NCBI GenBank assembly: GCA_903864905.1
Contig: CAIPHR010000052.1
Location: forward strand, 1 to 47,260
Reading direction: 5' to 3'
DNA length: 47,260 nt
From: an uncultured bacterium
GTDB lineage: Bacteria; Patescibacteriota; Minisyncoccia; Phycocordibacterales; PALSA-1337
Shown: positions 1-47,260 of the stretch, piece after piece
How the letters are laid out: each line of letters opens with the position of its first letter
Position numbering within the stretch: position 1 is the first letter of the stretch
Made by a program: the position numbers and the translations under genes
Notes under the pieces: generated by a model
What the model was told of the DNA's origin: nothing
Seen by the model: only the letters and a program-made list of their open reading frames with translations
Databases searched by the model: none

Positions 1-84
1 GATTCTTTCCCTACGGGAACAGATTCTTTCCCTACGGGAACAGATTCTTTCCCTACGGGAACAGATTCTTTCCCTACGGGAACG
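1..84. repeat. Four head-to-tail copies of the 21-bp unit GATTCTTTCCCTACGGGAACA; array truncated by the window edge
   Basis: Read directly: units at 1-21, 22-42, 43-63, 64-84. Only the last base of copy 4 differs (G). Each unit contains the hairpin TTCCC-TAC-GGGAA. There are no spacers. Confidence 0.95.
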
Positions 85-210
85 GTACAGGTTTCGTATT
101 TTCTCGGGTTTCACCCTCGAAAATATACTCAACCTTTTCTCATCCCTCACGCAAGGCGCGCAGGCGCCTTGCTCGGGGAATACCATTTATCTATTTTAAC
201 TAAACTTTTG

Positions 211-282
211 TGCCCCCGGAGGGATTCGAACCCCCAACGACTGTTCCGAAGACAGTAATGATATCCATTTCACCACGAGGGC
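211..282 (-). tRNA. tRNA-Arg (anticodon UCG), no encoded 3' CCA
   Basis: The reverse complement folds as a 72-nt cloverleaf. Acceptor GCCCTCG/CGGGGGC; D stem GTGA/TCAT with a GG loop; anticodon stem ACTGT/ACAGT with loop CTTCGGA (anticodon TCG); T arm GGGGG-TTCGAAT-CCCTC; discriminator A. Confidence 0.9.
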
Positions 283-350
283 ATAAACACCGGAACCAAC
301 AAATAATAGCGCATCTTGGATAAAATCCCAAATTATTGTAGAATAATGTA

Positions 351-1838
351 ATGAATCAGGTAAAAAATAACACAATTCCAAATGAAGTCATCAACGTAGT
401 AGAAACTCTGGAAAAGGCCGGTTTTCAGGCATTTTTGGTTGGCGGTTGTGTTCGTGACCTGTTTTTGGGCAAAAAACCTAAGGATTGGGACATAACCACG
501 AATGCCAAGCCCGAACAAATCCAAGCATTATTTATAAAAACAGTATACGAGAATACTTATGGTACTGTTTGTGTAATAAATGAGATTACTGAGGACAAAT
601 CACTGAGAAATATTGAGGTTACGCCATATCGTCAAGAAATAGGGTATTCGGATAGGAGACACCCAGATGAAATCAAATTTAGCGACAAGATCGAAGATGA
701 TCTCATGAGACGAGACTTTACGATCAATGCTATGGCAGTTTCTATTTCTAATGGTGCCATAAAGGACATAGTTGACCTATACGGTGGTTTTGCTGACATA
801 AAAGCCAAATCTATCAAGACCGTTGGTGCTCCACGTGACCGCTTCAACGAAGATGCTTTACGCATGATGCGTGCAATCAGGCTTGCTGTTGAACTTGGTT
901 TCACGTGTAACAGAGATACTCTAAAGGCTATACAGAGCCAAAATTCTTTCATAAAAGGAGTCTCGGCCGAGCGAGTTCGCGATGAATTCACCAAGATAAT
1001 CATGTCTGACGATCCTATGAAGGGTATCGAACTATTAAAACATGCCGGCTTATTGCAGTATATAGTTCCAGAACTTGAACAAGGAATCGGTGTTGAACAG
1101 CCTCAAGCACACACATTCGACGTTTGGAATCACTTATTGAGAAGCTTACAGCATGCTGCAGATCGAAAATGGCCACTAGAAATTCGTCTAGCAGCTCTAT
1201 TTCATGATGTTTCTAAACCTCAAACCAAAGGATTTTCACATGAAACGAGACAACCAACGTTTTACGGACATGAAGTTGTTGGTTCACGTGAAACACGTAA
1301 GATACTTGAAAGAATGAAGTTTTCACGTGTAACAACCGAAAAAGTGACCAAACTAGTACGTTGGCATATGTTTTTTGCTGATACTGAGACTATAAGCCTA
1401 TCAGCAGTTAGAAGGATGATTGTAAATGTTGGTCGTGAAAACATATGGGACTTGATGAATCTGAGAGCGTGCGATCGTATCGGGACAGGAAGACCAAAGG
1501 AAAATCCATTTAGGCTGAGAAAATACAAATCTATGATAGAAGAGGCTCTAATGGATCCTGTATCTGTAACAATGCTCAAAATCGATGGAAAAATATTGAT
1601 GGAAACACTTTCGATTAATCCAGGGCCTAAAATAGGTATGATTTTGAATGCATTATTAGAAGAAGTTCTGGATGATCCAAAACTCAATACGGAAAACTAC
1701 CTCACAAAAAGGGCACAAGAAATGAATTTACTAAATGATAAGGAGTTAAAAAGCCTAGCTGAGAAGGGAAAAGAGAGAAAAGGTCAAGAAGAAGAAAAAC
1801 TAATAGGAGAAATACGTAACAAACACCACGTGAACTAA
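351..1838 (+). CDS. cca: CCA-adding enzyme / tRNA nucleotidyltransferase with C-terminal HD-type domain
   Basis: 495-aa ORF with nucleotidyltransferase motifs GGCVRDLFLGKKPKDWDITT and RRDFTINAMA, plus a later LAALFHDVSKP...GHE HD-like region. TAGAAT box at 339-344, 6 nt before the ATG. Confidence 0.9.
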   Translation: MNQVKNNTIPNEVINVVETLEKAGFQAFLVGGCVRDLFLGKKPKDWDITTNAKPEQIQALFIKTVYENTYGTVCVINEITEDKSLRNIEVTPYRQEIGYSDRRHPDEIKFSDKIEDDLMRRDFTINAMAVSISNGAIKDIVDLYGGFADIKAKSIKTVGAPRDRFNEDALRMMRAIRLAVELGFTCNRDTLKAIQSQNSFIKGVSAERVRDEFTKIIMSDDPMKGIELLKHAGLLQYIVPELEQGIGVEQPQAHTFDVWNHLLRSLQHAADRKWPLEIRLAALFHDVSKPQTKGFSHETRQPTFYGHEVVGSRETRKILERMKFSRVTTEKVTKLVRWHMFFADTETISLSAVRRMIVNVGRENIWDLMNLRACDRIGTGRPKENPFRLRKYKSMIEEALMDPVSVTMLKIDGKILMETLSINPGPKIGMILNALLEEVLDDPKLNTENYLTKRAQEMNLLNDKELKSLAEKGKERKGQEEEKLIGEIRNKHHVN

Positions 1839-1859
1839 CATTTGTCTTTTATAACTGAG

Positions 1860-1868
1860 TTATCCACA
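1860..1868 (+). promoter_or_regulatory. Perfect DnaA box TTATCCACA (decamer TTATCCACAG)
   Basis: Exact consensus 9-mer read directly, 22 nt after the cca stop codon. Confidence 0.6.
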
Positions 1869-1964
1869 GTATTGTCCTTTACAGTTATTTCTAAAGGACA
1901 TACAATGATACCAGATCAGTTTGTTATCCGAGGTTCCCGATATAGATCGGGATAAACAAAAAAT

Positions 1965-2028
1965 GTTCTTTCAAAAAATAGGTAGGCTTCACACACTAGT
2001 TATACGAAGCCGCAAAGAACTTTTTTTT
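1965..2028 (+). terminator. Intrinsic-terminator-like nested hairpin with T8 tail (A-run on the 5' side, so potentially bidirectional)
   Basis: GTTCTTT (1965-1971) pairs with AAAGAAC (2014-2020). GGCTTC (1985-1990) pairs with GAAGCC (2006-2011). Followed by TTTTTTTT at 2021-2028. Confidence 0.5.
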
Positions 2029-2317
2029 CATCGCTCTGTTGCTTGGGAAAATTGTTAGTGTATCTTCTCACAAATTTGAAAAAAGCTTCCCAACGGGAAA
2101 GCATACATTAATTGAGAACGCACACCGACACCTAATAGGAATGGTCCTGATGATATTGATTCCGCAATTTGGAATCAACTGAGACTGTGGGTCTCTTGCT
2201 CTTTCGTTCTTTGCAAAGCTTCACAGTAGGCCGCGTTTTGCACAACCATTTTCTAGGTTCGCAATCGCGGCCTTTTCTATATACAAAAAGTTATTCTTAT
2301 AAAAAACTTTTGGGAAA

Positions 2318-3112
2318 TTATTTTAATATTATTTCAATAGGGCAATGATCAGAGCCCATGATAGTCTCCAATATTTTCGTCTTTTCAATATGTTTCAAAA
2401 CATCGCTAGAAACAAAGAAATAATCCAACCTCCACCCAACATTACGATCTCGAGCAAATGTTTTCATATCCCAATAAGTATATTTATCCTTCAATTCAGG
2501 ATTAAAATGTCGAAAAACATCAGTAAATCCAGCTTTTACAACACCGTCTATCCATGCGCGTTCTATAGGTAGAAAACCGGTATTTCCTGCATTCTCTTTT
2601 GGTCTAGCCAAATCTATCTCTGCATGGGCCGTATTAACATCACCACAGAAAATTACTTGGTAACCATTTTCCTTCAATTTATTAATATAATTCAAAAAAT
2701 GCTCATAATATTTCAATTTGAAAGCAAGACGCTCAGGACTACCACCACCATTTGGAAAATATATCGTCATTAATGCTGTTTTTCCTAGGCCATTAATCAA
2801 ATTACCGGCAGCAAAAAATAGACAAATGAAACGACCCTCTTGATCAAGATCATCTTTACCCAGGGCAAATTCAACTTTCTCTGGCTTTATTTTTGAATAA
2901 ATAGCTACACCACTATATCCCTTTCGACCCTTCGAGTGGTCAAAATATGAATAATAACCAACTGGATTTCTAATACCTTGTTCAAGTTGTTCTGCCTCTG
3001 CCTTGACCTCTTGTAAACAAAAAATATCTATTTCCCCATTTATTAACCAATCAAAACCACCCTTTTTCACATTTGCTCGTAACCCATTTACATTCCATGA
3101 AATTATTTTCAT
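2318..3112 (-). CDS. xth: Exodeoxyribonuclease III / AP endonuclease
   Basis: 264-aa ORF of the ExoIII family: MKIISWNVNGLRA start, LQEVK, GDVNTAH, C-terminal SDHCPI. TGcTATTAT box on the minus strand at 3127-3119, 6 nt before the ATG. Confidence 0.9.
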   Translation of the reverse strand: MKIISWNVNGLRANVKKGGFDWLINGEIDIFCLQEVKAEAEQLEQGIRNPVGYYSYFDHSKGRKGYSGVAIYSKIKPEKVEFALGKDDLDQEGRFICLFFAAGNLINGLGKTALMTIYFPNGGGSPERLAFKLKYYEHFLNYINKLKENGYQVIFCGDVNTAHAEIDLARPKENAGNTGFLPIERAWIDGVVKAGFTDVFRHFNPELKDKYTYWDMKTFARDRNVGWRLDYFFVSSDVLKHIEKTKILETIMGSDHCPIEIILK

Positions 3113-3138
3113 ATATCAATAATAGCAGAATATATGGA

Positions 3139-4062
3139 TTATTTCTTATTATGAAACTGTTTATGAACCCTCTTCAATTCACTATCAGTAACATGAGTAT
3201 ATATTTGTGTAGTTCCAATATTGGCATGCCCCAAAAGCATTTGAACTGAACGTAGATCAGCGCCGTTTCTTAACAGATCCGTTGCAAACATATGCCGCAT
3301 AACGTGTGGAGTAACTTTCTTAGATATTCCAGCTTTTATGGCATATTTTTTAACAATTCTTTCGATTGATCTCCTAGTAAGACCATTTTCACCCTTGATT
3401 CCTCGCATTTCACTACCAGGAACACGTACAAACATCGCATCATCCACATCTGTTCTTTTATCCAAATACTTTTTTACCGCATCTTTTGCTTCAATAGAAA
3501 GAAATACCACACGTGTTTTGTCACCCTTACCGCGAACAGAGAATTCATCCGAAGAAAGGTCTAGATCACATGATAGGGAAGCTAGCTCAGAAACACGCAA
3601 TCCTGTAGAAAATAAAAGCTGTAAAATGGCTCTATCACGCAAAACCTGTATGTCATTACCTTGTGGGGCCTTCAATAGTCGCTCCAATTCACCAGTAGTT
3701 ATGAGGTCAAGCGACCGATCACCAACTTTTGCAAGCTCAATCTGCTCTGGAGCTAGTGATCTCACACCTTTCTTGGCTAGAAACTTGAGAAATGCTCTGA
3801 GTGCAATCAAATAATAGTTTTGAGTTTTCTTTTTCAAAGTATCACCAGTTGCTCGTATATTACCCGTAGATTGGCGATTTAACCACAATCTAAACTCTCT
3901 CACCATCTCAGATGTGATATCTCGAGCATCCTTGACTTTCGTATGACCTATAAATCTTCTCAAATACCTATCATAATTCTCGACAGTCTTCACTCCACGG
4001 CCTTTTTCAATCTCAATATATTCGAGAAATTGCTGTTTCATTTCATTAATATTGTGCGACAT
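3139..4062 (-). CDS. Xer-type site-specific tyrosine recombinase (XerC/XerD family)
   Basis: 307-aa ORF with an N-terminal core-binding (SAM-like) domain and catalytic-region motifs TPHVMRHMFATDLL and LLGHANIGTTQIYTHV. Confidence 0.85.
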   Translation of the reverse strand: MSHNINEMKQQFLEYIEIEKGRGVKTVENYDRYLRRFIGHTKVKDARDITSEMVREFRLWLNRQSTGNIRATGDTLKKKTQNYYLIALRAFLKFLAKKGVRSLAPEQIELAKVGDRSLDLITTGELERLLKAPQGNDIQVLRDRAILQLLFSTGLRVSELASLSCDLDLSSDEFSVRGKGDKTRVVFLSIEAKDAVKKYLDKRTDVDDAMFVRVPGSEMRGIKGENGLTRRSIERIVKKYAIKAGISKKVTPHVMRHMFATDLLRNGADLRSVQMLLGHANIGTTQIYTHVTDSELKRVHKQFHNKK

Positions 4063-4158
4063 GGAGATATTGTAGCACTTTGAACCTATTTATGTGAATT
4101 GATGCAAAATTGATGCGAAATCTTGCATCAACCATTTATTCATGCTAATATCATTTCT

Positions 4159-4425
4159 ATGTTAACAACACGACAAAAAGTCAAAATTATCAAGGACTCA
4201 GGTGTTCATGATAAAGATACCGGCTCTCCAGAAGTCCAAGTAGCTCTATTAACCAAGAGAATTGACGAACTTACGGGACATTTAAAAAAACACCGCAAGG
4301 ATCACCACTCAAGACGCGGTCTTCTAGGCATGGTTGCTGACCGTCAGACACACCTAGTTTATCTAAAAAAGAATTATCCTCGAAGATACTCCGGCATCAT
4401 AAAGAAGTTGGATCTAAAGAAATAA
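4159..4425 (+). CDS. rpsO: 30S ribosomal protein S15
   Basis: S15 signature [37 protein letters not shown]. The track ORF starts at 4123, but ATG 4159 gives the normal ~88 aa and lies 7 nt after TGcTAATAT (4143-4151). Confidence 0.9.
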
Positions 4426-4594
4426 TTGGTATTTCACCAATTCTAGTATAGAATTACTGACAAAGGTCGGAATATTTTTTATACTTATTTTATTAAACAG
4501 TTGTATCATATCATTTTTATAAATTAATTCGAAAATTTGTAAGATTTACCATCAATCAAAATCGAGGACAAGCTTAAAATTTTAAATATAATCT

Positions 4595-5122
4595 ATGTCA
4601 ATCATAAAACACAAGGAACAGCGCGTTGGTATATTTATAGACGCACAAAATCTCTATCACAGTGCAAAAAATCTTTACCATTCAAAGGTCAATTTTGGCC
4701 AGATAGTCAAGGATTCTCTCGACGGACGCAAGCTAGTACGTGCTGTTGCATACGTTATAGCGACAGAATCAGGTGAAGAAAATGCTTTTTTTGATGCACT
4801 AACAAAGATGGGAATAGAAACGAAGGTAAAAGATTTGCAGGTTTTTAGCTCTGGGGCAAAAAAGGCTGACTGGGATGTGGGACTCGCTATAGATGCAGTA
4901 AAATTATCCCCGAAACTCGACGCTGTAATCCTTTTAACAGGTGACGGTGATTTCGTGCCACTAGTTGAATACCTACAAATGAACCAAGGTTGTCAGGTTG
5001 AAGTTGCTTCATTCGGCAAATCTACGTCCGCGAAACTCATCGAAGCTACAGATCACTTCATGGATCTCGACGAAACTCCAAACAAATACCTCATACGAGG
5101 TGGAGGCGGAGGGAAGAAATAG
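4595..5122 (+). CDS. NYN-domain (LabA/DUF88-like) protein, predicted ribonuclease fold
   Basis: 175-aa ORF with the pattern VGIFIDAQNLY ... VILLTGDGDFVPLV typical of LabA-like NYN domains. Confidence 0.7.
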   Translation: MSIIKHKEQRVGIFIDAQNLYHSAKNLYHSKVNFGQIVKDSLDGRKLVRAVAYVIATESGEENAFFDALTKMGIETKVKDLQVFSSGAKKADWDVGLAIDAVKLSPKLDAVILLTGDGDFVPLVEYLQMNQGCQVEVASFGKSTSAKLIEATDHFMDLDETPNKYLIRGGGGGKK

Positions 5123-5337
5123 CATTTTTTGAGTATTTCTGATAGATTAAATATGTTCGGCTCTGCTTTGCAAATGCTTTGTTGAGCGATAAGTTCATTA
5201 TCAATTTATTAATTCGCCTCCAGATAGACAGGTTTGAATATTTTGCGACGAAAATACAATCGCGAAATCATTTCAAAGCTGAAATCTAGGGGCGAACTGG
5301 TGCGCCGAGGTCTCACCTCGACCCACTAAACAACTTT

Positions 5338-7500
5338 ATGAATAAAAAACAATACTCACTCGAAGTCGGCGGTAAGATATTATCTGCTGAATTCAACGAT
5401 CTCGCCGACCAAACAAATGGGTCGGTCATCTTGAGATACGGCGGCGCCACCATATTAGCAACAGCAGTTATGGGAGACCTGAAAGACGGAGACTTTTTCC
5501 CATTAACGGTAGATTTCGAAGAGAGATTCTACGCAACAGGCAGGATATTGGGATCTAGATTCATGCGCAGGGAAGGGAGACCATCTACTGAGGCTATACT
5601 CTCCGGCCGCATAGTTGATCGTACGATTCGTCCATTATTCAATCAGAAGATGCGCAATGAAGTACAAGTGATCATCACAACACTATCTATCGGACAGGAA
5701 GATCCTGATGCAGTCTCTGTCATCGCCGCATCATTGGCACTCGGCGTTTCTGATATACCATGGAATGGCCCAGCATCAGCCGTGAGAGTTGCCAAGAACA
5801 GTGAGTGGCTCATCAACCCTGAGTACAAAACCAGAGAAGAGGTCGCTCTCAGTCTAGATATGATCGCTTGCGGTAAAGACGGCATGATCAACATGATCGA
5901 GGTAGCTAGCAAGGAAGTTTCTGAGGGTACAGTGAATGAGGGCCTGACACTAGCATCAGCAGAGATAGAGAAGATACAAGCATGGCAAATCAAGATCGTG
6001 AGTGAGATCGGCAAAGAAAAGACTATCGTTGCTATCAAAGAGCCGACTCCTGGCACGAAGGACCTATTTGATCACGAGATTGCTCCAAAATTTGACAAAT
6101 ACATATTCAGTAATGTTCCTGGGCATTCCAAGATCAATGAGATCAATAGTGAATGGAAAAAGTTATTTACAGAAAAGATGCCAGAGGGTGATACTGTGAT
6201 GGCACAGGAAGTATTCGAAGAAGCCGTCAATGATCTCCTCCACGATGGAGCTATAGATGAGAACAAGCGTGCGGATGGCAGAACTATGGATGATGTTCGT
6301 CCGCTTTTCGCCCAAGCAGGTGGTATTTCACCTATCCTTCATGGATCTGGAATATTCTATAGAGGTGGCACACATGTGATGTCGACTCTGACGTTGGGAT
6401 CGCCTGGCGATGCATTGGTCATCGAAGGACTGAACGTCACAGAAAACAAGAGATTCATGCATCATTATAACTTCCCACCATTTTCAAGTGGTGAGACAGG
6501 TCGTGTCGGTAATACCAATCGCCGCATGATCGGTCACGGGGCTCTAGCCGAGAAGGCCTTGCTCCCGGTTATTCCAGAAAAAGATAAGTTCCCATACACG
6601 ATCCGTCTCGTATCTGAAGCCTTTGCTTCGAACGGTTCAACCTCTATGGGGTCAGTTTGCGGTTCAACTATCGCACTTATGGATGGTGGTGTCCCTATAA
6701 AAGCACCAGTAGCTGGTATAGCATCAGGACTAATGATGAGAAAAGTAAGAAATTCAAAGACTGGTGCCGAGCTTGAATACAAAGTATTAACAGACATTCA
6801 AGGACCAGAAGATCATCATGGTGATATGGACTTCAAAGTCGCAGGTACAAGAAACGGTATAACAGCTGTTCAAATGGACGTAAAAGTTGGGGGTATTCCT
6901 TTGAAAATACTTAGTGAAGCGTTCGTGAAAGCGCAGTCAGCACGATACCGTATACTAGATGTGATCGAAAAAGAGATAGCAAAGCCTCGAGCAAAGATAT
7001 CACAAAACGCTCCTGAGATAATAGTCATGAAGATCAAACCAGAACAAATAGGTTTGGTGATAGGTTCAGGTGGGAAGACTATAAATGAGATCCGCGATAT
7101 TACACACGTCGAAGATATCACCATAGAAGATGATGGATCAATATTCATCACTGGCAAAAATGAAACTGCACAAAAAGCAAAGGAAATCATATACGGAATG
7201 ACACGAGAGTATATGCCTGGTGAAAAGTTCGACGGTGAAGTGACTAGGCTCATGGATTTTGGTGCATTCGTAAAGATTGGAGACAATGCAGAAGGATTGG
7301 TACACGTTTCTGAAATAGCGCCATTTCGAGTAGAAAGAGTAACAACATATCTAAAAGAAGGGGATAAGATCCCTGTAATCGTGAAAGAAGTAGATGATAA
7401 GGGTAGAATTAACCTATCGATCAAAGGTGCAAATCCTGACTTCTTCACAAAAAGAGAAGAAGTTCCACTGGCAAAAAAGCCATTTACAAAGAGATTCTAA
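5338..7500 (+). CDS. pnp: Polynucleotide phosphorylase
   Basis: 720-aa ORF with two RNase PH-like domains, a KH region (IGLVIGSGGKTINEI) and an S1 region (GEKFDGEVTRLMDFGAFVKI...GLVHVSE). Classical position after rpsO. Confidence 0.95.
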   Translation: MNKKQYSLEVGGKILSAEFNDLADQTNGSVILRYGGATILATAVMGDLKDGDFFPLTVDFEERFYATGRILGSRFMRREGRPSTEAILSGRIVDRTIRPLFNQKMRNEVQVIITTLSIGQEDPDAVSVIAASLALGVSDIPWNGPASAVRVAKNSEWLINPEYKTREEVALSLDMIACGKDGMINMIEVASKEVSEGTVNEGLTLASAEIEKIQAWQIKIVSEIGKEKTIVAIKEPTPGTKDLFDHEIAPKFDKYIFSNVPGHSKINEINSEWKKLFTEKMPEGDTVMAQEVFEEAVNDLLHDGAIDENKRADGRTMDDVRPLFAQAGGISPILHGSGIFYRGGTHVMSTLTLGSPGDALVIEGLNVTENKRFMHHYNFPPFSSGETGRVGNTNRRMIGHGALAEKALLPVIPEKDKFPYTIRLVSEAFASNGSTSMGSVCGSTIALMDGGVPIKAPVAGIASGLMMRKVRNSKTGAELEYKVLTDIQGPEDHHGDMDFKVAGTRNGITAVQMDVKVGGIPLKILSEAFVKAQSARYRILDVIEKEIAKPRAKISQNAPEIIVMKIKPEQIGLVIGSGGKTINEIRDITHVEDITIEDDGSIFITGKNETAQKAKEIIYGMTREYMPGEKFDGEVTRLMDFGAFVKIGDNAEGLVHVSEIAPFRVERVTTYLKEGDKIPVIVKEVDDKGRINLSIKGANPDFFTKREEVPLAKKPFTKRF

Positions 7501-7517
7501 ACATTTCTCGAAAAAAA

Positions 7518-7547
7518 GCAGCATATCATATTATGCTGCTTTTTTTG
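7518..7547 (+). terminator. Rho-independent terminator after pnp (A-run upstream, so bidirectional shape)
   Basis: AGCAGCATA (7518-7526) pairs with TATGCTGCT (7532-7540), followed by T7 (7541-7547). Confidence 0.8.
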
Positions 7548-7569
7548 TCTCTGCTATAATGATGTCACA

Positions 7570-9075
7570 ATGGATGACAATATCATTTTAGAGCCATCAA
7601 CAAAATCTGCAACAGAAAATGAAACTCCAGTGACAAAAGGCGTAGACGCCAATACTGATCTGGATCCAGATTCAAAATATGTACCAGAACAAGTTTTTGA
7701 TATATCTTCTGATCTGAATATTTCACCAGTAAATGATGATCCGCCACTAGAAGCAAATTCTGCTTCTATAACTTTCAAGGCTGTAGCACCTGCAGCTATT
7801 TCAATAATAAAACCCGAACCTGTACCAGTACCAGGGCCAATGGTACAACCAATATCAACCACACCAGGTAGTATACAAGGTACAATACCTAACCCAGCAG
7901 TAGTGGTGTCAGAAGAAGTCAAAATAAAAACAATACCTCCTCAAATCAAGCCAGTTGAAAAAGAACCGGATGTAACTACTACAAACGTAGACAGTGAAGG
8001 CCATATTATTGAAGGGTTGAGAACATATGAAAGTGATGTAGCAAAATTGATATCAACAAGAGGTACATCTGCAGTCAATATGATCATGGCTGAAAAAAGA
8101 AAAGAGGCTGAAAAAGAAAAGGTAGTTATAAATACAAACCAACCAGTTTCTCATAAAAAAGAAATAATCATGTTTACTAGTGTTGCACTCATCCTTATAG
8201 GTCTAGCTGGAGCATATTACTTCTATAGTATTAGTCCTTTTGCAACAGTAACTCCTCCAGTTCAACAGTCCAAGGTAAACCCAATAGTTCCATCTGATTC
8301 ACAAATTACTATGAGTATAGACGGGCTCGATTCGAATAGAATTATTTCATCTATCCGAAATATTGTGCAACAAAAACACAATCCTGGAACAATTATTGAA
8401 ATAATTCCGTATACAACAGACTCAAATAACATAAAAAGTCGTGTGATCGCACAACAGATGATCAAAAATATGAAAATTCCTGCTCCAGATACTCTATCTA
8501 GATCACTTACCCCATCATGGATGCTCGGTGTATATACAGACAAAAATAATACAAAAAATGTTTTCGTCGTAATAACGAATAATTTCTTCCAGAATGCGTT
8601 TGCTGGCATGCTCTCATGGGAAAATGTTATGCCCGATGATTTCAAACAATATTTATTCTCTGTAACACCTCTCAGTTTATCCAATACCAAATCTCCAGAA
8701 AATATTACTCCTGCAAACAATATAAACTCTCTACAAAATATTGAGTCAATACTTTCAACAAGTACCCAATCTAGTACATCTACAGCTAGAAGAGCTCAAG
8801 CAACAACAACTCTCGCAACTACAACTATAGCGACTACAACTTCCTCTACAACTCCTATAGAAATACCAAAACCTGTTATCCCGTACTTTAGTCTGCGTGG
8901 CCAATTCCAGGACAAGATCGTTAGAAATAAAGATGTGCGAGAGTTTATATCAACCACAGGCACAACAGTTTTTCTGTACTCATTTATAGATAACAATCAC
9001 ACTGTTATAACAACCAATGAAGCTACGCTAGCCGAGATCCTAACTAGACTTGAAAGACAAGCTTATATAAGATAA
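7570..9075 (+). CDS. Hypothetical single-pass membrane protein (acidic/Pro-rich N-terminus, one TM, Thr-rich tract near C-terminus)
   Basis: 501-aa ORF with no competing ORF. TM IIMFTSVALILIGLAGAYYFYSI; TTTLATTTIATTTSSTT tract. TGcTATAAT at 7552-7560, 9 nt before the ATG. Confidence 0.6.
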   Translation: MDDNIILEPSTKSATENETPVTKGVDANTDLDPDSKYVPEQVFDISSDLNISPVNDDPPLEANSASITFKAVAPAAISIIKPEPVPVPGPMVQPISTTPGSIQGTIPNPAVVVSEEVKIKTIPPQIKPVEKEPDVTTTNVDSEGHIIEGLRTYESDVAKLISTRGTSAVNMIMAEKRKEAEKEKVVINTNQPVSHKKEIIMFTSVALILIGLAGAYYFYSISPFATVTPPVQQSKVNPIVPSDSQITMSIDGLDSNRIISSIRNIVQQKHNPGTIIEIIPYTTDSNNIKSRVIAQQMIKNMKIPAPDTLSRSLTPSWMLGVYTDKNNTKNVFVVITNNFFQNAFAGMLSWENVMPDDFKQYLFSVTPLSLSNTKSPENITPANNINSLQNIESILSTSTQSSTSTARRAQATTTLATTTIATTTSSTTPIEIPKPVIPYFSLRGQFQDKIVRNKDVREFISTTGTTVFLYSFIDNNHTVITTNEATLAEILTRLERQAYIR

Positions 9076-9086
9076 TATACAGCTAT

Positions 9087-9452
9087 ATGAATAAAAATGA
9101 TATTGAACAATTCAAAAAGAAGCTAGTTATAGAAAAAAGTGAACTTGAACAAGAACTTGCATCAATAGGCCAGAAAGACCCAAACATAAAAGGTGTCTGG
9201 GATGCAACGACCAGTGGGATGGAGGTGGATAATGCAGATGAAAACGAGGTTGCAGACAAGTTGGAAGAGTATGAAAGTAACAATAATATTCTTAGTCAGT
9301 TGGACAATCAATTAAATGACGTCAACTCAGCACTATTCAAAATAGAAAAAGGTACATACGGACTATGTGAAAAATGTAATAAACCTATTGAAAAAGATAG
9401 ACTGGAAGCCAACCCATCTGCCAAAATTTCTATAAAACACGGACACAACTAA
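9087..9452 (+). CDS. DksA/TraR-family zinc-finger-like protein (second Cys pair missing)
   Basis: 121-aa ORF with a coiled-coil N-terminus and C-terminal GLCEKCNKPIEKDRLEANPSA, as in DksA/TraR C4 fingers. The position of the second CxxC reads SIKH. Confidence 0.6.
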   Translation: MNKNDIEQFKKKLVIEKSELEQELASIGQKDPNIKGVWDATTSGMEVDNADENEVADKLEEYESNNNILSQLDNQLNDVNSALFKIEKGTYGLCEKCNKPIEKDRLEANPSAKISIKHGHN

Positions 9453-9548
9453 TACCACTGAACAGAAACCGCGACTTTTATTGCTTCTTTATCAAATTTT
9501 GAACATAAATTTATCTAGAATTTATCGACGATCTGGTATCATCGCTAT

Positions 9549-11078
9549 ATGGGTATATCAAAATCATATAGTGTTCAACTCGTCGGCTTACAAGCTGAGA
9601 CGATATGTGTAGAGGTAGACATATCCAATGGTCTACATGCCTTTTCTATAGTTGGTCTAGGTGATAGGGCAGTTGAAGAAGCAAAAGACCGAGTATCAGC
9701 GGCTATAAAGAATAGCCATTTCGTATCACCAAAACAAAAAAACCAAAAAGTCGTAGTTTCTCTTGCACCAGCTGATATGAGAAAAGAAGGACCATCTTTC
9801 GATCTCGCAATTGCATTAACATATCTTTCAGCGACTGGTGATATAAACTTCGATTATACAAATAAGATATTCCTTGGTGAATTGTCACTAGAAGGGAATA
9901 TTCGCAAAACTAATGGAATACTACCGATATTATGCCAAATATCCAATCTAGGATTCAAAGAAGCCTTCATACCGAAAGGAAATGAAACTGAGGCTTCTAT
10001 GGCTAGAAATATAATAATATATGCAGTTAGTACATTGACAGAGGTAGTCGATCATCTGTCTGGAACATCTATGTTGAGCCCGATAATAGCGTACGATATG
10101 GATAATATCTCTATACAAAAAAACAACTTTGTAGATATGAAAGTCATACGCGGACATGACATGGTCAAGAGAGGATTGGAAATCGCGGCTGCGGGTGCAC
10201 ATAACCTCATGATGTCAGGACCACCAGGAACAGGTAAAACTATGCTCGCTCAAAGTTTTACATCTATCCTACCTGCTTTAACCTATGAACAATCAGTTGA
10301 AGTAACAGGTATTCATTCAGCAGCAAGGACATTGAATGAAAACCTGATAGTTTACCCACCTTTCAGAGCACCACACCATACTGCATCATATCCAGCGATC
10401 GTTGGTGGTGGAAACTTTCCAAAACCTGGAGAGATAACTCTCGCCCATCGTGGCGTACTATTCATGGATGAATTTCCAGAATTTGATAGATCTGTCATAG
10501 AAGCTTTGCGGCAGCCACTAGAAGATAGAACTATCACAATATCTAGAGCTCGCGGTGCTGTCACTTTCCCAGCACAATGTATATTTCTAGCTTCAATGAA
10601 CCCTTGTCCATGCGGAAGGGGTGGAGAAAGGGGATGTCTATGTCCACAACATGTATTAGAGGCATATAGGAGAAAAATATCTGGACCTATTACAGATAGG
10701 CTAGATATTTGGCTCAATGTACACAAGATTGATTATGAAAAGATGACAGAAAAAATATCCTCTGGGGAAGATTCCTCTACAATCCGCAACAGGGTTATAA
10801 AAGCACGCACTATACAGTCTGATAGATACAAGAAATTCAATATAAACAAATCATACAATGGTGAAATGAACGCTAGTGATATAGAAAAATTGATCAATCT
10901 TGATGATGTTGCAAAGAAAACGATTCGATCATCAGCAGAGAAGATGGAGCTATCAGGACGATCGTTCCATAGGATTCTCAAGGTTGCACAAACTATCAGT
11001 GATCTAGGTAATAGAGACATTATAACCGAACCAGATATATTGGAAGCTCTGCAATACCGTAGAAAAATGACTGATTAG
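9549..11078 (+). CDS. comM: YifB/ComM-family Mg-chelatase-like AAA+ ATPase
   Basis: 509-aa ORF with a Lon-protease-like N-domain, Walker A GPPGTGKT, Walker B VLFMDEFPEF and Cys cluster CPCGRGGERGCLCP. Confidence 0.9.
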   Translation: MGISKSYSVQLVGLQAETICVEVDISNGLHAFSIVGLGDRAVEEAKDRVSAAIKNSHFVSPKQKNQKVVVSLAPADMRKEGPSFDLAIALTYLSATGDINFDYTNKIFLGELSLEGNIRKTNGILPILCQISNLGFKEAFIPKGNETEASMARNIIIYAVSTLTEVVDHLSGTSMLSPIIAYDMDNISIQKNNFVDMKVIRGHDMVKRGLEIAAAGAHNLMMSGPPGTGKTMLAQSFTSILPALTYEQSVEVTGIHSAARTLNENLIVYPPFRAPHHTASYPAIVGGGNFPKPGEITLAHRGVLFMDEFPEFDRSVIEALRQPLEDRTITISRARGAVTFPAQCIFLASMNPCPCGRGGERGCLCPQHVLEAYRRKISGPITDRLDIWLNVHKIDYEKMTEKISSGEDSSTIRNRVIKARTIQSDRYKKFNINKSYNGEMNASDIEKLINLDDVAKKTIRSSAEKMELSGRSFHRILKVAQTISDLGNRDIITEPDILEALQYRRKMTD

Positions 11079-12217
11079 AAAGGATTTTGTGCACCTCTTA
11101 TCTCAAAGTGTATATGTGGACCATATGTCCAACCAGTCATACCAATATTGCCTATCTTTTGGCCCTGTTGTACTTTTTCACCGACCGAAACCGTTGGCTT
11201 GGTCATATGCGCATATAGAGTCTGGGTTCCATTACCATGAGAAATAACAACATAATTTCCATAACCACCATTCCAAAAACCATTTGTCTTGGCTATTATC
11301 ACGGTACCTCCTGCTGAAGCAAGTATAGATGTACCAACAGGAGCAGCAAGGTCGATAGCATTGTGACCATGCAAACATTGACTCCTATAGCCACCAGAAA
11401 CAGGTCTGGAATAATACTTTGTATATGCTGGTAATTTCTTTCCTGCATCGATAAGTGGCTCAATCCTTGAATCCCTAGTTCCACATTTAGCAACAATATT
11501 GATAGATATATTGGCTGGACTTGAGTTATCTCCTGAAACTTCAGCGTCTGGAACAATGATAGTCTGGCCGACGACTATAGCAGTAGACACTGTCATATCA
11601 TTATAACTCAATATATCATTGGTAAATTGATCCAAATCTTCTGAATTTGCACCAAAATGTTTAGCTATACCTTTGATCGTATCACCTTTCTTTACCGTAT
11701 AGGAAATACCTGAAATAGGGAGTATAACTAGCGTCTGACCAATCTTCAATGTTGATTTCCCTGTAAGATCATTGGCCCAAAGTATTGTATTCACTGAAAC
11801 TTTGAACATTTTAGCTACTCCAGATATCGTATCTCCCTGTCGTACAATATAGGTACTAATCTGCATATTGGAAGTATCTACACTATCAGCATTACTACTA
11901 GCTAGATCTGAATTCAAAGTATTGTTATTATCTACAGGAACAATATCTGATCTCTTCTCTGGGTTTGGATCAATATTAACTGCATAATATTGAAGGATAG
12001 GAAATGTTTGTGAATTTGTAGACGGGATCTTTCTATCAACTTTAGCCGATACTGATTCAGTATAAAACATAGAAGACAACGTCGAAACTATACCAGCTTG
12101 TGCCGTATCATGAAAAATAATTGCAGAAATAAATATAAAAACAAAAACCACTAGGGTGGTAAATATAATGTTATAAAAATAACTAGATTTTATTTTATTT
12201 TTTTGTTCTAATTTCAT
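11075..12217 (-). CDS. LysM-repeat M23 metallopeptidase (cell-wall hydrolase), membrane anchored
   Basis: 380-aa ORF with an N-terminal TM, two LysM-like repeats (YIVRQGDTISGVAKMF, YTVKKGDTIKGIAKHF) and M23 motifs HNAIDLAAPVGT and GPHIHFEIR. Confidence 0.9.
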   Translation of the reverse strand: MKLEQKNKIKSSYFYNIIFTTLVVFVFIFISAIIFHDTAQAGIVSTLSSMFYTESVSAKVDRKIPSTNSQTFPILQYYAVNIDPNPEKRSDIVPVDNNNTLNSDLASSNADSVDTSNMQISTYIVRQGDTISGVAKMFKVSVNTILWANDLTGKSTLKIGQTLVILPISGISYTVKKGDTIKGIAKHFGANSEDLDQFTNDILSYNDMTVSTAIVVGQTIIVPDAEVSGDNSSPANISINIVAKCGTRDSRIEPLIDAGKKLPAYTKYYSRPVSGGYRSQCLHGHNAIDLAAPVGTSILASAGGTVIIAKTNGFWNGGYGNYVVISHGNGTQTLYAHMTKPTVSVGEKVQQGQKIGNIGMTGWTYGPHIHFEIRGAQNPF

Positions 12218-12520
12218 AATACCTTTTACATTTTTGCAAGTCTTCCATACTAGATTATATCTGACCCTATAAAACAGTATATTGCAACAAATGGCTTCAT
12301 TGAGCCACCTCTCACAATCTAACTAAGTTATTACCCCTATAGGTTATCAGCAAGCAAAATAATGTCAACGTCATCTGTGTATAACTATTTTACTTGTATA
12401 TATGTCAATATGTGTTGTATTATTTCGATCGACTAATATTAGATTCTCCTATAACATGAGATGCCCAAAAGATTGTCCTCAAAAAATATTCGTATTTGTA
12501 ATATATGCTAAACTAGCACG

Positions 12521-14455
12521 ATGAATACACTGAACGAAGCACAACAAAAAGCTGTAGAAACTATCGATGGACCTGTACTCATCGTTGCTGGTGCAGGTTC
12601 TGGTAAGACCAGAGTCATAACACAGCGAATACTTCATCTCATAAAAACTGGTGTTGCACCTACCAATATACTAGCTATCACATTTACGAACAAAGCAGCG
12701 AAAGAAATGCGTGAAAGGGTACGCTCATTACTTTCTAGTGATAAGAGTCTCAATCTGCCTGTTTCCATGAATGAAAGGCCGTTTATCAGTACTTTCCATG
12801 CATTGGGAGTACATATTATCAAGGAAAACGCTAGATTATTGTCGTTAACTAGACATTTTACTATATTTGACCGTGGTGACTCTCGTAGAGCTATAAAAGA
12901 TGCAATGTTACAATGTAGTGTTGATCCAAAGAAATTTGATCCTGGTGTGATATTGAACATGATTTCACGATCAAAAGGAGATGGTATCAATCGTCTAGCA
13001 TATTTTGACCATGCAAATGGATATACTGAGGAAATCACAGCACAAATATGGGAGAAATACGAGATAATCCTCGCGAAAGAAAAAGCCTTGGATTTCGATG
13101 ACCTATTGTTGAAAACTGCAGAACTATTGGAAAAATATCCACCAGTACTAGAGCATTATTCAGAAGTATGGAAATACATGCACGTTGATGAGTATCAAGA
13201 TACAAATAAAATACAATACAGAATAGTCAAACTCCTAGCAGAAAAAAATAAGAATCTATGCGTAGTCGGTGATGCTGATCAGAATATTTACAGCTGGAGA
13301 GGTGCAACTATAGAAAATATCTTAAATTTTGAAAAAGATTTTCCGAATGCAACAGTTATTACGCTAGAAAAGAATTACAGATCAACAAAAAATATTTTGG
13401 CGGCAGCAAATAATGTAATAGAAAAGAATACACTGAGAAAAAAGAAAACACTTTTTACAGACAATGATAAAGGAGAAAAAATATCTCTTACAGCTTCATA
13501 TACAGAGAATGATGAAGCGCGAAGTATTGCTGATACAAGTCGAAGTCTCATATCTTCTGGCATAAGTCCGAGAGAGATCGCTGTTTTGTACAGAACAAAT
13601 TTTCAATCTAGAGTTCTAGAGGAATCATTCATAAAGAAAAATATTCCTTATCAATTGGTTGGTGTACGATTCTTTGAAAGAAAAGAAATAAAAGATATTC
13701 TCTCATATATTCGTGCTGCTCTGAATAGGGAATCATGGTCAGATATCGGCAGGATCATCAATGTGCCAACGAGAGGGATTGGCAAAGCAACAATAGCAAA
13801 AATTATGGCTGGACAAAGCAGTGAACTTCCTCAAAATATGAAGCAAAAGCTAGCTAATTTCTGGAAATTGCTAGATGATATAAAGAAAGAAATTGCAGAA
13901 AATAAACCATCAGAAACAGTAAAATTTGTCATACGAGAGACTGGCATAGAAAAAAGTATGGATGATGGTGATACAGAAAACGAAGAGAGAGTTCTAAACA
14001 TGCACGAATTGGTAACAGTCGCTCTACAATATGACACAATGGGTAGTGAAGATGGTATAGAGTCTCTTCTTTCCAATGCTGCATTGGCAACTGATCAGGA
14101 TGATCTACAGAAAAATGAAGACGCAGTAAAACTCATGACTGTTCATGCTGCAAAAGGACTAGAGTTTGATCATGTATTCATAACGGGCATGGAGCAAGAT
14201 CTGTTTCCTTTCAAACATATGGACGCATCCCCTGTGAGTAAATCAGAGGAAGAGGAAGAGAGAAGATTGTTTTACGTTGCTCTAACCAGAGCTAGAAAAA
14301 AAGTATATCTGAGTCATACAATTCTGAGAACTGTATTCGGTAGCCAGAGGATCAACAACCCATCTGAATTTATAGATGATATAGAAAAAGATCTGATCGA
14401 TGACCGAGCGCAAGAGAAACCTAGTGGAGCAAAAGCAATATTCATTGATTTCTAA
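12521..14455 (+). CDS. uvrD: UvrD/PcrA-family SF1 DNA helicase
   Basis: 644-aa ORF with motifs AGAGSGKT, TFHALG, VDEYQDTN, NYRST, VHAAKGLEF, LFYVALTRAR. Confidence 0.9.
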   Translation: MNTLNEAQQKAVETIDGPVLIVAGAGSGKTRVITQRILHLIKTGVAPTNILAITFTNKAAKEMRERVRSLLSSDKSLNLPVSMNERPFISTFHALGVHIIKENARLLSLTRHFTIFDRGDSRRAIKDAMLQCSVDPKKFDPGVILNMISRSKGDGINRLAYFDHANGYTEEITAQIWEKYEIILAKEKALDFDDLLLKTAELLEKYPPVLEHYSEVWKYMHVDEYQDTNKIQYRIVKLLAEKNKNLCVVGDADQNIYSWRGATIENILNFEKDFPNATVITLEKNYRSTKNILAAANNVIEKNTLRKKKTLFTDNDKGEKISLTASYTENDEARSIADTSRSLISSGISPREIAVLYRTNFQSRVLEESFIKKNIPYQLVGVRFFERKEIKDILSYIRAALNRESWSDIGRIINVPTRGIGKATIAKIMAGQSSELPQNMKQKLANFWKLLDDIKKEIAENKPSETVKFVIRETGIEKSMDDGDTENEERVLNMHELVTVALQYDTMGSEDGIESLLSNAALATDQDDLQKNEDAVKLMTVHAAKGLEFDHVFITGMEQDLFPFKHMDASPVSKSEEEEERRLFYVALTRARKKVYLSHTILRTVFGSQRINNPSEFIDDIEKDLIDDRAQEKPSGAKAIFIDF

Positions 14456-14507
14456 TCTAGTATTTTTATTGATTGTACACAAATCGTATTACATGTAATA
14501 TCTCATT

Positions 14508-15401
14508 ATGGATCTACCAGCAAAAAAATCACTTGGCCAACATTTTTTGACATCCAGACATGTACTAGAACAGATAATATCTGCATCAAAGATACAAAAA
14601 GGTGAGTATATATTGGAAATAGGACCAGGAACTGGAATATTGACCAGAAGCCTACTCGAAGCAGGTGCGAATGTTCTAGCTATTGAAAAGGATAATCGCG
14701 CTATCGATCTACTACGTGAAAAATTCAGTAATGAATGTCAAAATGGGCAATTGAGTGTAATAGAGGGGGATATTTTGGATAAAACATTCAATTTTATTGA
14801 TCTTTTTTCAGATTTTAAACGAAATAATCCATACTCAGAGCCAAAATATGGCAATAATTCAGTAAAACGTGCCAATTATTCTATAGTTTCAAATATCCCT
14901 TATTACATAACAGGTGCAATACTAGAAAAATTCCTAGAACATGAACCTAGACCAAATCGTATGATTTTACTAGTTCAAAAGGAGGTTGCAGATAGAATCG
15001 TATCAAGATCATCTACCGACATAGAAAAGGGCAACAGAAAGGAAAGTATACTGTCTATATCAGTAAAAGCCTTTGGTGAGCCATATTTTATCGCAAAAGT
15101 ACCGAGAGGCGCATTCTCGCCACCACCAAATGTTGATTCGGCTATTCTGACTATAGAAAATATCTCTGATCATCATTTTAAGGAAAATAATGTTGACATA
15201 AATGACTTTTTTTCCATTCTCAAGGCTGGTTTTGCTCATAAAAGAAAATTTGCATTGAACAATATTACAGAACGAATTCCAGATATTGAAAAAATAGAAA
15301 ATATCAGGAAAACATGGTCCGACCTAAAACTAGACAATAAAATAAGAGCGGAAAAAATATCACTTTCTGACTGGTTTCTCATAGCAAGTAAAATCTCATA
15401 A
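14508..15401 (+). CDS. rsmA: 16S rRNA dimethyladenosine transferase (KsgA)
   Basis: 297-aa ORF with KSLGQHFL, EIGPGTGILT, SNIPYYIT, FSPPPNVDS. Confidence 0.9.
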   Translation: MDLPAKKSLGQHFLTSRHVLEQIISASKIQKGEYILEIGPGTGILTRSLLEAGANVLAIEKDNRAIDLLREKFSNECQNGQLSVIEGDILDKTFNFIDLFSDFKRNNPYSEPKYGNNSVKRANYSIVSNIPYYITGAILEKFLEHEPRPNRMILLVQKEVADRIVSRSSTDIEKGNRKESILSISVKAFGEPYFIAKVPRGAFSPPPNVDSAILTIENISDHHFKENNVDINDFFSILKAGFAHKRKFALNNITERIPDIEKIENIRKTWSDLKLDNKIRAEKISLSDWFLIASKIS

Positions 15402-15476
15402 CTTATTGCTGTCATACATAATACGTTATCCCCAAAAAGATGAGGAATAAACAATGTTTCTTGCTATAATTGTTGC

Positions 15477-16364
15477 ATGGTAATTGCCCGCCCTCGTTCA
15501 CAAACGTTGATCATATCTGTCGTATGCGTTATTGCTATTGCAATAGTATTATTGATGACAAAAAATGGCATAGCATCTCCTCAAAACTCAGACCAAAATA
15601 TTGTTAATTCCAGAGTAGATATAGGAGCTGCTACAAATACAAACCCTATATCAAACAATGACGATTGGAAAAAATCCTTCATAACAGATACGGTGACTAC
15701 TGGTAGATCTCAAGCTTCATCAACTTCTGTATTAGATGCCCCAGAAGAAACTATGACTGGGATTTTTGGTAAGAATACATTGATCAGTTATATGGCCCTC
15801 AAACAAACAGGCATGAATGCTGATCCAGACTCAATAGATGCGGCTGGACAAACTGTTATATCATCTGCTATCAATTCCAAAACTCCTACATTTTATGTTA
15901 TTGATGATCTAAATATAACGACGAGATCTGGAGTAGATGCACTAGCTGTTTTCAATGTAGAAATTGCAAATACTTTTTCTTTATACACTGCGAAACAAAA
16001 TGAAACCACGATCGCTAGTCAATCTGTAGAAAAGAAAGATCCTGAATTACTAAAGAAAATATCCCCAATAATAACAAACTACCAGCAGATTATCGACAAT
16101 TTAAGGAAGATGCAAACTCCATCAGTGCTGTCTATGGATATGTTAAAACTTATCAACGGTTTCAGTGTCATGAAATTCAATGCGGAATCATTACAAATGA
16201 TCCACAGTGATCCTCTACGTGGCTTACTCGGTATCAATAATTATCAAGACGGGATAAGACAGATCATGGATGCGATCATCAGCCTGCGAGCAAATATAGA
16301 ATCGAGAGGAGGAAAACTGATATTTGATGGAAATTTTATCAATGTAATGTTGAGTATTTCTTGA
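15477..16364 (+). CDS. Hypothetical N-terminally anchored protein; first gene of the T4SS-like cluster
   Basis: 295-aa ORF with TM LIISVVCVIAIAIVLLM. TGcTATAAT at 15462-15470, 6 nt before the ATG. Ends in TGA. Confidence 0.6.
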   Translation: MVIARPRSQTLIISVVCVIAIAIVLLMTKNGIASPQNSDQNIVNSRVDIGAATNTNPISNNDDWKKSFITDTVTTGRSQASSTSVLDAPEETMTGIFGKNTLISYMALKQTGMNADPDSIDAAGQTVISSAINSKTPTFYVIDDLNITTRSGVDALAVFNVEIANTFSLYTAKQNETTIASQSVEKKDPELLKKISPIITNYQQIIDNLRKMQTPSVLSMDMLKLINGFSVMKFNAESLQMIHSDPLRGLLGINNYQDGIRQIMDAIISLRANIESRGGKLIFDGNFINVMLSIS

Positions 16365-16382
16365 ATAAATATTTCATAAAAA

Positions 16383-18074
16383 ATGAAAAGATATATTTCA
16401 CATAAACTTGCCCTTCTAGCTATGACTATAGCAACTATATCAATTATATTTTTTCCATTTGGAGCAAGAGCACAAAGCCTTAGCGGCATCGCTGGTGGTG
16501 TTGGTGGCTCTATAGTATCTTGTACATTAACGGGTCTATTGGGAAGCATCAATATCGGTAGTTTACTTGGTGGGGCACCAAGTATACCAGCAGTAGGTGG
16601 TGTTGGTGGTAGTAGTGAAGTTCCTGTAAAAGATCAGAGGGTTAGAGATAATACTGATTCCATAAAAGCGAGCCAGACTTTCCAAAAACAAAAAGAGTGT
16701 TCACTAGACGGACTAGCTTGGGCAGTTGGTGCGCAACTACTACGAGCAATGTCAGATGAGATCATCAACTGGATCAATGGAGGATTCAATGGTTCACCTG
16801 CTTTCATGCAAGACCCAGAAGCATTCTTTTTGGACCAAGCCGATCAATTGACCGGTGCCTTCATAAGCGCTAACGGCCCACTAAAGGGACTTTGCGGATC
16901 CTTCGGTTTGGATATAAAACTTTCTTTGGCAACAAGACAAGTCAGTCGTATTCAAGATAGATACAAATGTACACTGAGTTCTATTGTAAGGAATGCTAGC
17001 AATGCACATCTAAATGTTTCTGTTGGAACAAGTCCAAATGGCGCAACCTTGGGATCTCTTACCGATGGAAGTGTACTTGGCAACTCCAATCAATTGAGTG
17101 TGAATGGAAACAGTGTGAATGGTATACAAAGTACTTTTGAAAAAGGTGGTGGTTGGGCTGGTTTCCTAGCACTAACTACCGAACCACAGAATAGTCCTGT
17201 AGGAGCATATCTCATGAGCAGGGCTGACCTAGATGCACAGATAGCCAATAGAAAAAAGAATACAAACACTGAACTAGATCGTGGTAATGGATTCTTCTCT
17301 TGGAAAAAATGTACACCGAGTGCTACTACACCAGGAGCACAAAAATGCGAAATACAAACTCCTGGTTCTGTCATAGAGAGTTCTCTCAACAAAACACTTG
17401 GAGCTTCTGTTGATAGGTTGAATGCTGCTCATGAATTGAATGAGATCATCGATGCTTTCTTCAGTAAACTACTCACAACAACATTGAAAAATGGACTTGG
17501 TACCATCAGTCTCAAAGCTTCTGGACAAACACAGTCTATGTTGAGTCAACTATCAGCAAATAGTGCATCTGCAACTAGTGCTTCTAGTGCTGCTACACTA
17601 CAACAGATGTCATCAAACACTAGTACATACATACAACCGATGACTGATTTCAAATACTTTAGAGATCAAACATTGTCTTCACTTCAGGCTGAACAGTTCT
17701 ATTCAAATTCAGTGCTCGCTGCTTGTCAGAACCAAGGTAGTCGCAATCAAGATGTTATCGATAGTCTAACTACTTATATAGAAGAAACTATAACCCCAAT
17801 GGTTAATCTTGCCCAAGTCAATGCGACTGATGCCGAAACTCGCTTGACCGCTATACAGAACCTACAGACAGCAGTCCAGTCAGGTGATACTCAAGGCGCT
17901 AGTACTATCTATGCACAGATAATAGGGAACAACTACCTAGTATCTGTTAGTGATCTGCAGACAGCACACGAAAATGTTGGTATCGCTACAACTACAGCAA
18001 ATACTTGGCGTATTCAGGAAAATAGGTATGGTTTGCAATGCGGTCTCTCGAATGCAAGTTCGACACAGATGTAG
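16383..18074 (+). CDS. Hypothetical secreted protein (Gly-rich N-region, large Ser/Thr/Gln-rich body)
   Basis: 563-aa ORF with a signal-like N-terminus ending FGARAQS, then GGVGGS-type glycine tracts. No motif I can name. Confidence 0.6.
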   Translation: MKRYISHKLALLAMTIATISIIFFPFGARAQSLSGIAGGVGGSIVSCTLTGLLGSINIGSLLGGAPSIPAVGGVGGSSEVPVKDQRVRDNTDSIKASQTFQKQKECSLDGLAWAVGAQLLRAMSDEIINWINGGFNGSPAFMQDPEAFFLDQADQLTGAFISANGPLKGLCGSFGLDIKLSLATRQVSRIQDRYKCTLSSIVRNASNAHLNVSVGTSPNGATLGSLTDGSVLGNSNQLSVNGNSVNGIQSTFEKGGGWAGFLALTTEPQNSPVGAYLMSRADLDAQIANRKKNTNTELDRGNGFFSWKKCTPSATTPGAQKCEIQTPGSVIESSLNKTLGASVDRLNAAHELNEIIDAFFSKLLTTTLKNGLGTISLKASGQTQSMLSQLSANSASATSASSAATLQQMSSNTSTYIQPMTDFKYFRDQTLSSLQAEQFYSNSVLAACQNQGSRNQDVIDSLTTYIEETITPMVNLAQVNATDAETRLTAIQNLQTAVQSGDTQGASTIYAQIIGNNYLVSVSDLQTAHENVGIATTTANTWRIQENRYGLQCGLSNASSTQM

Positions 18075-18094
18075 ATCCACAACATCAATAATAT

Positions 18095-20086
18095 ATGAAA
18101 AGACTAAGACCTTATATATTCATAGCCATCATCACGATAGTTGTATTCGGTGTTTTCGCAAATGTTGTACAGGCGCAAACAACGTCAGGAGCGCAAGGTT
18201 CGGCAGCCGTTAATACTCCACTGGGGGGGACGGTTACTGGTGCGGCAGTTGGAAATTCAAATGCAGCTGCAACAAGTTCATGGATGACTGACCTTGGAAA
18301 TGCAATAAGTGATGTTTTTCTAGGTGGTATAGTAAGATATGTAACTGGAGCAATGGCTATCGTAGCTTGGGTCATACTGTCTGTATGTGGTTGGTTACTA
18401 TCAGCATCTGGAGTATTGCTCAATGTATCGATGTATCTGACGACGCATCTCGCATCATTCATCAATAATACCCCTGTTATATATACTGTATGGGGCATCA
18501 TTAGAGACCTGTCGAGCACACTACTCATATTCTTTATCCTATACGCAGCTATACAGATGATACTAGGTTTACAAGATGCAAAATACGGCGAATTGATAAA
18601 AAATATCATTATCGTAGGAGTACTGATAAACTTTAGTTTCTTCTTTACTAGAACGCTCATCGATCTATCGAATATAGTTTCCTTGGAATTCTATAGCGCC
18701 ATGGCTCCAACGAATACAGCTGCTGAAACATCAACCAAGACTGCAGATACGGATGGACTTGTAAAGTCAATGCTGACATCTGGTGGCATATCAAATATCA
18801 TTATGGGTGCTATCAGTATAGATAATTTCTGGAAAAATAGTGCAACAAGCGGGAAGGCACTATTTATCTATAACGACAATCAAGCAAATATAAATATAGT
18901 TATATTGGAAGTTGGTGCTATAGTGGTTGTAGTTTTCACGATCATTGATTTCCTGGTTATCTCTCTCATATGTATAGCTAGGGTAGCAATACTACTTTTC
19001 CTTCTTGGTTTCTCTCCTATATGGATAGCAGCAAAAGCTATCCCTCAGCTCGAGGAAATTTCAGGACAATGGATGAAACAATTCAAAGCTCAACTACTAT
19101 TCCTACCTGCATATCTAGCATTCCTATACGTTGCTCTGAAAATCGTCACTGCAAGCAACCTATCAAATGTGATAGCAGCTCAAGGTATGGGAACAACTCC
19201 AGATGTTCTATGGGGAAATATGATCAATCTAGTAGTAGGATTCAGTATCATTATTTTCTTATTAAATATCCCTATAATTGCAGCAGCAAAAGTAGCTGGC
19301 GTATCTGGCGGTTTCATATCAAAGGCTTATAGCAGTATGACAAAGAAGGTAGGAAGCTGGACAAAGTCTGGAGCAAGTGGTGCTGGAGCATGGGCTGGTA
19401 GAAATACCGTAGGCGCAGCAGCATCCAGGTTAAACCAGAGCAGCGCAATGAGAAACTTCTACGCAAACAATCCTAATGCTGGTTTATTGGTTTCAAAAAG
19501 ACTTTCCAGTATAGGTTCTGCTGGTTTTGGTGGTAAGAAGGGTGGATACGAAGGTGCACTCAAATCAAAGGTCAAGGATATTGAGGCGCTAAATAAACAT
19601 ATTGGTACAGTTGATGAAAGTTTATACTCAAATCAAGAGGATATAGACAATGCAAAAGATAATGCAAAACTAGCACAAGCTAGATTTGCAACTAAACTAC
19701 CAAATCGGTCTATATTAAATATATTCAAAGATAGGGCTAATAAACAGGCTCAAGTCAAAATAAATAAAGCGAAGAAGAAAGAAGATGCAATAAAAAACCT
19801 AAAAACATACAAAGATAGAAATAAAACAATTGATAATGAAATTGATGCACTTGAAGCAAAAATTAAATCTGATGATACTGCAGTAGGGTTTGCTCGACCA
19901 AAGGGTGCTGACCATAAAGACATAGCACGGCTAGAAGCACTAAAAAATGAAAAAGTTGAATTGGAAAAGTCAATAAATGATGCACAAAAAGACAAGGACG
20001 AGGCTGGCCTTGAAACACTTGTCAAATTGCTCGATAAAAAAGGAGAAAGTGGTGAAGAAAAGCCAAAAGATAAACCAAAACCATAG
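18095..20086 (+). CDS. Polytopic membrane protein, VirB6/TrbL-like by topology, with Lys-rich coiled-coil tail
   Basis: 663-aa ORF with a signal-like N-terminus, multiple hydrophobic spans over residues ~70-400, and a KKKEDAIKNLKTYKDRNK...EKPKDKPKP tail. Sits in a cluster with VirB4. Confidence 0.5.
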   Translation: MKRLRPYIFIAIITIVVFGVFANVVQAQTTSGAQGSAAVNTPLGGTVTGAAVGNSNAAATSSWMTDLGNAISDVFLGGIVRYVTGAMAIVAWVILSVCGWLLSASGVLLNVSMYLTTHLASFINNTPVIYTVWGIIRDLSSTLLIFFILYAAIQMILGLQDAKYGELIKNIIIVGVLINFSFFFTRTLIDLSNIVSLEFYSAMAPTNTAAETSTKTADTDGLVKSMLTSGGISNIIMGAISIDNFWKNSATSGKALFIYNDNQANINIVILEVGAIVVVVFTIIDFLVISLICIARVAILLFLLGFSPIWIAAKAIPQLEEISGQWMKQFKAQLLFLPAYLAFLYVALKIVTASNLSNVIAAQGMGTTPDVLWGNMINLVVGFSIIIFLLNIPIIAAAKVAGVSGGFISKAYSSMTKKVGSWTKSGASGAGAWAGRNTVGAAASRLNQSSAMRNFYANNPNAGLLVSKRLSSIGSAGFGGKKGGYEGALKSKVKDIEALNKHIGTVDESLYSNQEDIDNAKDNAKLAQARFATKLPNRSILNIFKDRANKQAQVKINKAKKKEDAIKNLKTYKDRNKTIDNEIDALEAKIKSDDTAVGFARPKGADHKDIARLEALKNEKVELEKSINDAQKDKDEAGLETLVKLLDKKGESGEEKPKDKPKP

Positions 20087-20089
20087 AAC

Positions 20090-20815
20090 ATGAAACAATT
20101 CACATCAGAAGAAATACAAGCTCAATTCGAAAAGCTTCCAAAGGACTTACAGGAGGCGGTGGCTTCTGCTTCAATAACCGAAAGCATAGAATTGATCGGA
20201 AAAAAGTATGAACTTCACGTTGATCAAATTGGTGAGCTTATTGATCTTGTTGGCATGATAATGTTTGGGCTTATTCCGTCAGGTCAGTTTATAAAAAACT
20301 TTTCATCTAACTCTGGTGTCAAAACTGATATAGCTAGAAGCATAGCTGAGGATATTAACAGCGAGATATTTAGCAAATTGAAAACTACGATGAGAACAGC
20401 GGAGGAAGTTATTGAGAAAAAAAATCTTGCCGACCTAGAAGCCCTTGAAAAAGCTGGTGGTTTTACTATAGACAGGGAAGAAAATGCTGAAAATACGTCA
20501 ATTTCAGATAGTAGTAGTATTGGCAGCAATAATTCAACAGAACCGAATGTACTAGATGTAGATAAGGCTAGTATACTCAATGATATTGAATACCCAACTG
20601 CTAGCAGAGAAGTTTCTGGTGAGAAATATATACCCCATACAGAGCCTTTAGTTGATCTACTATTATCAATACCGACAACAAGTACTGAGAAAAAGGTATC
20701 TGTAGAGATGATACATTCGGATTCAGGTATTAAAAACTCAGAAAAAACCCCACCTACACCGCCACCAATACAAAAACCGAAAGCTGCGGATCTATATAGG
20801 GAGGCTACCAAATAG
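20090..20815 (+). CDS. Hypothetical soluble protein (acidic, Pro-rich C-terminus)
   Basis: 241-aa ORF starting 4 nt after the previous stop; no recognisable motif. The antisense ORF 20284-20862 is judged a shadow. Confidence 0.5.
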   Translation: MKQFTSEEIQAQFEKLPKDLQEAVASASITESIELIGKKYELHVDQIGELIDLVGMIMFGLIPSGQFIKNFSSNSGVKTDIARSIAEDINSEIFSKLKTTMRTAEEVIEKKNLADLEALEKAGGFTIDREENAENTSISDSSSIGSNNSTEPNVLDVDKASILNDIEYPTASREVSGEKYIPHTEPLVDLLLSIPTTSTEKKVSVEMIHSDSGIKNSEKTPPTPPPIQKPKAADLYREATK

Positions 20816-20844
20816 GATGATGAATACAATAAGTAATTGAAGTA

Positions 20845-20948
20845 ATTGCAAAACCTTTTCATTTCCGATATGAGGCTACTAAATGTATGTACAAATTAGA
20901 ATACTACATCTCACTAGCCGATTGGAGGAAGTGAAAAGGTTTTGCAAT
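20845..20948. repeat. 104-bp long imperfect hairpin: 22-nt inverted arms (21/22 complementary) around a partly self-pairing 60-nt core
   Basis: ATTGCAAAACCTTTTCATTTCC (20845-20866) versus GGAAGTGAAAAGGTTTTGCAAT (20927-20948). Inner GGCTA/TAGCC and ATGTA/TACAT pairs. T5 at 20952-20956. Confidence 0.85.
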
Positions 20949-21012
20949 TGATTTTTGAAATTGGGTAAGCTTCGCTTCCACAAATCCTCATTCGACGCTA
21001 TAATACATATCA

Positions 21013-21447
21013 ATGCGTTTTCAAGTTCCCCAATTTATAGAGGTTGAGGACAAAATCTTCGGACCTTTAACTCTGAAGCAGTTTATCTACTTGGCTGGTG
21101 GTGGAGGTCTTTCGTTTCTGATCTATGCAATGCTGAATAGTCTTTTTCTATCTATACTGCCCATCATTATAATATTGGCAATATCAGCATCTATGGCTTT
21201 TTATAAATTAAATAACAAACCATTGATCAGTGTCATCGAAAATGCTTTCAAGTTTTATGTTGGAAACAAACTATATATTTGGAAAAAAGAACCAAAACCA
21301 AGACCACAAAATCAACAAGAAGCAACAAAAGACGCAAAGAATTTTGCTTCTATCATGGTACCAAAGATCTCTGACAGCAAACTGAAAGACCTAACATGGA
21401 GTCTAGATATCAAAGAAAGTGTGTATTCAAATAAGAACCAAAAATAA
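21013..21447 (+). CDS. PrgI/VirB3-like small membrane protein
   Basis: 144-aa ORF starting MRFQVPQFIEVEDKIFGPLTLKQFIYLAGG, followed by two TM spans, immediately upstream of the VirB4-type genes. TATAAT at 20999-21004, 8 nt before the ATG. Confidence 0.5.
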   Translation: MRFQVPQFIEVEDKIFGPLTLKQFIYLAGGGGLSFLIYAMLNSLFLSILPIIIILAISASMAFYKLNNKPLISVIENAFKFYVGNKLYIWKKEPKPRPQNQQEATKDAKNFASIMVPKISDSKLKDLTWSLDIKESVYSNKNQK

Positions 21448-21450
21448 AAC

Positions 21451-22083
21451 ATGGCTTCACAATCAAAAACAACTCAAGACTTCGTACCGATCAAAGAGAT
21501 CCGAGATGGTGTGATCGTACTCAAGAATGGTGGCATGAGATCTATCATACTTGCTTCATCGCTCAATTTTGCTCTGAAATCACAAGACGAACAGAGTTCT
21601 ATCTTGATACAATTCCAGAACTTTCTCAACTCTCTAGATTTTTCTATACAGATCAGTATACAATCAAAAAAACTAGATATCAGGCCATATCTAGCACTTC
21701 TAGAGGGTAGGTACAAAGAGCAAGGAACTGAACTAATGAAGATACAAGTTAGAGAATATATAGAGTTTATCCGTACATTCGTGGAGAGCACCAATATCAT
21801 GTCAAAAAGCTTCTTTGTTGTCATACCTTATGATCCTCCAATGATGACTATTTCACAAAATCCTCTTTCTAGATTCCTACCAAAAAAGAAAAGTGGTGCC
21901 AATAACTTCGACGAACAATTCCAAGAATATCGAAGTCAGCTCGAGCAGAGAGCCTCTGTCGTAGAGCAGGGACTTGTGCGTTGTGGTATCCGTAGTGCAG
22001 AACTAGGAACAGAAGAAGTGGTAGAATTGTATTACAAACTATTTAATCCAGGTGAAACAGAGAAGCCTATTCAGATCACATAA
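21451..22083 (+). CDS. Stand-alone protein resembling a VirB4 N-terminal domain (no ATPase motifs)
   Basis: 210-aa ORF. TQDFVPIKEIRDGVIVLKNGGMRSIILASSLNFALKSQDEQ resembles the N-terminal segment of Gram-positive VirB4/TrsE-type proteins. No Walker motifs. Confidence 0.45.
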   Translation: MASQSKTTQDFVPIKEIRDGVIVLKNGGMRSIILASSLNFALKSQDEQSSILIQFQNFLNSLDFSIQISIQSKKLDIRPYLALLEGRYKEQGTELMKIQVREYIEFIRTFVESTNIMSKSFFVVIPYDPPMMTISQNPLSRFLPKKKSGANNFDEQFQEYRSQLEQRASVVEQGLVRCGIRSAELGTEEVVELYYKLFNPGETEKPIQIT

Positions 22084-22089
22084 AATACT

Positions 22090-23928
22090 ATGTCTATATT
22101 TTCAAAATTATTAGGAAAAAAAGAAGAGAACAATCCTATCGTTTCTATACTCCCAGAAGAGATATACCAGGCTGGTGTTTTGGAGCTCAAAGATGTTATA
22201 GCCCCTTCAGCACTAAAGGTTAGTCCAAAAGAACTGAACCTTGGTGAAAAAGTTGGTAGGACACTATTCGTCATATCATATCCTCGCTTTTTGGATGAGA
22301 GCTGGTTCGCACCGATAATAAACTTGGATAAAATATTTAATGTCTCTATTTTTATACATCCAGTAGATACTGCCAAAATATTGAGACACTTCCAGAAAAA
22401 GGTAGCAGAAGTACAAAGCCAGATATCTAGAAGGGAAGACAAAGGTCTAGTCAGGGATCCTGCACTAGACACAGCATACCAGGATCTAGAAGCACTACGT
22501 GATCAGTTGATGCAGGCACAGGAGCATCTTTTTGACGTTGGAGTCTACATAACACTCTTTGCTGATAACAGTGCTGAACTAGACAAACTAGAATCGGAGA
22601 TCAAATCATTGCTAGAATCAAAACTAGTGTATCTAAAACCTGCCCTATTCCAACAAGAACAAGGCTTCAAGTCAGTTATACCGATATGTGATGATGAACT
22701 TGCTGTCAATTCAAAACTCAATTCATCACCATTGTCATCACTATTTCCATTCGTATCATTCGACCTAACCTCAGATAAGGGAATACTTTATGGAATAAAT
22801 AGACACAATTCTTCTCTAGTACTTTTTGACAGATACCTATTGGAAAACTATAACTCTGTTACTTTCGCAGTTGCTGGTGCAGGAAAATCGTATTGTACGA
22901 AATTGGAAATCCTAAGAACACTCATGTTCGATACTGATGTTATCGTTATAGACCCTGAAAAGGAGTATGAATATATGGCAGAAGCAACTGGTGGTAAGTA
23001 TTTCAATATATCCCTAAACTCTGAACACCATATCAACCCATTCGACCTGCCAATACCACGTGAAGACGAGTCTGCATCTGATGTTTTGCGATCAAATATC
23101 ATCAACCTGGTTGGGCTTTTCCGTATAATGCTAGGTGGTCTCACTCAAGAAGAAGACGCCATCATAGATCGTGCAGTTACTGAAACTTATGCATTGAAAG
23201 ATATAACATCAGAATCCAATTTCAAAAGCGTAGAACCGCCTCTATTATCAGACTTCGAACTAGTTCTAGCTGGTATGGAGGGTGCTGACTCACTGGTTCA
23301 AAGACTATCTAAATATACAAAAGGTACTTGGTCAGGATTCATCAATAGACCATCGAATGTGGATATCAACAAGAAATTTGCCGTATTTTCACTTCGAGAC
23401 ATGGAAGATGAGTTGAAACCTGTTGCAATGTATATAGTCACACACTATATATGGAATGCTATACGCAAGAATCTAAAGAAGCGTCTACTAGTCATCGACG
23501 AGGCTTGGTGGATGATGAAATCAGAAGATACGGCTTCATTCCTGTTTGGTTTGGCAAAAAGGGGTCGTAAATACTTCCTTGGACTAGCTACTATCACGCA
23601 GGACGTTGATGATTTCTTGAAATCTCCTTATGGTCTACCTATCCTTACAAACTCATCTATACAAATACTACTCAAACAATCTCCAACTGTTATCGACCAT
23701 ATACAACAAACATTCAATCTGACTGATGAAGAGAAATACCTACTACTAGAATCTGACGTAGGGGAGGGAATGTTCTTCGTAGGACTCAAACATGTTGCAA
23801 TAAAGATAGTTGCTTCATATACTGAGGATCAGATCATAACCACCAATCCTGCTCAAGTACTACAGATACAGAATGCAAAGAAGGAATTGGAAGCAGCTGA
23901 AGCAGGTAAAGCTTCAACTACTATATAA
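22090..23928 (+). CDS. virB4: VirB4/TrsE-family type IV secretion ATPase
   Basis: 612-aa ORF with Walker A AVAGAGKSY, Walker B LLVIDEAWWMM, and TITQDVDDF. N-domain: GRTLFVISYPRFLDESWFAPII...SIFIHPVD. Confidence 0.85.
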   Translation: MSIFSKLLGKKEENNPIVSILPEEIYQAGVLELKDVIAPSALKVSPKELNLGEKVGRTLFVISYPRFLDESWFAPIINLDKIFNVSIFIHPVDTAKILRHFQKKVAEVQSQISRREDKGLVRDPALDTAYQDLEALRDQLMQAQEHLFDVGVYITLFADNSAELDKLESEIKSLLESKLVYLKPALFQQEQGFKSVIPICDDELAVNSKLNSSPLSSLFPFVSFDLTSDKGILYGINRHNSSLVLFDRYLLENYNSVTFAVAGAGKSYCTKLEILRTLMFDTDVIVIDPEKEYEYMAEATGGKYFNISLNSEHHINPFDLPIPREDESASDVLRSNIINLVGLFRIMLGGLTQEEDAIIDRAVTETYALKDITSESNFKSVEPPLLSDFELVLAGMEGADSLVQRLSKYTKGTWSGFINRPSNVDINKKFAVFSLRDMEDELKPVAMYIVTHYIWNAIRKNLKKRLLVIDEAWWMMKSEDTASFLFGLAKRGRKYFLGLATITQDVDDFLKSPYGLPILTNSSIQILLKQSPTVIDHIQQTFNLTDEEKYLLLESDVGEGMFFVGLKHVAIKIVASYTEDQIITTNPAQVLQIQNAKKELEAAEAGKASTTI

Positions 23929-23969
23929 TAAACAAGAAATCTGTTTCAATCTAATGGTATAATTGGTTC

Positions 23970-24506
23970 ATGGCGCAGAGACAAGACAAATCAAAAGGTT
24001 GGTTACTACTATATATATTTTCTGGTGGCATGGATCTGATTCAGTTCGTATTTATCGAGCTCATTTTGGGCTGGTTTGGTGTAGGAGTAGTAGTAAATGA
24101 GATAATTGACCCAATAGTTGGTATCATAATCGGTTGTTGGATACAGTTTGGAAAAAAAGTTTCACTGATATCGCGCCCAAAACGTATTATATCCATGTTC
24201 GGGACTGAAGCTGTTGGTGCACTAACTAGTGGCATAGCACAACTATGGGTTCTAGATGTTTGGTATATTCATAACGACGTAAAGAAAGAAGAAGCGGAGC
24301 TAAAAGCACAAGAAGCCAAGGATCTGGCTATACAGTCATCTAATGGTGAACAAAATATTGATGGCACCAGATACCCTAGAAATCCTTACAATACATCTAT
24401 GCAAGGCCCTGTTAATAAAGACGGGGTACGATTACCTCGTGGTGGAATGAGACCAATAAATAGCAGGATTGCTTTACCTGATACAAAACCACCAATTATA
24501 AAGTAA
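23970..24506 (+). CDS. Hypothetical membrane protein
   Basis: 178-aa ORF with 2-3 hydrophobic spans in the first ~100 aa. TGgTATAAT at 23955-23963, 6 nt before the ATG. Confidence 0.55.
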   Translation: MAQRQDKSKGWLLLYIFSGGMDLIQFVFIELILGWFGVGVVVNEIIDPIVGIIIGCWIQFGKKVSLISRPKRIISMFGTEAVGALTSGIAQLWVLDVWYIHNDVKKEEAELKAQEAKDLAIQSSNGEQNIDGTRYPRNPYNTSMQGPVNKDGVRLPRGGMRPINSRIALPDTKPPIIK

Positions 24507-24588
24507 ATCATATAGTTATACTGATCAATATGTATTCATCCACAATTCACATACTTCTTCATCAGTATTCATGGTAAAATAATATGCA

Positions 24589-25620
24589 ATGATACGCTGT
24601 TCTAATAAACAATTCGTATTGCTTTCAGTTATTATTGTTTTTTCAATGTTTCTTTTTACTTCTAGAACAATAGCACAAGGAATACCGATGTCTGATGGCC
24701 TCAATATCACATTATCTACTGACAACCCTTTGCCAGGTCAAGTAGTCAGTATCACCGTGAATAGTTATGGTGCAGATATTAGCGCTGCAAAAATGGTTTG
24801 GTCAGTAAATGGAAAAGTAGTAAAGAATGAAATTGGTTTGAATACTATAGATGTAAATGCTCCAGCTCTAGGAGCAAAACTCGAAGTCACGATCACTGCA
24901 ACAACGCCAGATGGTTCCGTTGTGCGAGGCTCCACCACCATCACATCTGGAGTAGTCGATATGATAGTAGAATCAGATGGCTATGTACCTCCCTTATTCT
25001 TTGGCAAAACGGCTATCGGATACCAGAACTCAGTCAAAATAACAGCTATTCCTCATCTCGCCAATTCATCAGGAAAAGAATATGATGCGAGCAAACTAGT
25101 CTATAGGTGGAAAAAAGGTGGCTCTCTCATTCAAGAAAAATCTGGTTATGGAAAACAGTCTATTGTCATTGCTGGTGATATCATCCCTAGAGCATATGAG
25201 ATGGAGGTGACTGTATCAGAAAGTACGAGCGGTGCTCAGGCTGTAGGTATTTCACTCATAGAACCACAGGAACCTAGTATCTCTTTCTATGTGAATGACC
25301 CTCTATATGGCACTCTATATAATAGAGCGATCGGTAATAGTATGGGTATAGGTTCTCAGAATGAAAGGGGAATTCTCGCTGTACTTTTTGGTTTCAATAA
25401 TGGAACATCTCTATCTTGGCTCATCAATGGCGAATCTCACCCTGAACTCAATGATAAATCATCAGTTATTCTGAGATCTTCTAGTGCAGATGGTGGCTCC
25501 TCTATCGTTCACCTTGATGCTAGTAATGCGAACAATATTCTACAGGGAGCAAGGTCAGAATTTACGGTTTTATTTGGCCCGTCAAGTGATGCTACTACTA
25601 CAAATAGTTATCAACTATAA
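24589..25620 (+). CDS. Hypothetical secreted protein, beta-rich (Ig-like-looking repeats)
   Basis: 343-aa ORF with a signal-like N-terminus (VLLSVIIVFSMFLFTSRTIAQG). TGgTAAAAT at 24572-24580, 8 nt before the ATG. Confidence 0.55.
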   Translation: MIRCSNKQFVLLSVIIVFSMFLFTSRTIAQGIPMSDGLNITLSTDNPLPGQVVSITVNSYGADISAAKMVWSVNGKVVKNEIGLNTIDVNAPALGAKLEVTITATTPDGSVVRGSTTITSGVVDMIVESDGYVPPLFFGKTAIGYQNSVKITAIPHLANSSGKEYDASKLVYRWKKGGSLIQEKSGYGKQSIVIAGDIIPRAYEMEVTVSESTSGAQAVGISLIEPQEPSISFYVNDPLYGTLYNRAIGNSMGIGSQNERGILAVLFGFNNGTSLSWLINGESHPELNDKSSVILRSSSADGGSSIVHLDASNANNILQGARSEFTVLFGPSSDATTTNSYQL

Positions 25621-25622
25621 AA

Positions 25623-26825
25623 ATGAACAATGCCAATAAAAAAACCATATCTTTCATAATGAGTGTACTCATCACCACTACCATGTTTATCGGTGTTTTA
25701 TCTATCAATACTACTCAACTGGTAAATGCCGAAGGTCCTGCATATACTCTTCTAGAACCTTTGCCAAAAGTAACTCAGAGTGGACAAGTCAGTATGGAAC
25801 CAAGCGTTTCATTATCTACATATATACAAGACGCTATCAATCTTTTCATTGCTCTGTCTGCAGTATCTGCTGTTTTCATGATTGTATGGGGCGGTCTAGA
25901 ATATATGACTACTGATTCGTGGAAAGGTAAAGATGATGGAATAAAAAAGGTTAAAAATGCGGTAATTGGGTTAATAATGGTTCTTTCAGCGGTTCTCATA
26001 TTGAAAACTGTCAATCCACAACTCATCGAAGTTGCTAAAATACCGAGTATTCAAGGTGAGTTGAAAACTAGTAGCTTAGATACTTTTAGAAATGCGGGGA
26101 GTCTATCTGGTGCGGCAATAAATCAACAAGTAGCACAAACAACTCAACAATCAAATACTACTGCTTCAAATATAGTGGCACAAAACAATAGTCTTGTTTC
26201 ACTGCAGCAACAATATAATGATTTGGCATATGAAATGGCTCTAACTACAGATTCTGATACATATTCCGAACTCGAAGCGCAACAACAAGAAATACAAGAT
26301 CAAATATCTGGCACAATAAACACAAGAACAGTACAAGAAACAGCATTATATTTTAATTCTCAATTACGACCAAATGTTGAAAACCCTAATAATATGGAAC
26401 AACTTAATACGGCTCTTGCAAATATTGGTAGATCATATGGTACTGCTTCATCTAATCTTCAAAGAAATGGACAATTTGATTTAACAGAATTAAATAATCA
26501 ATATAACTATAGTGAAGCCTCACTAAATATTATGCGAGCAAACCTTGCACTTAGCTCGGCACAGATTAATAGTTCTAGTATGGGAACGAGTCCAGGTACA
26601 GGAGGGGGTTTATCAGTTATTATGACAAACCCTGAAACAGGTGTAAATTTCAATAGACCACTAACCCCGACTGAGGCATATAATAATCTACGAGGCCTAT
26701 TGAACACTGCATCTTCTGGTATTAATAATGTATCCGACCAAACACTAAAAACAAACTTACAAAATCAAATACAGGCTGCTATGTCTAGTTTAAATGCCTC
26801 TCAAATTGGTAGATACGGACATTAA
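25623..26825 (+). CDS. VirB2/TrbC-type pilin-like two-TM module fused to a ~270-aa Gln/Asn/Ser/Thr-rich C-terminal extension
   Basis: 400-aa ORF. Signal/TM1 (ISFIMSVLITTTMFIGVLSI...VNAEGP), LLEPLP motif, TM2 (INLFIALSAVSAVFMIVWGGLEYM), a short KGKDDGIKKVKN loop, then TM3 (AVIGLIMVLSAVLILKTVNPQL). A low-complexity tail follows. Confidence 0.5.
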   Translation: MNNANKKTISFIMSVLITTTMFIGVLSINTTQLVNAEGPAYTLLEPLPKVTQSGQVSMEPSVSLSTYIQDAINLFIALSAVSAVFMIVWGGLEYMTTDSWKGKDDGIKKVKNAVIGLIMVLSAVLILKTVNPQLIEVAKIPSIQGELKTSSLDTFRNAGSLSGAAINQQVAQTTQQSNTTASNIVAQNNSLVSLQQQYNDLAYEMALTTDSDTYSELEAQQQEIQDQISGTINTRTVQETALYFNSQLRPNVENPNNMEQLNTALANIGRSYGTASSNLQRNGQFDLTELNNQYNYSEASLNIMRANLALSSAQINSSSMGTSPGTGGGLSVIMTNPETGVNFNRPLTPTEAYNNLRGLLNTASSGINNVSDQTLKTNLQNQIQAAMSSLNASQIGRYGH

Positions 26826-26837
26826 GATAATAATCAT

Positions 26838-28208
26838 ATGCCACAAAATAACAGATCACCAATTGTATACATCGTTCCGATCATAATAGTACTTATTCTG
26901 ATTGGCCTAGCTTTCTATATCATTTTCAATCGCAAATCCTCAGTAACAACCACTAACACTACCAACAGTCAAGATGGTAGCTTCACACCTTTTGGTACTA
27001 TACCTCCACACTCTACAACTACTGCTGTTACACGTACTACAGTATCCACCAATACACTTAGCAGTTATTCGAACAATAAGATATCTCTCAGACTTCTCAG
27101 TAATACACCAGTTGGTGGTTATGGTGCTAGCACAACAGCATCTACTACAATAGTCAGATGGGTAGACCGAGGAAGAGGGAATATATATGAAGCACGTTAC
27201 AATGATCCAAACATTATAACTATATCGAATACTCTAGTTCCAAAAATATACAACAGTACCTGGAATAAAAATCTCACAGCATTCATCGGACCAACGATAC
27301 AAGACACCATATCAGAACCTTCAACATTATATGCTGAAATAAGAGCGAGAATTGTACCTATCATATCCAGCTCAACCAAGAAGACGAGCTCTACGACTCC
27401 ACAAACATCGACATCGACAGCTTTAGCATCAAGTACTATAGTAGCACCAGGAACATCATTCATTGGGCAAACTCCTTATGAATTGAAAGGAAAGAATCTC
27501 CCAGCACATATCATCACATATGCAGCATCACCAAAGATGGACAAGATATTCTTCCTAGTGAATGAATCTGGCTATGGAGTAGGTTATACTGCTAGTTTCG
27601 ATGGTAAATCAGTCACGAAAATATTCAGCACACCTATATTGCAGTTAAATGCAGAGTGGCCAGAAGAGAATACTATAGCGCTAACAACCAAAGGATCTGC
27701 CCTATACGGTGGTTTCCTTTACTTTGTGAACCCAAAAACAGGGGCATGGAAGAAGATAATAGGTCCGATTTTGGGTCTTAGTACAAAAGTCAGTCATGAT
27801 GCCAAATATGTATTGGCTTCATCAGCAGAAACTAACTCTGTTAGTACAGCAATATTCAATATATCAACACAAAAATACACTACAGCTTTAGTAAAAACAA
27901 TTGCTGATAAATGTACTTGGGGGAATTTCAATGCAGCAATGGTCTATTGCGCAGTTCCTTCACAATCAGTACCTGGTTTATATCCTGATGATTGGTATAG
28001 GGGTATTATTGCATTTGCAGACAAACTATGGCAACTAAATGCTAGTTCTGGTGAGATACATCTAGTATCTACTATAGTAGATCAATCTGACCGAGTAATA
28101 GATGCTATCAACCTAGGTCTAGATCCAAAAGATGAATATCTATTCTTCATGAATAAAAATGACCTATCACTATGGTCATATGATCTAGTTAGTGGAAAAG
28201 TTAGATAA
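26838..28208 (+). CDS. Hypothetical membrane-anchored protein with Thr/Ser linker and beta-propeller-like body; last gene of the cluster
   Basis: 456-aa ORF with TM IVYIVPIIIVLILIGLAFYIIF, Thr-rich tracts, and repetitive beta-strand-like segments. Confidence 0.55.
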   Translation: MPQNNRSPIVYIVPIIIVLILIGLAFYIIFNRKSSVTTTNTTNSQDGSFTPFGTIPPHSTTTAVTRTTVSTNTLSSYSNNKISLRLLSNTPVGGYGASTTASTTIVRWVDRGRGNIYEARYNDPNIITISNTLVPKIYNSTWNKNLTAFIGPTIQDTISEPSTLYAEIRARIVPIISSSTKKTSSTTPQTSTSTALASSTIVAPGTSFIGQTPYELKGKNLPAHIITYAASPKMDKIFFLVNESGYGVGYTASFDGKSVTKIFSTPILQLNAEWPEENTIALTTKGSALYGGFLYFVNPKTGAWKKIIGPILGLSTKVSHDAKYVLASSAETNSVSTAIFNISTQKYTTALVKTIADKCTWGNFNAAMVYCAVPSQSVPGLYPDDWYRGIIAFADKLWQLNASSGEIHLVSTIVDQSDRVIDAINLGLDPKDEYLFFMNKNDLSLWSYDLVSGKVR

Positions 28209-28215
28209 AACTATA

Positions 28216-28962
28216 TTAGTGAATATGTTTTTTCCTGATATATATCTCCTGAAATAGAGTAAACAGTGAGCTTACTGACCAATATATAGCTATTACTGCT
28301 GCAGCTTGAGGATACGTAGCTGGAATAATCCAATAAACTGACACGAATGCTATGATCGGAAGGAAATACTTCATCTGTGTAGTCATCATATTTGCCATTT
28401 GAGCAGCATCTGGAACATTACTTTTCTTTGATGGATCAATAGGTGTTTTTGCTACTTGTTTCGAAGCAAAAGAAAAATGCATCTGTAGGAATTGGATGAT
28501 AGCCGTTATTATCGCTAAAATAAGACTCTTGCTGGTCAGATCTAAGCCTAGTAATGTAGGTTTGATAATAGGAACATGTACAAAACTATATAGATAAGAA
28601 GCGTCAACTGTAGGAATAATCTTATAAAAAACTGATATCAGTGCTAGAAGGATCGGTAATTGAATAAACAATAATAAAACACTAGAAAAAGGCTTAACTT
28701 TCTTTGCTTTGTATAGCTCCATGATTTTGAGAGCCTGTGTTTGCTTATCTGTAGCGTATTGAATACGTATCTTATTGGCCTCTGGCTCAACTTCCTTCAT
28801 ACGAACCTGAGTCAATACAGAGCTCTTTGAAAGAGGGAATAGAATAAGTCGTATAATAACAGTGAATATTATCACCGCAATACCGACATCAACACCTGGA
28901 AGAATATCCATTATCCCTATCAATCCATTATAAAGCGGTAGAAAAATGAAATTATGGAACAT
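28216..28962 (-). CDS. yidC: YidC/Oxa1-family membrane insertase (short form)
   Basis: 248-aa polytopic ORF in the conserved rpmH-rnpA-yidC order. Confidence 0.85.
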   Translation of the reverse strand: MFHNFIFLPLYNGLIGIMDILPGVDVGIAVIIFTVIIRLILFPLSKSSVLTQVRMKEVEPEANKIRIQYATDKQTQALKIMELYKAKKVKPFSSVLLLFIQLPILLALISVFYKIIPTVDASYLYSFVHVPIIKPTLLGLDLTSKSLILAIITAIIQFLQMHFSFASKQVAKTPIDPSKKSNVPDAAQMANMMTTQMKYFLPIIAFVSVYWIIPATYPQAAAVIAIYWSVSSLFTLFQEIYIRKKHIH

Positions 28963-28974
28963 TGTGTATCAATA

Positions 28975-29310
28975 CTACATCAATAATCCAGCTTTTACAA
29001 AGATTTCAAGTATTTCTTTACTTAATTGATCAGGAGTCGATTTCAATATTGTATTCTTGGCAAAAATAACAATATGATATTCTGCCTTTATTCTAAAAAA
29101 GACTGGGCCGACTGCGTCATATATGAGTCGTCTATACTTATTCCTCATTGATGCTTTTTTAGCTACTTTAACTGGTATAACGCTTGAAACACGTGGTTTT
29201 CCATCAGATTGACCTACTCTCATTAGAAAAAGAGAAGAGTGATAAGCTCTTCCTTTTTCCATTACTGAATTGAATTGTCCAACAGAGAGTCTCTGTGAAC
29301 TTGGCAGCAT
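28975..29310 (-). CDS. rnpA: RNase P protein component
   Basis: 111-aa basic ORF (KKASMRNKYRRLIYDAV) directly after rpmH. Confidence 0.85.
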   Translation of the reverse strand: MLPSSQRLSVGQFNSVMEKGRAYHSSLFLMRVGQSDGKPRVSSVIPVKVAKKASMRNKYRRLIYDAVGPVFFRIKAEYHIVIFAKNTILKSTPDQLSKEILEIFVKAGLLM

Positions 29311-29312
29311 AT

Positions 29313-29447
29313 TTATACAGCAACACGCTTACGACCCTTACTCCTGCGACGAGCAAGCACTTTTCGTCCTGAGGTCGTCTTCATGCGTACTCGAAAACCA
29401 GGAGATTTTGCACGCTTCCTCTTTTTTGGATTATATGTGAATGACAT
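29313..29447 (-). CDS. rpmH: 50S ribosomal protein L34
   Basis: Not in the ORF track (44 aa). Minus strand ATG 29447 to TAA 29313 translates to [44 protein letters not shown]. Confidence 0.9.
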
Positions 29448-29586
29448 GAATACTACTGTACCTTATTATCAATAATAATTCAAGTTTTTAAAAATAAAAT
29501 AGTTATCAACATCTTATCAACATATTTTTGACCTCTCCACAAGTTTAAATATTTATAAACAGGTATATACTTAAAGAAAAAATTTC
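29448..29586. promoter_or_regulatory. rpmH-dnaA spacer: candidate oriC part / dnaA promoter with two near-consensus DnaA boxes and an AT-rich tract
   Basis: TTATCAACA at 29503-29511 and 29514-29522 (each 1 mismatch to TTATCCACA). AT run TTTTTAAAAATAAAAT at 29485-29500. Confidence 0.6.
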
Positions 29587-30936
29587 ATGCAAGACTATTC
29601 AAAAATGTGGCAAACGGCTTTAGTAGAAATAGAGACAATAGTGTCTCAAGCAAACTTTTCGACCTGGTTCAAAGAAACAAAGATACTGAAAGAAAATGAG
29701 GGAACAGTATATCTAGGTGTACCAAACTCATTTACACAAGAATGGTTATACAAAAAGTTTCATAACAATATATTACGTATACTTAGGGAAATGAATGATG
29801 GTATAAGAGCCCTAGAATACGTCATAACTAAAGAAAATGAGAAGTCACGCTCCAATGATGCAAAGAAGAAGGTTGTTGCTACGCCAACAATATCAATGCC
29901 TTTGCATGATTTCTATATAAACAAAGAGGATAACTTGAATCCTCGTTACACTTTTGATAATTTTGTAATAGGGCCATTCAATGAGCTTGCACACGCAGCT
30001 TCTCAAGCGGTCATAAAGAGCCCTGGTTTGGCTTACAATCCATTATTTGTATATGGAAGCACTGGTAGAGGTAAAACTCACCTTATTCAAGCTGTAGGCA
30101 ATCAAATAAAGAGACTTCACCCAAACAAAAAGGTCTTCTATCTAACATCAGAGAGGTTTGGTTCTGAGTTTTTCGTTGCAATTCAAGAAAACAAGGTTCA
30201 ACCATTCAAGGATAAATATAGAAAATATGATGTAATGATCATGGACGATGTACAATTCTTCTCACACAAAGAAAAATTCCAGGAAGAGTTATTCCATTTC
30301 TTCAATACTTTCCATGATACAGGAAGACAGCTAGTGTTTTCATCAGATAGACACCCAAACGTTATCCCTGGGCTAGAAGCTCGCCTAAGAGGCAGATTCA
30401 GTGTAGGAATGATAGTTGATATACCAGAACCAGATCATGAGTCTAGGATGGCAATAGTGAGAACCAAGTGTGGTATACACAACATAACACTATCTACAGA
30501 TACTGTAGAATATTTATCTGGATCAATAAATGATAATATCCGTGAAATAGAAGGTATAGTCAATGTTATAGCCTGCCAGACACAGTTAAAAAATAGGGAA
30601 TTGAATATAAATGAGATAAAAGATATATTAAAGAACAGTATAAAACCAAAGAAAACCGTTTCAATAAAAGATATAGTAAAAATAGTTTCTGATTTCTACA
30701 ATATAGATGAAGATAGTATATACAACAAAACTCGCAGAAAAGAGGTGGTTAAGCCACGCCAAGTTGTAATGTATATGTTGCGTGAAGATTTCAATATATC
30801 TTTTCCATCAATAGGTGAGAAACTTGGTGGTAGAGACCATACAACTGTTATACATTCATATGAGAAAATAAAGGAAGATATCAAAACAAATACCGTATTA
30901 TTACAAGAGGTCAATCAACTCCGATCTATGTTATAA
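29587..30936 (+). CDS. dnaA: Chromosomal replication initiator DnaA
   Basis: 449-aa ORF with AAA+ Walker A GSTGRGKTHL, Walker B MIMDDVQF, and a C-terminal DNA-binding domain (VKPRQVVMYMLRE...GGRDHTTVIHSYEKI). Confidence 0.95.
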   Translation: MQDYSKMWQTALVEIETIVSQANFSTWFKETKILKENEGTVYLGVPNSFTQEWLYKKFHNNILRILREMNDGIRALEYVITKENEKSRSNDAKKKVVATPTISMPLHDFYINKEDNLNPRYTFDNFVIGPFNELAHAASQAVIKSPGLAYNPLFVYGSTGRGKTHLIQAVGNQIKRLHPNKKVFYLTSERFGSEFFVAIQENKVQPFKDKYRKYDVMIMDDVQFFSHKEKFQEELFHFFNTFHDTGRQLVFSSDRHPNVIPGLEARLRGRFSVGMIVDIPEPDHESRMAIVRTKCGIHNITLSTDTVEYLSGSINDNIREIEGIVNVIACQTQLKNRELNINEIKDILKNSIKPKKTVSIKDIVKIVSDFYNIDEDSIYNKTRRKEVVKPRQVVMYMLREDFNISFPSIGEKLGGRDHTTVIHSYEKIKEDIKTNTVLLQEVNQLRSML

Positions 30937-31087
30937 AGCTGTGGATAATGTGTTGATTGTATGTATACAAGAATTAGAGACATAAGATAACAAACACTTT
31001 TCAACAGGATAACTTATAAGCAAATTAATATATAGAACCAATATTAGCCATAGAAAAAATTATCAACATATTCACACCCCTAATAAC
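30937..31087. promoter_or_regulatory. dnaA-dnaN spacer: candidate oriC part with one perfect and one near-consensus DnaA box
   Basis: TGTGGATAA at 30940-30948 (perfect, minus orientation). TTATCAACA at 31060-31068. Confidence 0.6.
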
Positions 31088-32194
31088 ATGAAATTTGAAA
31101 TAAACTTTAAAAAACTAAAAGACGCAATCAATCTAATAGAGAGGATAACTAGCAAACATATGACACTTCCAGTTCTGTCATGTGTGTTTATAGAGGTTGA
31201 TGATAATGTAGCGATATTCAAAGCAACTAACTTGGATATAGGTGTTGAAGTATCCGTACCAGTAAAAACAAATACAAAAGGTGTTGCTGCTGTTCCTGGT
31301 CAAATCCTATCCTCGTTCATTTCTCAAATTCAAGAAGACAATCAAGTTGTTAAGGTTGAAGTTATTTCGGGAAATTTGAATATTCAGGCCAGCAAATCAA
31401 AAGTTGTTATAAAAACACTAGCAACTGATGATTTTCCAACTATACCAAAGGTAATAGATGGGCAAGAGATGGATATACCTAGTGATGTGTTTATAAAAGG
31501 TCTAAAATCAGTAGGTTATAGTGCTTCAGTTTCTAGTGTAAAACCAGAATTATCCAGCGTTTATATATACAAGGATGGAGATTTTATAGTATTTGCAGCA
31601 ACTGACTCATTTCGATTGGCTGAAAAAAAGATCAAGGTACCATTATCATTGAAAATTGATGATATATTACTACCTTTCAAGAATATTTCTGATATTACTA
31701 GGATAATAGAAAGTATGGGTACAAACCTAAAAGCTAAGATGGGCAAGAATTTGATATCATTTGATGCAAATGGAATATATGTTGTATCACGTATCATTGA
31801 TGGAACATTTCCTGATTATAAACAGATAATACCAAAAGGGTATGCAACAGAGGTTATAACTTTGAAACAGGATATGTTGAACGCTTTGAAAATATCAAAT
31901 ATTTTTTCTGATAAATTCAACCAGATACATATAACAGTTGATCCAAAAGCAAAAATTTTCGATGTACAGACGAAAAATTCTGATATTGGAGAGAATAAAA
32001 CAAATATTGATGCATCTATAACAGGGGAAAAGATGGAGATCAATTTTAATTATAAGTATATAGTAGATTGTTTCCAGTCTATCGATGCTGATAGTATATC
32101 TTTGCAATTGAGTGGTATAAATAAACCAATGGTCATTCGACCAATTTCTGGAGATCAGACATTTATGTATTTAGTAATGCCTATGAATCGCTAG
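31088..32194 (+). CDS. dnaN: DNA polymerase III beta sliding clamp
   Basis: 368-aa ORF with a three-domain beta-clamp pattern (ATDSFRLAEKK, C-terminal FMYLVMPMN). Confidence 0.9.
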   Translation: MKFEINFKKLKDAINLIERITSKHMTLPVLSCVFIEVDDNVAIFKATNLDIGVEVSVPVKTNTKGVAAVPGQILSSFISQIQEDNQVVKVEVISGNLNIQASKSKVVIKTLATDDFPTIPKVIDGQEMDIPSDVFIKGLKSVGYSASVSSVKPELSSVYIYKDGDFIVFAATDSFRLAEKKIKVPLSLKIDDILLPFKNISDITRIIESMGTNLKAKMGKNLISFDANGIYVVSRIIDGTFPDYKQIIPKGYATEVITLKQDMLNALKISNIFSDKFNQIHITVDPKAKIFDVQTKNSDIGENKTNIDASITGEKMEINFNYKYIVDCFQSIDADSISLQLSGINKPMVIRPISGDQTFMYLVMPMNR

Positions 32195-32195
32195 T

Positions 32196-32456
32196 ATGTT
32201 CGGTATCGGTCATTTATTGAGAAAGATTCAAAACCGCCAAAGTAGTGAGGTTTTTGTTTCTGATATAGTAAGACTGGTATTAAAGGAGGAATTCAATAGA
32301 GATATTTTATTGGATGATATAAAGATCAAGGGTTCTGTAGTAACTATTTTAAATATAGGACAGACGATGAAATCTGAAATTTTTATCAGGAAACAGCTTC
32401 TATTAAAAAAAATCAATGAAAAACAACAAGTATTGTTAGTTATTGATCTGAAGTAG
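32196..32456 (+). CDS. DUF721-like small protein (DciA-type candidate)
   Basis: 86-aa ORF directly after dnaN. Size, position and the pattern V..V.IKGSVVTI......MKSEI...K..LLKKIN resemble DUF721 proteins. Its 3' end overlaps the convergent PBP gene by 17 nt. Confidence 0.45.
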   Translation: MFGIGHLLRKIQNRQSSEVFVSDIVRLVLKEEFNRDILLDDIKIKGSVVTILNIGQTMKSEIFIRKQLLLKKINEKQQVLLVIDLK

Positions 32457-34986
32457 ATAAGAAGTTGATACTAGCTTCTCCTTTATTGTAAGCGCTATCA
32501 AATACGTTAACTGTTATAGTATTGGAAGCATTGCTAATATTACCAACATCAGCTGGGACAAATGAGAAGTTTAGAGGATCTGAAGTTGCTGTAAGAACGT
32601 ATTTTCTGTTCAAATAGACTTCAGTTTTTATAGGAGTAAATGATCCGGAAAGAGAAATTTTTATAGGTAGTAGGTTTTGTGGGTTTAGTAGTACATTATT
32701 TGCAGGAGTAATAATCGTAATTTTTGGAACCTTATCCGCTGTATGAACATCATCAGTTGCTGTCGGTATAGTCGTACTACCAGATGTTTCTATAAATTCA
32801 GGATGTGTTTTCTGGTACTCAGAGAACCATTTCCTAACTCCATATTCCCAATATTGATATTGTGAATCTTGACTAGGATCTATTGGTGCAGATCCATGTG
32901 GGTCATCTTTATTTAGCCAATATAGAATAGTATGAACACTTTGTCTGATAACCTCCTGTTTTGTTTCGTCTGGTGTATATTGTGTAGCTAGTTTTCCAGA
33001 AATCTTATCTTTTGTATAAGAAACACCACCTTGCCATATACCACGTAAAACTGGCTTACCTTCGGTTAATGGTGGAGGAGGAGGTACAAATCCTTCTATT
33101 GGATAGTCTTTTATCGCTTGTGAAACGAATGCGCCCCAAATAGGGGCTATGATAAGTCCAGCGACATTGTGTTGCATTGGTGAATTGTTATTGTTTCCAG
33201 CCCAAGCACCGACCACCAAGTTAGGTGTATATCCTACAGCCCAAACATCTCGATAATCATTGGTTGTTCCTGTTTTTATGGCAACTTGTCTACCTACACT
33301 GTCAGCAATAGGCTTCAAACTCTCCATGCGAACATTTTTATCAGATAATATATCTGATATTTGCCTAGCAATTTCCGGTACTAGTCCTATAGTTGGTGTT
33401 GTTGAACCATTTTGTTCTAAAGTAGTACCTTTGTTGTCTGTAATCTGTAGTACTGATCTATATGGATTTCTCATACCATCATTTGCGAAAACACCATATG
33501 CACTAGTCAGATCTAGTAGAGAAACTTCTCCACCACCAAGAACCAATGTTAGACCGTATCTATTTGGGTCTGTAAGTGTAGTTATGCCCATTTCTTCTGC
33601 GGTTTGTATCGAAGCTGGTATTCCTGCCAAATAAAGTGCTTTTACAGCTGGAATATTTCTAGATTGAGCCAATGCTTTGCGAATAGTTAGTGGCCCTTCG
33701 AATATATTGTCATATTCATTTGGCGAGTAACAAGTTTTACTAGGATCTATTATTGTTGGGTCTTTAAGTTTACCTTCTACTGTACAATAATTGGAAAATT
33801 CTGTTTGTGCGTCAAATAATATCGTTTCTGGCGTATAACCTTTTTTGAATAGAGTTGAATAAACAAAAGGCTTGAATGTAGAACCAGGCTGTCTCTTTGC
33901 TAGAGCAATATTGTAGTTTCCATCTATTGTAGTGTCGAAGTAATCTTTTGAACCGACCATCGTTAGAATATCTCCAGTTTTTGGATCAATTGCGACCATT
34001 GCAGTGTTGCTGGCATTGAATGTAGATGAAAGGGAAGGGCTGAATTTATCAATGACATCTTCAGCCTTTTGTTGCATATCATAATTGAGTGTAGTTATAA
34101 CTTTGAAACCATTATTGTTTACTTGGTCCTCACCGTACTTTTGAACTAGATAGTCTATTATAAACATCACAAAGTGAGGTGCTCTAATGTTTGAGTCATT
34201 TTTTGAAAGAAACTGGACTTTTTCAGCTTTTGCTCTCGTATATTCATCAGTTGTTATGAGACCAAGGTCACGCATTCTCTGTAGAACAACAACATGTCTC
34301 GTATCTAGAGCATCACGGTGTGTTCTGTAAGGAGAATAATATGTTGGAGCTTGTGGTATTGCCGCTAGGTAAGCTGCTTCTGCTAGAGTCAGCTGGCTTG
34401 ATGGGTGTCCAAAATACTCGTTACTTGCTTCTTCGATACCGTATATCGTTCCACCATAAGGAGTCTCATTTAAATAGGTTTCTAGTATTTGATCCTTACT
34501 CATTACTTTTGTGAGTTTGATAGCTAGTACCCATTCTTTTATTTTTCTGGTTATTGTCTTGTCTTGTGTTAGTAGGGAATTCTTGATGACTTGTTGTGTG
34601 ATAGTTGAAGCCCCTTGCCCATATCCACCAGACGCTACGTTTGCAACTATTGCACGCAATATAGATACTGGTTCTATCCCAATATTTTTATAAAAATTGG
34701 AATCCTCTATAGCTATCGTTGCTTTTTGTGCGAACTGAGATATAGATGAAAGAGGTACATATGTAATCCTTACATTTTTCCCAGTGTCATAGAGTAATAC
34801 AGTTCCAGTTCTATCATATATCTTTGTTGATTCTGCTAGCTTTCTATCCTGAAAAGAGTTCATATCTGGCATCTTGAGTGTTGCAACCCAAAGTGTACCT
34901 GCTCCAACTATTATGAGTCCAAGTGATAATGTTACCATTATCAATCTTTTCAAGTGTCTCAATTTTGATTTCTTTCCTCGTGACAT
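32440..34986 (-). CDS. Class A penicillin-binding protein (glycosyltransferase + transpeptidase)
   Basis: GT51 motifs EDSNFYKNIGIEP, ASTITQQ, RKIKE. Transpeptidase motifs STFKP, SRN, KTGTT. The track start 35088 would overlap the next gene. ATG 34986 (MSRGKKSKLRHLK + TM) follows TGcTATAAT at 35007-34999. Confidence 0.9.
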   Translation of the reverse strand: MSRGKKSKLRHLKRLIMVTLSLGLIIVGAGTLWVATLKMPDMNSFQDRKLAESTKIYDRTGTVLLYDTGKNVRITYVPLSSISQFAQKATIAIEDSNFYKNIGIEPVSILRAIVANVASGGYGQGASTITQQVIKNSLLTQDKTITRKIKEWVLAIKLTKVMSKDQILETYLNETPYGGTIYGIEEASNEYFGHPSSQLTLAEAAYLAAIPQAPTYYSPYRTHRDALDTRHVVVLQRMRDLGLITTDEYTRAKAEKVQFLSKNDSNIRAPHFVMFIIDYLVQKYGEDQVNNNGFKVITTLNYDMQQKAEDVIDKFSPSLSSTFNASNTAMVAIDPKTGDILTMVGSKDYFDTTIDGNYNIALAKRQPGSTFKPFVYSTLFKKGYTPETILFDAQTEFSNYCTVEGKLKDPTIIDPSKTCYSPNEYDNIFEGPLTIRKALAQSRNIPAVKALYLAGIPASIQTAEEMGITTLTDPNRYGLTLVLGGGEVSLLDLTSAYGVFANDGMRNPYRSVLQITDNKGTTLEQNGSTTPTIGLVPEIARQISDILSDKNVRMESLKPIADSVGRQVAIKTGTTNDYRDVWAVGYTPNLVVGAWAGNNNNSPMQHNVAGLIIAPIWGAFVSQAIKDYPIEGFVPPPPPLTEGKPVLRGIWQGGVSYTKDKISGKLATQYTPDETKQEVIRQSVHTILYWLNKDDPHGSAPIDPSQDSQYQYWEYGVRKWFSEYQKTHPEFIETSGSTTIPTATDDVHTADKVPKITIITPANNVLLNPQNLLPIKISLSGSFTPIKTEVYLNRKYVLTATSDPLNFSFVPADVGNISNASNTITVNVFDSAYNKGEASINFLSTSDQ

Positions 34987-35011
34987 ATAGAGGATCTTAT
35001 TATAGCAGAGA

Positions 35012-35281
35012 TTAGACTTCCCATTTATCACCAAAAGGGTTGATCTCTTCATCGTCGAGTCCTGATTCTTCAGATGCAGATTCGTCACTTTCTTCGTTTG
35101 TAGTGAGTGGATCAGTCTCTGGTTTTTCTTCTACAACACCAACCACATCATCTTGGATGTATATATCTATAACTTTGTTAATCTTTGAAACAGGAGCAGC
35201 AATATCATCGGCATCTTCACTTGTATCCTTTATTAACGTTTTTGGCTTCTTATTGGATCGCAGTTGTTTGTTGTGTGGCAT
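35012..35281 (-). CDS. Hypothetical small, highly acidic protein
   Basis: 89-aa ORF with a basic N-terminus and an acidic tail ending EEINPFGDKWEV. The antisense ORF 35040-35288 is judged a shadow. Confidence 0.4.
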   Translation of the reverse strand: MPHNKQLRSNKKPKTLIKDTSEDADDIAAPVSKINKVIDIYIQDDVVGVVEEKPETDPLTTNEESDESASEESGLDDEEINPFGDKWEV

Positions 35282-35355
35282 ACTCTAATATTTAATAGTA
35301 ATAGTACATCTGTAATTTGTAGCAAAACCAATATAATTTTGCAAGAAACAAAAAC

Positions 35356-35364
35356 TGTGGATAA
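35356..35364 (-). promoter_or_regulatory. Perfect DnaA box (TGTGGATAA on plus strand; decamer CTGTGGATAA)
   Basis: Exact 9-mer, 6 nt beyond the ruvC stop. Confidence 0.6.
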
Positions 35365-35369
35365 CACAC

Positions 35370-35858
35370 TTATTTAACTATAGCAGAATGAGTTAATGCA
35401 ACAGCTATAGCATCAAATTCATCATCTACGGCATTATCCTTATGGATTGTTACTAGAAATCTCAGCATTTTCTTTATTCTGCCCTTATCACTTGTCCCAT
35501 CTCCAGTTATCGACATCTTTATCTGCATTGGACTATATTCATATACTTGAATATTTCTTTTTAGAGCTTCATATATGATGATTCCACGTGCTTCTGAAAC
35601 ACGCATTGCTGTTTTTTGATTCTTTGTTATGAAAAGATTTTCTATAGCTAGAAAAGTAGGCTTGTATTGATCGATCACCCTAGATACTTCTTGTCCAACA
35701 GAATAAAGTCTTTTATATATAGTCTCCTTTGATGAGGTCTGGAAACAGTCTGAATATATTACCAACTCTTTTCCTTTTTGGTGTTTTTCTATTATAGCTA
35801 TACCAACACGATCATACCCAGGATCAATGCCGAGTATTGTTATAGATGGATGATTCAT
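35370..35858 (-). CDS. ruvC: Holliday junction resolvase RuvC
   Basis: ILGIDPGYDRVGIAI N-terminus and a C-terminal DEFDAIAVAL-type acidic motif. ATG 35858 is chosen instead of track start 35939, which overlaps yebC. Confidence 0.85.
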   Translation of the reverse strand: MNHPSITILGIDPGYDRVGIAIIEKHQKGKELVIYSDCFQTSSKETIYKRLYSVGQEVSRVIDQYKPTFLAIENLFITKNQKTAMRVSEARGIIIYEALKRNIQVYEYSPMQIKMSITGDGTSDKGRIKKMLRFLVTIHKDNAVDDEFDAIAVALTHSAIVK

Positions 35859-35880
35859 TGCGTAGAAATTGGTACTTCTT

Positions 35881-36411
35881 TTACTCAGCATTCGTGAACA
35901 CTTCTTGGACCTCATCATTGGCTTCAAGTTCTTCAACAAGCCTAGTTAGGAGTTCTATATCGGCGTCTTCTAGTGGCATAGTTGTTGTAGCTGTCCAAGT
36001 ACCATTTGCTTTTGCAAAAGCCCATGATGCACTACCTGGTGAAGCTAGTTCATAACTATTTTTACTGAGTATGTGTTTAATCTCTTGAGCCGCCTTATTT
36101 CTATTGTCTGTTAAGGCTTCTACAAGTATTGCTATACCACCAGGACCATAAGTTTCATATATTATAGATTCCATATCAGCGCTATTATCTGTTGCTCCTT
36201 TCTTGATTGCACGCTCGACAGTGTCGTTCGGCATATTTTCTTTTCTTGCTTTATCGATAGCAGATACTAGTCCTGGGGAAGTGAGGTTACCGTGAGCCTT
36301 CTTTGATTCTACAGTTAACAATCGAACCAATTTGCCAAAATTTTTACTCTTTTGAGCGTCGTTCTTGGCTTTTATATGCTTAATTTTTGAGAATTTATTG
36401 TGTCCTGACAT
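35881..36411 (-). CDS. yebC: YebC/PmpR-family protein (short, 176 aa)
   Basis: MSGHNKFSKIKHIKAKNDAQKSKNFGKL...AIDKARKENMPNDTVERAIKKG matches the family signature. Confidence 0.8.
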   Translation of the reverse strand: MSGHNKFSKIKHIKAKNDAQKSKNFGKLVRLLTVESKKAHGNLTSPGLVSAIDKARKENMPNDTVERAIKKGATDNSADMESIIYETYGPGGIAILVEALTDNRNKAAQEIKHILSKNSYELASPGSASWAFAKANGTWTATTTMPLEDADIELLTRLVEELEANDEVQEVFTNAE

Positions 36412-36448
36412 ATATTTATGTGGTTATTAATTAATTATTTAATATTTA

Positions 36449-37459
36449 TTATAACAGCTTTGCAGAACCCTTTACACCTAGATGCTCATAAGCTTTATTG
36501 GTTGCAATCCTACCTCTAGCTGTTCTTTCTAACAATCCCAACTGGATGAGGTATGGTTCGTATACCTCTTCTATCGTAGCCTGTTCTTCAGATAATGCTG
36601 CTGCAATAGTATTCAAACCTACTGGGCCACCATTAAATTTGTTAACAATTACTTTTATGATATCCCGATCAGCAGAAGTTAGGCCCATAGTGTCTACACC
36701 TAGCATTTCCAAAGCTTTTAATACTATATCTTTGCTAAGTTTGGTCTTGTTTATCTGAGCATAGTCACGACATCTTTTCAGGTGATAATTTGCTGTACGT
36801 GGAGTGAATCTAGATCTGATCGCTATTTCTGATACAGCATCGTCGTCGATAATAGTATCTAGAATATTTGCTGAGCGTTTCACTATTTGAGAAATTTCTC
36901 TATCAGAATAAAACTCGAGCTTGAATACTCCACCAGAAAATCTTGATCTCAAAGGTGCAGATATCATCGCTATACGTGTAGTTGCTGCTATCAATGTGAA
37001 TGGAGGCAAATCGAGCTGGATAGTACGTGCAGATGGACCTTTGCCTATGATGATATCTAGTTTACCAGTTTCCATAGCGGGGTATAGTATCTCCTCGATG
37101 GCCTTATTCAGTCTATGTATCTCGTCTATAAATAGGATATCTCCACTTGAAAGGTTGGTCAATATAGAAGCCAGGTCACCAACCTTGAGTATTGCTGGTC
37201 CGGATGTCACACGCATTTGTGCGCCAGTTTCTTTTGCTATCAAATGGGCCAACGTTGTCTTACCCAAACCAGGAGGACCATAGAAAAGTATATGTTCAGG
37301 CGGGTGTTCACGCTCTTTTGCTGCTGTTAGAAGTATGTGGAGATTGTTCTTTATATTCTGCTGGCCTATATACTCATCCCAATGCGAAGGACGAAGGGTT
37401 TGGTCAAGAAAACCCAGGTCCTTTTCATTCGTTGTGGTTTTGTTGGAGACTATTGACAT
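36449..37459 (-). CDS. ruvB: Holliday junction branch-migration ATPase RuvB
   Basis: 336-aa ORF with Walker A GPPGLGKTT, Walker B LFIDEIHRL, and a C-terminal winged-helix region. Confidence 0.95.
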   Translation of the reverse strand: MSIVSNKTTTNEKDLGFLDQTLRPSHWDEYIGQQNIKNNLHILLTAAKEREHPPEHILFYGPPGLGKTTLAHLIAKETGAQMRVTSGPAILKVGDLASILTNLSSGDILFIDEIHRLNKAIEEILYPAMETGKLDIIIGKGPSARTIQLDLPPFTLIAATTRIAMISAPLRSRFSGGVFKLEFYSDREISQIVKRSANILDTIIDDDAVSEIAIRSRFTPRTANYHLKRCRDYAQINKTKLSKDIVLKALEMLGVDTMGLTSADRDIIKVIVNKFNGGPVGLNTIAAALSEEQATIEEVYEPYLIQLGLLERTARGRIATNKAYEHLGVKGSAKLL

Positions 37460-37507
37460 TTGGTTATGCTCATGCTAAGATAGCTGTAAAGTTTTTTATT
37501 TATTTTT

Positions 37508-37668
37508 CGAATACAAGAATCTCTAAGCAAGGGCCTTCCCAGGTTTGGGTATAGTGCTAAGGACATTCTGGTCGCTACGCTTGTCGTAGTATACTGTAAT
37601 TATCCTCGGGACTCTACCTCGCTTATCGCATCACGCGACGAGATTTTGCTTAGAGATTCTTATATTTG
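37508..37668. other. ~160-nt GC-enriched nested hairpin element (candidate structured ncRNA or complex terminator) between pilB and ruvB
   Basis: AAGAATCTCTAAGCAA (37515-37530) pairs perfectly with TTGCTTAGAGATTCTT (37646-37661). Inner helix TCTGGTCGC (37567-37575) / GCGACGAGA (37635-37643) is 8/9. Small hairpin CCCA-GGTT-TGGG at 37538-37549. Confidence 0.6.
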
Positions 37669-37742
37669 AGGTCTATATTTATCGGTACTTACTTCTCTTG
37701 CCATACTACTCTCTGAGGCAATCAAAAAGCAATGATTTTTTC

Positions 37743-37751
37743 TGTGGATAA
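37743..37751 (-). promoter_or_regulatory. Perfect DnaA box (TGTGGATAA on plus strand; decamer CTGTGGATAA)
   Basis: Exact 9-mer, 21 nt beyond the pilB stop. Confidence 0.6.
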
Positions 37752-37771
37752 TTATTAGAGAACACTTTCTA

Positions 37772-39451
37772 TCAATCCTCAAGAGAAATTACTCTTTGTA
37801 ATTCGGATAAAGATGTCATACCTTTCAATATTTTGATAATACCATCTTGTTTCATTGTTAGTATTCCTTGATCTTTCGCTGCGCTCCATATTTCACGTTC
37901 ACTAGGGTTGCTTTCAACAGCATCCTCGACTTTTTGATTGGTTAAGATCGCTTCATACACACCTATTCTGCCTTTGTAACCTGTCATATTGCATTTCTCA
38001 CAACCAGCAGCAACCCACATTTTTGACCTATCTACAGGGATCAATGATTTGTCTTCTATACTAGCTATAACTGTTTCTATCTCTTTCTGGGATTCTCCTT
38101 CAACAGGACTTTCTTTTTTACAAACATTACACAATCTTCTGGTTAGTCTTTGTGCCATAGCTACACGAAGTGCGGAAGTTATAACTTTTGAGTTTACACC
38201 GAGATCGATAAGACGGGGGAATGTACCTGCTGCATCATTGGTATGGAGTGTGGAAAAAACTAGGTGACCAGTCAAAGCAGAATTGATAGCTATATCAGCT
38301 GTCTCATTGTCTCGGATTTCACCGACCATGATGATGTCAGGGTCTTGTCTAACTGCAGCTCTCAATCCTTCAAGGAAGTTATAGCCTTTGTCATTGACTT
38401 GTGTCTGAACTATACCTGGTAGGTGGTATTCTATAGGGTCTTCTATGGTAATTATCTTTACTTGTGTATTGTGTATCTTTTTCAAGAAGGCATATAGTGT
38501 GGTTGTTTTACCTGAACCAGTTGGACCTGTAGTTAGGATCATTCCATCTGGTCTGTCCATCTCTTTTATAAGTATGGCTAGTAGTTTTTCGTGAATACCG
38601 AGTTCTTCTAGTGATACATTGATGGATTTTGGATTCAAAATACGCATAACTACAGACTCATTATAGGCTCCTGGTAATATAGATACACGAACTTCTATAT
38701 CACCAATAGATAGTCGTATACTGAATCTTCCGTCTTGGGAATCTTTCTTTATATTGAGTTTCATTCCAGAGATCAATTTTATACGTGATAGAAGTAGATT
38801 GTATGTTTCATTATCAAATCGTGTTACTTCTTGGAGTACACCATCGAGACGGTATCTGAGCTGTACGTACTTTTCTTCTGGCTCTAGGTGTATATCTGAA
38901 GCATCTATAGCCAATGATCCAGCAACGATCGTTTCCAATATTCTAGATACTCTGTAACTCTTATTTCCTGACATAGTTGTTTCTAGGATTTTGATCACCA
39001 AAGGTAAACTTTTTGCTTGTTCTATAATAGAAGATATCTCTTCGCTAGATATTTCTAGTGATCCAACTTTACTCTCATAAGCGAAAGACATGTCTTTGTA
39101 TGTTTTCCATGCTTTCTCTAGACTTAATGTAGAACAAATATAGAGTTCTGGAATATAGCCTTTTGTTTTCAATGTTTCCAATACCGCAAGTACTTTCTCA
39201 TCTTGTGGGTTTCTAGTTGCGACTTTGATCTTCTTGTCTATAAGAGCGTAACCAGCTATTTGTGTGTCTCTAGCTATCTTTTCGTCTACAAGTCTCAATG
39301 CGTCTGAGCTTACTGGGGTTGCTTGCAGGTTCACGTATTCAACAGAATATTTTCCTGCCAGCATTTGTACCAGCTCCTCCTCTTCTTTGTGTAGAAGTTC
39401 GATTATCTTTCTATTTTGTTTGTCTTCATCAAATACTAGTGTCATAGACAT
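37772..39451 (-). CDS. pilB: PilB/GspE-family secretion/pilus assembly ATPase
   Basis: 559-aa ORF with an N-terminal GspE_N-like domain, Walker A GPTGSGKTT, Walker B IIMVGEIRD, His box TGHLVFSTLHTN, and tetra-Cys CNVC...CEKC. The start may be ATG 39445 (third codon), judged from the TATACT box. Confidence 0.9.
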   Translation of the reverse strand: MSMTLVFDEDKQNRKIIELLHKEEEELVQMLAGKYSVEYVNLQATPVSSDALRLVDEKIARDTQIAGYALIDKKIKVATRNPQDEKVLAVLETLKTKGYIPELYICSTLSLEKAWKTYKDMSFAYESKVGSLEISSEEISSIIEQAKSLPLVIKILETTMSGNKSYRVSRILETIVAGSLAIDASDIHLEPEEKYVQLRYRLDGVLQEVTRFDNETYNLLLSRIKLISGMKLNIKKDSQDGRFSIRLSIGDIEVRVSILPGAYNESVVMRILNPKSINVSLEELGIHEKLLAILIKEMDRPDGMILTTGPTGSGKTTTLYAFLKKIHNTQVKIITIEDPIEYHLPGIVQTQVNDKGYNFLEGLRAAVRQDPDIIMVGEIRDNETADIAINSALTGHLVFSTLHTNDAAGTFPRLIDLGVNSKVITSALRVAMAQRLTRRLCNVCKKESPVEGESQKEIETVIASIEDKSLIPVDRSKMWVAAGCEKCNMTGYKGRIGVYEAILTNQKVEDAVESNPSEREIWSAAKDQGILTMKQDGIIKILKGMTSLSELQRVISLED

Positions 39452-39484
39452 AGTATATCAGTAAGTGAAATACTTTTCACTTAC

Positions 39485-39607
39485 AATACCTTGAAATATC
39501 CTGCAACAATTTTGGGACACAGATATTTCCTTGCTAGGAAATTCCTAGTGCTCGCGTCAGACACGCTCGCAAGTCCACAAAATTGTTGCAGGATATTTCA
39601 AGGTATT
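39485..39607. repeat. 123-bp element with 29-bp perfect inverted arms around a GC-rich 65-nt core
   Basis: AATACCTTGAAATATCCTGCAACAATTTT (39485-39513) is the exact reverse complement of 39579-39607. The core contains mutually exclusive hairpins ATTTCC/GGAAAT and CTAGG/CCTAG. Confidence 0.9.
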
Positions 39608-39687
39608 ATAATTATAGAAAGCTCTCAGTCATAATTTAGTGATCTGTGGAAATGAAAAGTACGTTGCTTTCTGATATAGTGATCTAA

Positions 39688-40194
39688 ATGAAAAATTACT
39701 CATCCAGTTCACTCGAACAAACTAGAGAGATTGCCAAACAGTGGTTATCTACACTTGTAGCTACAAATGAAGTCACTAGTGAGTCAGACATAACCGAATC
39801 GAAAGGTGCCACTATTGTTGGTCTTTCTGGCCACCTAGGAGCAGGGAAGACTGCTTTTGTGAAGATGGTTGCAAGGTGGCTTGGTATCAAGGATGAGATA
39901 ACTAGTCCTACTTATGTGATCATGAAGATCTATGATCTAGATTCAAATATTTATAATCAAATATTGCAAGCTATTCCAAATCCATGGAAGAGGCTTATTC
40001 ATATAGATGCATACCGGTTGGAAAGATATGAGGAATTAGAAGTCTTAAACTGGGAACAGCTCGTTAGAGATCCAGGTAATCTAATAATGGTTGAATGGCC
40101 AGAAAATGCCGAGATTGATAAAAACAAAAACCCCAACATGATTCAGTTGGAGTTTAAGATTGTTGGAGATAAGTATTGTTTGGCTGAGTGTTAG
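39688..40194 (+). CDS. tsaE: tRNA t6A biosynthesis ATPase TsaE
   Basis: 168-aa ORF with P-loop GLSGHLGAGKTAFVK, SPTY, HIDAYRL, VEWPE. TGaTATAGT at 39672-39680, 7 nt before the ATG. Confidence 0.8.
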   Translation: MKNYSSSSLEQTREIAKQWLSTLVATNEVTSESDITESKGATIVGLSGHLGAGKTAFVKMVARWLGIKDEITSPTYVIMKIYDLDSNIYNQILQAIPNPWKRLIHIDAYRLERYEELEVLNWEQLVRDPGNLIMVEWPENAEIDKNKNPNMIQLEFKIVGDKYCLAEC

Positions 40195-40201
40195 TTGTTA
40201 A

Positions 40202-40810
40202 TTATTCAACAACGGCCGTAAGAACATCACATACAGCTGTTACATTACCTGGCGTCGATGGAAGAAATGCTATACCAGTCATTACTTGTCCTTCTGGGCA
40301 GGTATATTTCTTTGGTGCGACTTTGTGTGTTGCTTCTGCAGTTACAGTTACTGTTGGTGTTGCTGATGGCGGCGTAGATCCACCAGAACTACTAGGTGTT
40401 CCCCATGATATGTTTCCACTTGCATCAGCCATCTGTAGGTATTTTCCAACATTACTACTAGCACCACTTGTTATTTTTACTGGACCACTCAATATTGTAG
40501 CACCAGAAACTGTGAGACTTCCAGGAGTACCAGTAACATTGATACTAGCTGTTGAAAGGGCATTGATAACCGCGCTGCCAAAAACATCAAATATTGTTGT
40601 TCCACCAGGCATTGTTCCATTACCTATACCTAGAGCACCAACCTTCTTTTGACTTGTTGCACCAACGTTTATAGGAGCATCAACATTGTTACCTGGTGCT
40701 GAACCGGCTGGTGCAGTCCAAGTAGAAGTTGCAAATACAGATAGAGCAAAACCTCCTAGAGCTAGTCCAGTTATTGCTGCAATGCGACTTATTACTGATG
40801 TTTTATTCAT
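40202..40810 (-). CDS. Hypothetical secreted/anchored Gly-Thr-Ser-rich protein with C-terminal two-Cys domain
   Basis: 202-aa ORF. N-terminal anchor IAAITGLALGGFALSVFA, then TSTWTAPAGSAPGNNVDAPINVG...QKKVGALGIG. C-terminal KKYTCPEGQV...VTAVCDV. The plus-strand ORF 40188-40652 is judged a shadow. Confidence 0.6.
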   Translation of the reverse strand: MNKTSVISRIAAITGLALGGFALSVFATSTWTAPAGSAPGNNVDAPINVGATSQKKVGALGIGNGTMPGGTTIFDVFGSAVINALSTASINVTGTPGSLTVSGATILSGPVKITSGASSNVGKYLQMADASGNISWGTPSSSGGSTPPSATPTVTVTAEATHKVAPKKYTCPEGQVMTGIAFLPSTPGNVTAVCDVLTAVVE

Positions 40811-40837
40811 ATTATTAATTTAATTGTTAATATTTTA

Positions 40838-41203
40838 TTAAATTTCTGAAGCACGTGGTACGATAAGCTGTTTCTTGATAGCGGTTTCTTCTCCAGAACT
40901 TGCTGTTTGAGTTCTTTGGTTTGTAAGTTGGCTATTGATAGCATTGAGTTCAGAACCAGTAGGCTGTTCCATGACCTGATTTAGTTGTTTCTGTATTGCA
41001 GCCTTACTCTGTGCCTCGAGTTCTGCATCTGTAGGACCTCCAAGTCTAACTGTTGTAGGTACGAATGAATTCCATGAAATAGCAGCTAGAATCATAATAA
41101 TAATCGCTATTATAACAAATAGCACGGCTAGATGACCTTGTTTATGCTTTGGTAATAGTTGACCAGGCATAATCTGTTTTGAATAAAAATTATCTTCTTC
41201 CAT
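40838..41203 (-). CDS. Hypothetical single-pass membrane protein
   Basis: 121-aa ORF with TM LAVLFVIIAIIIMILAAI. TGtTATAAT on the minus strand at 41222-41214, 10 nt before the ATG. Confidence 0.5.
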   Translation of the reverse strand: MEEDNFYSKQIMPGQLLPKHKQGHLAVLFVIIAIIIMILAAISWNSFVPTTVRLGGPTDAELEAQSKAAIQKQLNQVMEQPTGSELNAINSQLTNQRTQTASSGEETAIKKQLIVPRASEI

Positions 41204-41250
41204 AGCTCAGTCAATTATAACACCAGAACAAGTGAAACATTTAAAATGTC

Positions 41251-41259
41251 TGTGGATAA
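41251..41259 (-). promoter_or_regulatory. Perfect DnaA box (TGTGGATAA on plus strand; decamer CTGTGGATAA) in the divergent promoter region upstream of polA
   Basis: Exact 9-mer, 21 nt before polA ATG 41280 and just upstream of its TGtTACAAT box (41262-41270). Confidence 0.6.
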
Positions 41260-41279
41260 CATGTTACAATATTGAATAT

Positions 41280-43865
41280 ATGATAAAAAAAATATATGAT
41301 AAAAAGAAACGTCTAGTATTGCTCGATTCCCATGCTATCCTGCATCGCGCTTACCACGCTCTACCGGATTTTTCTACAGCGAAAGGTGAGCCGACTGGTG
41401 CATTATATGGTCTTTCTGCAATGCTCATCAAGATTATAGAGGATTTGAGGCCTGATTATATCGTTGCTTGTTACGATATGGCTGCGCCGACGTATCGTCA
41501 TGAGGCTTATAAAGAGTATAAAGCTGGTAGGGCAAAGACTGAAGATGATCTCATTATGCAGATCAAGAGGTCATATGATGTGTATCATGCATTGAATATC
41601 CCAATTTATGAAAAGGAAGGTTTCGAGGCTGATGATATGTTGGGGACTATTGTAGAGCAATTGGTAAACCCTTTTGGTGGGAGTAGCTTCTCTTCTCAAA
41701 CCCAGCAAGGGGGAATCGAAGAGAACCTCTCCACACAAGCGGGTTTAATAAAGGTTGATTTGTCCGCCGTACATATTGAGATCATCATCGCCTCTGGAGA
41801 TATGGACACATTACAACTTGTAAAAGGTGAAGATGTGAAGGTGTATACACTGAAGAAGGGAATAAAAGACACCATCATTTATGATGAGAAAGCAGTTATG
41901 GATAGATTTGGTTTCGGGCCATTATTGATCCCTGATTACAAAGGTCTACGTGGTGATCCTTCTGATAACATTGTTGGTGTGAAGGGTATAGGAGAAAAAA
42001 CTGCGACAATACTCATCACTACATTTGGAACAATTGAAAATATTTATAAAGAACTAGAAGCTGGTAATGAAAAGAAATTCAAAGATGCTGGTATAACTCC
42101 TAGAATTATTCAATTATTAAAGGATAATAAAGAAGAGGCTGAGTTTAGTAAGATGTTAGCTACGATACGTAGAGATGCTCCAATCCAGTTTGAATTACCT
42201 GAAAAGACTTTCAAGGAAGGGTTAGATGTTAAAAAAGCCAATGCTTTATGGATGGAACTAGAGTTTAGGACTTTGACACAGAGATTGGAGAAGGTTATTT
42301 TAAATTCAGTTACCCGTCCTTTTGGGGGGAGTAGCTTCTCTTATGAAACCCCGCAAGGAGGAATCGAAGAGAACCTCTCCCCCCAAGTGGACGGAAAAGG
42401 TATTGATGAAGAGAAAAATACAAACGTAGAAATACCATCCAATCAAACTGCACTTTTCCAAGCAATTCCAAAGGATGAATTGGAAAGAACAGCAGTTGCT
42501 CTATGGCTTATCAATTCAGATATAACAAACCCAAAAATTGATGATATTTTGAATTATGCCAACGTTCAGGACTTTGAGTCTGCAAAGAAAAAGATTTTTG
42601 AAGATCTGGGCAAATTGGGCTTGCAGAATCTATATGAGAATGTCGAATTGCCATTGATACCTATTATGCACAAAATGAAAGAAAGAGGGGTAAGGATAGA
42701 TCGTGCGATTTTGCAGAACCTATCAAAAGAGTATCATGCAACACTATCATCTCTCGAAGAAAAAATTTGGAAGGATGCTGGTATGGAGTTCAATATCAAC
42801 TCTCCAAAACAATTGGGAGAAGTCCTTTTCGATAAGCTTGGTTTGGTGGCTAAAAACATGAAGAAAACTGCTGGTGGAGCGAGATCAACACGCGAATCAG
42901 AACTTGAAAAGTTGAAGGACCTACACCCAATAGTTCCAAATATATTCGAATATAGAGAATTACAAAAATTACTTTCAACATATATAGATGCTATACCACC
43001 ACTATTGGGAGATGATGGAAGATTGCATGCTGAGTTTATACCAGCTGGGACTACTACTGGTCGTATGGCTTCACAGAATCCAAACCTGCAAAATATTCCT
43101 GTAAAAAGTGAGCATGGAAAAGCAATTCGCGATGCTTTCATAGCCGAAAATGGTTTTGTATTAGGGGCTTTCGATTATTCACAAATGGAATTACGTATAG
43201 CAGCGTTTCTATCTAAAGATCAGAAGCTTATAGGTATATTCAATAGGGGAGAAGATATACACTCTTCTGTTGCTTCATTCGTTTTCAGAGTACCACAAGA
43301 CAAAGTAACACCAGATATGCGTCGCAAAGCAAAAGTTATAAATTTTGGCATTATGTATGGAATGGGAGTTTTGGCTTTGAAACAAAATTTGGGTAGTACT
43401 AGAGAGGAAGCACAGACATATCTAAATCAGTATTTTGAAACCTTCTCTGGTCTCGCAGCATATTTAGATAGGATCAAAATAGAAACTGCACAAAAAGGAT
43501 ATACTGAGACACATTTTGGAAGGAGAAGATATTTTCAGGGTATAAAATCCAAGATCCCATACATTCGTGCATCTGCAGAACGCATGGCTATCAATGCTCC
43601 TATACAAGGCACAGAAGCAGATATAATCAAGGTTGCTATATCTAGGATTGATGAGTATATTGAGAAACAAGGATTGAGAAATGACGTATTCCTGCTTCTT
43701 CAGGTTCATGATGAACTAGTATATGAAATGCGTAATAATATTGCAGGGCAGGTTTCTGTAGAAATAAAAAAGATCATGGAAGGGGTGATAGATCCTAAGG
43801 ATATTGAAGGAATAGTTTTGAAGGCTGAGTTTGCTATCGGTAAAAATTGGGGGGAACTTAAATGA
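41280..43865 (+). CDS. polA: DNA polymerase I (5' nuclease + polymerase domains) carrying two in-frame repeat insertions
   Basis: 5' nuclease motifs LLDSHAILHRAYHA, GFEADDMLGT, GDMDTLQLV, GVKGIGEKTA. Polymerase motifs RLHAEFIPAGTTTGRMASQNPNLQNIP, DYSQMELRI, QVHDELV. The track start is GTG 41232. ATG 41280 is preferred because it lies 9 nt after TGtTACAAT. Ends TGA TGA TAA. Confidence 0.9.
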   Translation: MIKKIYDKKKRLVLLDSHAILHRAYHALPDFSTAKGEPTGALYGLSAMLIKIIEDLRPDYIVACYDMAAPTYRHEAYKEYKAGRAKTEDDLIMQIKRSYDVYHALNIPIYEKEGFEADDMLGTIVEQLVNPFGGSSFSSQTQQGGIEENLSTQAGLIKVDLSAVHIEIIIASGDMDTLQLVKGEDVKVYTLKKGIKDTIIYDEKAVMDRFGFGPLLIPDYKGLRGDPSDNIVGVKGIGEKTATILITTFGTIENIYKELEAGNEKKFKDAGITPRIIQLLKDNKEEAEFSKMLATIRRDAPIQFELPEKTFKEGLDVKKANALWMELEFRTLTQRLEKVILNSVTRPFGGSSFSYETPQGGIEENLSPQVDGKGIDEEKNTNVEIPSNQTALFQAIPKDELERTAVALWLINSDITNPKIDDILNYANVQDFESAKKKIFEDLGKLGLQNLYENVELPLIPIMHKMKERGVRIDRAILQNLSKEYHATLSSLEEKIWKDAGMEFNINSPKQLGEVLFDKLGLVAKNMKKTAGGARSTRESELEKLKDLHPIVPNIFEYRELQKLLSTYIDAIPPLLGDDGRLHAEFIPAGTTTGRMASQNPNLQNIPVKSEHGKAIRDAFIAENGFVLGAFDYSQMELRIAAFLSKDQKLIGIFNRGEDIHSSVASFVFRVPQDKVTPDMRRKAKVINFGIMYGMGVLALKQNLGSTREEAQTYLNQYFETFSGLAAYLDRIKIETAQKGYTETHFGRRRYFQGIKSKIPYIRASAERMAINAPIQGTEADIIKVAISRIDEYIEKQGLRNDVFLLLQVHDELVYEMRNNIAGQVSVEIKKIMEGVIDPKDIEGIVLKAEFAIGKNWGELK
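41665..41747 (+). repeat. polA palindromic element, copy 1 (73-nt core 41670-41742 plus closing helix)
   Basis: Core is 65/73 identical (ungapped) to 42318-42390. Closing helix TAAACCC (41665-41671) / GGGTTTA (41741-41747). TTCTCTTC/GAAGAGAA 8-bp helix. Encodes PFGGSSFSSQTQQGGIEENLSTQ. Confidence 0.9.
42314..42394 (+). repeat. polA palindromic element, copy 2
   Basis: TTGGGGGGAG (42322-42331) pairs perfectly with CTCCCCCCAA (42377-42386). Closing helix CCGTCC (42314-42319) / GGACGG (42389-42394). Apical CC-GCAA-GG. Encodes PFGGSSFSYETPQGGIEENLSPQ. Confidence 0.9.
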
Positions 43866-43901
43866 TGATAAACAGGTTAGATAATATTAATTACAAAGAC
43901 A

Positions 43902-44576
43902 ATGCTGTATGTATTCCATGGTTCAGATATAAATAGATCTATAGAAAAAGCTCATAAACTTATTGATTCTTTGCTTGCAAAGAGGCCTGATGCATCATAT
44001 GTACAGATCAATTCTGATAGCTGGAGTATTCCTTTGGTAGAGAGTCATCTTGGTGGGCAGGGTTTGTTCTCAAATAAGTATATAGTTTTTTTGGATAGAG
44101 TAAGTGAAAGTGTTGAAGCAAAGGAACATATGGCGGATCTAGTTTCTCCAATGAATGAATCAGGTAATATATTTGTTTCATTGGAAGGTTTGTTGAATGT
44201 TGAAATAAAGAAAATTTTTGATAAGGGAGCGGAGAAGGTGGTAGTAACAGAGCTATTAATAAAGAAAGCAGCTAATGGAAATGGGGAATACAATATATTT
44301 GCTTTGTCTGATGCTCTGAGTAGTCGCAATAGGGCAGTTTCTTGGACTATATATAGACAAGCAGTTGATCGTGGTATGAGCTCGGAGAGTATACTCGGTA
44401 CATTATTTTGGAAAGTTAAGACTATGATACTTGCTAGTAATGAAAAGGGATCTGGTAAATATTCAAAGAATGAGCTTCAGAGTTTATTGACCAATATAAT
44501 CGTCTTGTATCATGATGGACATAGAGGGTTAGTTGATATGGAATTGGGTATAGAAAAGCTTTTGCTAGAGTTGTAG
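43902..44576 (+). CDS. holA: DNA polymerase III delta subunit-like protein (short HolA)
   Basis: 224-aa ORF. The N-terminal pattern MLYVFHGSD...GQGLFSNKYIVFLDRV resembles clamp-loader delta. Located next to polA. Confidence 0.5.
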   Translation: MLYVFHGSDINRSIEKAHKLIDSLLAKRPDASYVQINSDSWSIPLVESHLGGQGLFSNKYIVFLDRVSESVEAKEHMADLVSPMNESGNIFVSLEGLLNVEIKKIFDKGAEKVVVTELLIKKAANGNGEYNIFALSDALSSRNRAVSWTIYRQAVDRGMSSESILGTLFWKVKTMILASNEKGSGKYSKNELQSLLTNIIVLYHDGHRGLVDMELGIEKLLLEL

Positions 44577-44599
44577 TTTCGTGTTAAGGTTTCATTTAT

Positions 44600-44645
44600 G
44601 CGCCCATAGCTGTTGTGGTAGGCTCGACCAAGCCTATATGGGCAC
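44600..44645 (+). pseudogene. Truncated tRNA-Lys-like remnant (acceptor + D arm + degenerate T region, no anticodon arm)
   Basis: TATGCGCCCATAGCT at 44597-44611 is identical to 44670-44684 (start of tRNA-Lys), exactly 73 bp upstream. The remnant still pairs CCCATA/TATGGG and AGGCT/AGCCT. Confidence 0.5.
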
Positions 44646-44672
44646 ATAGTAAGTTTGAAAAGTTAATAATAT

Positions 44673-44745
44673 GCGCCCATAGCTCAGGTGGTAGAGCAAC
44701 TCCCTTTTAAGGAGTGGGTCGTTGGTTCGAATCCAACTGGGCGCA
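44673..44745 (+). tRNA. tRNA-Lys (anticodon UUU), no encoded 3' CCA
   Basis: 73-nt cloverleaf. Acceptor GCGCCCA/TGGGCGC; D arm GCTC-AGGTGGT-AGAGC; anticodon stem ACTCC/GGAGT with loop CTTTTAA; T arm GTTGG-TTCGAAT-CCAAC. Confidence 0.92.
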
Positions 44746-44849
44746 CTACTACGCTTTGGCTTCGCTCAAGCTACGAAGTGCAGGCACATTGGTGGAGAGT
44801 CTAGTTATTCGAACGTAGCTGGGATCATAATTTATCTGTATAATTAAAG

Positions 44850-46658
44850 TTGTTAAATTTAATGAAAGATGAAACTATAAAAACTGAAAAAATAACAAGA
44901 GATAATCTATATACTGGTTTCAAAGTTCTTATGAGATATCTTTCGAGATATCGCAAAGATATAACCATTTTAAGTATTATTGGCATCTTGTCGGCAGTAG
45001 GTAATGGTGTAATTCCATATATAGCTGGTAAATTTTTTGATTCGATAATAACTCCCAGTTCAATAACAATTTTAAATATCATTTTTCCGCTCTACGTGGC
45101 GTTACTTATTCTCTGGACTATCATACAACTTACGACTTATATATTTGATTGGCGCATTCAAATAAAAAGTGAGGTTCTAGGCGAATACATTTGGATGGAT
45201 TATATGTCAAATGGATTTGGATTCCTTTTGAATTTACCTGTATCTTTTCATAAAAGAAATAAAATTGGGGAAATCGGTCAAAAAATAAATAATGCAGCCG
45301 GGTCGCTTGAAAGGATTGCTAGTAGAACTGTAATTGACCAAACTCCGCAGATTTTGAGCATCATTATTGCTCTAGTGGTCGCATTCATCCTTAAGCCACT
45401 TTTGGCTATGTTTCTGGTTGTCGGGCTTGCTACATATCTATATATTCTATACAAAAATACCAAACCATTAGGTGGATACCAAAAAGAATATTTTGATAAA
45501 GTAAATCAATTTTATGGCGATGCATACGATATGATTGGCAATACAATAGCGGTAAAGCAAGCTACGGCAGAGGAATATGAGCGAGAAAAATTAAACAAGC
45601 AGACAAAAGAAATGCTACCGATATGGGCGAAACAGATAAAAGTCTGGGCAGAGTTAAGTATGTACCAGCGGATTACCATTCTTTGCACACAAATTTTGAT
45701 CTTCATTGTTTCTATATATTATATTCATCTCGGAGTAATGACTTTAGGAGAATTGCTTGCGCTCAACGCTTATGCCGCAATGATCTTTGGTCCATTTATA
45801 GCAATTGCTAGAAATTGGCAGACAATTCAAAATGGAATAATTAGCATTCAAGAGACTGAAAAGATTCTGGCTTTAGATATTGAAAATTACGAACCAAAAC
45901 ATTCAAAAGAATTCGAGGTTCGTGGTGATATTTCGTTCAGTAATGTCTCATTTCAATACGATGAAGGTAAGCCGGTATTATCAGACATTTCATTCTCTGT
46001 TAAAGTCGGGGAAGTCATCGCTCTTGTCGGTGAATCTGGAGTTGGTAAAAGTACACTTATAGATCTAGTCTCGGCATATCATTTTCCTACACAAGGAAAG
46101 GTTACGATTGATGATCACCCGATAGAATCGTTGAACTTGAGGTCACTCCGATCTCAAATCGCCGTTGTACCACAGGAAGTCGTACTTTTCAATGATACAA
46201 TCAATACAAACATCAAGTATGGAAATTTCCACGCTACAGATGAACAAATGGAAAATGCGGCAAAGAAAGCCTACGCCCATGATTTTATTGAGAAATTTCC
46301 AAACAAATGGGAACAGCTTGTTGGCGAGCGTGGTATCAAATTATCCGTAGGACAGAAACAGCGCATTGCAATAGCTCGGGCAATCCTGCGAAATCCACGC
46401 ATTCTAATTCTGGATGAGCCAACTGCCGCTCTTGACGCCGGTTCTGAAAAAATTATCTCAGATTCTCTAGATGAGCTAATGAAAGGTAAGACCACATTTA
46501 TTATTGCCCACCGTTTGAGCACTGTTCGTAGAGCCGATAAAATATTGGTTTTCAAAGAAGGACGACTTATTGAGTCAGGTAAGCATGAGGAACTGATAAC
46601 TAGAGAAGATGGGGAGTATAGGCGATTATACGAGCTTCAAATTGGTTTACATGGATAA
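44850..46658 (+). CDS. ABC exporter, fused permease + ATPase (MsbA/multidrug type)
   Basis: About 6 TM spans, then an NBD with Walker A GESGVGKST, signature LSVGQKQR, Walker B ILILDEPT. The track start is TTG 44850; ATG 44862 (MKDETIK) is an equally plausible start. Confidence 0.9.
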   Translation: MLNLMKDETIKTEKITRDNLYTGFKVLMRYLSRYRKDITILSIIGILSAVGNGVIPYIAGKFFDSIITPSSITILNIIFPLYVALLILWTIIQLTTYIFDWRIQIKSEVLGEYIWMDYMSNGFGFLLNLPVSFHKRNKIGEIGQKINNAAGSLERIASRTVIDQTPQILSIIIALVVAFILKPLLAMFLVVGLATYLYILYKNTKPLGGYQKEYFDKVNQFYGDAYDMIGNTIAVKQATAEEYEREKLNKQTKEMLPIWAKQIKVWAELSMYQRITILCTQILIFIVSIYYIHLGVMTLGELLALNAYAAMIFGPFIAIARNWQTIQNGIISIQETEKILALDIENYEPKHSKEFEVRGDISFSNVSFQYDEGKPVLSDISFSVKVGEVIALVGESGVGKSTLIDLVSAYHFPTQGKVTIDDHPIESLNLRSLRSQIAVVPQEVVLFNDTINTNIKYGNFHATDEQMENAAKKAYAHDFIEKFPNKWEQLVGERGIKLSVGQKQRIAIARAILRNPRILILDEPTAALDAGSEKIISDSLDELMKGKTTFIIAHRLSTVRRADKILVFKEGRLIESGKHEELITREDGEYRRLYELQIGLHG

Positions 46659-46751
46659 GAAGCTATTATAAGACCCATTAATTCCTTTCTAATATCGTCC
46701 CACAGCGCGCACTATTTATATGGTTGCGGAAATGTTATATAATATAAACAT

Positions 46752-47260
46752 ATGAGTAATACACAACAATTGTCGCAAGAACTCGCTTCTTTGAGAAGGG
46801 AGGAACAACAGGAGTCAAGCTCTTTATTGCGAAAAGAGGGGGAATTGCGTCAGGTTAGTAATAATAAACTCAATATAGAAAACACGATTGCGCAAAAGAC
46901 GAGGGAACTTGGTGCAAAGAAAAAAAGGATCACCCAGATCAAACCTGATCTAGAAAGGGAGGAGTCGCAGTTGAAAGAGCGCAATACGAAACAGGCTGAG
47001 CTCGACAATGAGAAAGATCATCTGGGGTCTTCTTCAAAAAAAGTAGAGTTAAAGCGTTCTATTGAGTCCAAGAGGTCAGAGATCAAAAAAAGACAGTTCA
47101 TGATACAGAAACTGACCGCAGAAGTAGAGACTAGCCAGGCAGATATAGACAAAATAAACATAGAGCTTGGTACATATGAAAAGAATGAGAAGATCATTCA
47201 AGAAAAAGCTATACAGCTAGGTAAGTCTGGGGGAGGATCAAGTCTGGAACAATCAGTGAA
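46752..47260 (+). CDS. Partial (5' part) coiled-coil protein, runs off the window
   Basis: Open from ATG 46752 to the window end (169 codons). Heptad-like charged sequence (LKERNTKQAELDNEKDHL...). TATAAT at 46738-46743, 8 nt before the ATG. Not in the ORF track because there is no stop. Confidence 0.6.
   Translation, partial: MSNTQQLSQELASLRREEQQESSSLLRKEGELRQVSNNKLNIENTIAQKTRELGAKKKRITQIKPDLEREESQLKERNTKQAELDNEKDHLGSSSKKVELKRSIESKRSEIKKRQFMIQKLTAEVETSQADIDKINIELGTYEKNEKIIQEKAIQLGKSGGGSSLEQSV

Follow-up and report, generated by a model that had tools for sequence, protein, structure and literature searches.

A chromosomal type IV secretion gene cluster beside the replication origin of a patescibacterium, with a likely role in host-cell interaction

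The window analysed here is a stretch of DNA of 47,260 nucleotides. An earlier note on this DNA described an eleven-gene co-directional cluster, and we found every one of these ORFs in its place on the plus strand, between positions 15477 and 28208 (Table 1). The flanks likewise carry the genes named there, rsmA, yidC, rnpA, rpmH, dnaA and dnaN, and the window also holds comM and a gene for a PilB ATPase. In brief, genes for the core parts of a type IV secretion system (T4SS) lie alongside genes encoding six lineage-specific envelope or secreted proteins. The base composition and GC content of the cluster are similar to those of its flanks.

Table 1. Features of the T4SS cluster and selected flanking genes, with the basis of each assignment.
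Feature	Coordinates	Strand	Description and basis
Tyrosine recombinase	3139..4062	-	Xer-type
-10 box, unit 1 (g1-g4)	15462..15470	+	extended, TGcTATAAT; ends 6 nt before g1 ATG
g1	15477..16364	+	295 aa; membrane anchor aa 10-28 and extracellular domain (predicted topology)
g2	16383..18074	+	563 aa, secreted (signal peptide); directly upstream of VirB6 gene g3
g3	18095..20086	+	663 aa; extended VirB6/TrbL-like polytopic membrane protein (homologue and structure match)
g4	20090..20815	+	241 aa; helical N-terminal domain, disordered tail
Long hairpin	20844..20949	+	18-nt perfect inverted repeat at base, then U-run (folding energy)
Promoter, unit 2 (g5-g7)	20977..21004	+	TCCACA-16 nt-TATAAT; -10 ends 8 nt before g5 ATG
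g5	21013..21447	+	144 aa; PrgI/VirB3-like small membrane protein (PF12666)
g6	21451..22083	+	210 aa; TrsD/TraD-like (NCBIfam TrsD and VirB4-model N-terminal matches)
g7	22090..23928	+	612 aa; VirB4 ATPase core, monoderm CD1110 family (NCBIfam, Pfam)
-10 box, unit 3	23955..23963	+	extended, TGgTATAAT; ends 6 nt before g8 ATG
g8	23970..24506	+	178 aa; small polytopic membrane protein (2-3 hydrophobic segments)
-10 box, unit 4 (g9-g11)	24572..24580	+	extended, TGgTAAAAT; ends 8 nt before g9 ATG
g9	24589..25620	+	343 aa, secreted (signal peptide)
g10	25623..26825	+	VirB2-like pilin with C-terminal extension (PF18895)
g11	26838..28208	+	456 aa; N-terminal membrane anchor
rpmH	29313..29447	-	flank

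The eleven genes form four transcription units with leaderless mRNAs, g1-g4, g5-g7, g8 and g9-g11. Gaps within units are 2-20 nt, and 197, 41 and 82 nt separate the units. The four promoters proposed earlier were borne out, with -10 boxes that end 6-8 nt before the start codons of g1, g5, g8 and g9 and recur before the orthologues of these genes, not before internal genes. The g1 orthologues carry an extended -10 at a distance of 4-11 nt in 14 of 32 cases, and a -10 box at the same distance precedes 51 of 73 g5 orthologues. The extended box is kept in 6/11 g8 orthologues and in 29 of 70 for g9 (42/70 if any -10 is counted). The long hairpin downstream of g4 has a folding energy of -45.5 kcal/mol (z-score -8.4, equalled by none of 200 shuffles) and looks like a terminator closing unit 1.

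The four components recognised in the earlier note, PrgI/VirB3, VirB4, VirB6 and a pilin, all hold, VirB6 being weak by sequence and supported by a structure match. The g5 protein matches PF12666 with an E-value of 6.8e-11 (43 bits, cut-off 27) and was found in 39/39 loci with a median identity of 56%. The g7 protein passes the cut-off of the NCBIfam CD1110 family (372 bits against 325), matches Pfam P-loop_TraG (5.6e-26) and has intact Walker A (AVAGAGKS, residue 260) and Walker B (LLVIDE, residue 466) motifs. Its best 120 database matches are 91-100% identical, and every one of these with a named source is from Patescibacteria. The closest plasmid VirB4s come from monoderm elements and are at most 35% identical to g7.

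Of seven proteins previously left unnamed, one can be given a family. The g6 protein matches NCBIfam TrsD (3.5e-6), VirB4 models match it over their first ~120-230 positions, and in an alignment with a plasmid VirB4 that is not split (797 aa) it covers aa 20-197 of the latter (E 1e-10). Judged by these matches, g6 is the N-terminal domain of VirB4 in detached form (TrsD). At 79 loci it has an ORF of its own.

The g3 protein has a signal peptide, a long C-terminal coiled-coil and a Lys-rich tail. It gave no direct match to Pfam or NCBIfam, nor any significant similarity in a profile comparison against a single Clostridium VirB6. The TrbL threshold of Pfam is passed by the g3 homologue P0181 (34.3 bits against 25.9), and weak TrbL matches were found in 3/41 orthologues. 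In a Foldseek search of the PDB with the AlphaFold model, the top seven matches were chains of the R388 TrwJ/VirB5-TrwI/VirB6 stalk complex, with probabilities of 0.97-1.0, TM-scores on the target of 0.43-0.51 and marginal E-values of 0.04-0.19. The gene is present in 39/39 loci.

The pilin g10 has a signal peptide, a T4SS_pilin domain at aa 63-129 (PF18895, 6.1e-9, above cut-off) and a two-helix hairpin at aa ~74-130. Behind the hairpin comes a C-terminal extension, hypervariable and rich in N/S/Q/T, that spans about 200-270 aa. Among orthologues the hairpin is 37-49% identical and the extension 3-9%; the length after the last hydrophobic segment ranges from 2 to 503 aa (median 212). The gene was found in 37/39 loci. 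An extension of ~270 aa on each subunit may be hard to accommodate in a helical pilus of the VirB2 type if it is neither cleaved off nor displayed on the outside.

Six proteins are specific to the lineage. The g2 protein was found only in Patescibacteria, where it is present in 39/39 loci, and consists of a signal peptide, a Gly-rich linker, a conserved Cys-containing helical domain and a C-terminal three-helix bundle. Its AlphaFold model (mean pLDDT 69.5, above 90 for the bundle) gave no specific fold match. In the virB operon, virB5 lies directly before virB6, and by position g2 sits in this VirB5/TraI gene slot; no sequence or fold similarity of g2 to VirB5 was detectable. DUF4141 is matched by 10 of 74 g2 family members, over aa ~17-55 only, which weakly links g2 to a Bacteroides protein encoded beside VirB6. 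Searches of g2, g9 and g11 against plasmids gave no match.

The g1 slot is filled in 37/37 loci; g1 belongs to no known family and has no significant match in the PDB or Pfam, and bacterial TSP3 repeats occur in 8/30 of its orthologues. The g4 protein has one weak hydrophobic segment (aa 50-68), a tail ending in a conserved DxYRE motif and no significant match in the PDB, and its slot is filled in 37/38 loci. The g8 gene is fast-evolving: tblastn finds it in 6/39 loci, the slot holds a small polytopic ORF in 33/39, and it is absent from at least four (L033, L034, L035 and L037). Both g9 and g11 are present in 39/39 loci. Weak matches of g9 orthologues to Ig_3, BiPBP_C, PKD and Big_2 suggest that g9 probably consists of tandem Ig-like beta domains. 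In g11 a Ser/Thr-rich linker leads to a conserved extracellular domain, which may be a beta-propeller given faint TolB, DPPIV_N and DUF5050 signals.

The conservation of gene order across relatives, put forward earlier as a check, turned out to be complete: the order rsmA-cluster-yidC-rnpA-dnaA-dnaN is invariant in 39 species-level Paceibacteria genomes. VirB4 is 78-95% identical in the 39 species (median 81%), the DnaA median is 60%, and VirB4 identity exceeds DnaA identity in 39/39 genomes. Exposed proteins are 26-36% identical to their orthologues. The cytoplasmic parts are thus highly conserved, and the surface parts diverge fast.

These data bear on whether the cluster is an integrated conjugative element (ICE), or the decaying remnant of one, that transfers DNA or did so in the past, with its relaxase and coupling protein outside the window. 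VirB4, PrgI, TrsD and VirB6 are homologous to monoderm plasmid and ICE conjugation proteins, and the core order is kept. The earlier note saw no integrase in the cluster or its flanks, but a tyrosine recombinase is encoded 11 kb upstream. It is Xer-type in architecture, housekeeping genes lie between it and the cluster, and it looks like a housekeeping gene itself. We found no relaxase, VirD4 (T4CP) or VirB11 Pfam family in the large ORFs of the window, in agreement with the earlier note, and no VirD4 within 10 kb at 80 loci. It should be noted that the window spans 47 kb only and that the genome could hold a coupling-protein gene outside it; PMC12102498 reports VirD4 homologues to be frequent in Patescibacteria, but far from virB4. 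Since the gene order is fixed in 39 genomes, VirB4 is more constrained than DnaA and no coupling protein is nearby, we regard the cluster as chromosomal and not as a mobile element, as had been suggested. Its GC matches that of the flanks, every ORF is intact and the promoters are conserved. The conserved site between rsmA and yidC-dnaA largely refutes an ICE, which we consider highly improbable.

The cluster belongs to a known system, the chromosomal relaxase-less T4SS beside the replication origin of ultra-small Patescibacteria, and is no discovery. Such systems were described in 2023-2025 by Wang et al. (2023, Cell; PMC10633639), by Quiñonero-Coronel et al. (2025, Microb Genom; PMC12102498) and in a 2025 review. 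The statement that function and most components are uncharacterised thus overstated the novelty, because the system class had already been described. In PMC12102498, the Paceibacteria layout comprises TrsD, PrgI/VirB3, VirB4, VirB6 and a VirB2-like pilin, is chromosomal, lacks a nearby relaxase or coupling protein and lies by dnaA, dnaN, rnpA, ksgA (rsmA) and rpmH. We see no essential difference between that layout and the cluster in the window. Relative to the consulted parts of that paper, our small additions are the division into four leaderless units, the extension of the pilin and six lineage-specific proteins with their conservation, including g2 in the VirB5 position with its weak DUF4141 link, the plasmid-free g2, g9 and g11, and the conserved inside against the divergent surface.

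The T4SS of Southlakia epibionticum ML1, a Saccharibacterium (SEML1_0006-0019), is likewise monoderm-type; it has pilins, and neither a relaxase nor a coupling protein can be recognised in its cluster (PMC10633639). It is also origin-proximal judged by its locus-tag numbering. Southlakia has an array of six divergent short pilins and peptidase and lysozyme genes beside virB4 (PMC12102498; PMC12857230). Our cluster encodes just one pilin, whose extension is long and variable, and contains no hydrolase gene. With monoderm MPF-FATA elements of the CTn2/CD1110 type (Clostridium botulinum pCDC3875) it shares the core order VirB6, one gene, PrgI, one gene, VirB4. A separate TrsD before VirB4 also occurs in the pGO1 subclass of pGO1/pIP501 (TrsC-TrsD-TrsE; PMC12102498). 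Our cluster departs from MPF-FATA systems in that VirD4, relaxase and SLT/CHAP hydrolase genes are missing from it and it does not form part of a mobile element. It also encodes a VirB2-like pilin, a component not found in Gram-positive systems (PMC12857230). The R388 stalk match of g3 and the VirB2 hairpin of g10 recall the R388/Agrobacterium VirB systems (MPF-T), but an outer-membrane core (VirB7/9/10) and VirB11 are both missing, and the pilin has ~4x the length of VirB2.

We infer that the cluster most likely encodes a pilus-forming T4SS for host-cell interaction, derived from monoderm (MPF-FATA) conjugation machinery by loss of the coupling protein and relaxase. In brief, a VirB4 hexamer would dock onto a platform of PrgI/VirB3 and VirB6 at the cytoplasmic membrane. 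ATP use by VirB4 would pull pilin g10 from the membrane, and the pilus would be polymerised through the cell wall. The hypervariable extension of the pilin and the fast-evolving g1, g2, g9 and g11 would face outward and touch the host cell, pilus and channel serving as attachment device and conduit between episymbiont and host. Counting against this explanation, the search inside the cluster identified nothing VirB8-like or VirB1-like that would account for the crossing of the wall. The suggestion of a possibly essential machine serving an episymbiont agrees with Southlakia, where alone essentiality has been tested and where epibiotic growth requires T4SS genes and pilins (PMC10633639). Tubular structures at a parasite-host interface have been read as possible T4SS pili (bioRxiv 10.64898/2026.06.21.733656).

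A role in conjugation is unlikely. The missing coupling protein and relaxase do not imply inactivity, since Bordetella Ptl, Brucella VirB and Helicobacter ComB work without them (PMC12102498; PMC12857230). These differ in being diderm systems with VirB7-10 cores and known cargo, namely pertussis toxin, effectors or incoming DNA. The lack of both proteins, as in ComB, together with comM and PilB in the window, would speak for DNA uptake by a dedicated competence machine like Helicobacter pylori ComB or archaeal Ced that imports environmental or host DNA for transformation or nucleotides. Import of DNA or other macromolecules has been proposed for these organisms, which lack nucleotide synthesis (PMC12102498). 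However, comM lies 4.4 kb from g1, with an M23/LysM peptidase gene (opposite strand), pcrA and rsmA in between, and was seen in just 1/80 loci. Deletion of comEC in Southlakia abolishes competence and leaves viability intact, and the T4SS is essential (PMC10633639; PMC12857230), so that the essential role of the T4SS must be something other than ComEC-dependent transformation. The DNA-uptake option raised earlier is weakened by these published data, and we consider it improbable. For the pilus-forming machine proposed above, inward transport of host macromolecules is the idea favoured at present.

Wang et al. suggested protein export as a possible alternative role of the Southlakia T4SS (PMC10633639). 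Effectors, toxins or adhesins would then pass to the surface or host, as in the T4CP-less Bordetella Ptl or the Streptococcus suis 89K T4SS; protein-secreting systems without a T4CP do exist (PMC12102498; PMC12857230). We hold such a role to be possible, though rather doubtful, for the cluster described here, which encodes the secreted proteins g2 and g9 but has no effector candidate with a toxin or enzyme domain in or beside it. With their Sec signal peptides and universal presence in the cluster, g2 and g9 fit structural parts better than cargo.

The T4SS-like cluster (15477-28208) consists of eleven co-directional ORFs, g1 to g11, numbered 5' to 3' and lying exactly where the earlier note had placed them. 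The cluster has a defined parts list with a split ATPase, is divided into transcription units and is fixed in the chromosome under strong constraint. The earlier note had described it as a chromosomal machine and not an integrated conjugative element (ICE); the observation was confirmed, and the interpretation is supported. The features of the window are listed in the table.

HMM searches support three of the T4SS components directly and VirB6 through a homologue. In brief, g7 matches the NCBIfam CD1110 family of monoderm conjugation ATPases (372 bits, cut-off 325) with intact Walker A and Walker B motifs and is thus a VirB4, g5 is a PrgI/VirB3 protein (PF12666, E 6.8e-11, 43 bits, cut-off 27), and g10 contains the T4SS_pilin domain PF18895 at aa 63-129 (36.3 bits, cut-off 26.6). 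The g6 gene had been counted among seven unknowns, and we identify it as TrsD, a detached N-terminal domain of VirB4. Besides NCBIfam TrsD (3.5e-6), it matches VirB4 models over their first ~120-230 positions. Its whole length can be aligned to aa 20-197 of a plasmid VirB4 of 797 aa that is not split (E 1e-10), and the gene ends 6 nt upstream of g7.

The assignment of g3 as VirB6/TrbL-like is accepted with a caveat. The gene gave no direct match to Pfam or NCBIfam, and weak matches to Pfam TrbL were found in 3 of 41 orthologues. P0181, a database homologue of g3 (E 1.7e-19), reaches 34.3 bits against the TrbL cut-off of 25.9. For the AlphaFold model of g3 (mean pLDDT 78.9), the seven best PDB matches are all chains of the R388 TrwJ/VirB5-TrwI/VirB6 stalk complex, with probabilities of 0.97-1.0 over ~300 aligned columns and marginal E-values of 0.04-0.19; the next matches are unrelated membrane proteins with probabilities of at most 0.14. 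Aligning the g3 family with a single VirB6, CD1112 of Clostridium, by hhalign was not significant (probability 0.3). We retain g3 as a putative VirB6-like protein on the homologue and the predicted fold.

Features of the window. Identities are medians to orthologues (for DnaN, 49%; for g1, g2, g3, g4, g9, g10 and g11, the range over these genes); "yes" marks example starts with an extended -10 box.
Feature	Position	Strand	Extended -10	Identity
Tyrosine recombinase	3139-4062	-	yes	
501-aa ORF	7570-9075	+	yes	
comM	9549-11078		yes	
LysM + M23 peptidase (3.3 kb upstream of cluster)	11075-12217	-		
rsmA (preceded by PcrA/UvrD helicase gene)	14508-15401			
g1	from 15477	+	yes	26-36%
g2	from 16383	+		26-36%
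g3, VirB6-like	18095-20086	+		26-36%
g4	from 20090	+		26-36%
Hairpin between g4 and g5 promoter (18-nt perfect inverted repeat at base, then U-run)	20844-20949			
g5, PrgI/VirB3	21013-21447	+	yes	56%
g6, TrsD	21451-22083	+		64%
g7, VirB4	22090-23928	+		81%
g8	from 23970	+	yes	
g9	from 24589	+	yes	26-36%
g10, VirB2-like pilin	25623-26825	+		26-36%
g11	from 26838	+		26-36%
yidC		-		
rnpA		-		
rpmH	29313-29447	-		
dnaA (downstream of cluster)	29587-30936			60%
dnaN (downstream of cluster)				49%
PilB-type ATPase	37772-39451			
Further start	39688		yes	
Further start	41203	-	yes	

The VirB4 encoded by g7 appears to group with VirB4s of Patescibacteria, a monoderm type related to MPF-FATA. It has hundreds of database relatives at 91-100% identity, among them the 120 best matches in a search of 5.8 billion proteins, and those of the 120 that are named by source are all from Patescibacteria (Paceibacterota, Parcubacteria, Taylorbacteria). 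The nearest plasmid VirB4s, from Firmicutes and Actinobacteria, are 28-35% identical. Conjugative MPF-FATA systems, of the pCF10, pIP501 and CTn2 types, have a coupling protein of the VirD4/TcpA type, a relaxase, an oriT and a VirB1-type hydrolase in the cluster, and are located on plasmids or ICEs. The window cluster, in contrast, has a fixed housekeeping context and lacks the coupling protein, and none of g1-g11 contains a hydrolase domain. No Pfam family of relaxases, coupling proteins or VirB11 was found in the large ORFs of the 47-kb window, in agreement with the earlier note, and a tblastn search with monoderm VirD4 came up empty in the window and in 80 related loci. A compact Clostridium plasmid module is organized as VirD4, hypothetical, VirB6, PrgI, hypothetical, VirB4, hypothetical and SLT hydrolase. 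The core order is retained in the window as VirB6 (g3), g4, PrgI, TrsD, VirB4, minus the coupling protein and the hydrolase, and plus a pilin.

The 80 loci come from a scan with one genome per species, and their VirB4 is 76-95% identical. Thirty-nine of the loci have full 10-kb flanks, and in these the order rsmA-g2-g3-PrgI-TrsD-VirB4-g9-pilin-g11-yidC-dnaA-dnaN is kept. Two loci depart from it in a minor way, L054 with an upstream g9 match and L047 with PrgI on the opposite strand, and the pilin was found in 37 of the 39. In many genomes g1, g4 and g8 fall below tblastn detection; their slots are filled by ORFs of matching size and topology in 37/37, 37/38 and 33/39 loci, respectively. An extra gene is found between rsmA and g1 in L016, L079 and L080 and in L001, L011 and L055, encoding either a ~540-aa polytopic membrane protein with 14-15 predicted hydrophobic segments or another anchored protein that resembles g1. 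The variable part of the cluster is thus its upstream edge.

There is a steep conservation gradient inside this one gene cluster (see the table), and VirB4 is more conserved than DnaA in all 39 species-level genomes. The VirB2-like hairpin of g10 is 37-49% identical across orthologues. Its C-terminal extension (aa ~135-400), rich in N, S, Q and T, shows 3-9% identity and varies from 2 to 503 aa in length (median 212). A single pilin gene is present at this locus, and there is no pilin array. We considered that the cluster might be an ICE. This was rejected on the synteny in 39 species, the conservation of VirB4 and a GC content (0.37-0.40) that is the same as in the flanks; the invariant order and the conservation, together with the lack of VirD4 in the window and the 80 loci and of relaxase, coupling-protein and VirB11 families in the large ORFs of the window, exclude an integrated conjugative element.

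It should be noted that many of the related loci, among them L002, L006-L008 and L010, come from records with the title 'uncultured Candidatus Saccharibacteria bacterium'. Compared with VirB4 of Paceibacterota, Taylorbacteria or Parcubacteria, however, theirs shows 80-93% identity, and the titles appear to be imprecise taxonomic labels that came with bulk submission of MAGs.

Genes within a unit are separated by 2-20 nt, and gaps of 197, 41 and 82 nt precede g5, g8 and g9. The promoter boxes claimed before g1, g5, g8 and g9 are all present, with the ATG 6-8 nt past the end of each -10 box, which predicts leaderless mRNAs; no Shine-Dalgarno sequence was found at any gene of the cluster. An extended -10 box in such a position was found at ~10 of the 39 gene starts of the window, against 0.12 expected by chance. 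It recurs in orthologues of the unit-first genes, with an extended -10 at g1 (14/32), g8 (6/11) and g9 (29/70) and any -10 at g5 (51/73), and is rare at orthologues of internal genes (g3 0/61, g4 0/43, g10 2/57, g11 2/54). A generic sigma-70 -35/-10 scan showed no enrichment (52 sites against 55.8 expected from shuffles); the promoter signal is the position of the extended -10 relative to start codons, not the number of boxes. The hairpin between g4 and g5 (-45.5 kcal/mol, z-score -8.4) is probably a terminator. Promoter positions, their recurrence and this hairpin divide the cluster into the units g1-g4, g5-g7, g8 and g9-g11. Rfam found no structured RNA in the cluster; its sole matches were two tRNAs.

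Across the window, operon-first genes carry a TGnTAnAAT that ends 5-10 nt before the start codon, and the Shine-Dalgarno motif is almost absent. This suggests that the source organism normally expresses its genes from leaderless mRNAs. Between pnp and a dksA-like gene lies the 501-aa ORF, which has a leaderless-type promoter of its own, with TGcTATAAT 9 nt before the ATG, and matches no significant Pfam family.

Family profiles of g1, g2, g3, g4, g9 and g11 gave nothing significant against all PDB sequences; the best match was TolB for g11 (E 0.13), and g2 and g3 matched generic coiled coils at best. A VirB8-like bitopic protein of the NTF2 fold, a part of conjugative monoderm T4SSs, was looked for with the profiles of g1, g4 and g11, which at the sequence level matched no PDB chain of VirB8, PrgL, TraM or TcpC. 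The g1 product is membrane anchored, with TSP3 repeats in some orthologues, g11 is membrane anchored with faint beta-propeller signals, and g9 looks like tandem Ig-like domains. For g4 and g8 we found no relatives with a characterised function. A tblastn search of 72,556 plasmids with g2, g9 and g11 gave no match, and judged from sequence these three are lineage-specific additions.

The g2 product is secreted and was found in 39/39 loci. Its detectable homologues are all unnamed hypothetical proteins, the few with a source label being from Patescibacteria. In the virB operon virB5 lies directly before virB6, and g2 occupies this position, directly upstream of the VirB6-like g3. The g2 model is helical, with a confident C-terminal three-helix bundle, and Foldseek matched it only to helical bundles of a generic kind and not to VirB5, TraC or TrwJ; the idea that g2 is the VirB5 equivalent is therefore a positional lead only. 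Matches to DUF4141 (Pfam) occur in 10 of 74 g2-family members, one of them above threshold; P0204, P0213 and P0225 are family members noted with this link. In Bacteroides conjugative transposons DUF4141 proteins are encoded beside traJ, a VirB6 homologue (PMC10434189). The matches cover aa ~17-55 alone, including the signal peptide, and are thus a lead and not proof.

The composition of the cluster agrees with the published T4SS of Patescibacteria. The survey of Patescibacteria by Quiñonero-Coronel et al. 2025 describes a monophyletic Patescibacteria VirB4 clade related to MPF-FATA, with TrsD, PrgI/VirB3, VirB6 and VirB2-like genes widespread near virB4 and hardly any relaxases, and places the T4SS of Paceibacteria near dnaA, dnaN, rnpA, ksgA and rpmH (PMC12102498). 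The window bears the same features: an MPF-FATA-related VirB4, TrsD, PrgI/VirB3, VirB6 and a VirB2-like pilin, no relaxase or coupling protein near virB4, and the same origin-proximal context, in conserved order in 39/39 full-length loci. A review of December 2025 counts the Patescibacteria systems among the recognised groups of T4SSs (PMC12857230, section 22). That such systems exist, what they are composed of, that they lack a relaxase and that they lie near the origin is thus already published, and the window, a clean and complete example of the Paceibacteria layout with defined transcription units, opens no new question. Modest new points are the leaderless four-unit organization, the conservation of VirB4 above DnaA, the hypervariable pilin extension and the positional g2/DUF4141 link.

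A large part of bacterial diversity belongs to the Patescibacteria, which live attached to other microbes and whose T4SS is one of few machines with a demonstrated essential role in this way of life. That epibiotic growth on the host requires the T4SS has been shown by Tn-seq in the Saccharibacterium Southlakia epibionticum only (PMC10633639). A role in DNA uptake had been suggested, since comM and a PilB-type ATPase are in the window, and both genes are indeed present. ComB-type DNA-uptake T4SSs, however, have a diderm VirB7/9/10 core and a role in transformation, and none of VirB7, VirB9 or VirB10 was found in the cluster. In Southlakia comEC is dispensable and the T4SS is not (PMC12857230), which makes ComEC-dependent transformation unlikely as the essential role.

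Based on structures of R388 and other T4SSs and on the literature, we suggest that VirB4 and TrsD dock on PrgI/VirB3 and the VirB6 platform, and that VirB4 pulls the pilin out of the membrane and polymerises the pilus. The variable pilin extension and the fast-evolving surface proteins would contact the host, and the machine would then both attach the cell and form a conduit. The literature favours import of host macromolecules, and export of proteins is a possible alternative. A 2026 preprint reports tubular structures at a parasite-host interface that may be T4SS pili (10.64898/2026.06.21.733656). A host-specific feeding pilus, in which the pilin extension sets host range, g2 is the VirB5 equivalent and VirB4 imports host nucleic acids, seems improbable to us as a whole. 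The hypervariable extension of the single pilin would here decorate the pilus surface, g2 would be placed at the tip of the pilus or on the platform formed by VirB6, and the ATPase core would power the import of nucleic acids from the host with no coupling protein involved; the conservation of VirB4 above DnaA would then reflect import as the main nucleotide route of the cell. The conservation map of the cluster, with a conserved cytoplasmic motor and fast-evolving exposed parts, points to proteins for experiments.

The housekeeping flanks (rsmA; yidC-rnpA-rpmH-dnaA) were borne out, and DnaA-box-like sites flank dnaA in the rpmH-dnaA and dnaA-dnaN intergenic regions. The earlier note's statement that no integrase flanks the cluster needs correction, as a tyrosine recombinase is encoded 11 kb upstream. 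It has a SAM-like N-terminal domain, an Xer-type architecture and housekeeping neighbours, and looks like XerC/D. The PilB-type ATPase was considered as a stand-in for VirB11 and rejected; the 559-aa protein has an MshEN N-domain and a full T2SSE match and is thus a type IV pilus ATPase. On the upstream side, the order M23 (on the negative strand), pcrA, rsmA, cluster is kept where the 10-kb flank is long enough (7/39 loci). VirB1-like proteins with M23/LysM domains are reported near virB4 in Paceibacteria (PMC12102498), and the M23/LysM protein may supply the wall hydrolase that the cluster lacks, or it may be an ordinary enzyme of the cell wall or cell division.

Follow-up and report, generated by a model that had tools for sequence, protein, structure and literature searches.

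A probable selfish palindromic hairpin carried in frame within polA and other coding genes of Candidatus Taylorbacteria

Palindromic repeats that lie within genes

The closest described system is that of the Rickettsia palindromic elements, RPE (Ogata et al., 2000, 2002, summarised in PMC10969869). Each RPE encodes a conserved peptide (PMC10969869). Compared by description, the element reported here is similar in that short palindromic repeats are present in frame in unrelated housekeeping genes, are translated, and are found at positions compatible with the protein fold. It is likewise a dispersed family with subfamilies and has no transposase inside the element. It differs in its host, a CPR bacterium and not Rickettsia, and in its size, about 81-84 nt against ~100-150 bp for RPE. 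It is also found facing either way and uses at least three frames, and only its hairpin is conserved, whereas in RPE the peptide is conserved, in one fixed frame and orientation. Furthermore, copies in opposite orientations occupy the same loops here, and the copy number seen is low.

Prokaryotic MITEs can also overlap ORFs, as with Coxiella QMITE1 and QMITE2, Correia, ERIC, and BOX (PMC5896051, PMC10969869). Like the element, these are small, non-autonomous, and made of inverted repeats that form a long hairpin. They can produce in-frame gene fusions, and their subfamilies share ends and differ inside, as does the tsaE copy described below. The element differs from them in that no target-site duplication and no parent IS were found among the junctions and loci surveyed below. 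Coxiella QMITEs are reported to hit functional annotated genes at their 3' ends (PMC5896051), whereas all copies of the element that were found are internal to a coding sequence. Coding inverted repeats of Nematomorpha mitochondria (PMC6649704) are another case of hairpin repeats in the protein genes of a reduced, AT-rich genome. However, these are organellar and are long perfect inverted repeats; the hairpin of the element, at 83 nt, is imperfect and its bulges are conserved.

Yeast mitochondrial GC clusters and byps are organellar as well. The byps are bypassed and not translated, as in the T4 gene 60 bypass, whereas the element is apparently translated. REP/BIME sequences with RAYT and integron attC sites resemble the element as imperfect hairpins with covarying stems, in which conserved extrahelical bases and mismatches are recognised and not the sequence of the stem. 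REPs lie outside genes and go with a RAYT gene, and attC sites border cassettes next to an integrase. Neither arrangement was found in the window, and all copies of the element that were found are intragenic. A literature search found no report of such elements in CPR bacteria. On these comparisons, the family appears to be a CPR counterpart of RPE, an apparently unrelated family in Patescibacteria.

Two copies of the element in polA

The window, the whole 47,260-nt stretch of DNA that was analysed, contains two copies of the element and both are within polA (Table 1). The start codon of polA is uncertain and could be GTG 41232 or a later ATG near 41280. Homologues of this gene are named as DNA polymerase of Candidatus Taylorbacteria and carry PF02739, PF01367, and PF00476. 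A PDB search matched the window PolA to the Pol I structures 6vde and 1taq. A repeat search recovered ungapped 73-nt cores at 41670-41742 and 42318-42390, identical at 65 of 73 positions (89%) and located 648 nt apart in the polA frame, and ORF translation returned the peptides of both cores as the first-pass annotation had given them. That annotation had also described both copies as GC-rich. This holds for copy 2 (57%, against 37.5% for the window), and the excess in copy 1 (49%) is modest.

Table 1. Positions of polA, the two element copies, and their helices in the window
Feature	Position	Strand	Evidence or remark
polA, DNA polymerase I (5' nuclease and polymerase domains), host gene of both copies	41232..43865	+	ORF list
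Element copy 1, 83-nt hairpin, in-frame peptide ..NPFGGSSFSSQTQQGGIEENLSTQAGL..	41665..41747	+	covariance model R1 95 bits, E = 1e-23
Location of copy 1: loop of the 5' nuclease domain, GTIVEQL on one side and IEIIIASGDMD on the other	41665..41747	+	
Element copy 2, in-frame peptide ..RPFGGSSFSYETPQGGIEENLSPQVDG..	42313..42395; hairpin proper 42314-42394 (81 nt)	+	R1 100.9 bits, E = 2e-25
Location of copy 2: linker past the 5' nuclease domain, directly after TQRLEKV	42313..42395	+	
Copy 1 closing helix, 5' arm TAAACCC	41665..41671	+	pairs with 41741-41747; columns covary across copies
Copy 1 closing helix, 3' arm GGGTTTA	41741..41747	+	columns covary across copies
Copy 2 closing helix, 5' arm CCGTCC	42314..42319	+	pairs with 42389-42394; inverted-repeat search; covaries
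Copy 2 closing helix, 3' arm GGACGG	42389..42394	+	inverted-repeat search; covaries
Copy 2 apical stem-loop CCCC-GCAA-GG(A)GG	42349..42361	+	copy 1 equivalent 41701-41713

Each copy folds into one long hairpin, as had been proposed, and none of 200 shuffled controls was as stable for either copy. The RNA minimum free energy is -36.4 kcal/mol for copy 1 (41665-41747, z = -4.1) and -50.9 kcal/mol for copy 2 (42314-42394, z = -6.6). The signal of both copies persists when DNA parameters are used and when the minus strand is folded. In a GC-corrected scan of all 90-nt windows of the whole stretch, copy 2 ranked first and copy 1 sixth. The helices that had been read by eye, TTGGGGGGAG/CTCCCCCCAA and TTCTCTT(C)/(G)AAGAGAA, were found along with the apical stem-loop. 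The latter is nearly invariant in sequence in all copies and is flanked by conserved internal-loop sequences, ..GAAA and AATCG. The closing helices do differ between the two copies, and each is self-complementary. Since the two strands of the element form hairpins of about equal stability under RNA as well as DNA parameters, a role for the sense-strand RNA has no support.

Both copies appear to be at permissive insertion points, as had been suggested. They form an extra loop and an extra linker relative to the solved Pol I 6vde, and in the AlphaFold2 model PolA residues 133-164 (copy 1) and 343-395 (copy 2) are low-confidence coil (pLDDT <50). In the PDB alignment, query residues 128-168, which include copy 1, correspond to only 7 residues in 6vde, and the alignment stops at query residue 341, with the copy 2 region beyond it. 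Both loops are hypervariable among 120 orthologues. The model, 6vde, and the hypervariable loops thus indicate the surface or permissive position that is also seen with RPE. In P0041, a different repeat fills both polA loops.

The family in related genomes and how it may be explained

The element family is palindromic, GC-rich, and about 78-84 nt in length. The first-pass annotation had set against its own reading a repeat confined to this locus, and this is not what was found. Approximately 12 further copies were recovered from related Candidatus Taylorbacteria contigs, and they are present in both orientations. The host sites are the two polA loops, tatD, murB, and, for a subfamily with the same ends, tsaE. 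Thus, as with RPE, in-frame copies of a stable-hairpin palindromic repeat occur in several unrelated genes across related genomes. Copies in polA were identified in the PolA orthologues L012, L013, L015, L018, and L019. P0001 is a TatD that carries the minus-strand frame of the element, and a forward-orientation TatD copy and a MurB copy were found in related DNA. The TatD copies in L025-L027 score 94 bits. The tsaE subfamily copy (L013) has the common ends CC-TTTTGG...CCAAGC-GG. Terminal inverted repeats are present in that the whole unit is an inverted repeat, and the conserved subterminal CCTTTTGG / CCAAGCGG is common even to the tsaE subfamily. Only two to three copies were seen in any single genome. 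The density is ~1 copy per 20 kb in loci that were chosen for containing a copy. The L019 copy contains a nested 30-nt hairpin. In the L022 contig the outer helix of the element fails to pair, which suggests a switch between copies inside it.

Searches for other copies were carried out at several scales. No third copy was found in the window, even by covariance model with the filters off, and ~240 kb of related DNA yielded no intergenic copy. An exact 20-mer pattern (19 specified bases) gave only chance matches in 185,579 species genomes, one per GTDB species. Exact-pattern scans of metagenome contigs and of IMG/VR viral contigs also gave only chance matches, as judged by eye or by model. A 15-nt match at L015:12595-12609 was without a hairpin and was rejected as chance. 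A six-frame peptide concatenate searched against a protein database returned only P0001, which is a weak negative as the element-bearing P0002 and P0005 were missed. Nothing similar to the element was present in a plasmid collection, and Rfam gave no match at the gathering threshold or at E ≤ 1.

The first-pass annotation had proposed that selection is on a nucleic-acid structure and not on the peptide. The covariation of the stem, including the closing helix, argues for this. RNAalifold on a MAFFT alignment gave compensatory changes in 11 of 28 pairs. In a model-fitted alignment of 10 copies, 92.4% of stem cells are paired and double changes are present at 16 of the 28 stem pairs; shuffles gave 6.1±1.4, and none of 500 came up to the observed number. 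Slid controls of the same alignment had at most 4 pairs with double changes. In related PolA, the same peptide was not found without hairpin potential, and the complementarity of the flanks was not lost in orthologues. In the alignments, the hairpin is conserved. The peptide is not the conserved part, because copies face either way and use at least three reading frames.

It could be argued that the hairpin is a resident structure under host selection, that is, an old hairpin that occupies a small number of fixed sites, is kept by purifying selection, passes on vertically, and is lost now and then. In the cell it might bind a protein, act as a signal in replication or recombination, or make translation pause between domains. 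The element DNA is 69-90% identical between genomes, against 42-50% for host synonymous sites (third-codon positions of polA), and diverged genomes have the element at the same sites, with closing-helix variants that are site-specific, being GCGCAYCC in tatD copies and TCCGCCC in both L015 and L019. The stem changes are compensatory, and remnants resembling internal deletions in tatD (L024/P0128 and P0135) imply that the element was ancestrally present there. However, we consider this explanation unlikely. Occupancy on the PolA tree is patchy; next to every occupied PolA lineage is a sister wholly without the element, and the close PolA orthologues P0003 and P0004 lack both inserts. The host genes are unrelated to one another. 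Stem variants are common to the copies of one genome or sample, and copies within one genome resemble each other more closely than they resemble same-site copies of other genomes. Between strains with 98% identical PolA, 8 of ~27 polA differences are within 151 nt of elements where ~2 would be expected, a ~4-fold excess of substitutions. The orientation is fixed neither to transcription nor to the nearby dnaA-side origin, which makes a strand-specific mRNA role unlikely. The mRNA regulatory hairpin that the first-pass annotation had offered as an alternative is therefore disfavoured, and more than one gene is involved.

The orientations could instead point to an invertible or homing hairpin cassette that is flipped or moved in place by a site- or hairpin-specific recombinase. 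Both orientations are present at polA site 1 (L015 against L019), at polA site 2 (the window and L013 against L018), and at tatD (L021 against L001 and L025). The L015 and L019 junctions coincide within ~1 nt and the subterminal C.T mismatch is inverted too. The opposite-orientation tatD copies are 90% identical, against 68% for the flanking gene. Since the closing-helix variant moves with the inverted element (L015/L019 and L021/L001), the closing helix is part of the element and not of the target, and an origin from a palindromic target was ruled out. The near-coincident junctions together with the site-specific closing helices would fit either an element that has long been resident and flips in place or one whose insertion is very site-specific.

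Nevertheless, an invertible cassette appears quite improbable. The copies are not regularly accompanied by a recombinase, and the only one seen in the window is a XerC/D-type integrase (3139-4062). The two orientations were not observed together in any one population. The arm mismatches reach the ends, so simple arm-to-arm recombination cannot invert the whole unit, and repeated insertion with selection for a few permissive loops could look alike. A coding-region hairpin cassette of an undescribed kind in CPR bacteria, which would home to or flip in a few protein loops by hairpin-specific (ssDNA or cruciform) recombination, make no target-site duplication, and be kept far better at the nucleotide level than the synonymous sites of its host genes, is likewise doubtful. 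If such a cassette does exist, a single locus could hold it either way round, with a different loop peptide encoded in each case. A target for a ssDNA recombinase, the other alternative of the first-pass annotation, is possible.

The element is almost certainly translated with its host gene, because copies differ in length by multiples of three and frameshifts are mended within the element. With the same column boundaries, the copies are 83, 80, 113, or 74 nt, always 2 mod 3. In L015 and L018, deletions of 2+1 nt restore the frame, and P0017 changes frame inside the element. Four of the six frames are open, and F2, R0, R2, and an F0/F2 hybrid are used, yielding unrelated peptides. An intervening sequence that is absent from the protein, whether cut out of the mRNA or skipped by the ribosome, is thus highly improbable. 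The hairpin is very stable, its base brings the flanks together, and it is GC-rich in an AT-rich gene like the mitochondrial GC clusters. However, the host frame is open in every copy, and neither removal nor bypass would need this or the steps of three and compensated frameshifts; Rfam gave no intron or ribozyme match. Duplication of a peptide module in PolA that was selected as protein, for which the similar same-frame peptides of the two window copies could speak, is effectively refuted by the reverse-orientation copies in polA, tatD, and tsaE, where homologous DNA in opposite orientation or another frame gives unrelated peptides, and the conservation tracks base pairing and not codons in a peptide that is modelled as disordered.

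A probable selfish hairpin in permissive loops

The element is probably an RPE/MITE-like, non-coding selfish palindromic DNA hairpin that has entered and is retained in coding genes of a subclade of Candidatus Taylorbacteria (CPR/Patescibacteria) that is tolerated in permissive loops. An RPE-like palindromic repeat in frame at permissive sites had been suggested in the first-pass annotation, and the dispersed copies, the covariation, the empty orthologues, and the coil models support it. The element would spread or be exchanged at the DNA level, possibly via an enzyme acting in trans or by recombination or gene conversion between copies. This process may recognise the hairpin or its conserved imperfections, namely a bulged T, a C.C mismatch, a T.G wobble, and the internal-loop sequences. 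Survival would be limited to insertions that preserve the frame and lie in surface loops or linkers. The putative product is a disordered loop of ~27-28 residues, rich in Gly, Ser, Pro, and Gln, that would be made with the host gene and have no function of its own.

Several observations do not fit easily with a selfish element. Only two copies are present in 47 kb, and very large collections of proteins and DNA gave few matches. The junctions of 11 copies showed no consistent direct repeat of at least 4 nt and no target motif, including TA. The Pfam scan of 30 window ORFs did not identify a transposase, a RAYT-like gene, or a Y1 transposase domain, and no autonomous IS with the same ends or transposase was seen in these ORFs or in the related loci that were retrieved. 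Intergenic copies are lacking as well in the ~240 kb of related DNA. Random transposition is also hard to reconcile with both orientations and nearly coincident junctions at polA site 1, polA site 2, and tatD.

Protein-coding palindromic repeats were earlier described as a peculiarity of Rickettsia. The element helps to account for the differences in length among CPR proteins. It also gives rise to assembly breaks and chimeras, and it can yield false 'novel insertions' in annotation and structure prediction. It also presents a mechanistic puzzle, as strong covariation and conservation above that of synonymous sites are found together with no target-site duplication and with loops that are reused both ways. 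The family suggests that the in-frame colonisation of protein loops by selfish hairpins recurs in small, AT-rich, reduced genomes.

The two copies in polA

The 73-nt copies at 41670-41742 and 42318-42390 were recovered by a repeat finder. They are 89% identical (65/73) without gaps, are spaced 648 nt apart, and read in frame as PFGGSSFSSQTQQGGIEENLSTQ and PFGGSSFSYETPQGGIEENLSPQ within ORF 41232..43865 (+), which encodes DNA polymerase I. Both copies and their hairpins had been described in the first-pass annotation, and all details were confirmed by the repeat finder, translation, and folding. Its description of the copies as visibly GC-rich holds for copy 2 (57%, with 37.5% in the window), and the excess of copy 1 (49%) is only modest. 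None of 200 shuffles matched the folding of the copies (see table), and the picture was unchanged on the reverse strands and with DNA parameters. When all 90-nt segments of the window were scanned with GC correction, copy 2 ranked first in hairpin strength and copy 1 sixth. No third copy was found in the window by mismatch search or by a covariance model with filters off, and no Rfam match was found even at E <= 1.

Copies of the element in the window and in related genomes (L-numbers)
Feature	Location	Strand or orientation	Observation
Copy 1 with closing helix	41665-41747	+	RNA -36.4 kcal/mol, z = -4.1
Copy 2 with closing helix	42314-42394	+	RNA -50.9 kcal/mol, z = -6.6
Element in TatD gene of P0001	L001:10509-10591	-	DNA 92-93% identical to window copies
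polA element	L013, site 2	forward	
polA element	L015, site 1	forward	
polA element	L018, site 2	reversed	
polA element	L019, site 1 (L019:9818-9930)	reversed	nested 30-nt GC hairpin

A dispersed family conserved as nucleic acid

The polA element belongs to a family with dispersed copies. Searching with its peptides in all six frames identified P0001, a TatD protein with HPLGGRGSLRFPLAGFEERSYSPQKD, which is the element's minus-strand reading. A forward-frame peptide profile, run exhaustively against 1.84 billion representative proteins, gave two true matches. These are P0122 (L021), a TatD with the element forward at the same site as in P0001, and P0123 (L022), a MurB fragment carrying the element. 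Further TatD copies, P0126 and P0127 (L025-L027, 94 bits), are all reversed. The covariance model, built from eight copies, also matched a 74-nt relative in the L013 tsaE gene. This relative has the ends CCACCC-TTTTGG...CCAAGC-GGGTGG in common and a different interior, and the loop it occupies is shorter in five orthologues. P0128 (L024) and P0135 look like internal-deletion remnants, with ISPL joined to QKD and SHPLGG to V. On the murB contig (L022:704-1006) the character shifts just past the element; the outer helix is unpaired and a stop codon is followed by far higher GC. These features suggest a chimeric assembly joined at the repeat.

The nucleic acid, not the peptide, is conserved in this family. 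A plain MAFFT alignment given to RNAalifold yielded a single interrupted 28-bp stem with compensatory double changes in 11 pairs. A 10-copy alignment, which was fitted to the model and so is biased toward structure, agrees with the MAFFT-based result; 92.4% of its cells are paired, and both sides changed in 16 of the 28 pairs, against 6.1±1.4 in column shuffles (0/500 reach it) and at most 4 pairs when partners were slid by 1-3 columns. Covariation of the closing helices, as first proposed from the two window copies, was borne out by eight variants of the 5' arm (TAAACCC, CCGTCC, CCGACC, CCGCCC, CCGCTC, GCATCC, GCACCC, and GCGTC), each with its own complement. A bulged T, a C.C or T.A position, and a T.G wobble are constant in every copy in either gene orientation, as are the internal-loop TCAAA/GAATCG and the apical CCCC-GCAA-GGGG. 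The two strands fold equally well. Peptides from reverse copies are unrelated, for example LGGEVLSDSPLRG..ATPPKR and PLGGRGSLRF..SYSPQKD. The nested hairpin of the L019 copy, CCCCTCGCCGCGCCGAGCTTGGCGAGGCGGGG in element orientation, sits precisely at the junction of main stem and internal loop, and the reading frame is kept.

Reading frame, turnover and orientation

Both insertion points, a loop of the 5' nuclease domain (site 1, copy 1) and the linker after it (site 2, copy 2), are hypervariable loops in the PolA orthologue alignment, and P0003 and P0004 possess neither insert. AlphaFold2 models residues 133-164 and 343-395 of the window PolA as coil with pLDDT below 50. In the alignment to a solved Pol I (6vde), residues 128-168 lie opposite seven structure residues, and the 5' nuclease match stops at residue 341, directly ahead of copy 2. 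The element is almost certainly translated with its host protein. Copy lengths between identical column boundaries (83, 83, 83, 83, 80, 80, 113, 83, and 74 nt) are always 2 mod 3, and the differences are therefore multiples of three. L015 and L018 have one 2-nt and one 1-nt deletion at separate positions. The element is therefore partly in another frame there, and the frame is regained before polA resumes; P0017 likewise shifts and restores frame within the element. A typical copy has four open frames out of six, of which three were seen in use.

Among 120 PolA orthologues, the family is limited to the ~17 closest and is patchy, and each lineage with the element has a sister without it. Element identity between genomes is 0.69-0.90, versus 0.42-0.50 at polA third positions and 0.67-0.69 in tatD outside the insert. 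Relative to the near-identical strain L012 (PolA 98% identical), 8 of ~27 polA substitutions fall within 151 nt of element, ~4x expectation (8 vs roughly 2), and copy 2 has three changes, two of which bring it to the copy 1 state. Stem variants are common to copies of one genome or sample, CTTCTCTTC/GAAGAGAAC in the window and CTYCTCTCC/GGAGAGRAC in L001 and L019. Because of the patchiness, identities, substitution excess, and shared variants, turnover or gene conversion among copies is a better fit than quiet vertical descent.

At three sites (both polA sites and tatD), the element is forward in some genomes and reversed in others. The junctions of L015 and L019 match within ~1 nt, and the subterminal mismatch is inverted as well. 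Opposite-orientation tatD copies are 90% identical and have a tatD-specific closing helix in common. No consistent target-site duplication was found at the junctions of 11 copies, no partner enzyme turned up among the 30 window ORFs scanned against Pfam or in the related loci, and about 240 kb of related DNA held no intergenic copy. These findings do not fit a plain transposon. Either there are very few permissive loops and highly site-selective insertion, or the whole unit may flip or re-enter in place.

Genomic setting and known systems

The window is ordinary chromosome. The nearest relatives of its PolA are named Candidatus Taylorbacteria (Patescibacteria/CPR), with 98% identity for P0002 and 80% for P0003. 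Its genes encode a CCA-adding enzyme, Xth, a XerC/D-type integrase, PNPase, UvrD, KsgA, a T4SS-like cluster, YidC, a PBP, and an ABC transporter, and include dnaA, dnaN, ruvC, yebC, ruvB, pilB-like, tsaE, polA, and holA-like genes. No transposase was detected among them. Within a block of ORFs mostly without annotation (15477-28208) are a TraG/VirB4-like P-loop ATPase (22090-23928) and a T4SS pilin domain protein (25623-26825). The block adjoins yidC, dnaA, and dnaN (28216-32194), which places the probable replication origin region near 29 kb. At 40188-40652 (+) and 40202-40810 (-), long ORFs on the two strands overlap each other; the latter, resembling a secreted Gly/Thr/Ser-rich protein, is probably the real gene.

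Other repeats are present. At the contig end (1-83), the 21-nt unit GATTCTTTCCCTACGGGAACA occurs in four head-to-tail copies, followed by a GC-rich hairpin (142-181) and tRNA-Arg(TCG) (210-282, -). Between tsaE and the pilB-like ATPase gene (37772-39451, -) there is a 131-nt intergenic hairpin (39481-39611; arms 34 nt, 97% complementary). Its sequence is not related to that of the polA element, and it scores only 15 bits with the covariance model. Strong intergenic hairpins at 20844-20949 (arms 23 nt, 96% complementary) and 5211-5300, both with GC-corrected z of about -4.4, may represent terminators or a repeat of another type.

In other Paceibacteria, different repeat-like peptides occupy these two polA loops. 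P0041 has one ~45-residue peptide (HPLFQRGTLQRDSLVKGGEIQENIH..DGKS.F.KGG) in both loops, and those of P0006 and P0059 are of the 'IPAKAGIQ' / 'DSRLRGNDK' type. Such peptides point to colonisation of the loops by several families of palindromic repeats across the group.

Full-text literature searching turned up no account of elements like these in CPR/Patescibacteria. Among known systems, the Rickettsia palindromic elements (RPEs) come closest; they lie in frame at surface positions, are translated, and form several families (PMC10969869). The earlier RPE-like reading is supported by the copies in tatD, tsaE, and murB, the compensatory stem changes, and the occurrence of both orientations. Unlike a strict RPE, the polA element is in another host phylum, is shorter, and conserves neither peptide nor frame. 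It is not flanked by the target-site duplication that marks a canonical MITE. It also differs from the Coxiella QMITEs, which lie at the 3' ends of the functional annotated genes they have entered (PMC5896051). The polA element is likely to be selfish palindromic DNA, of a variant unlike either a strict RPE or a canonical MITE.
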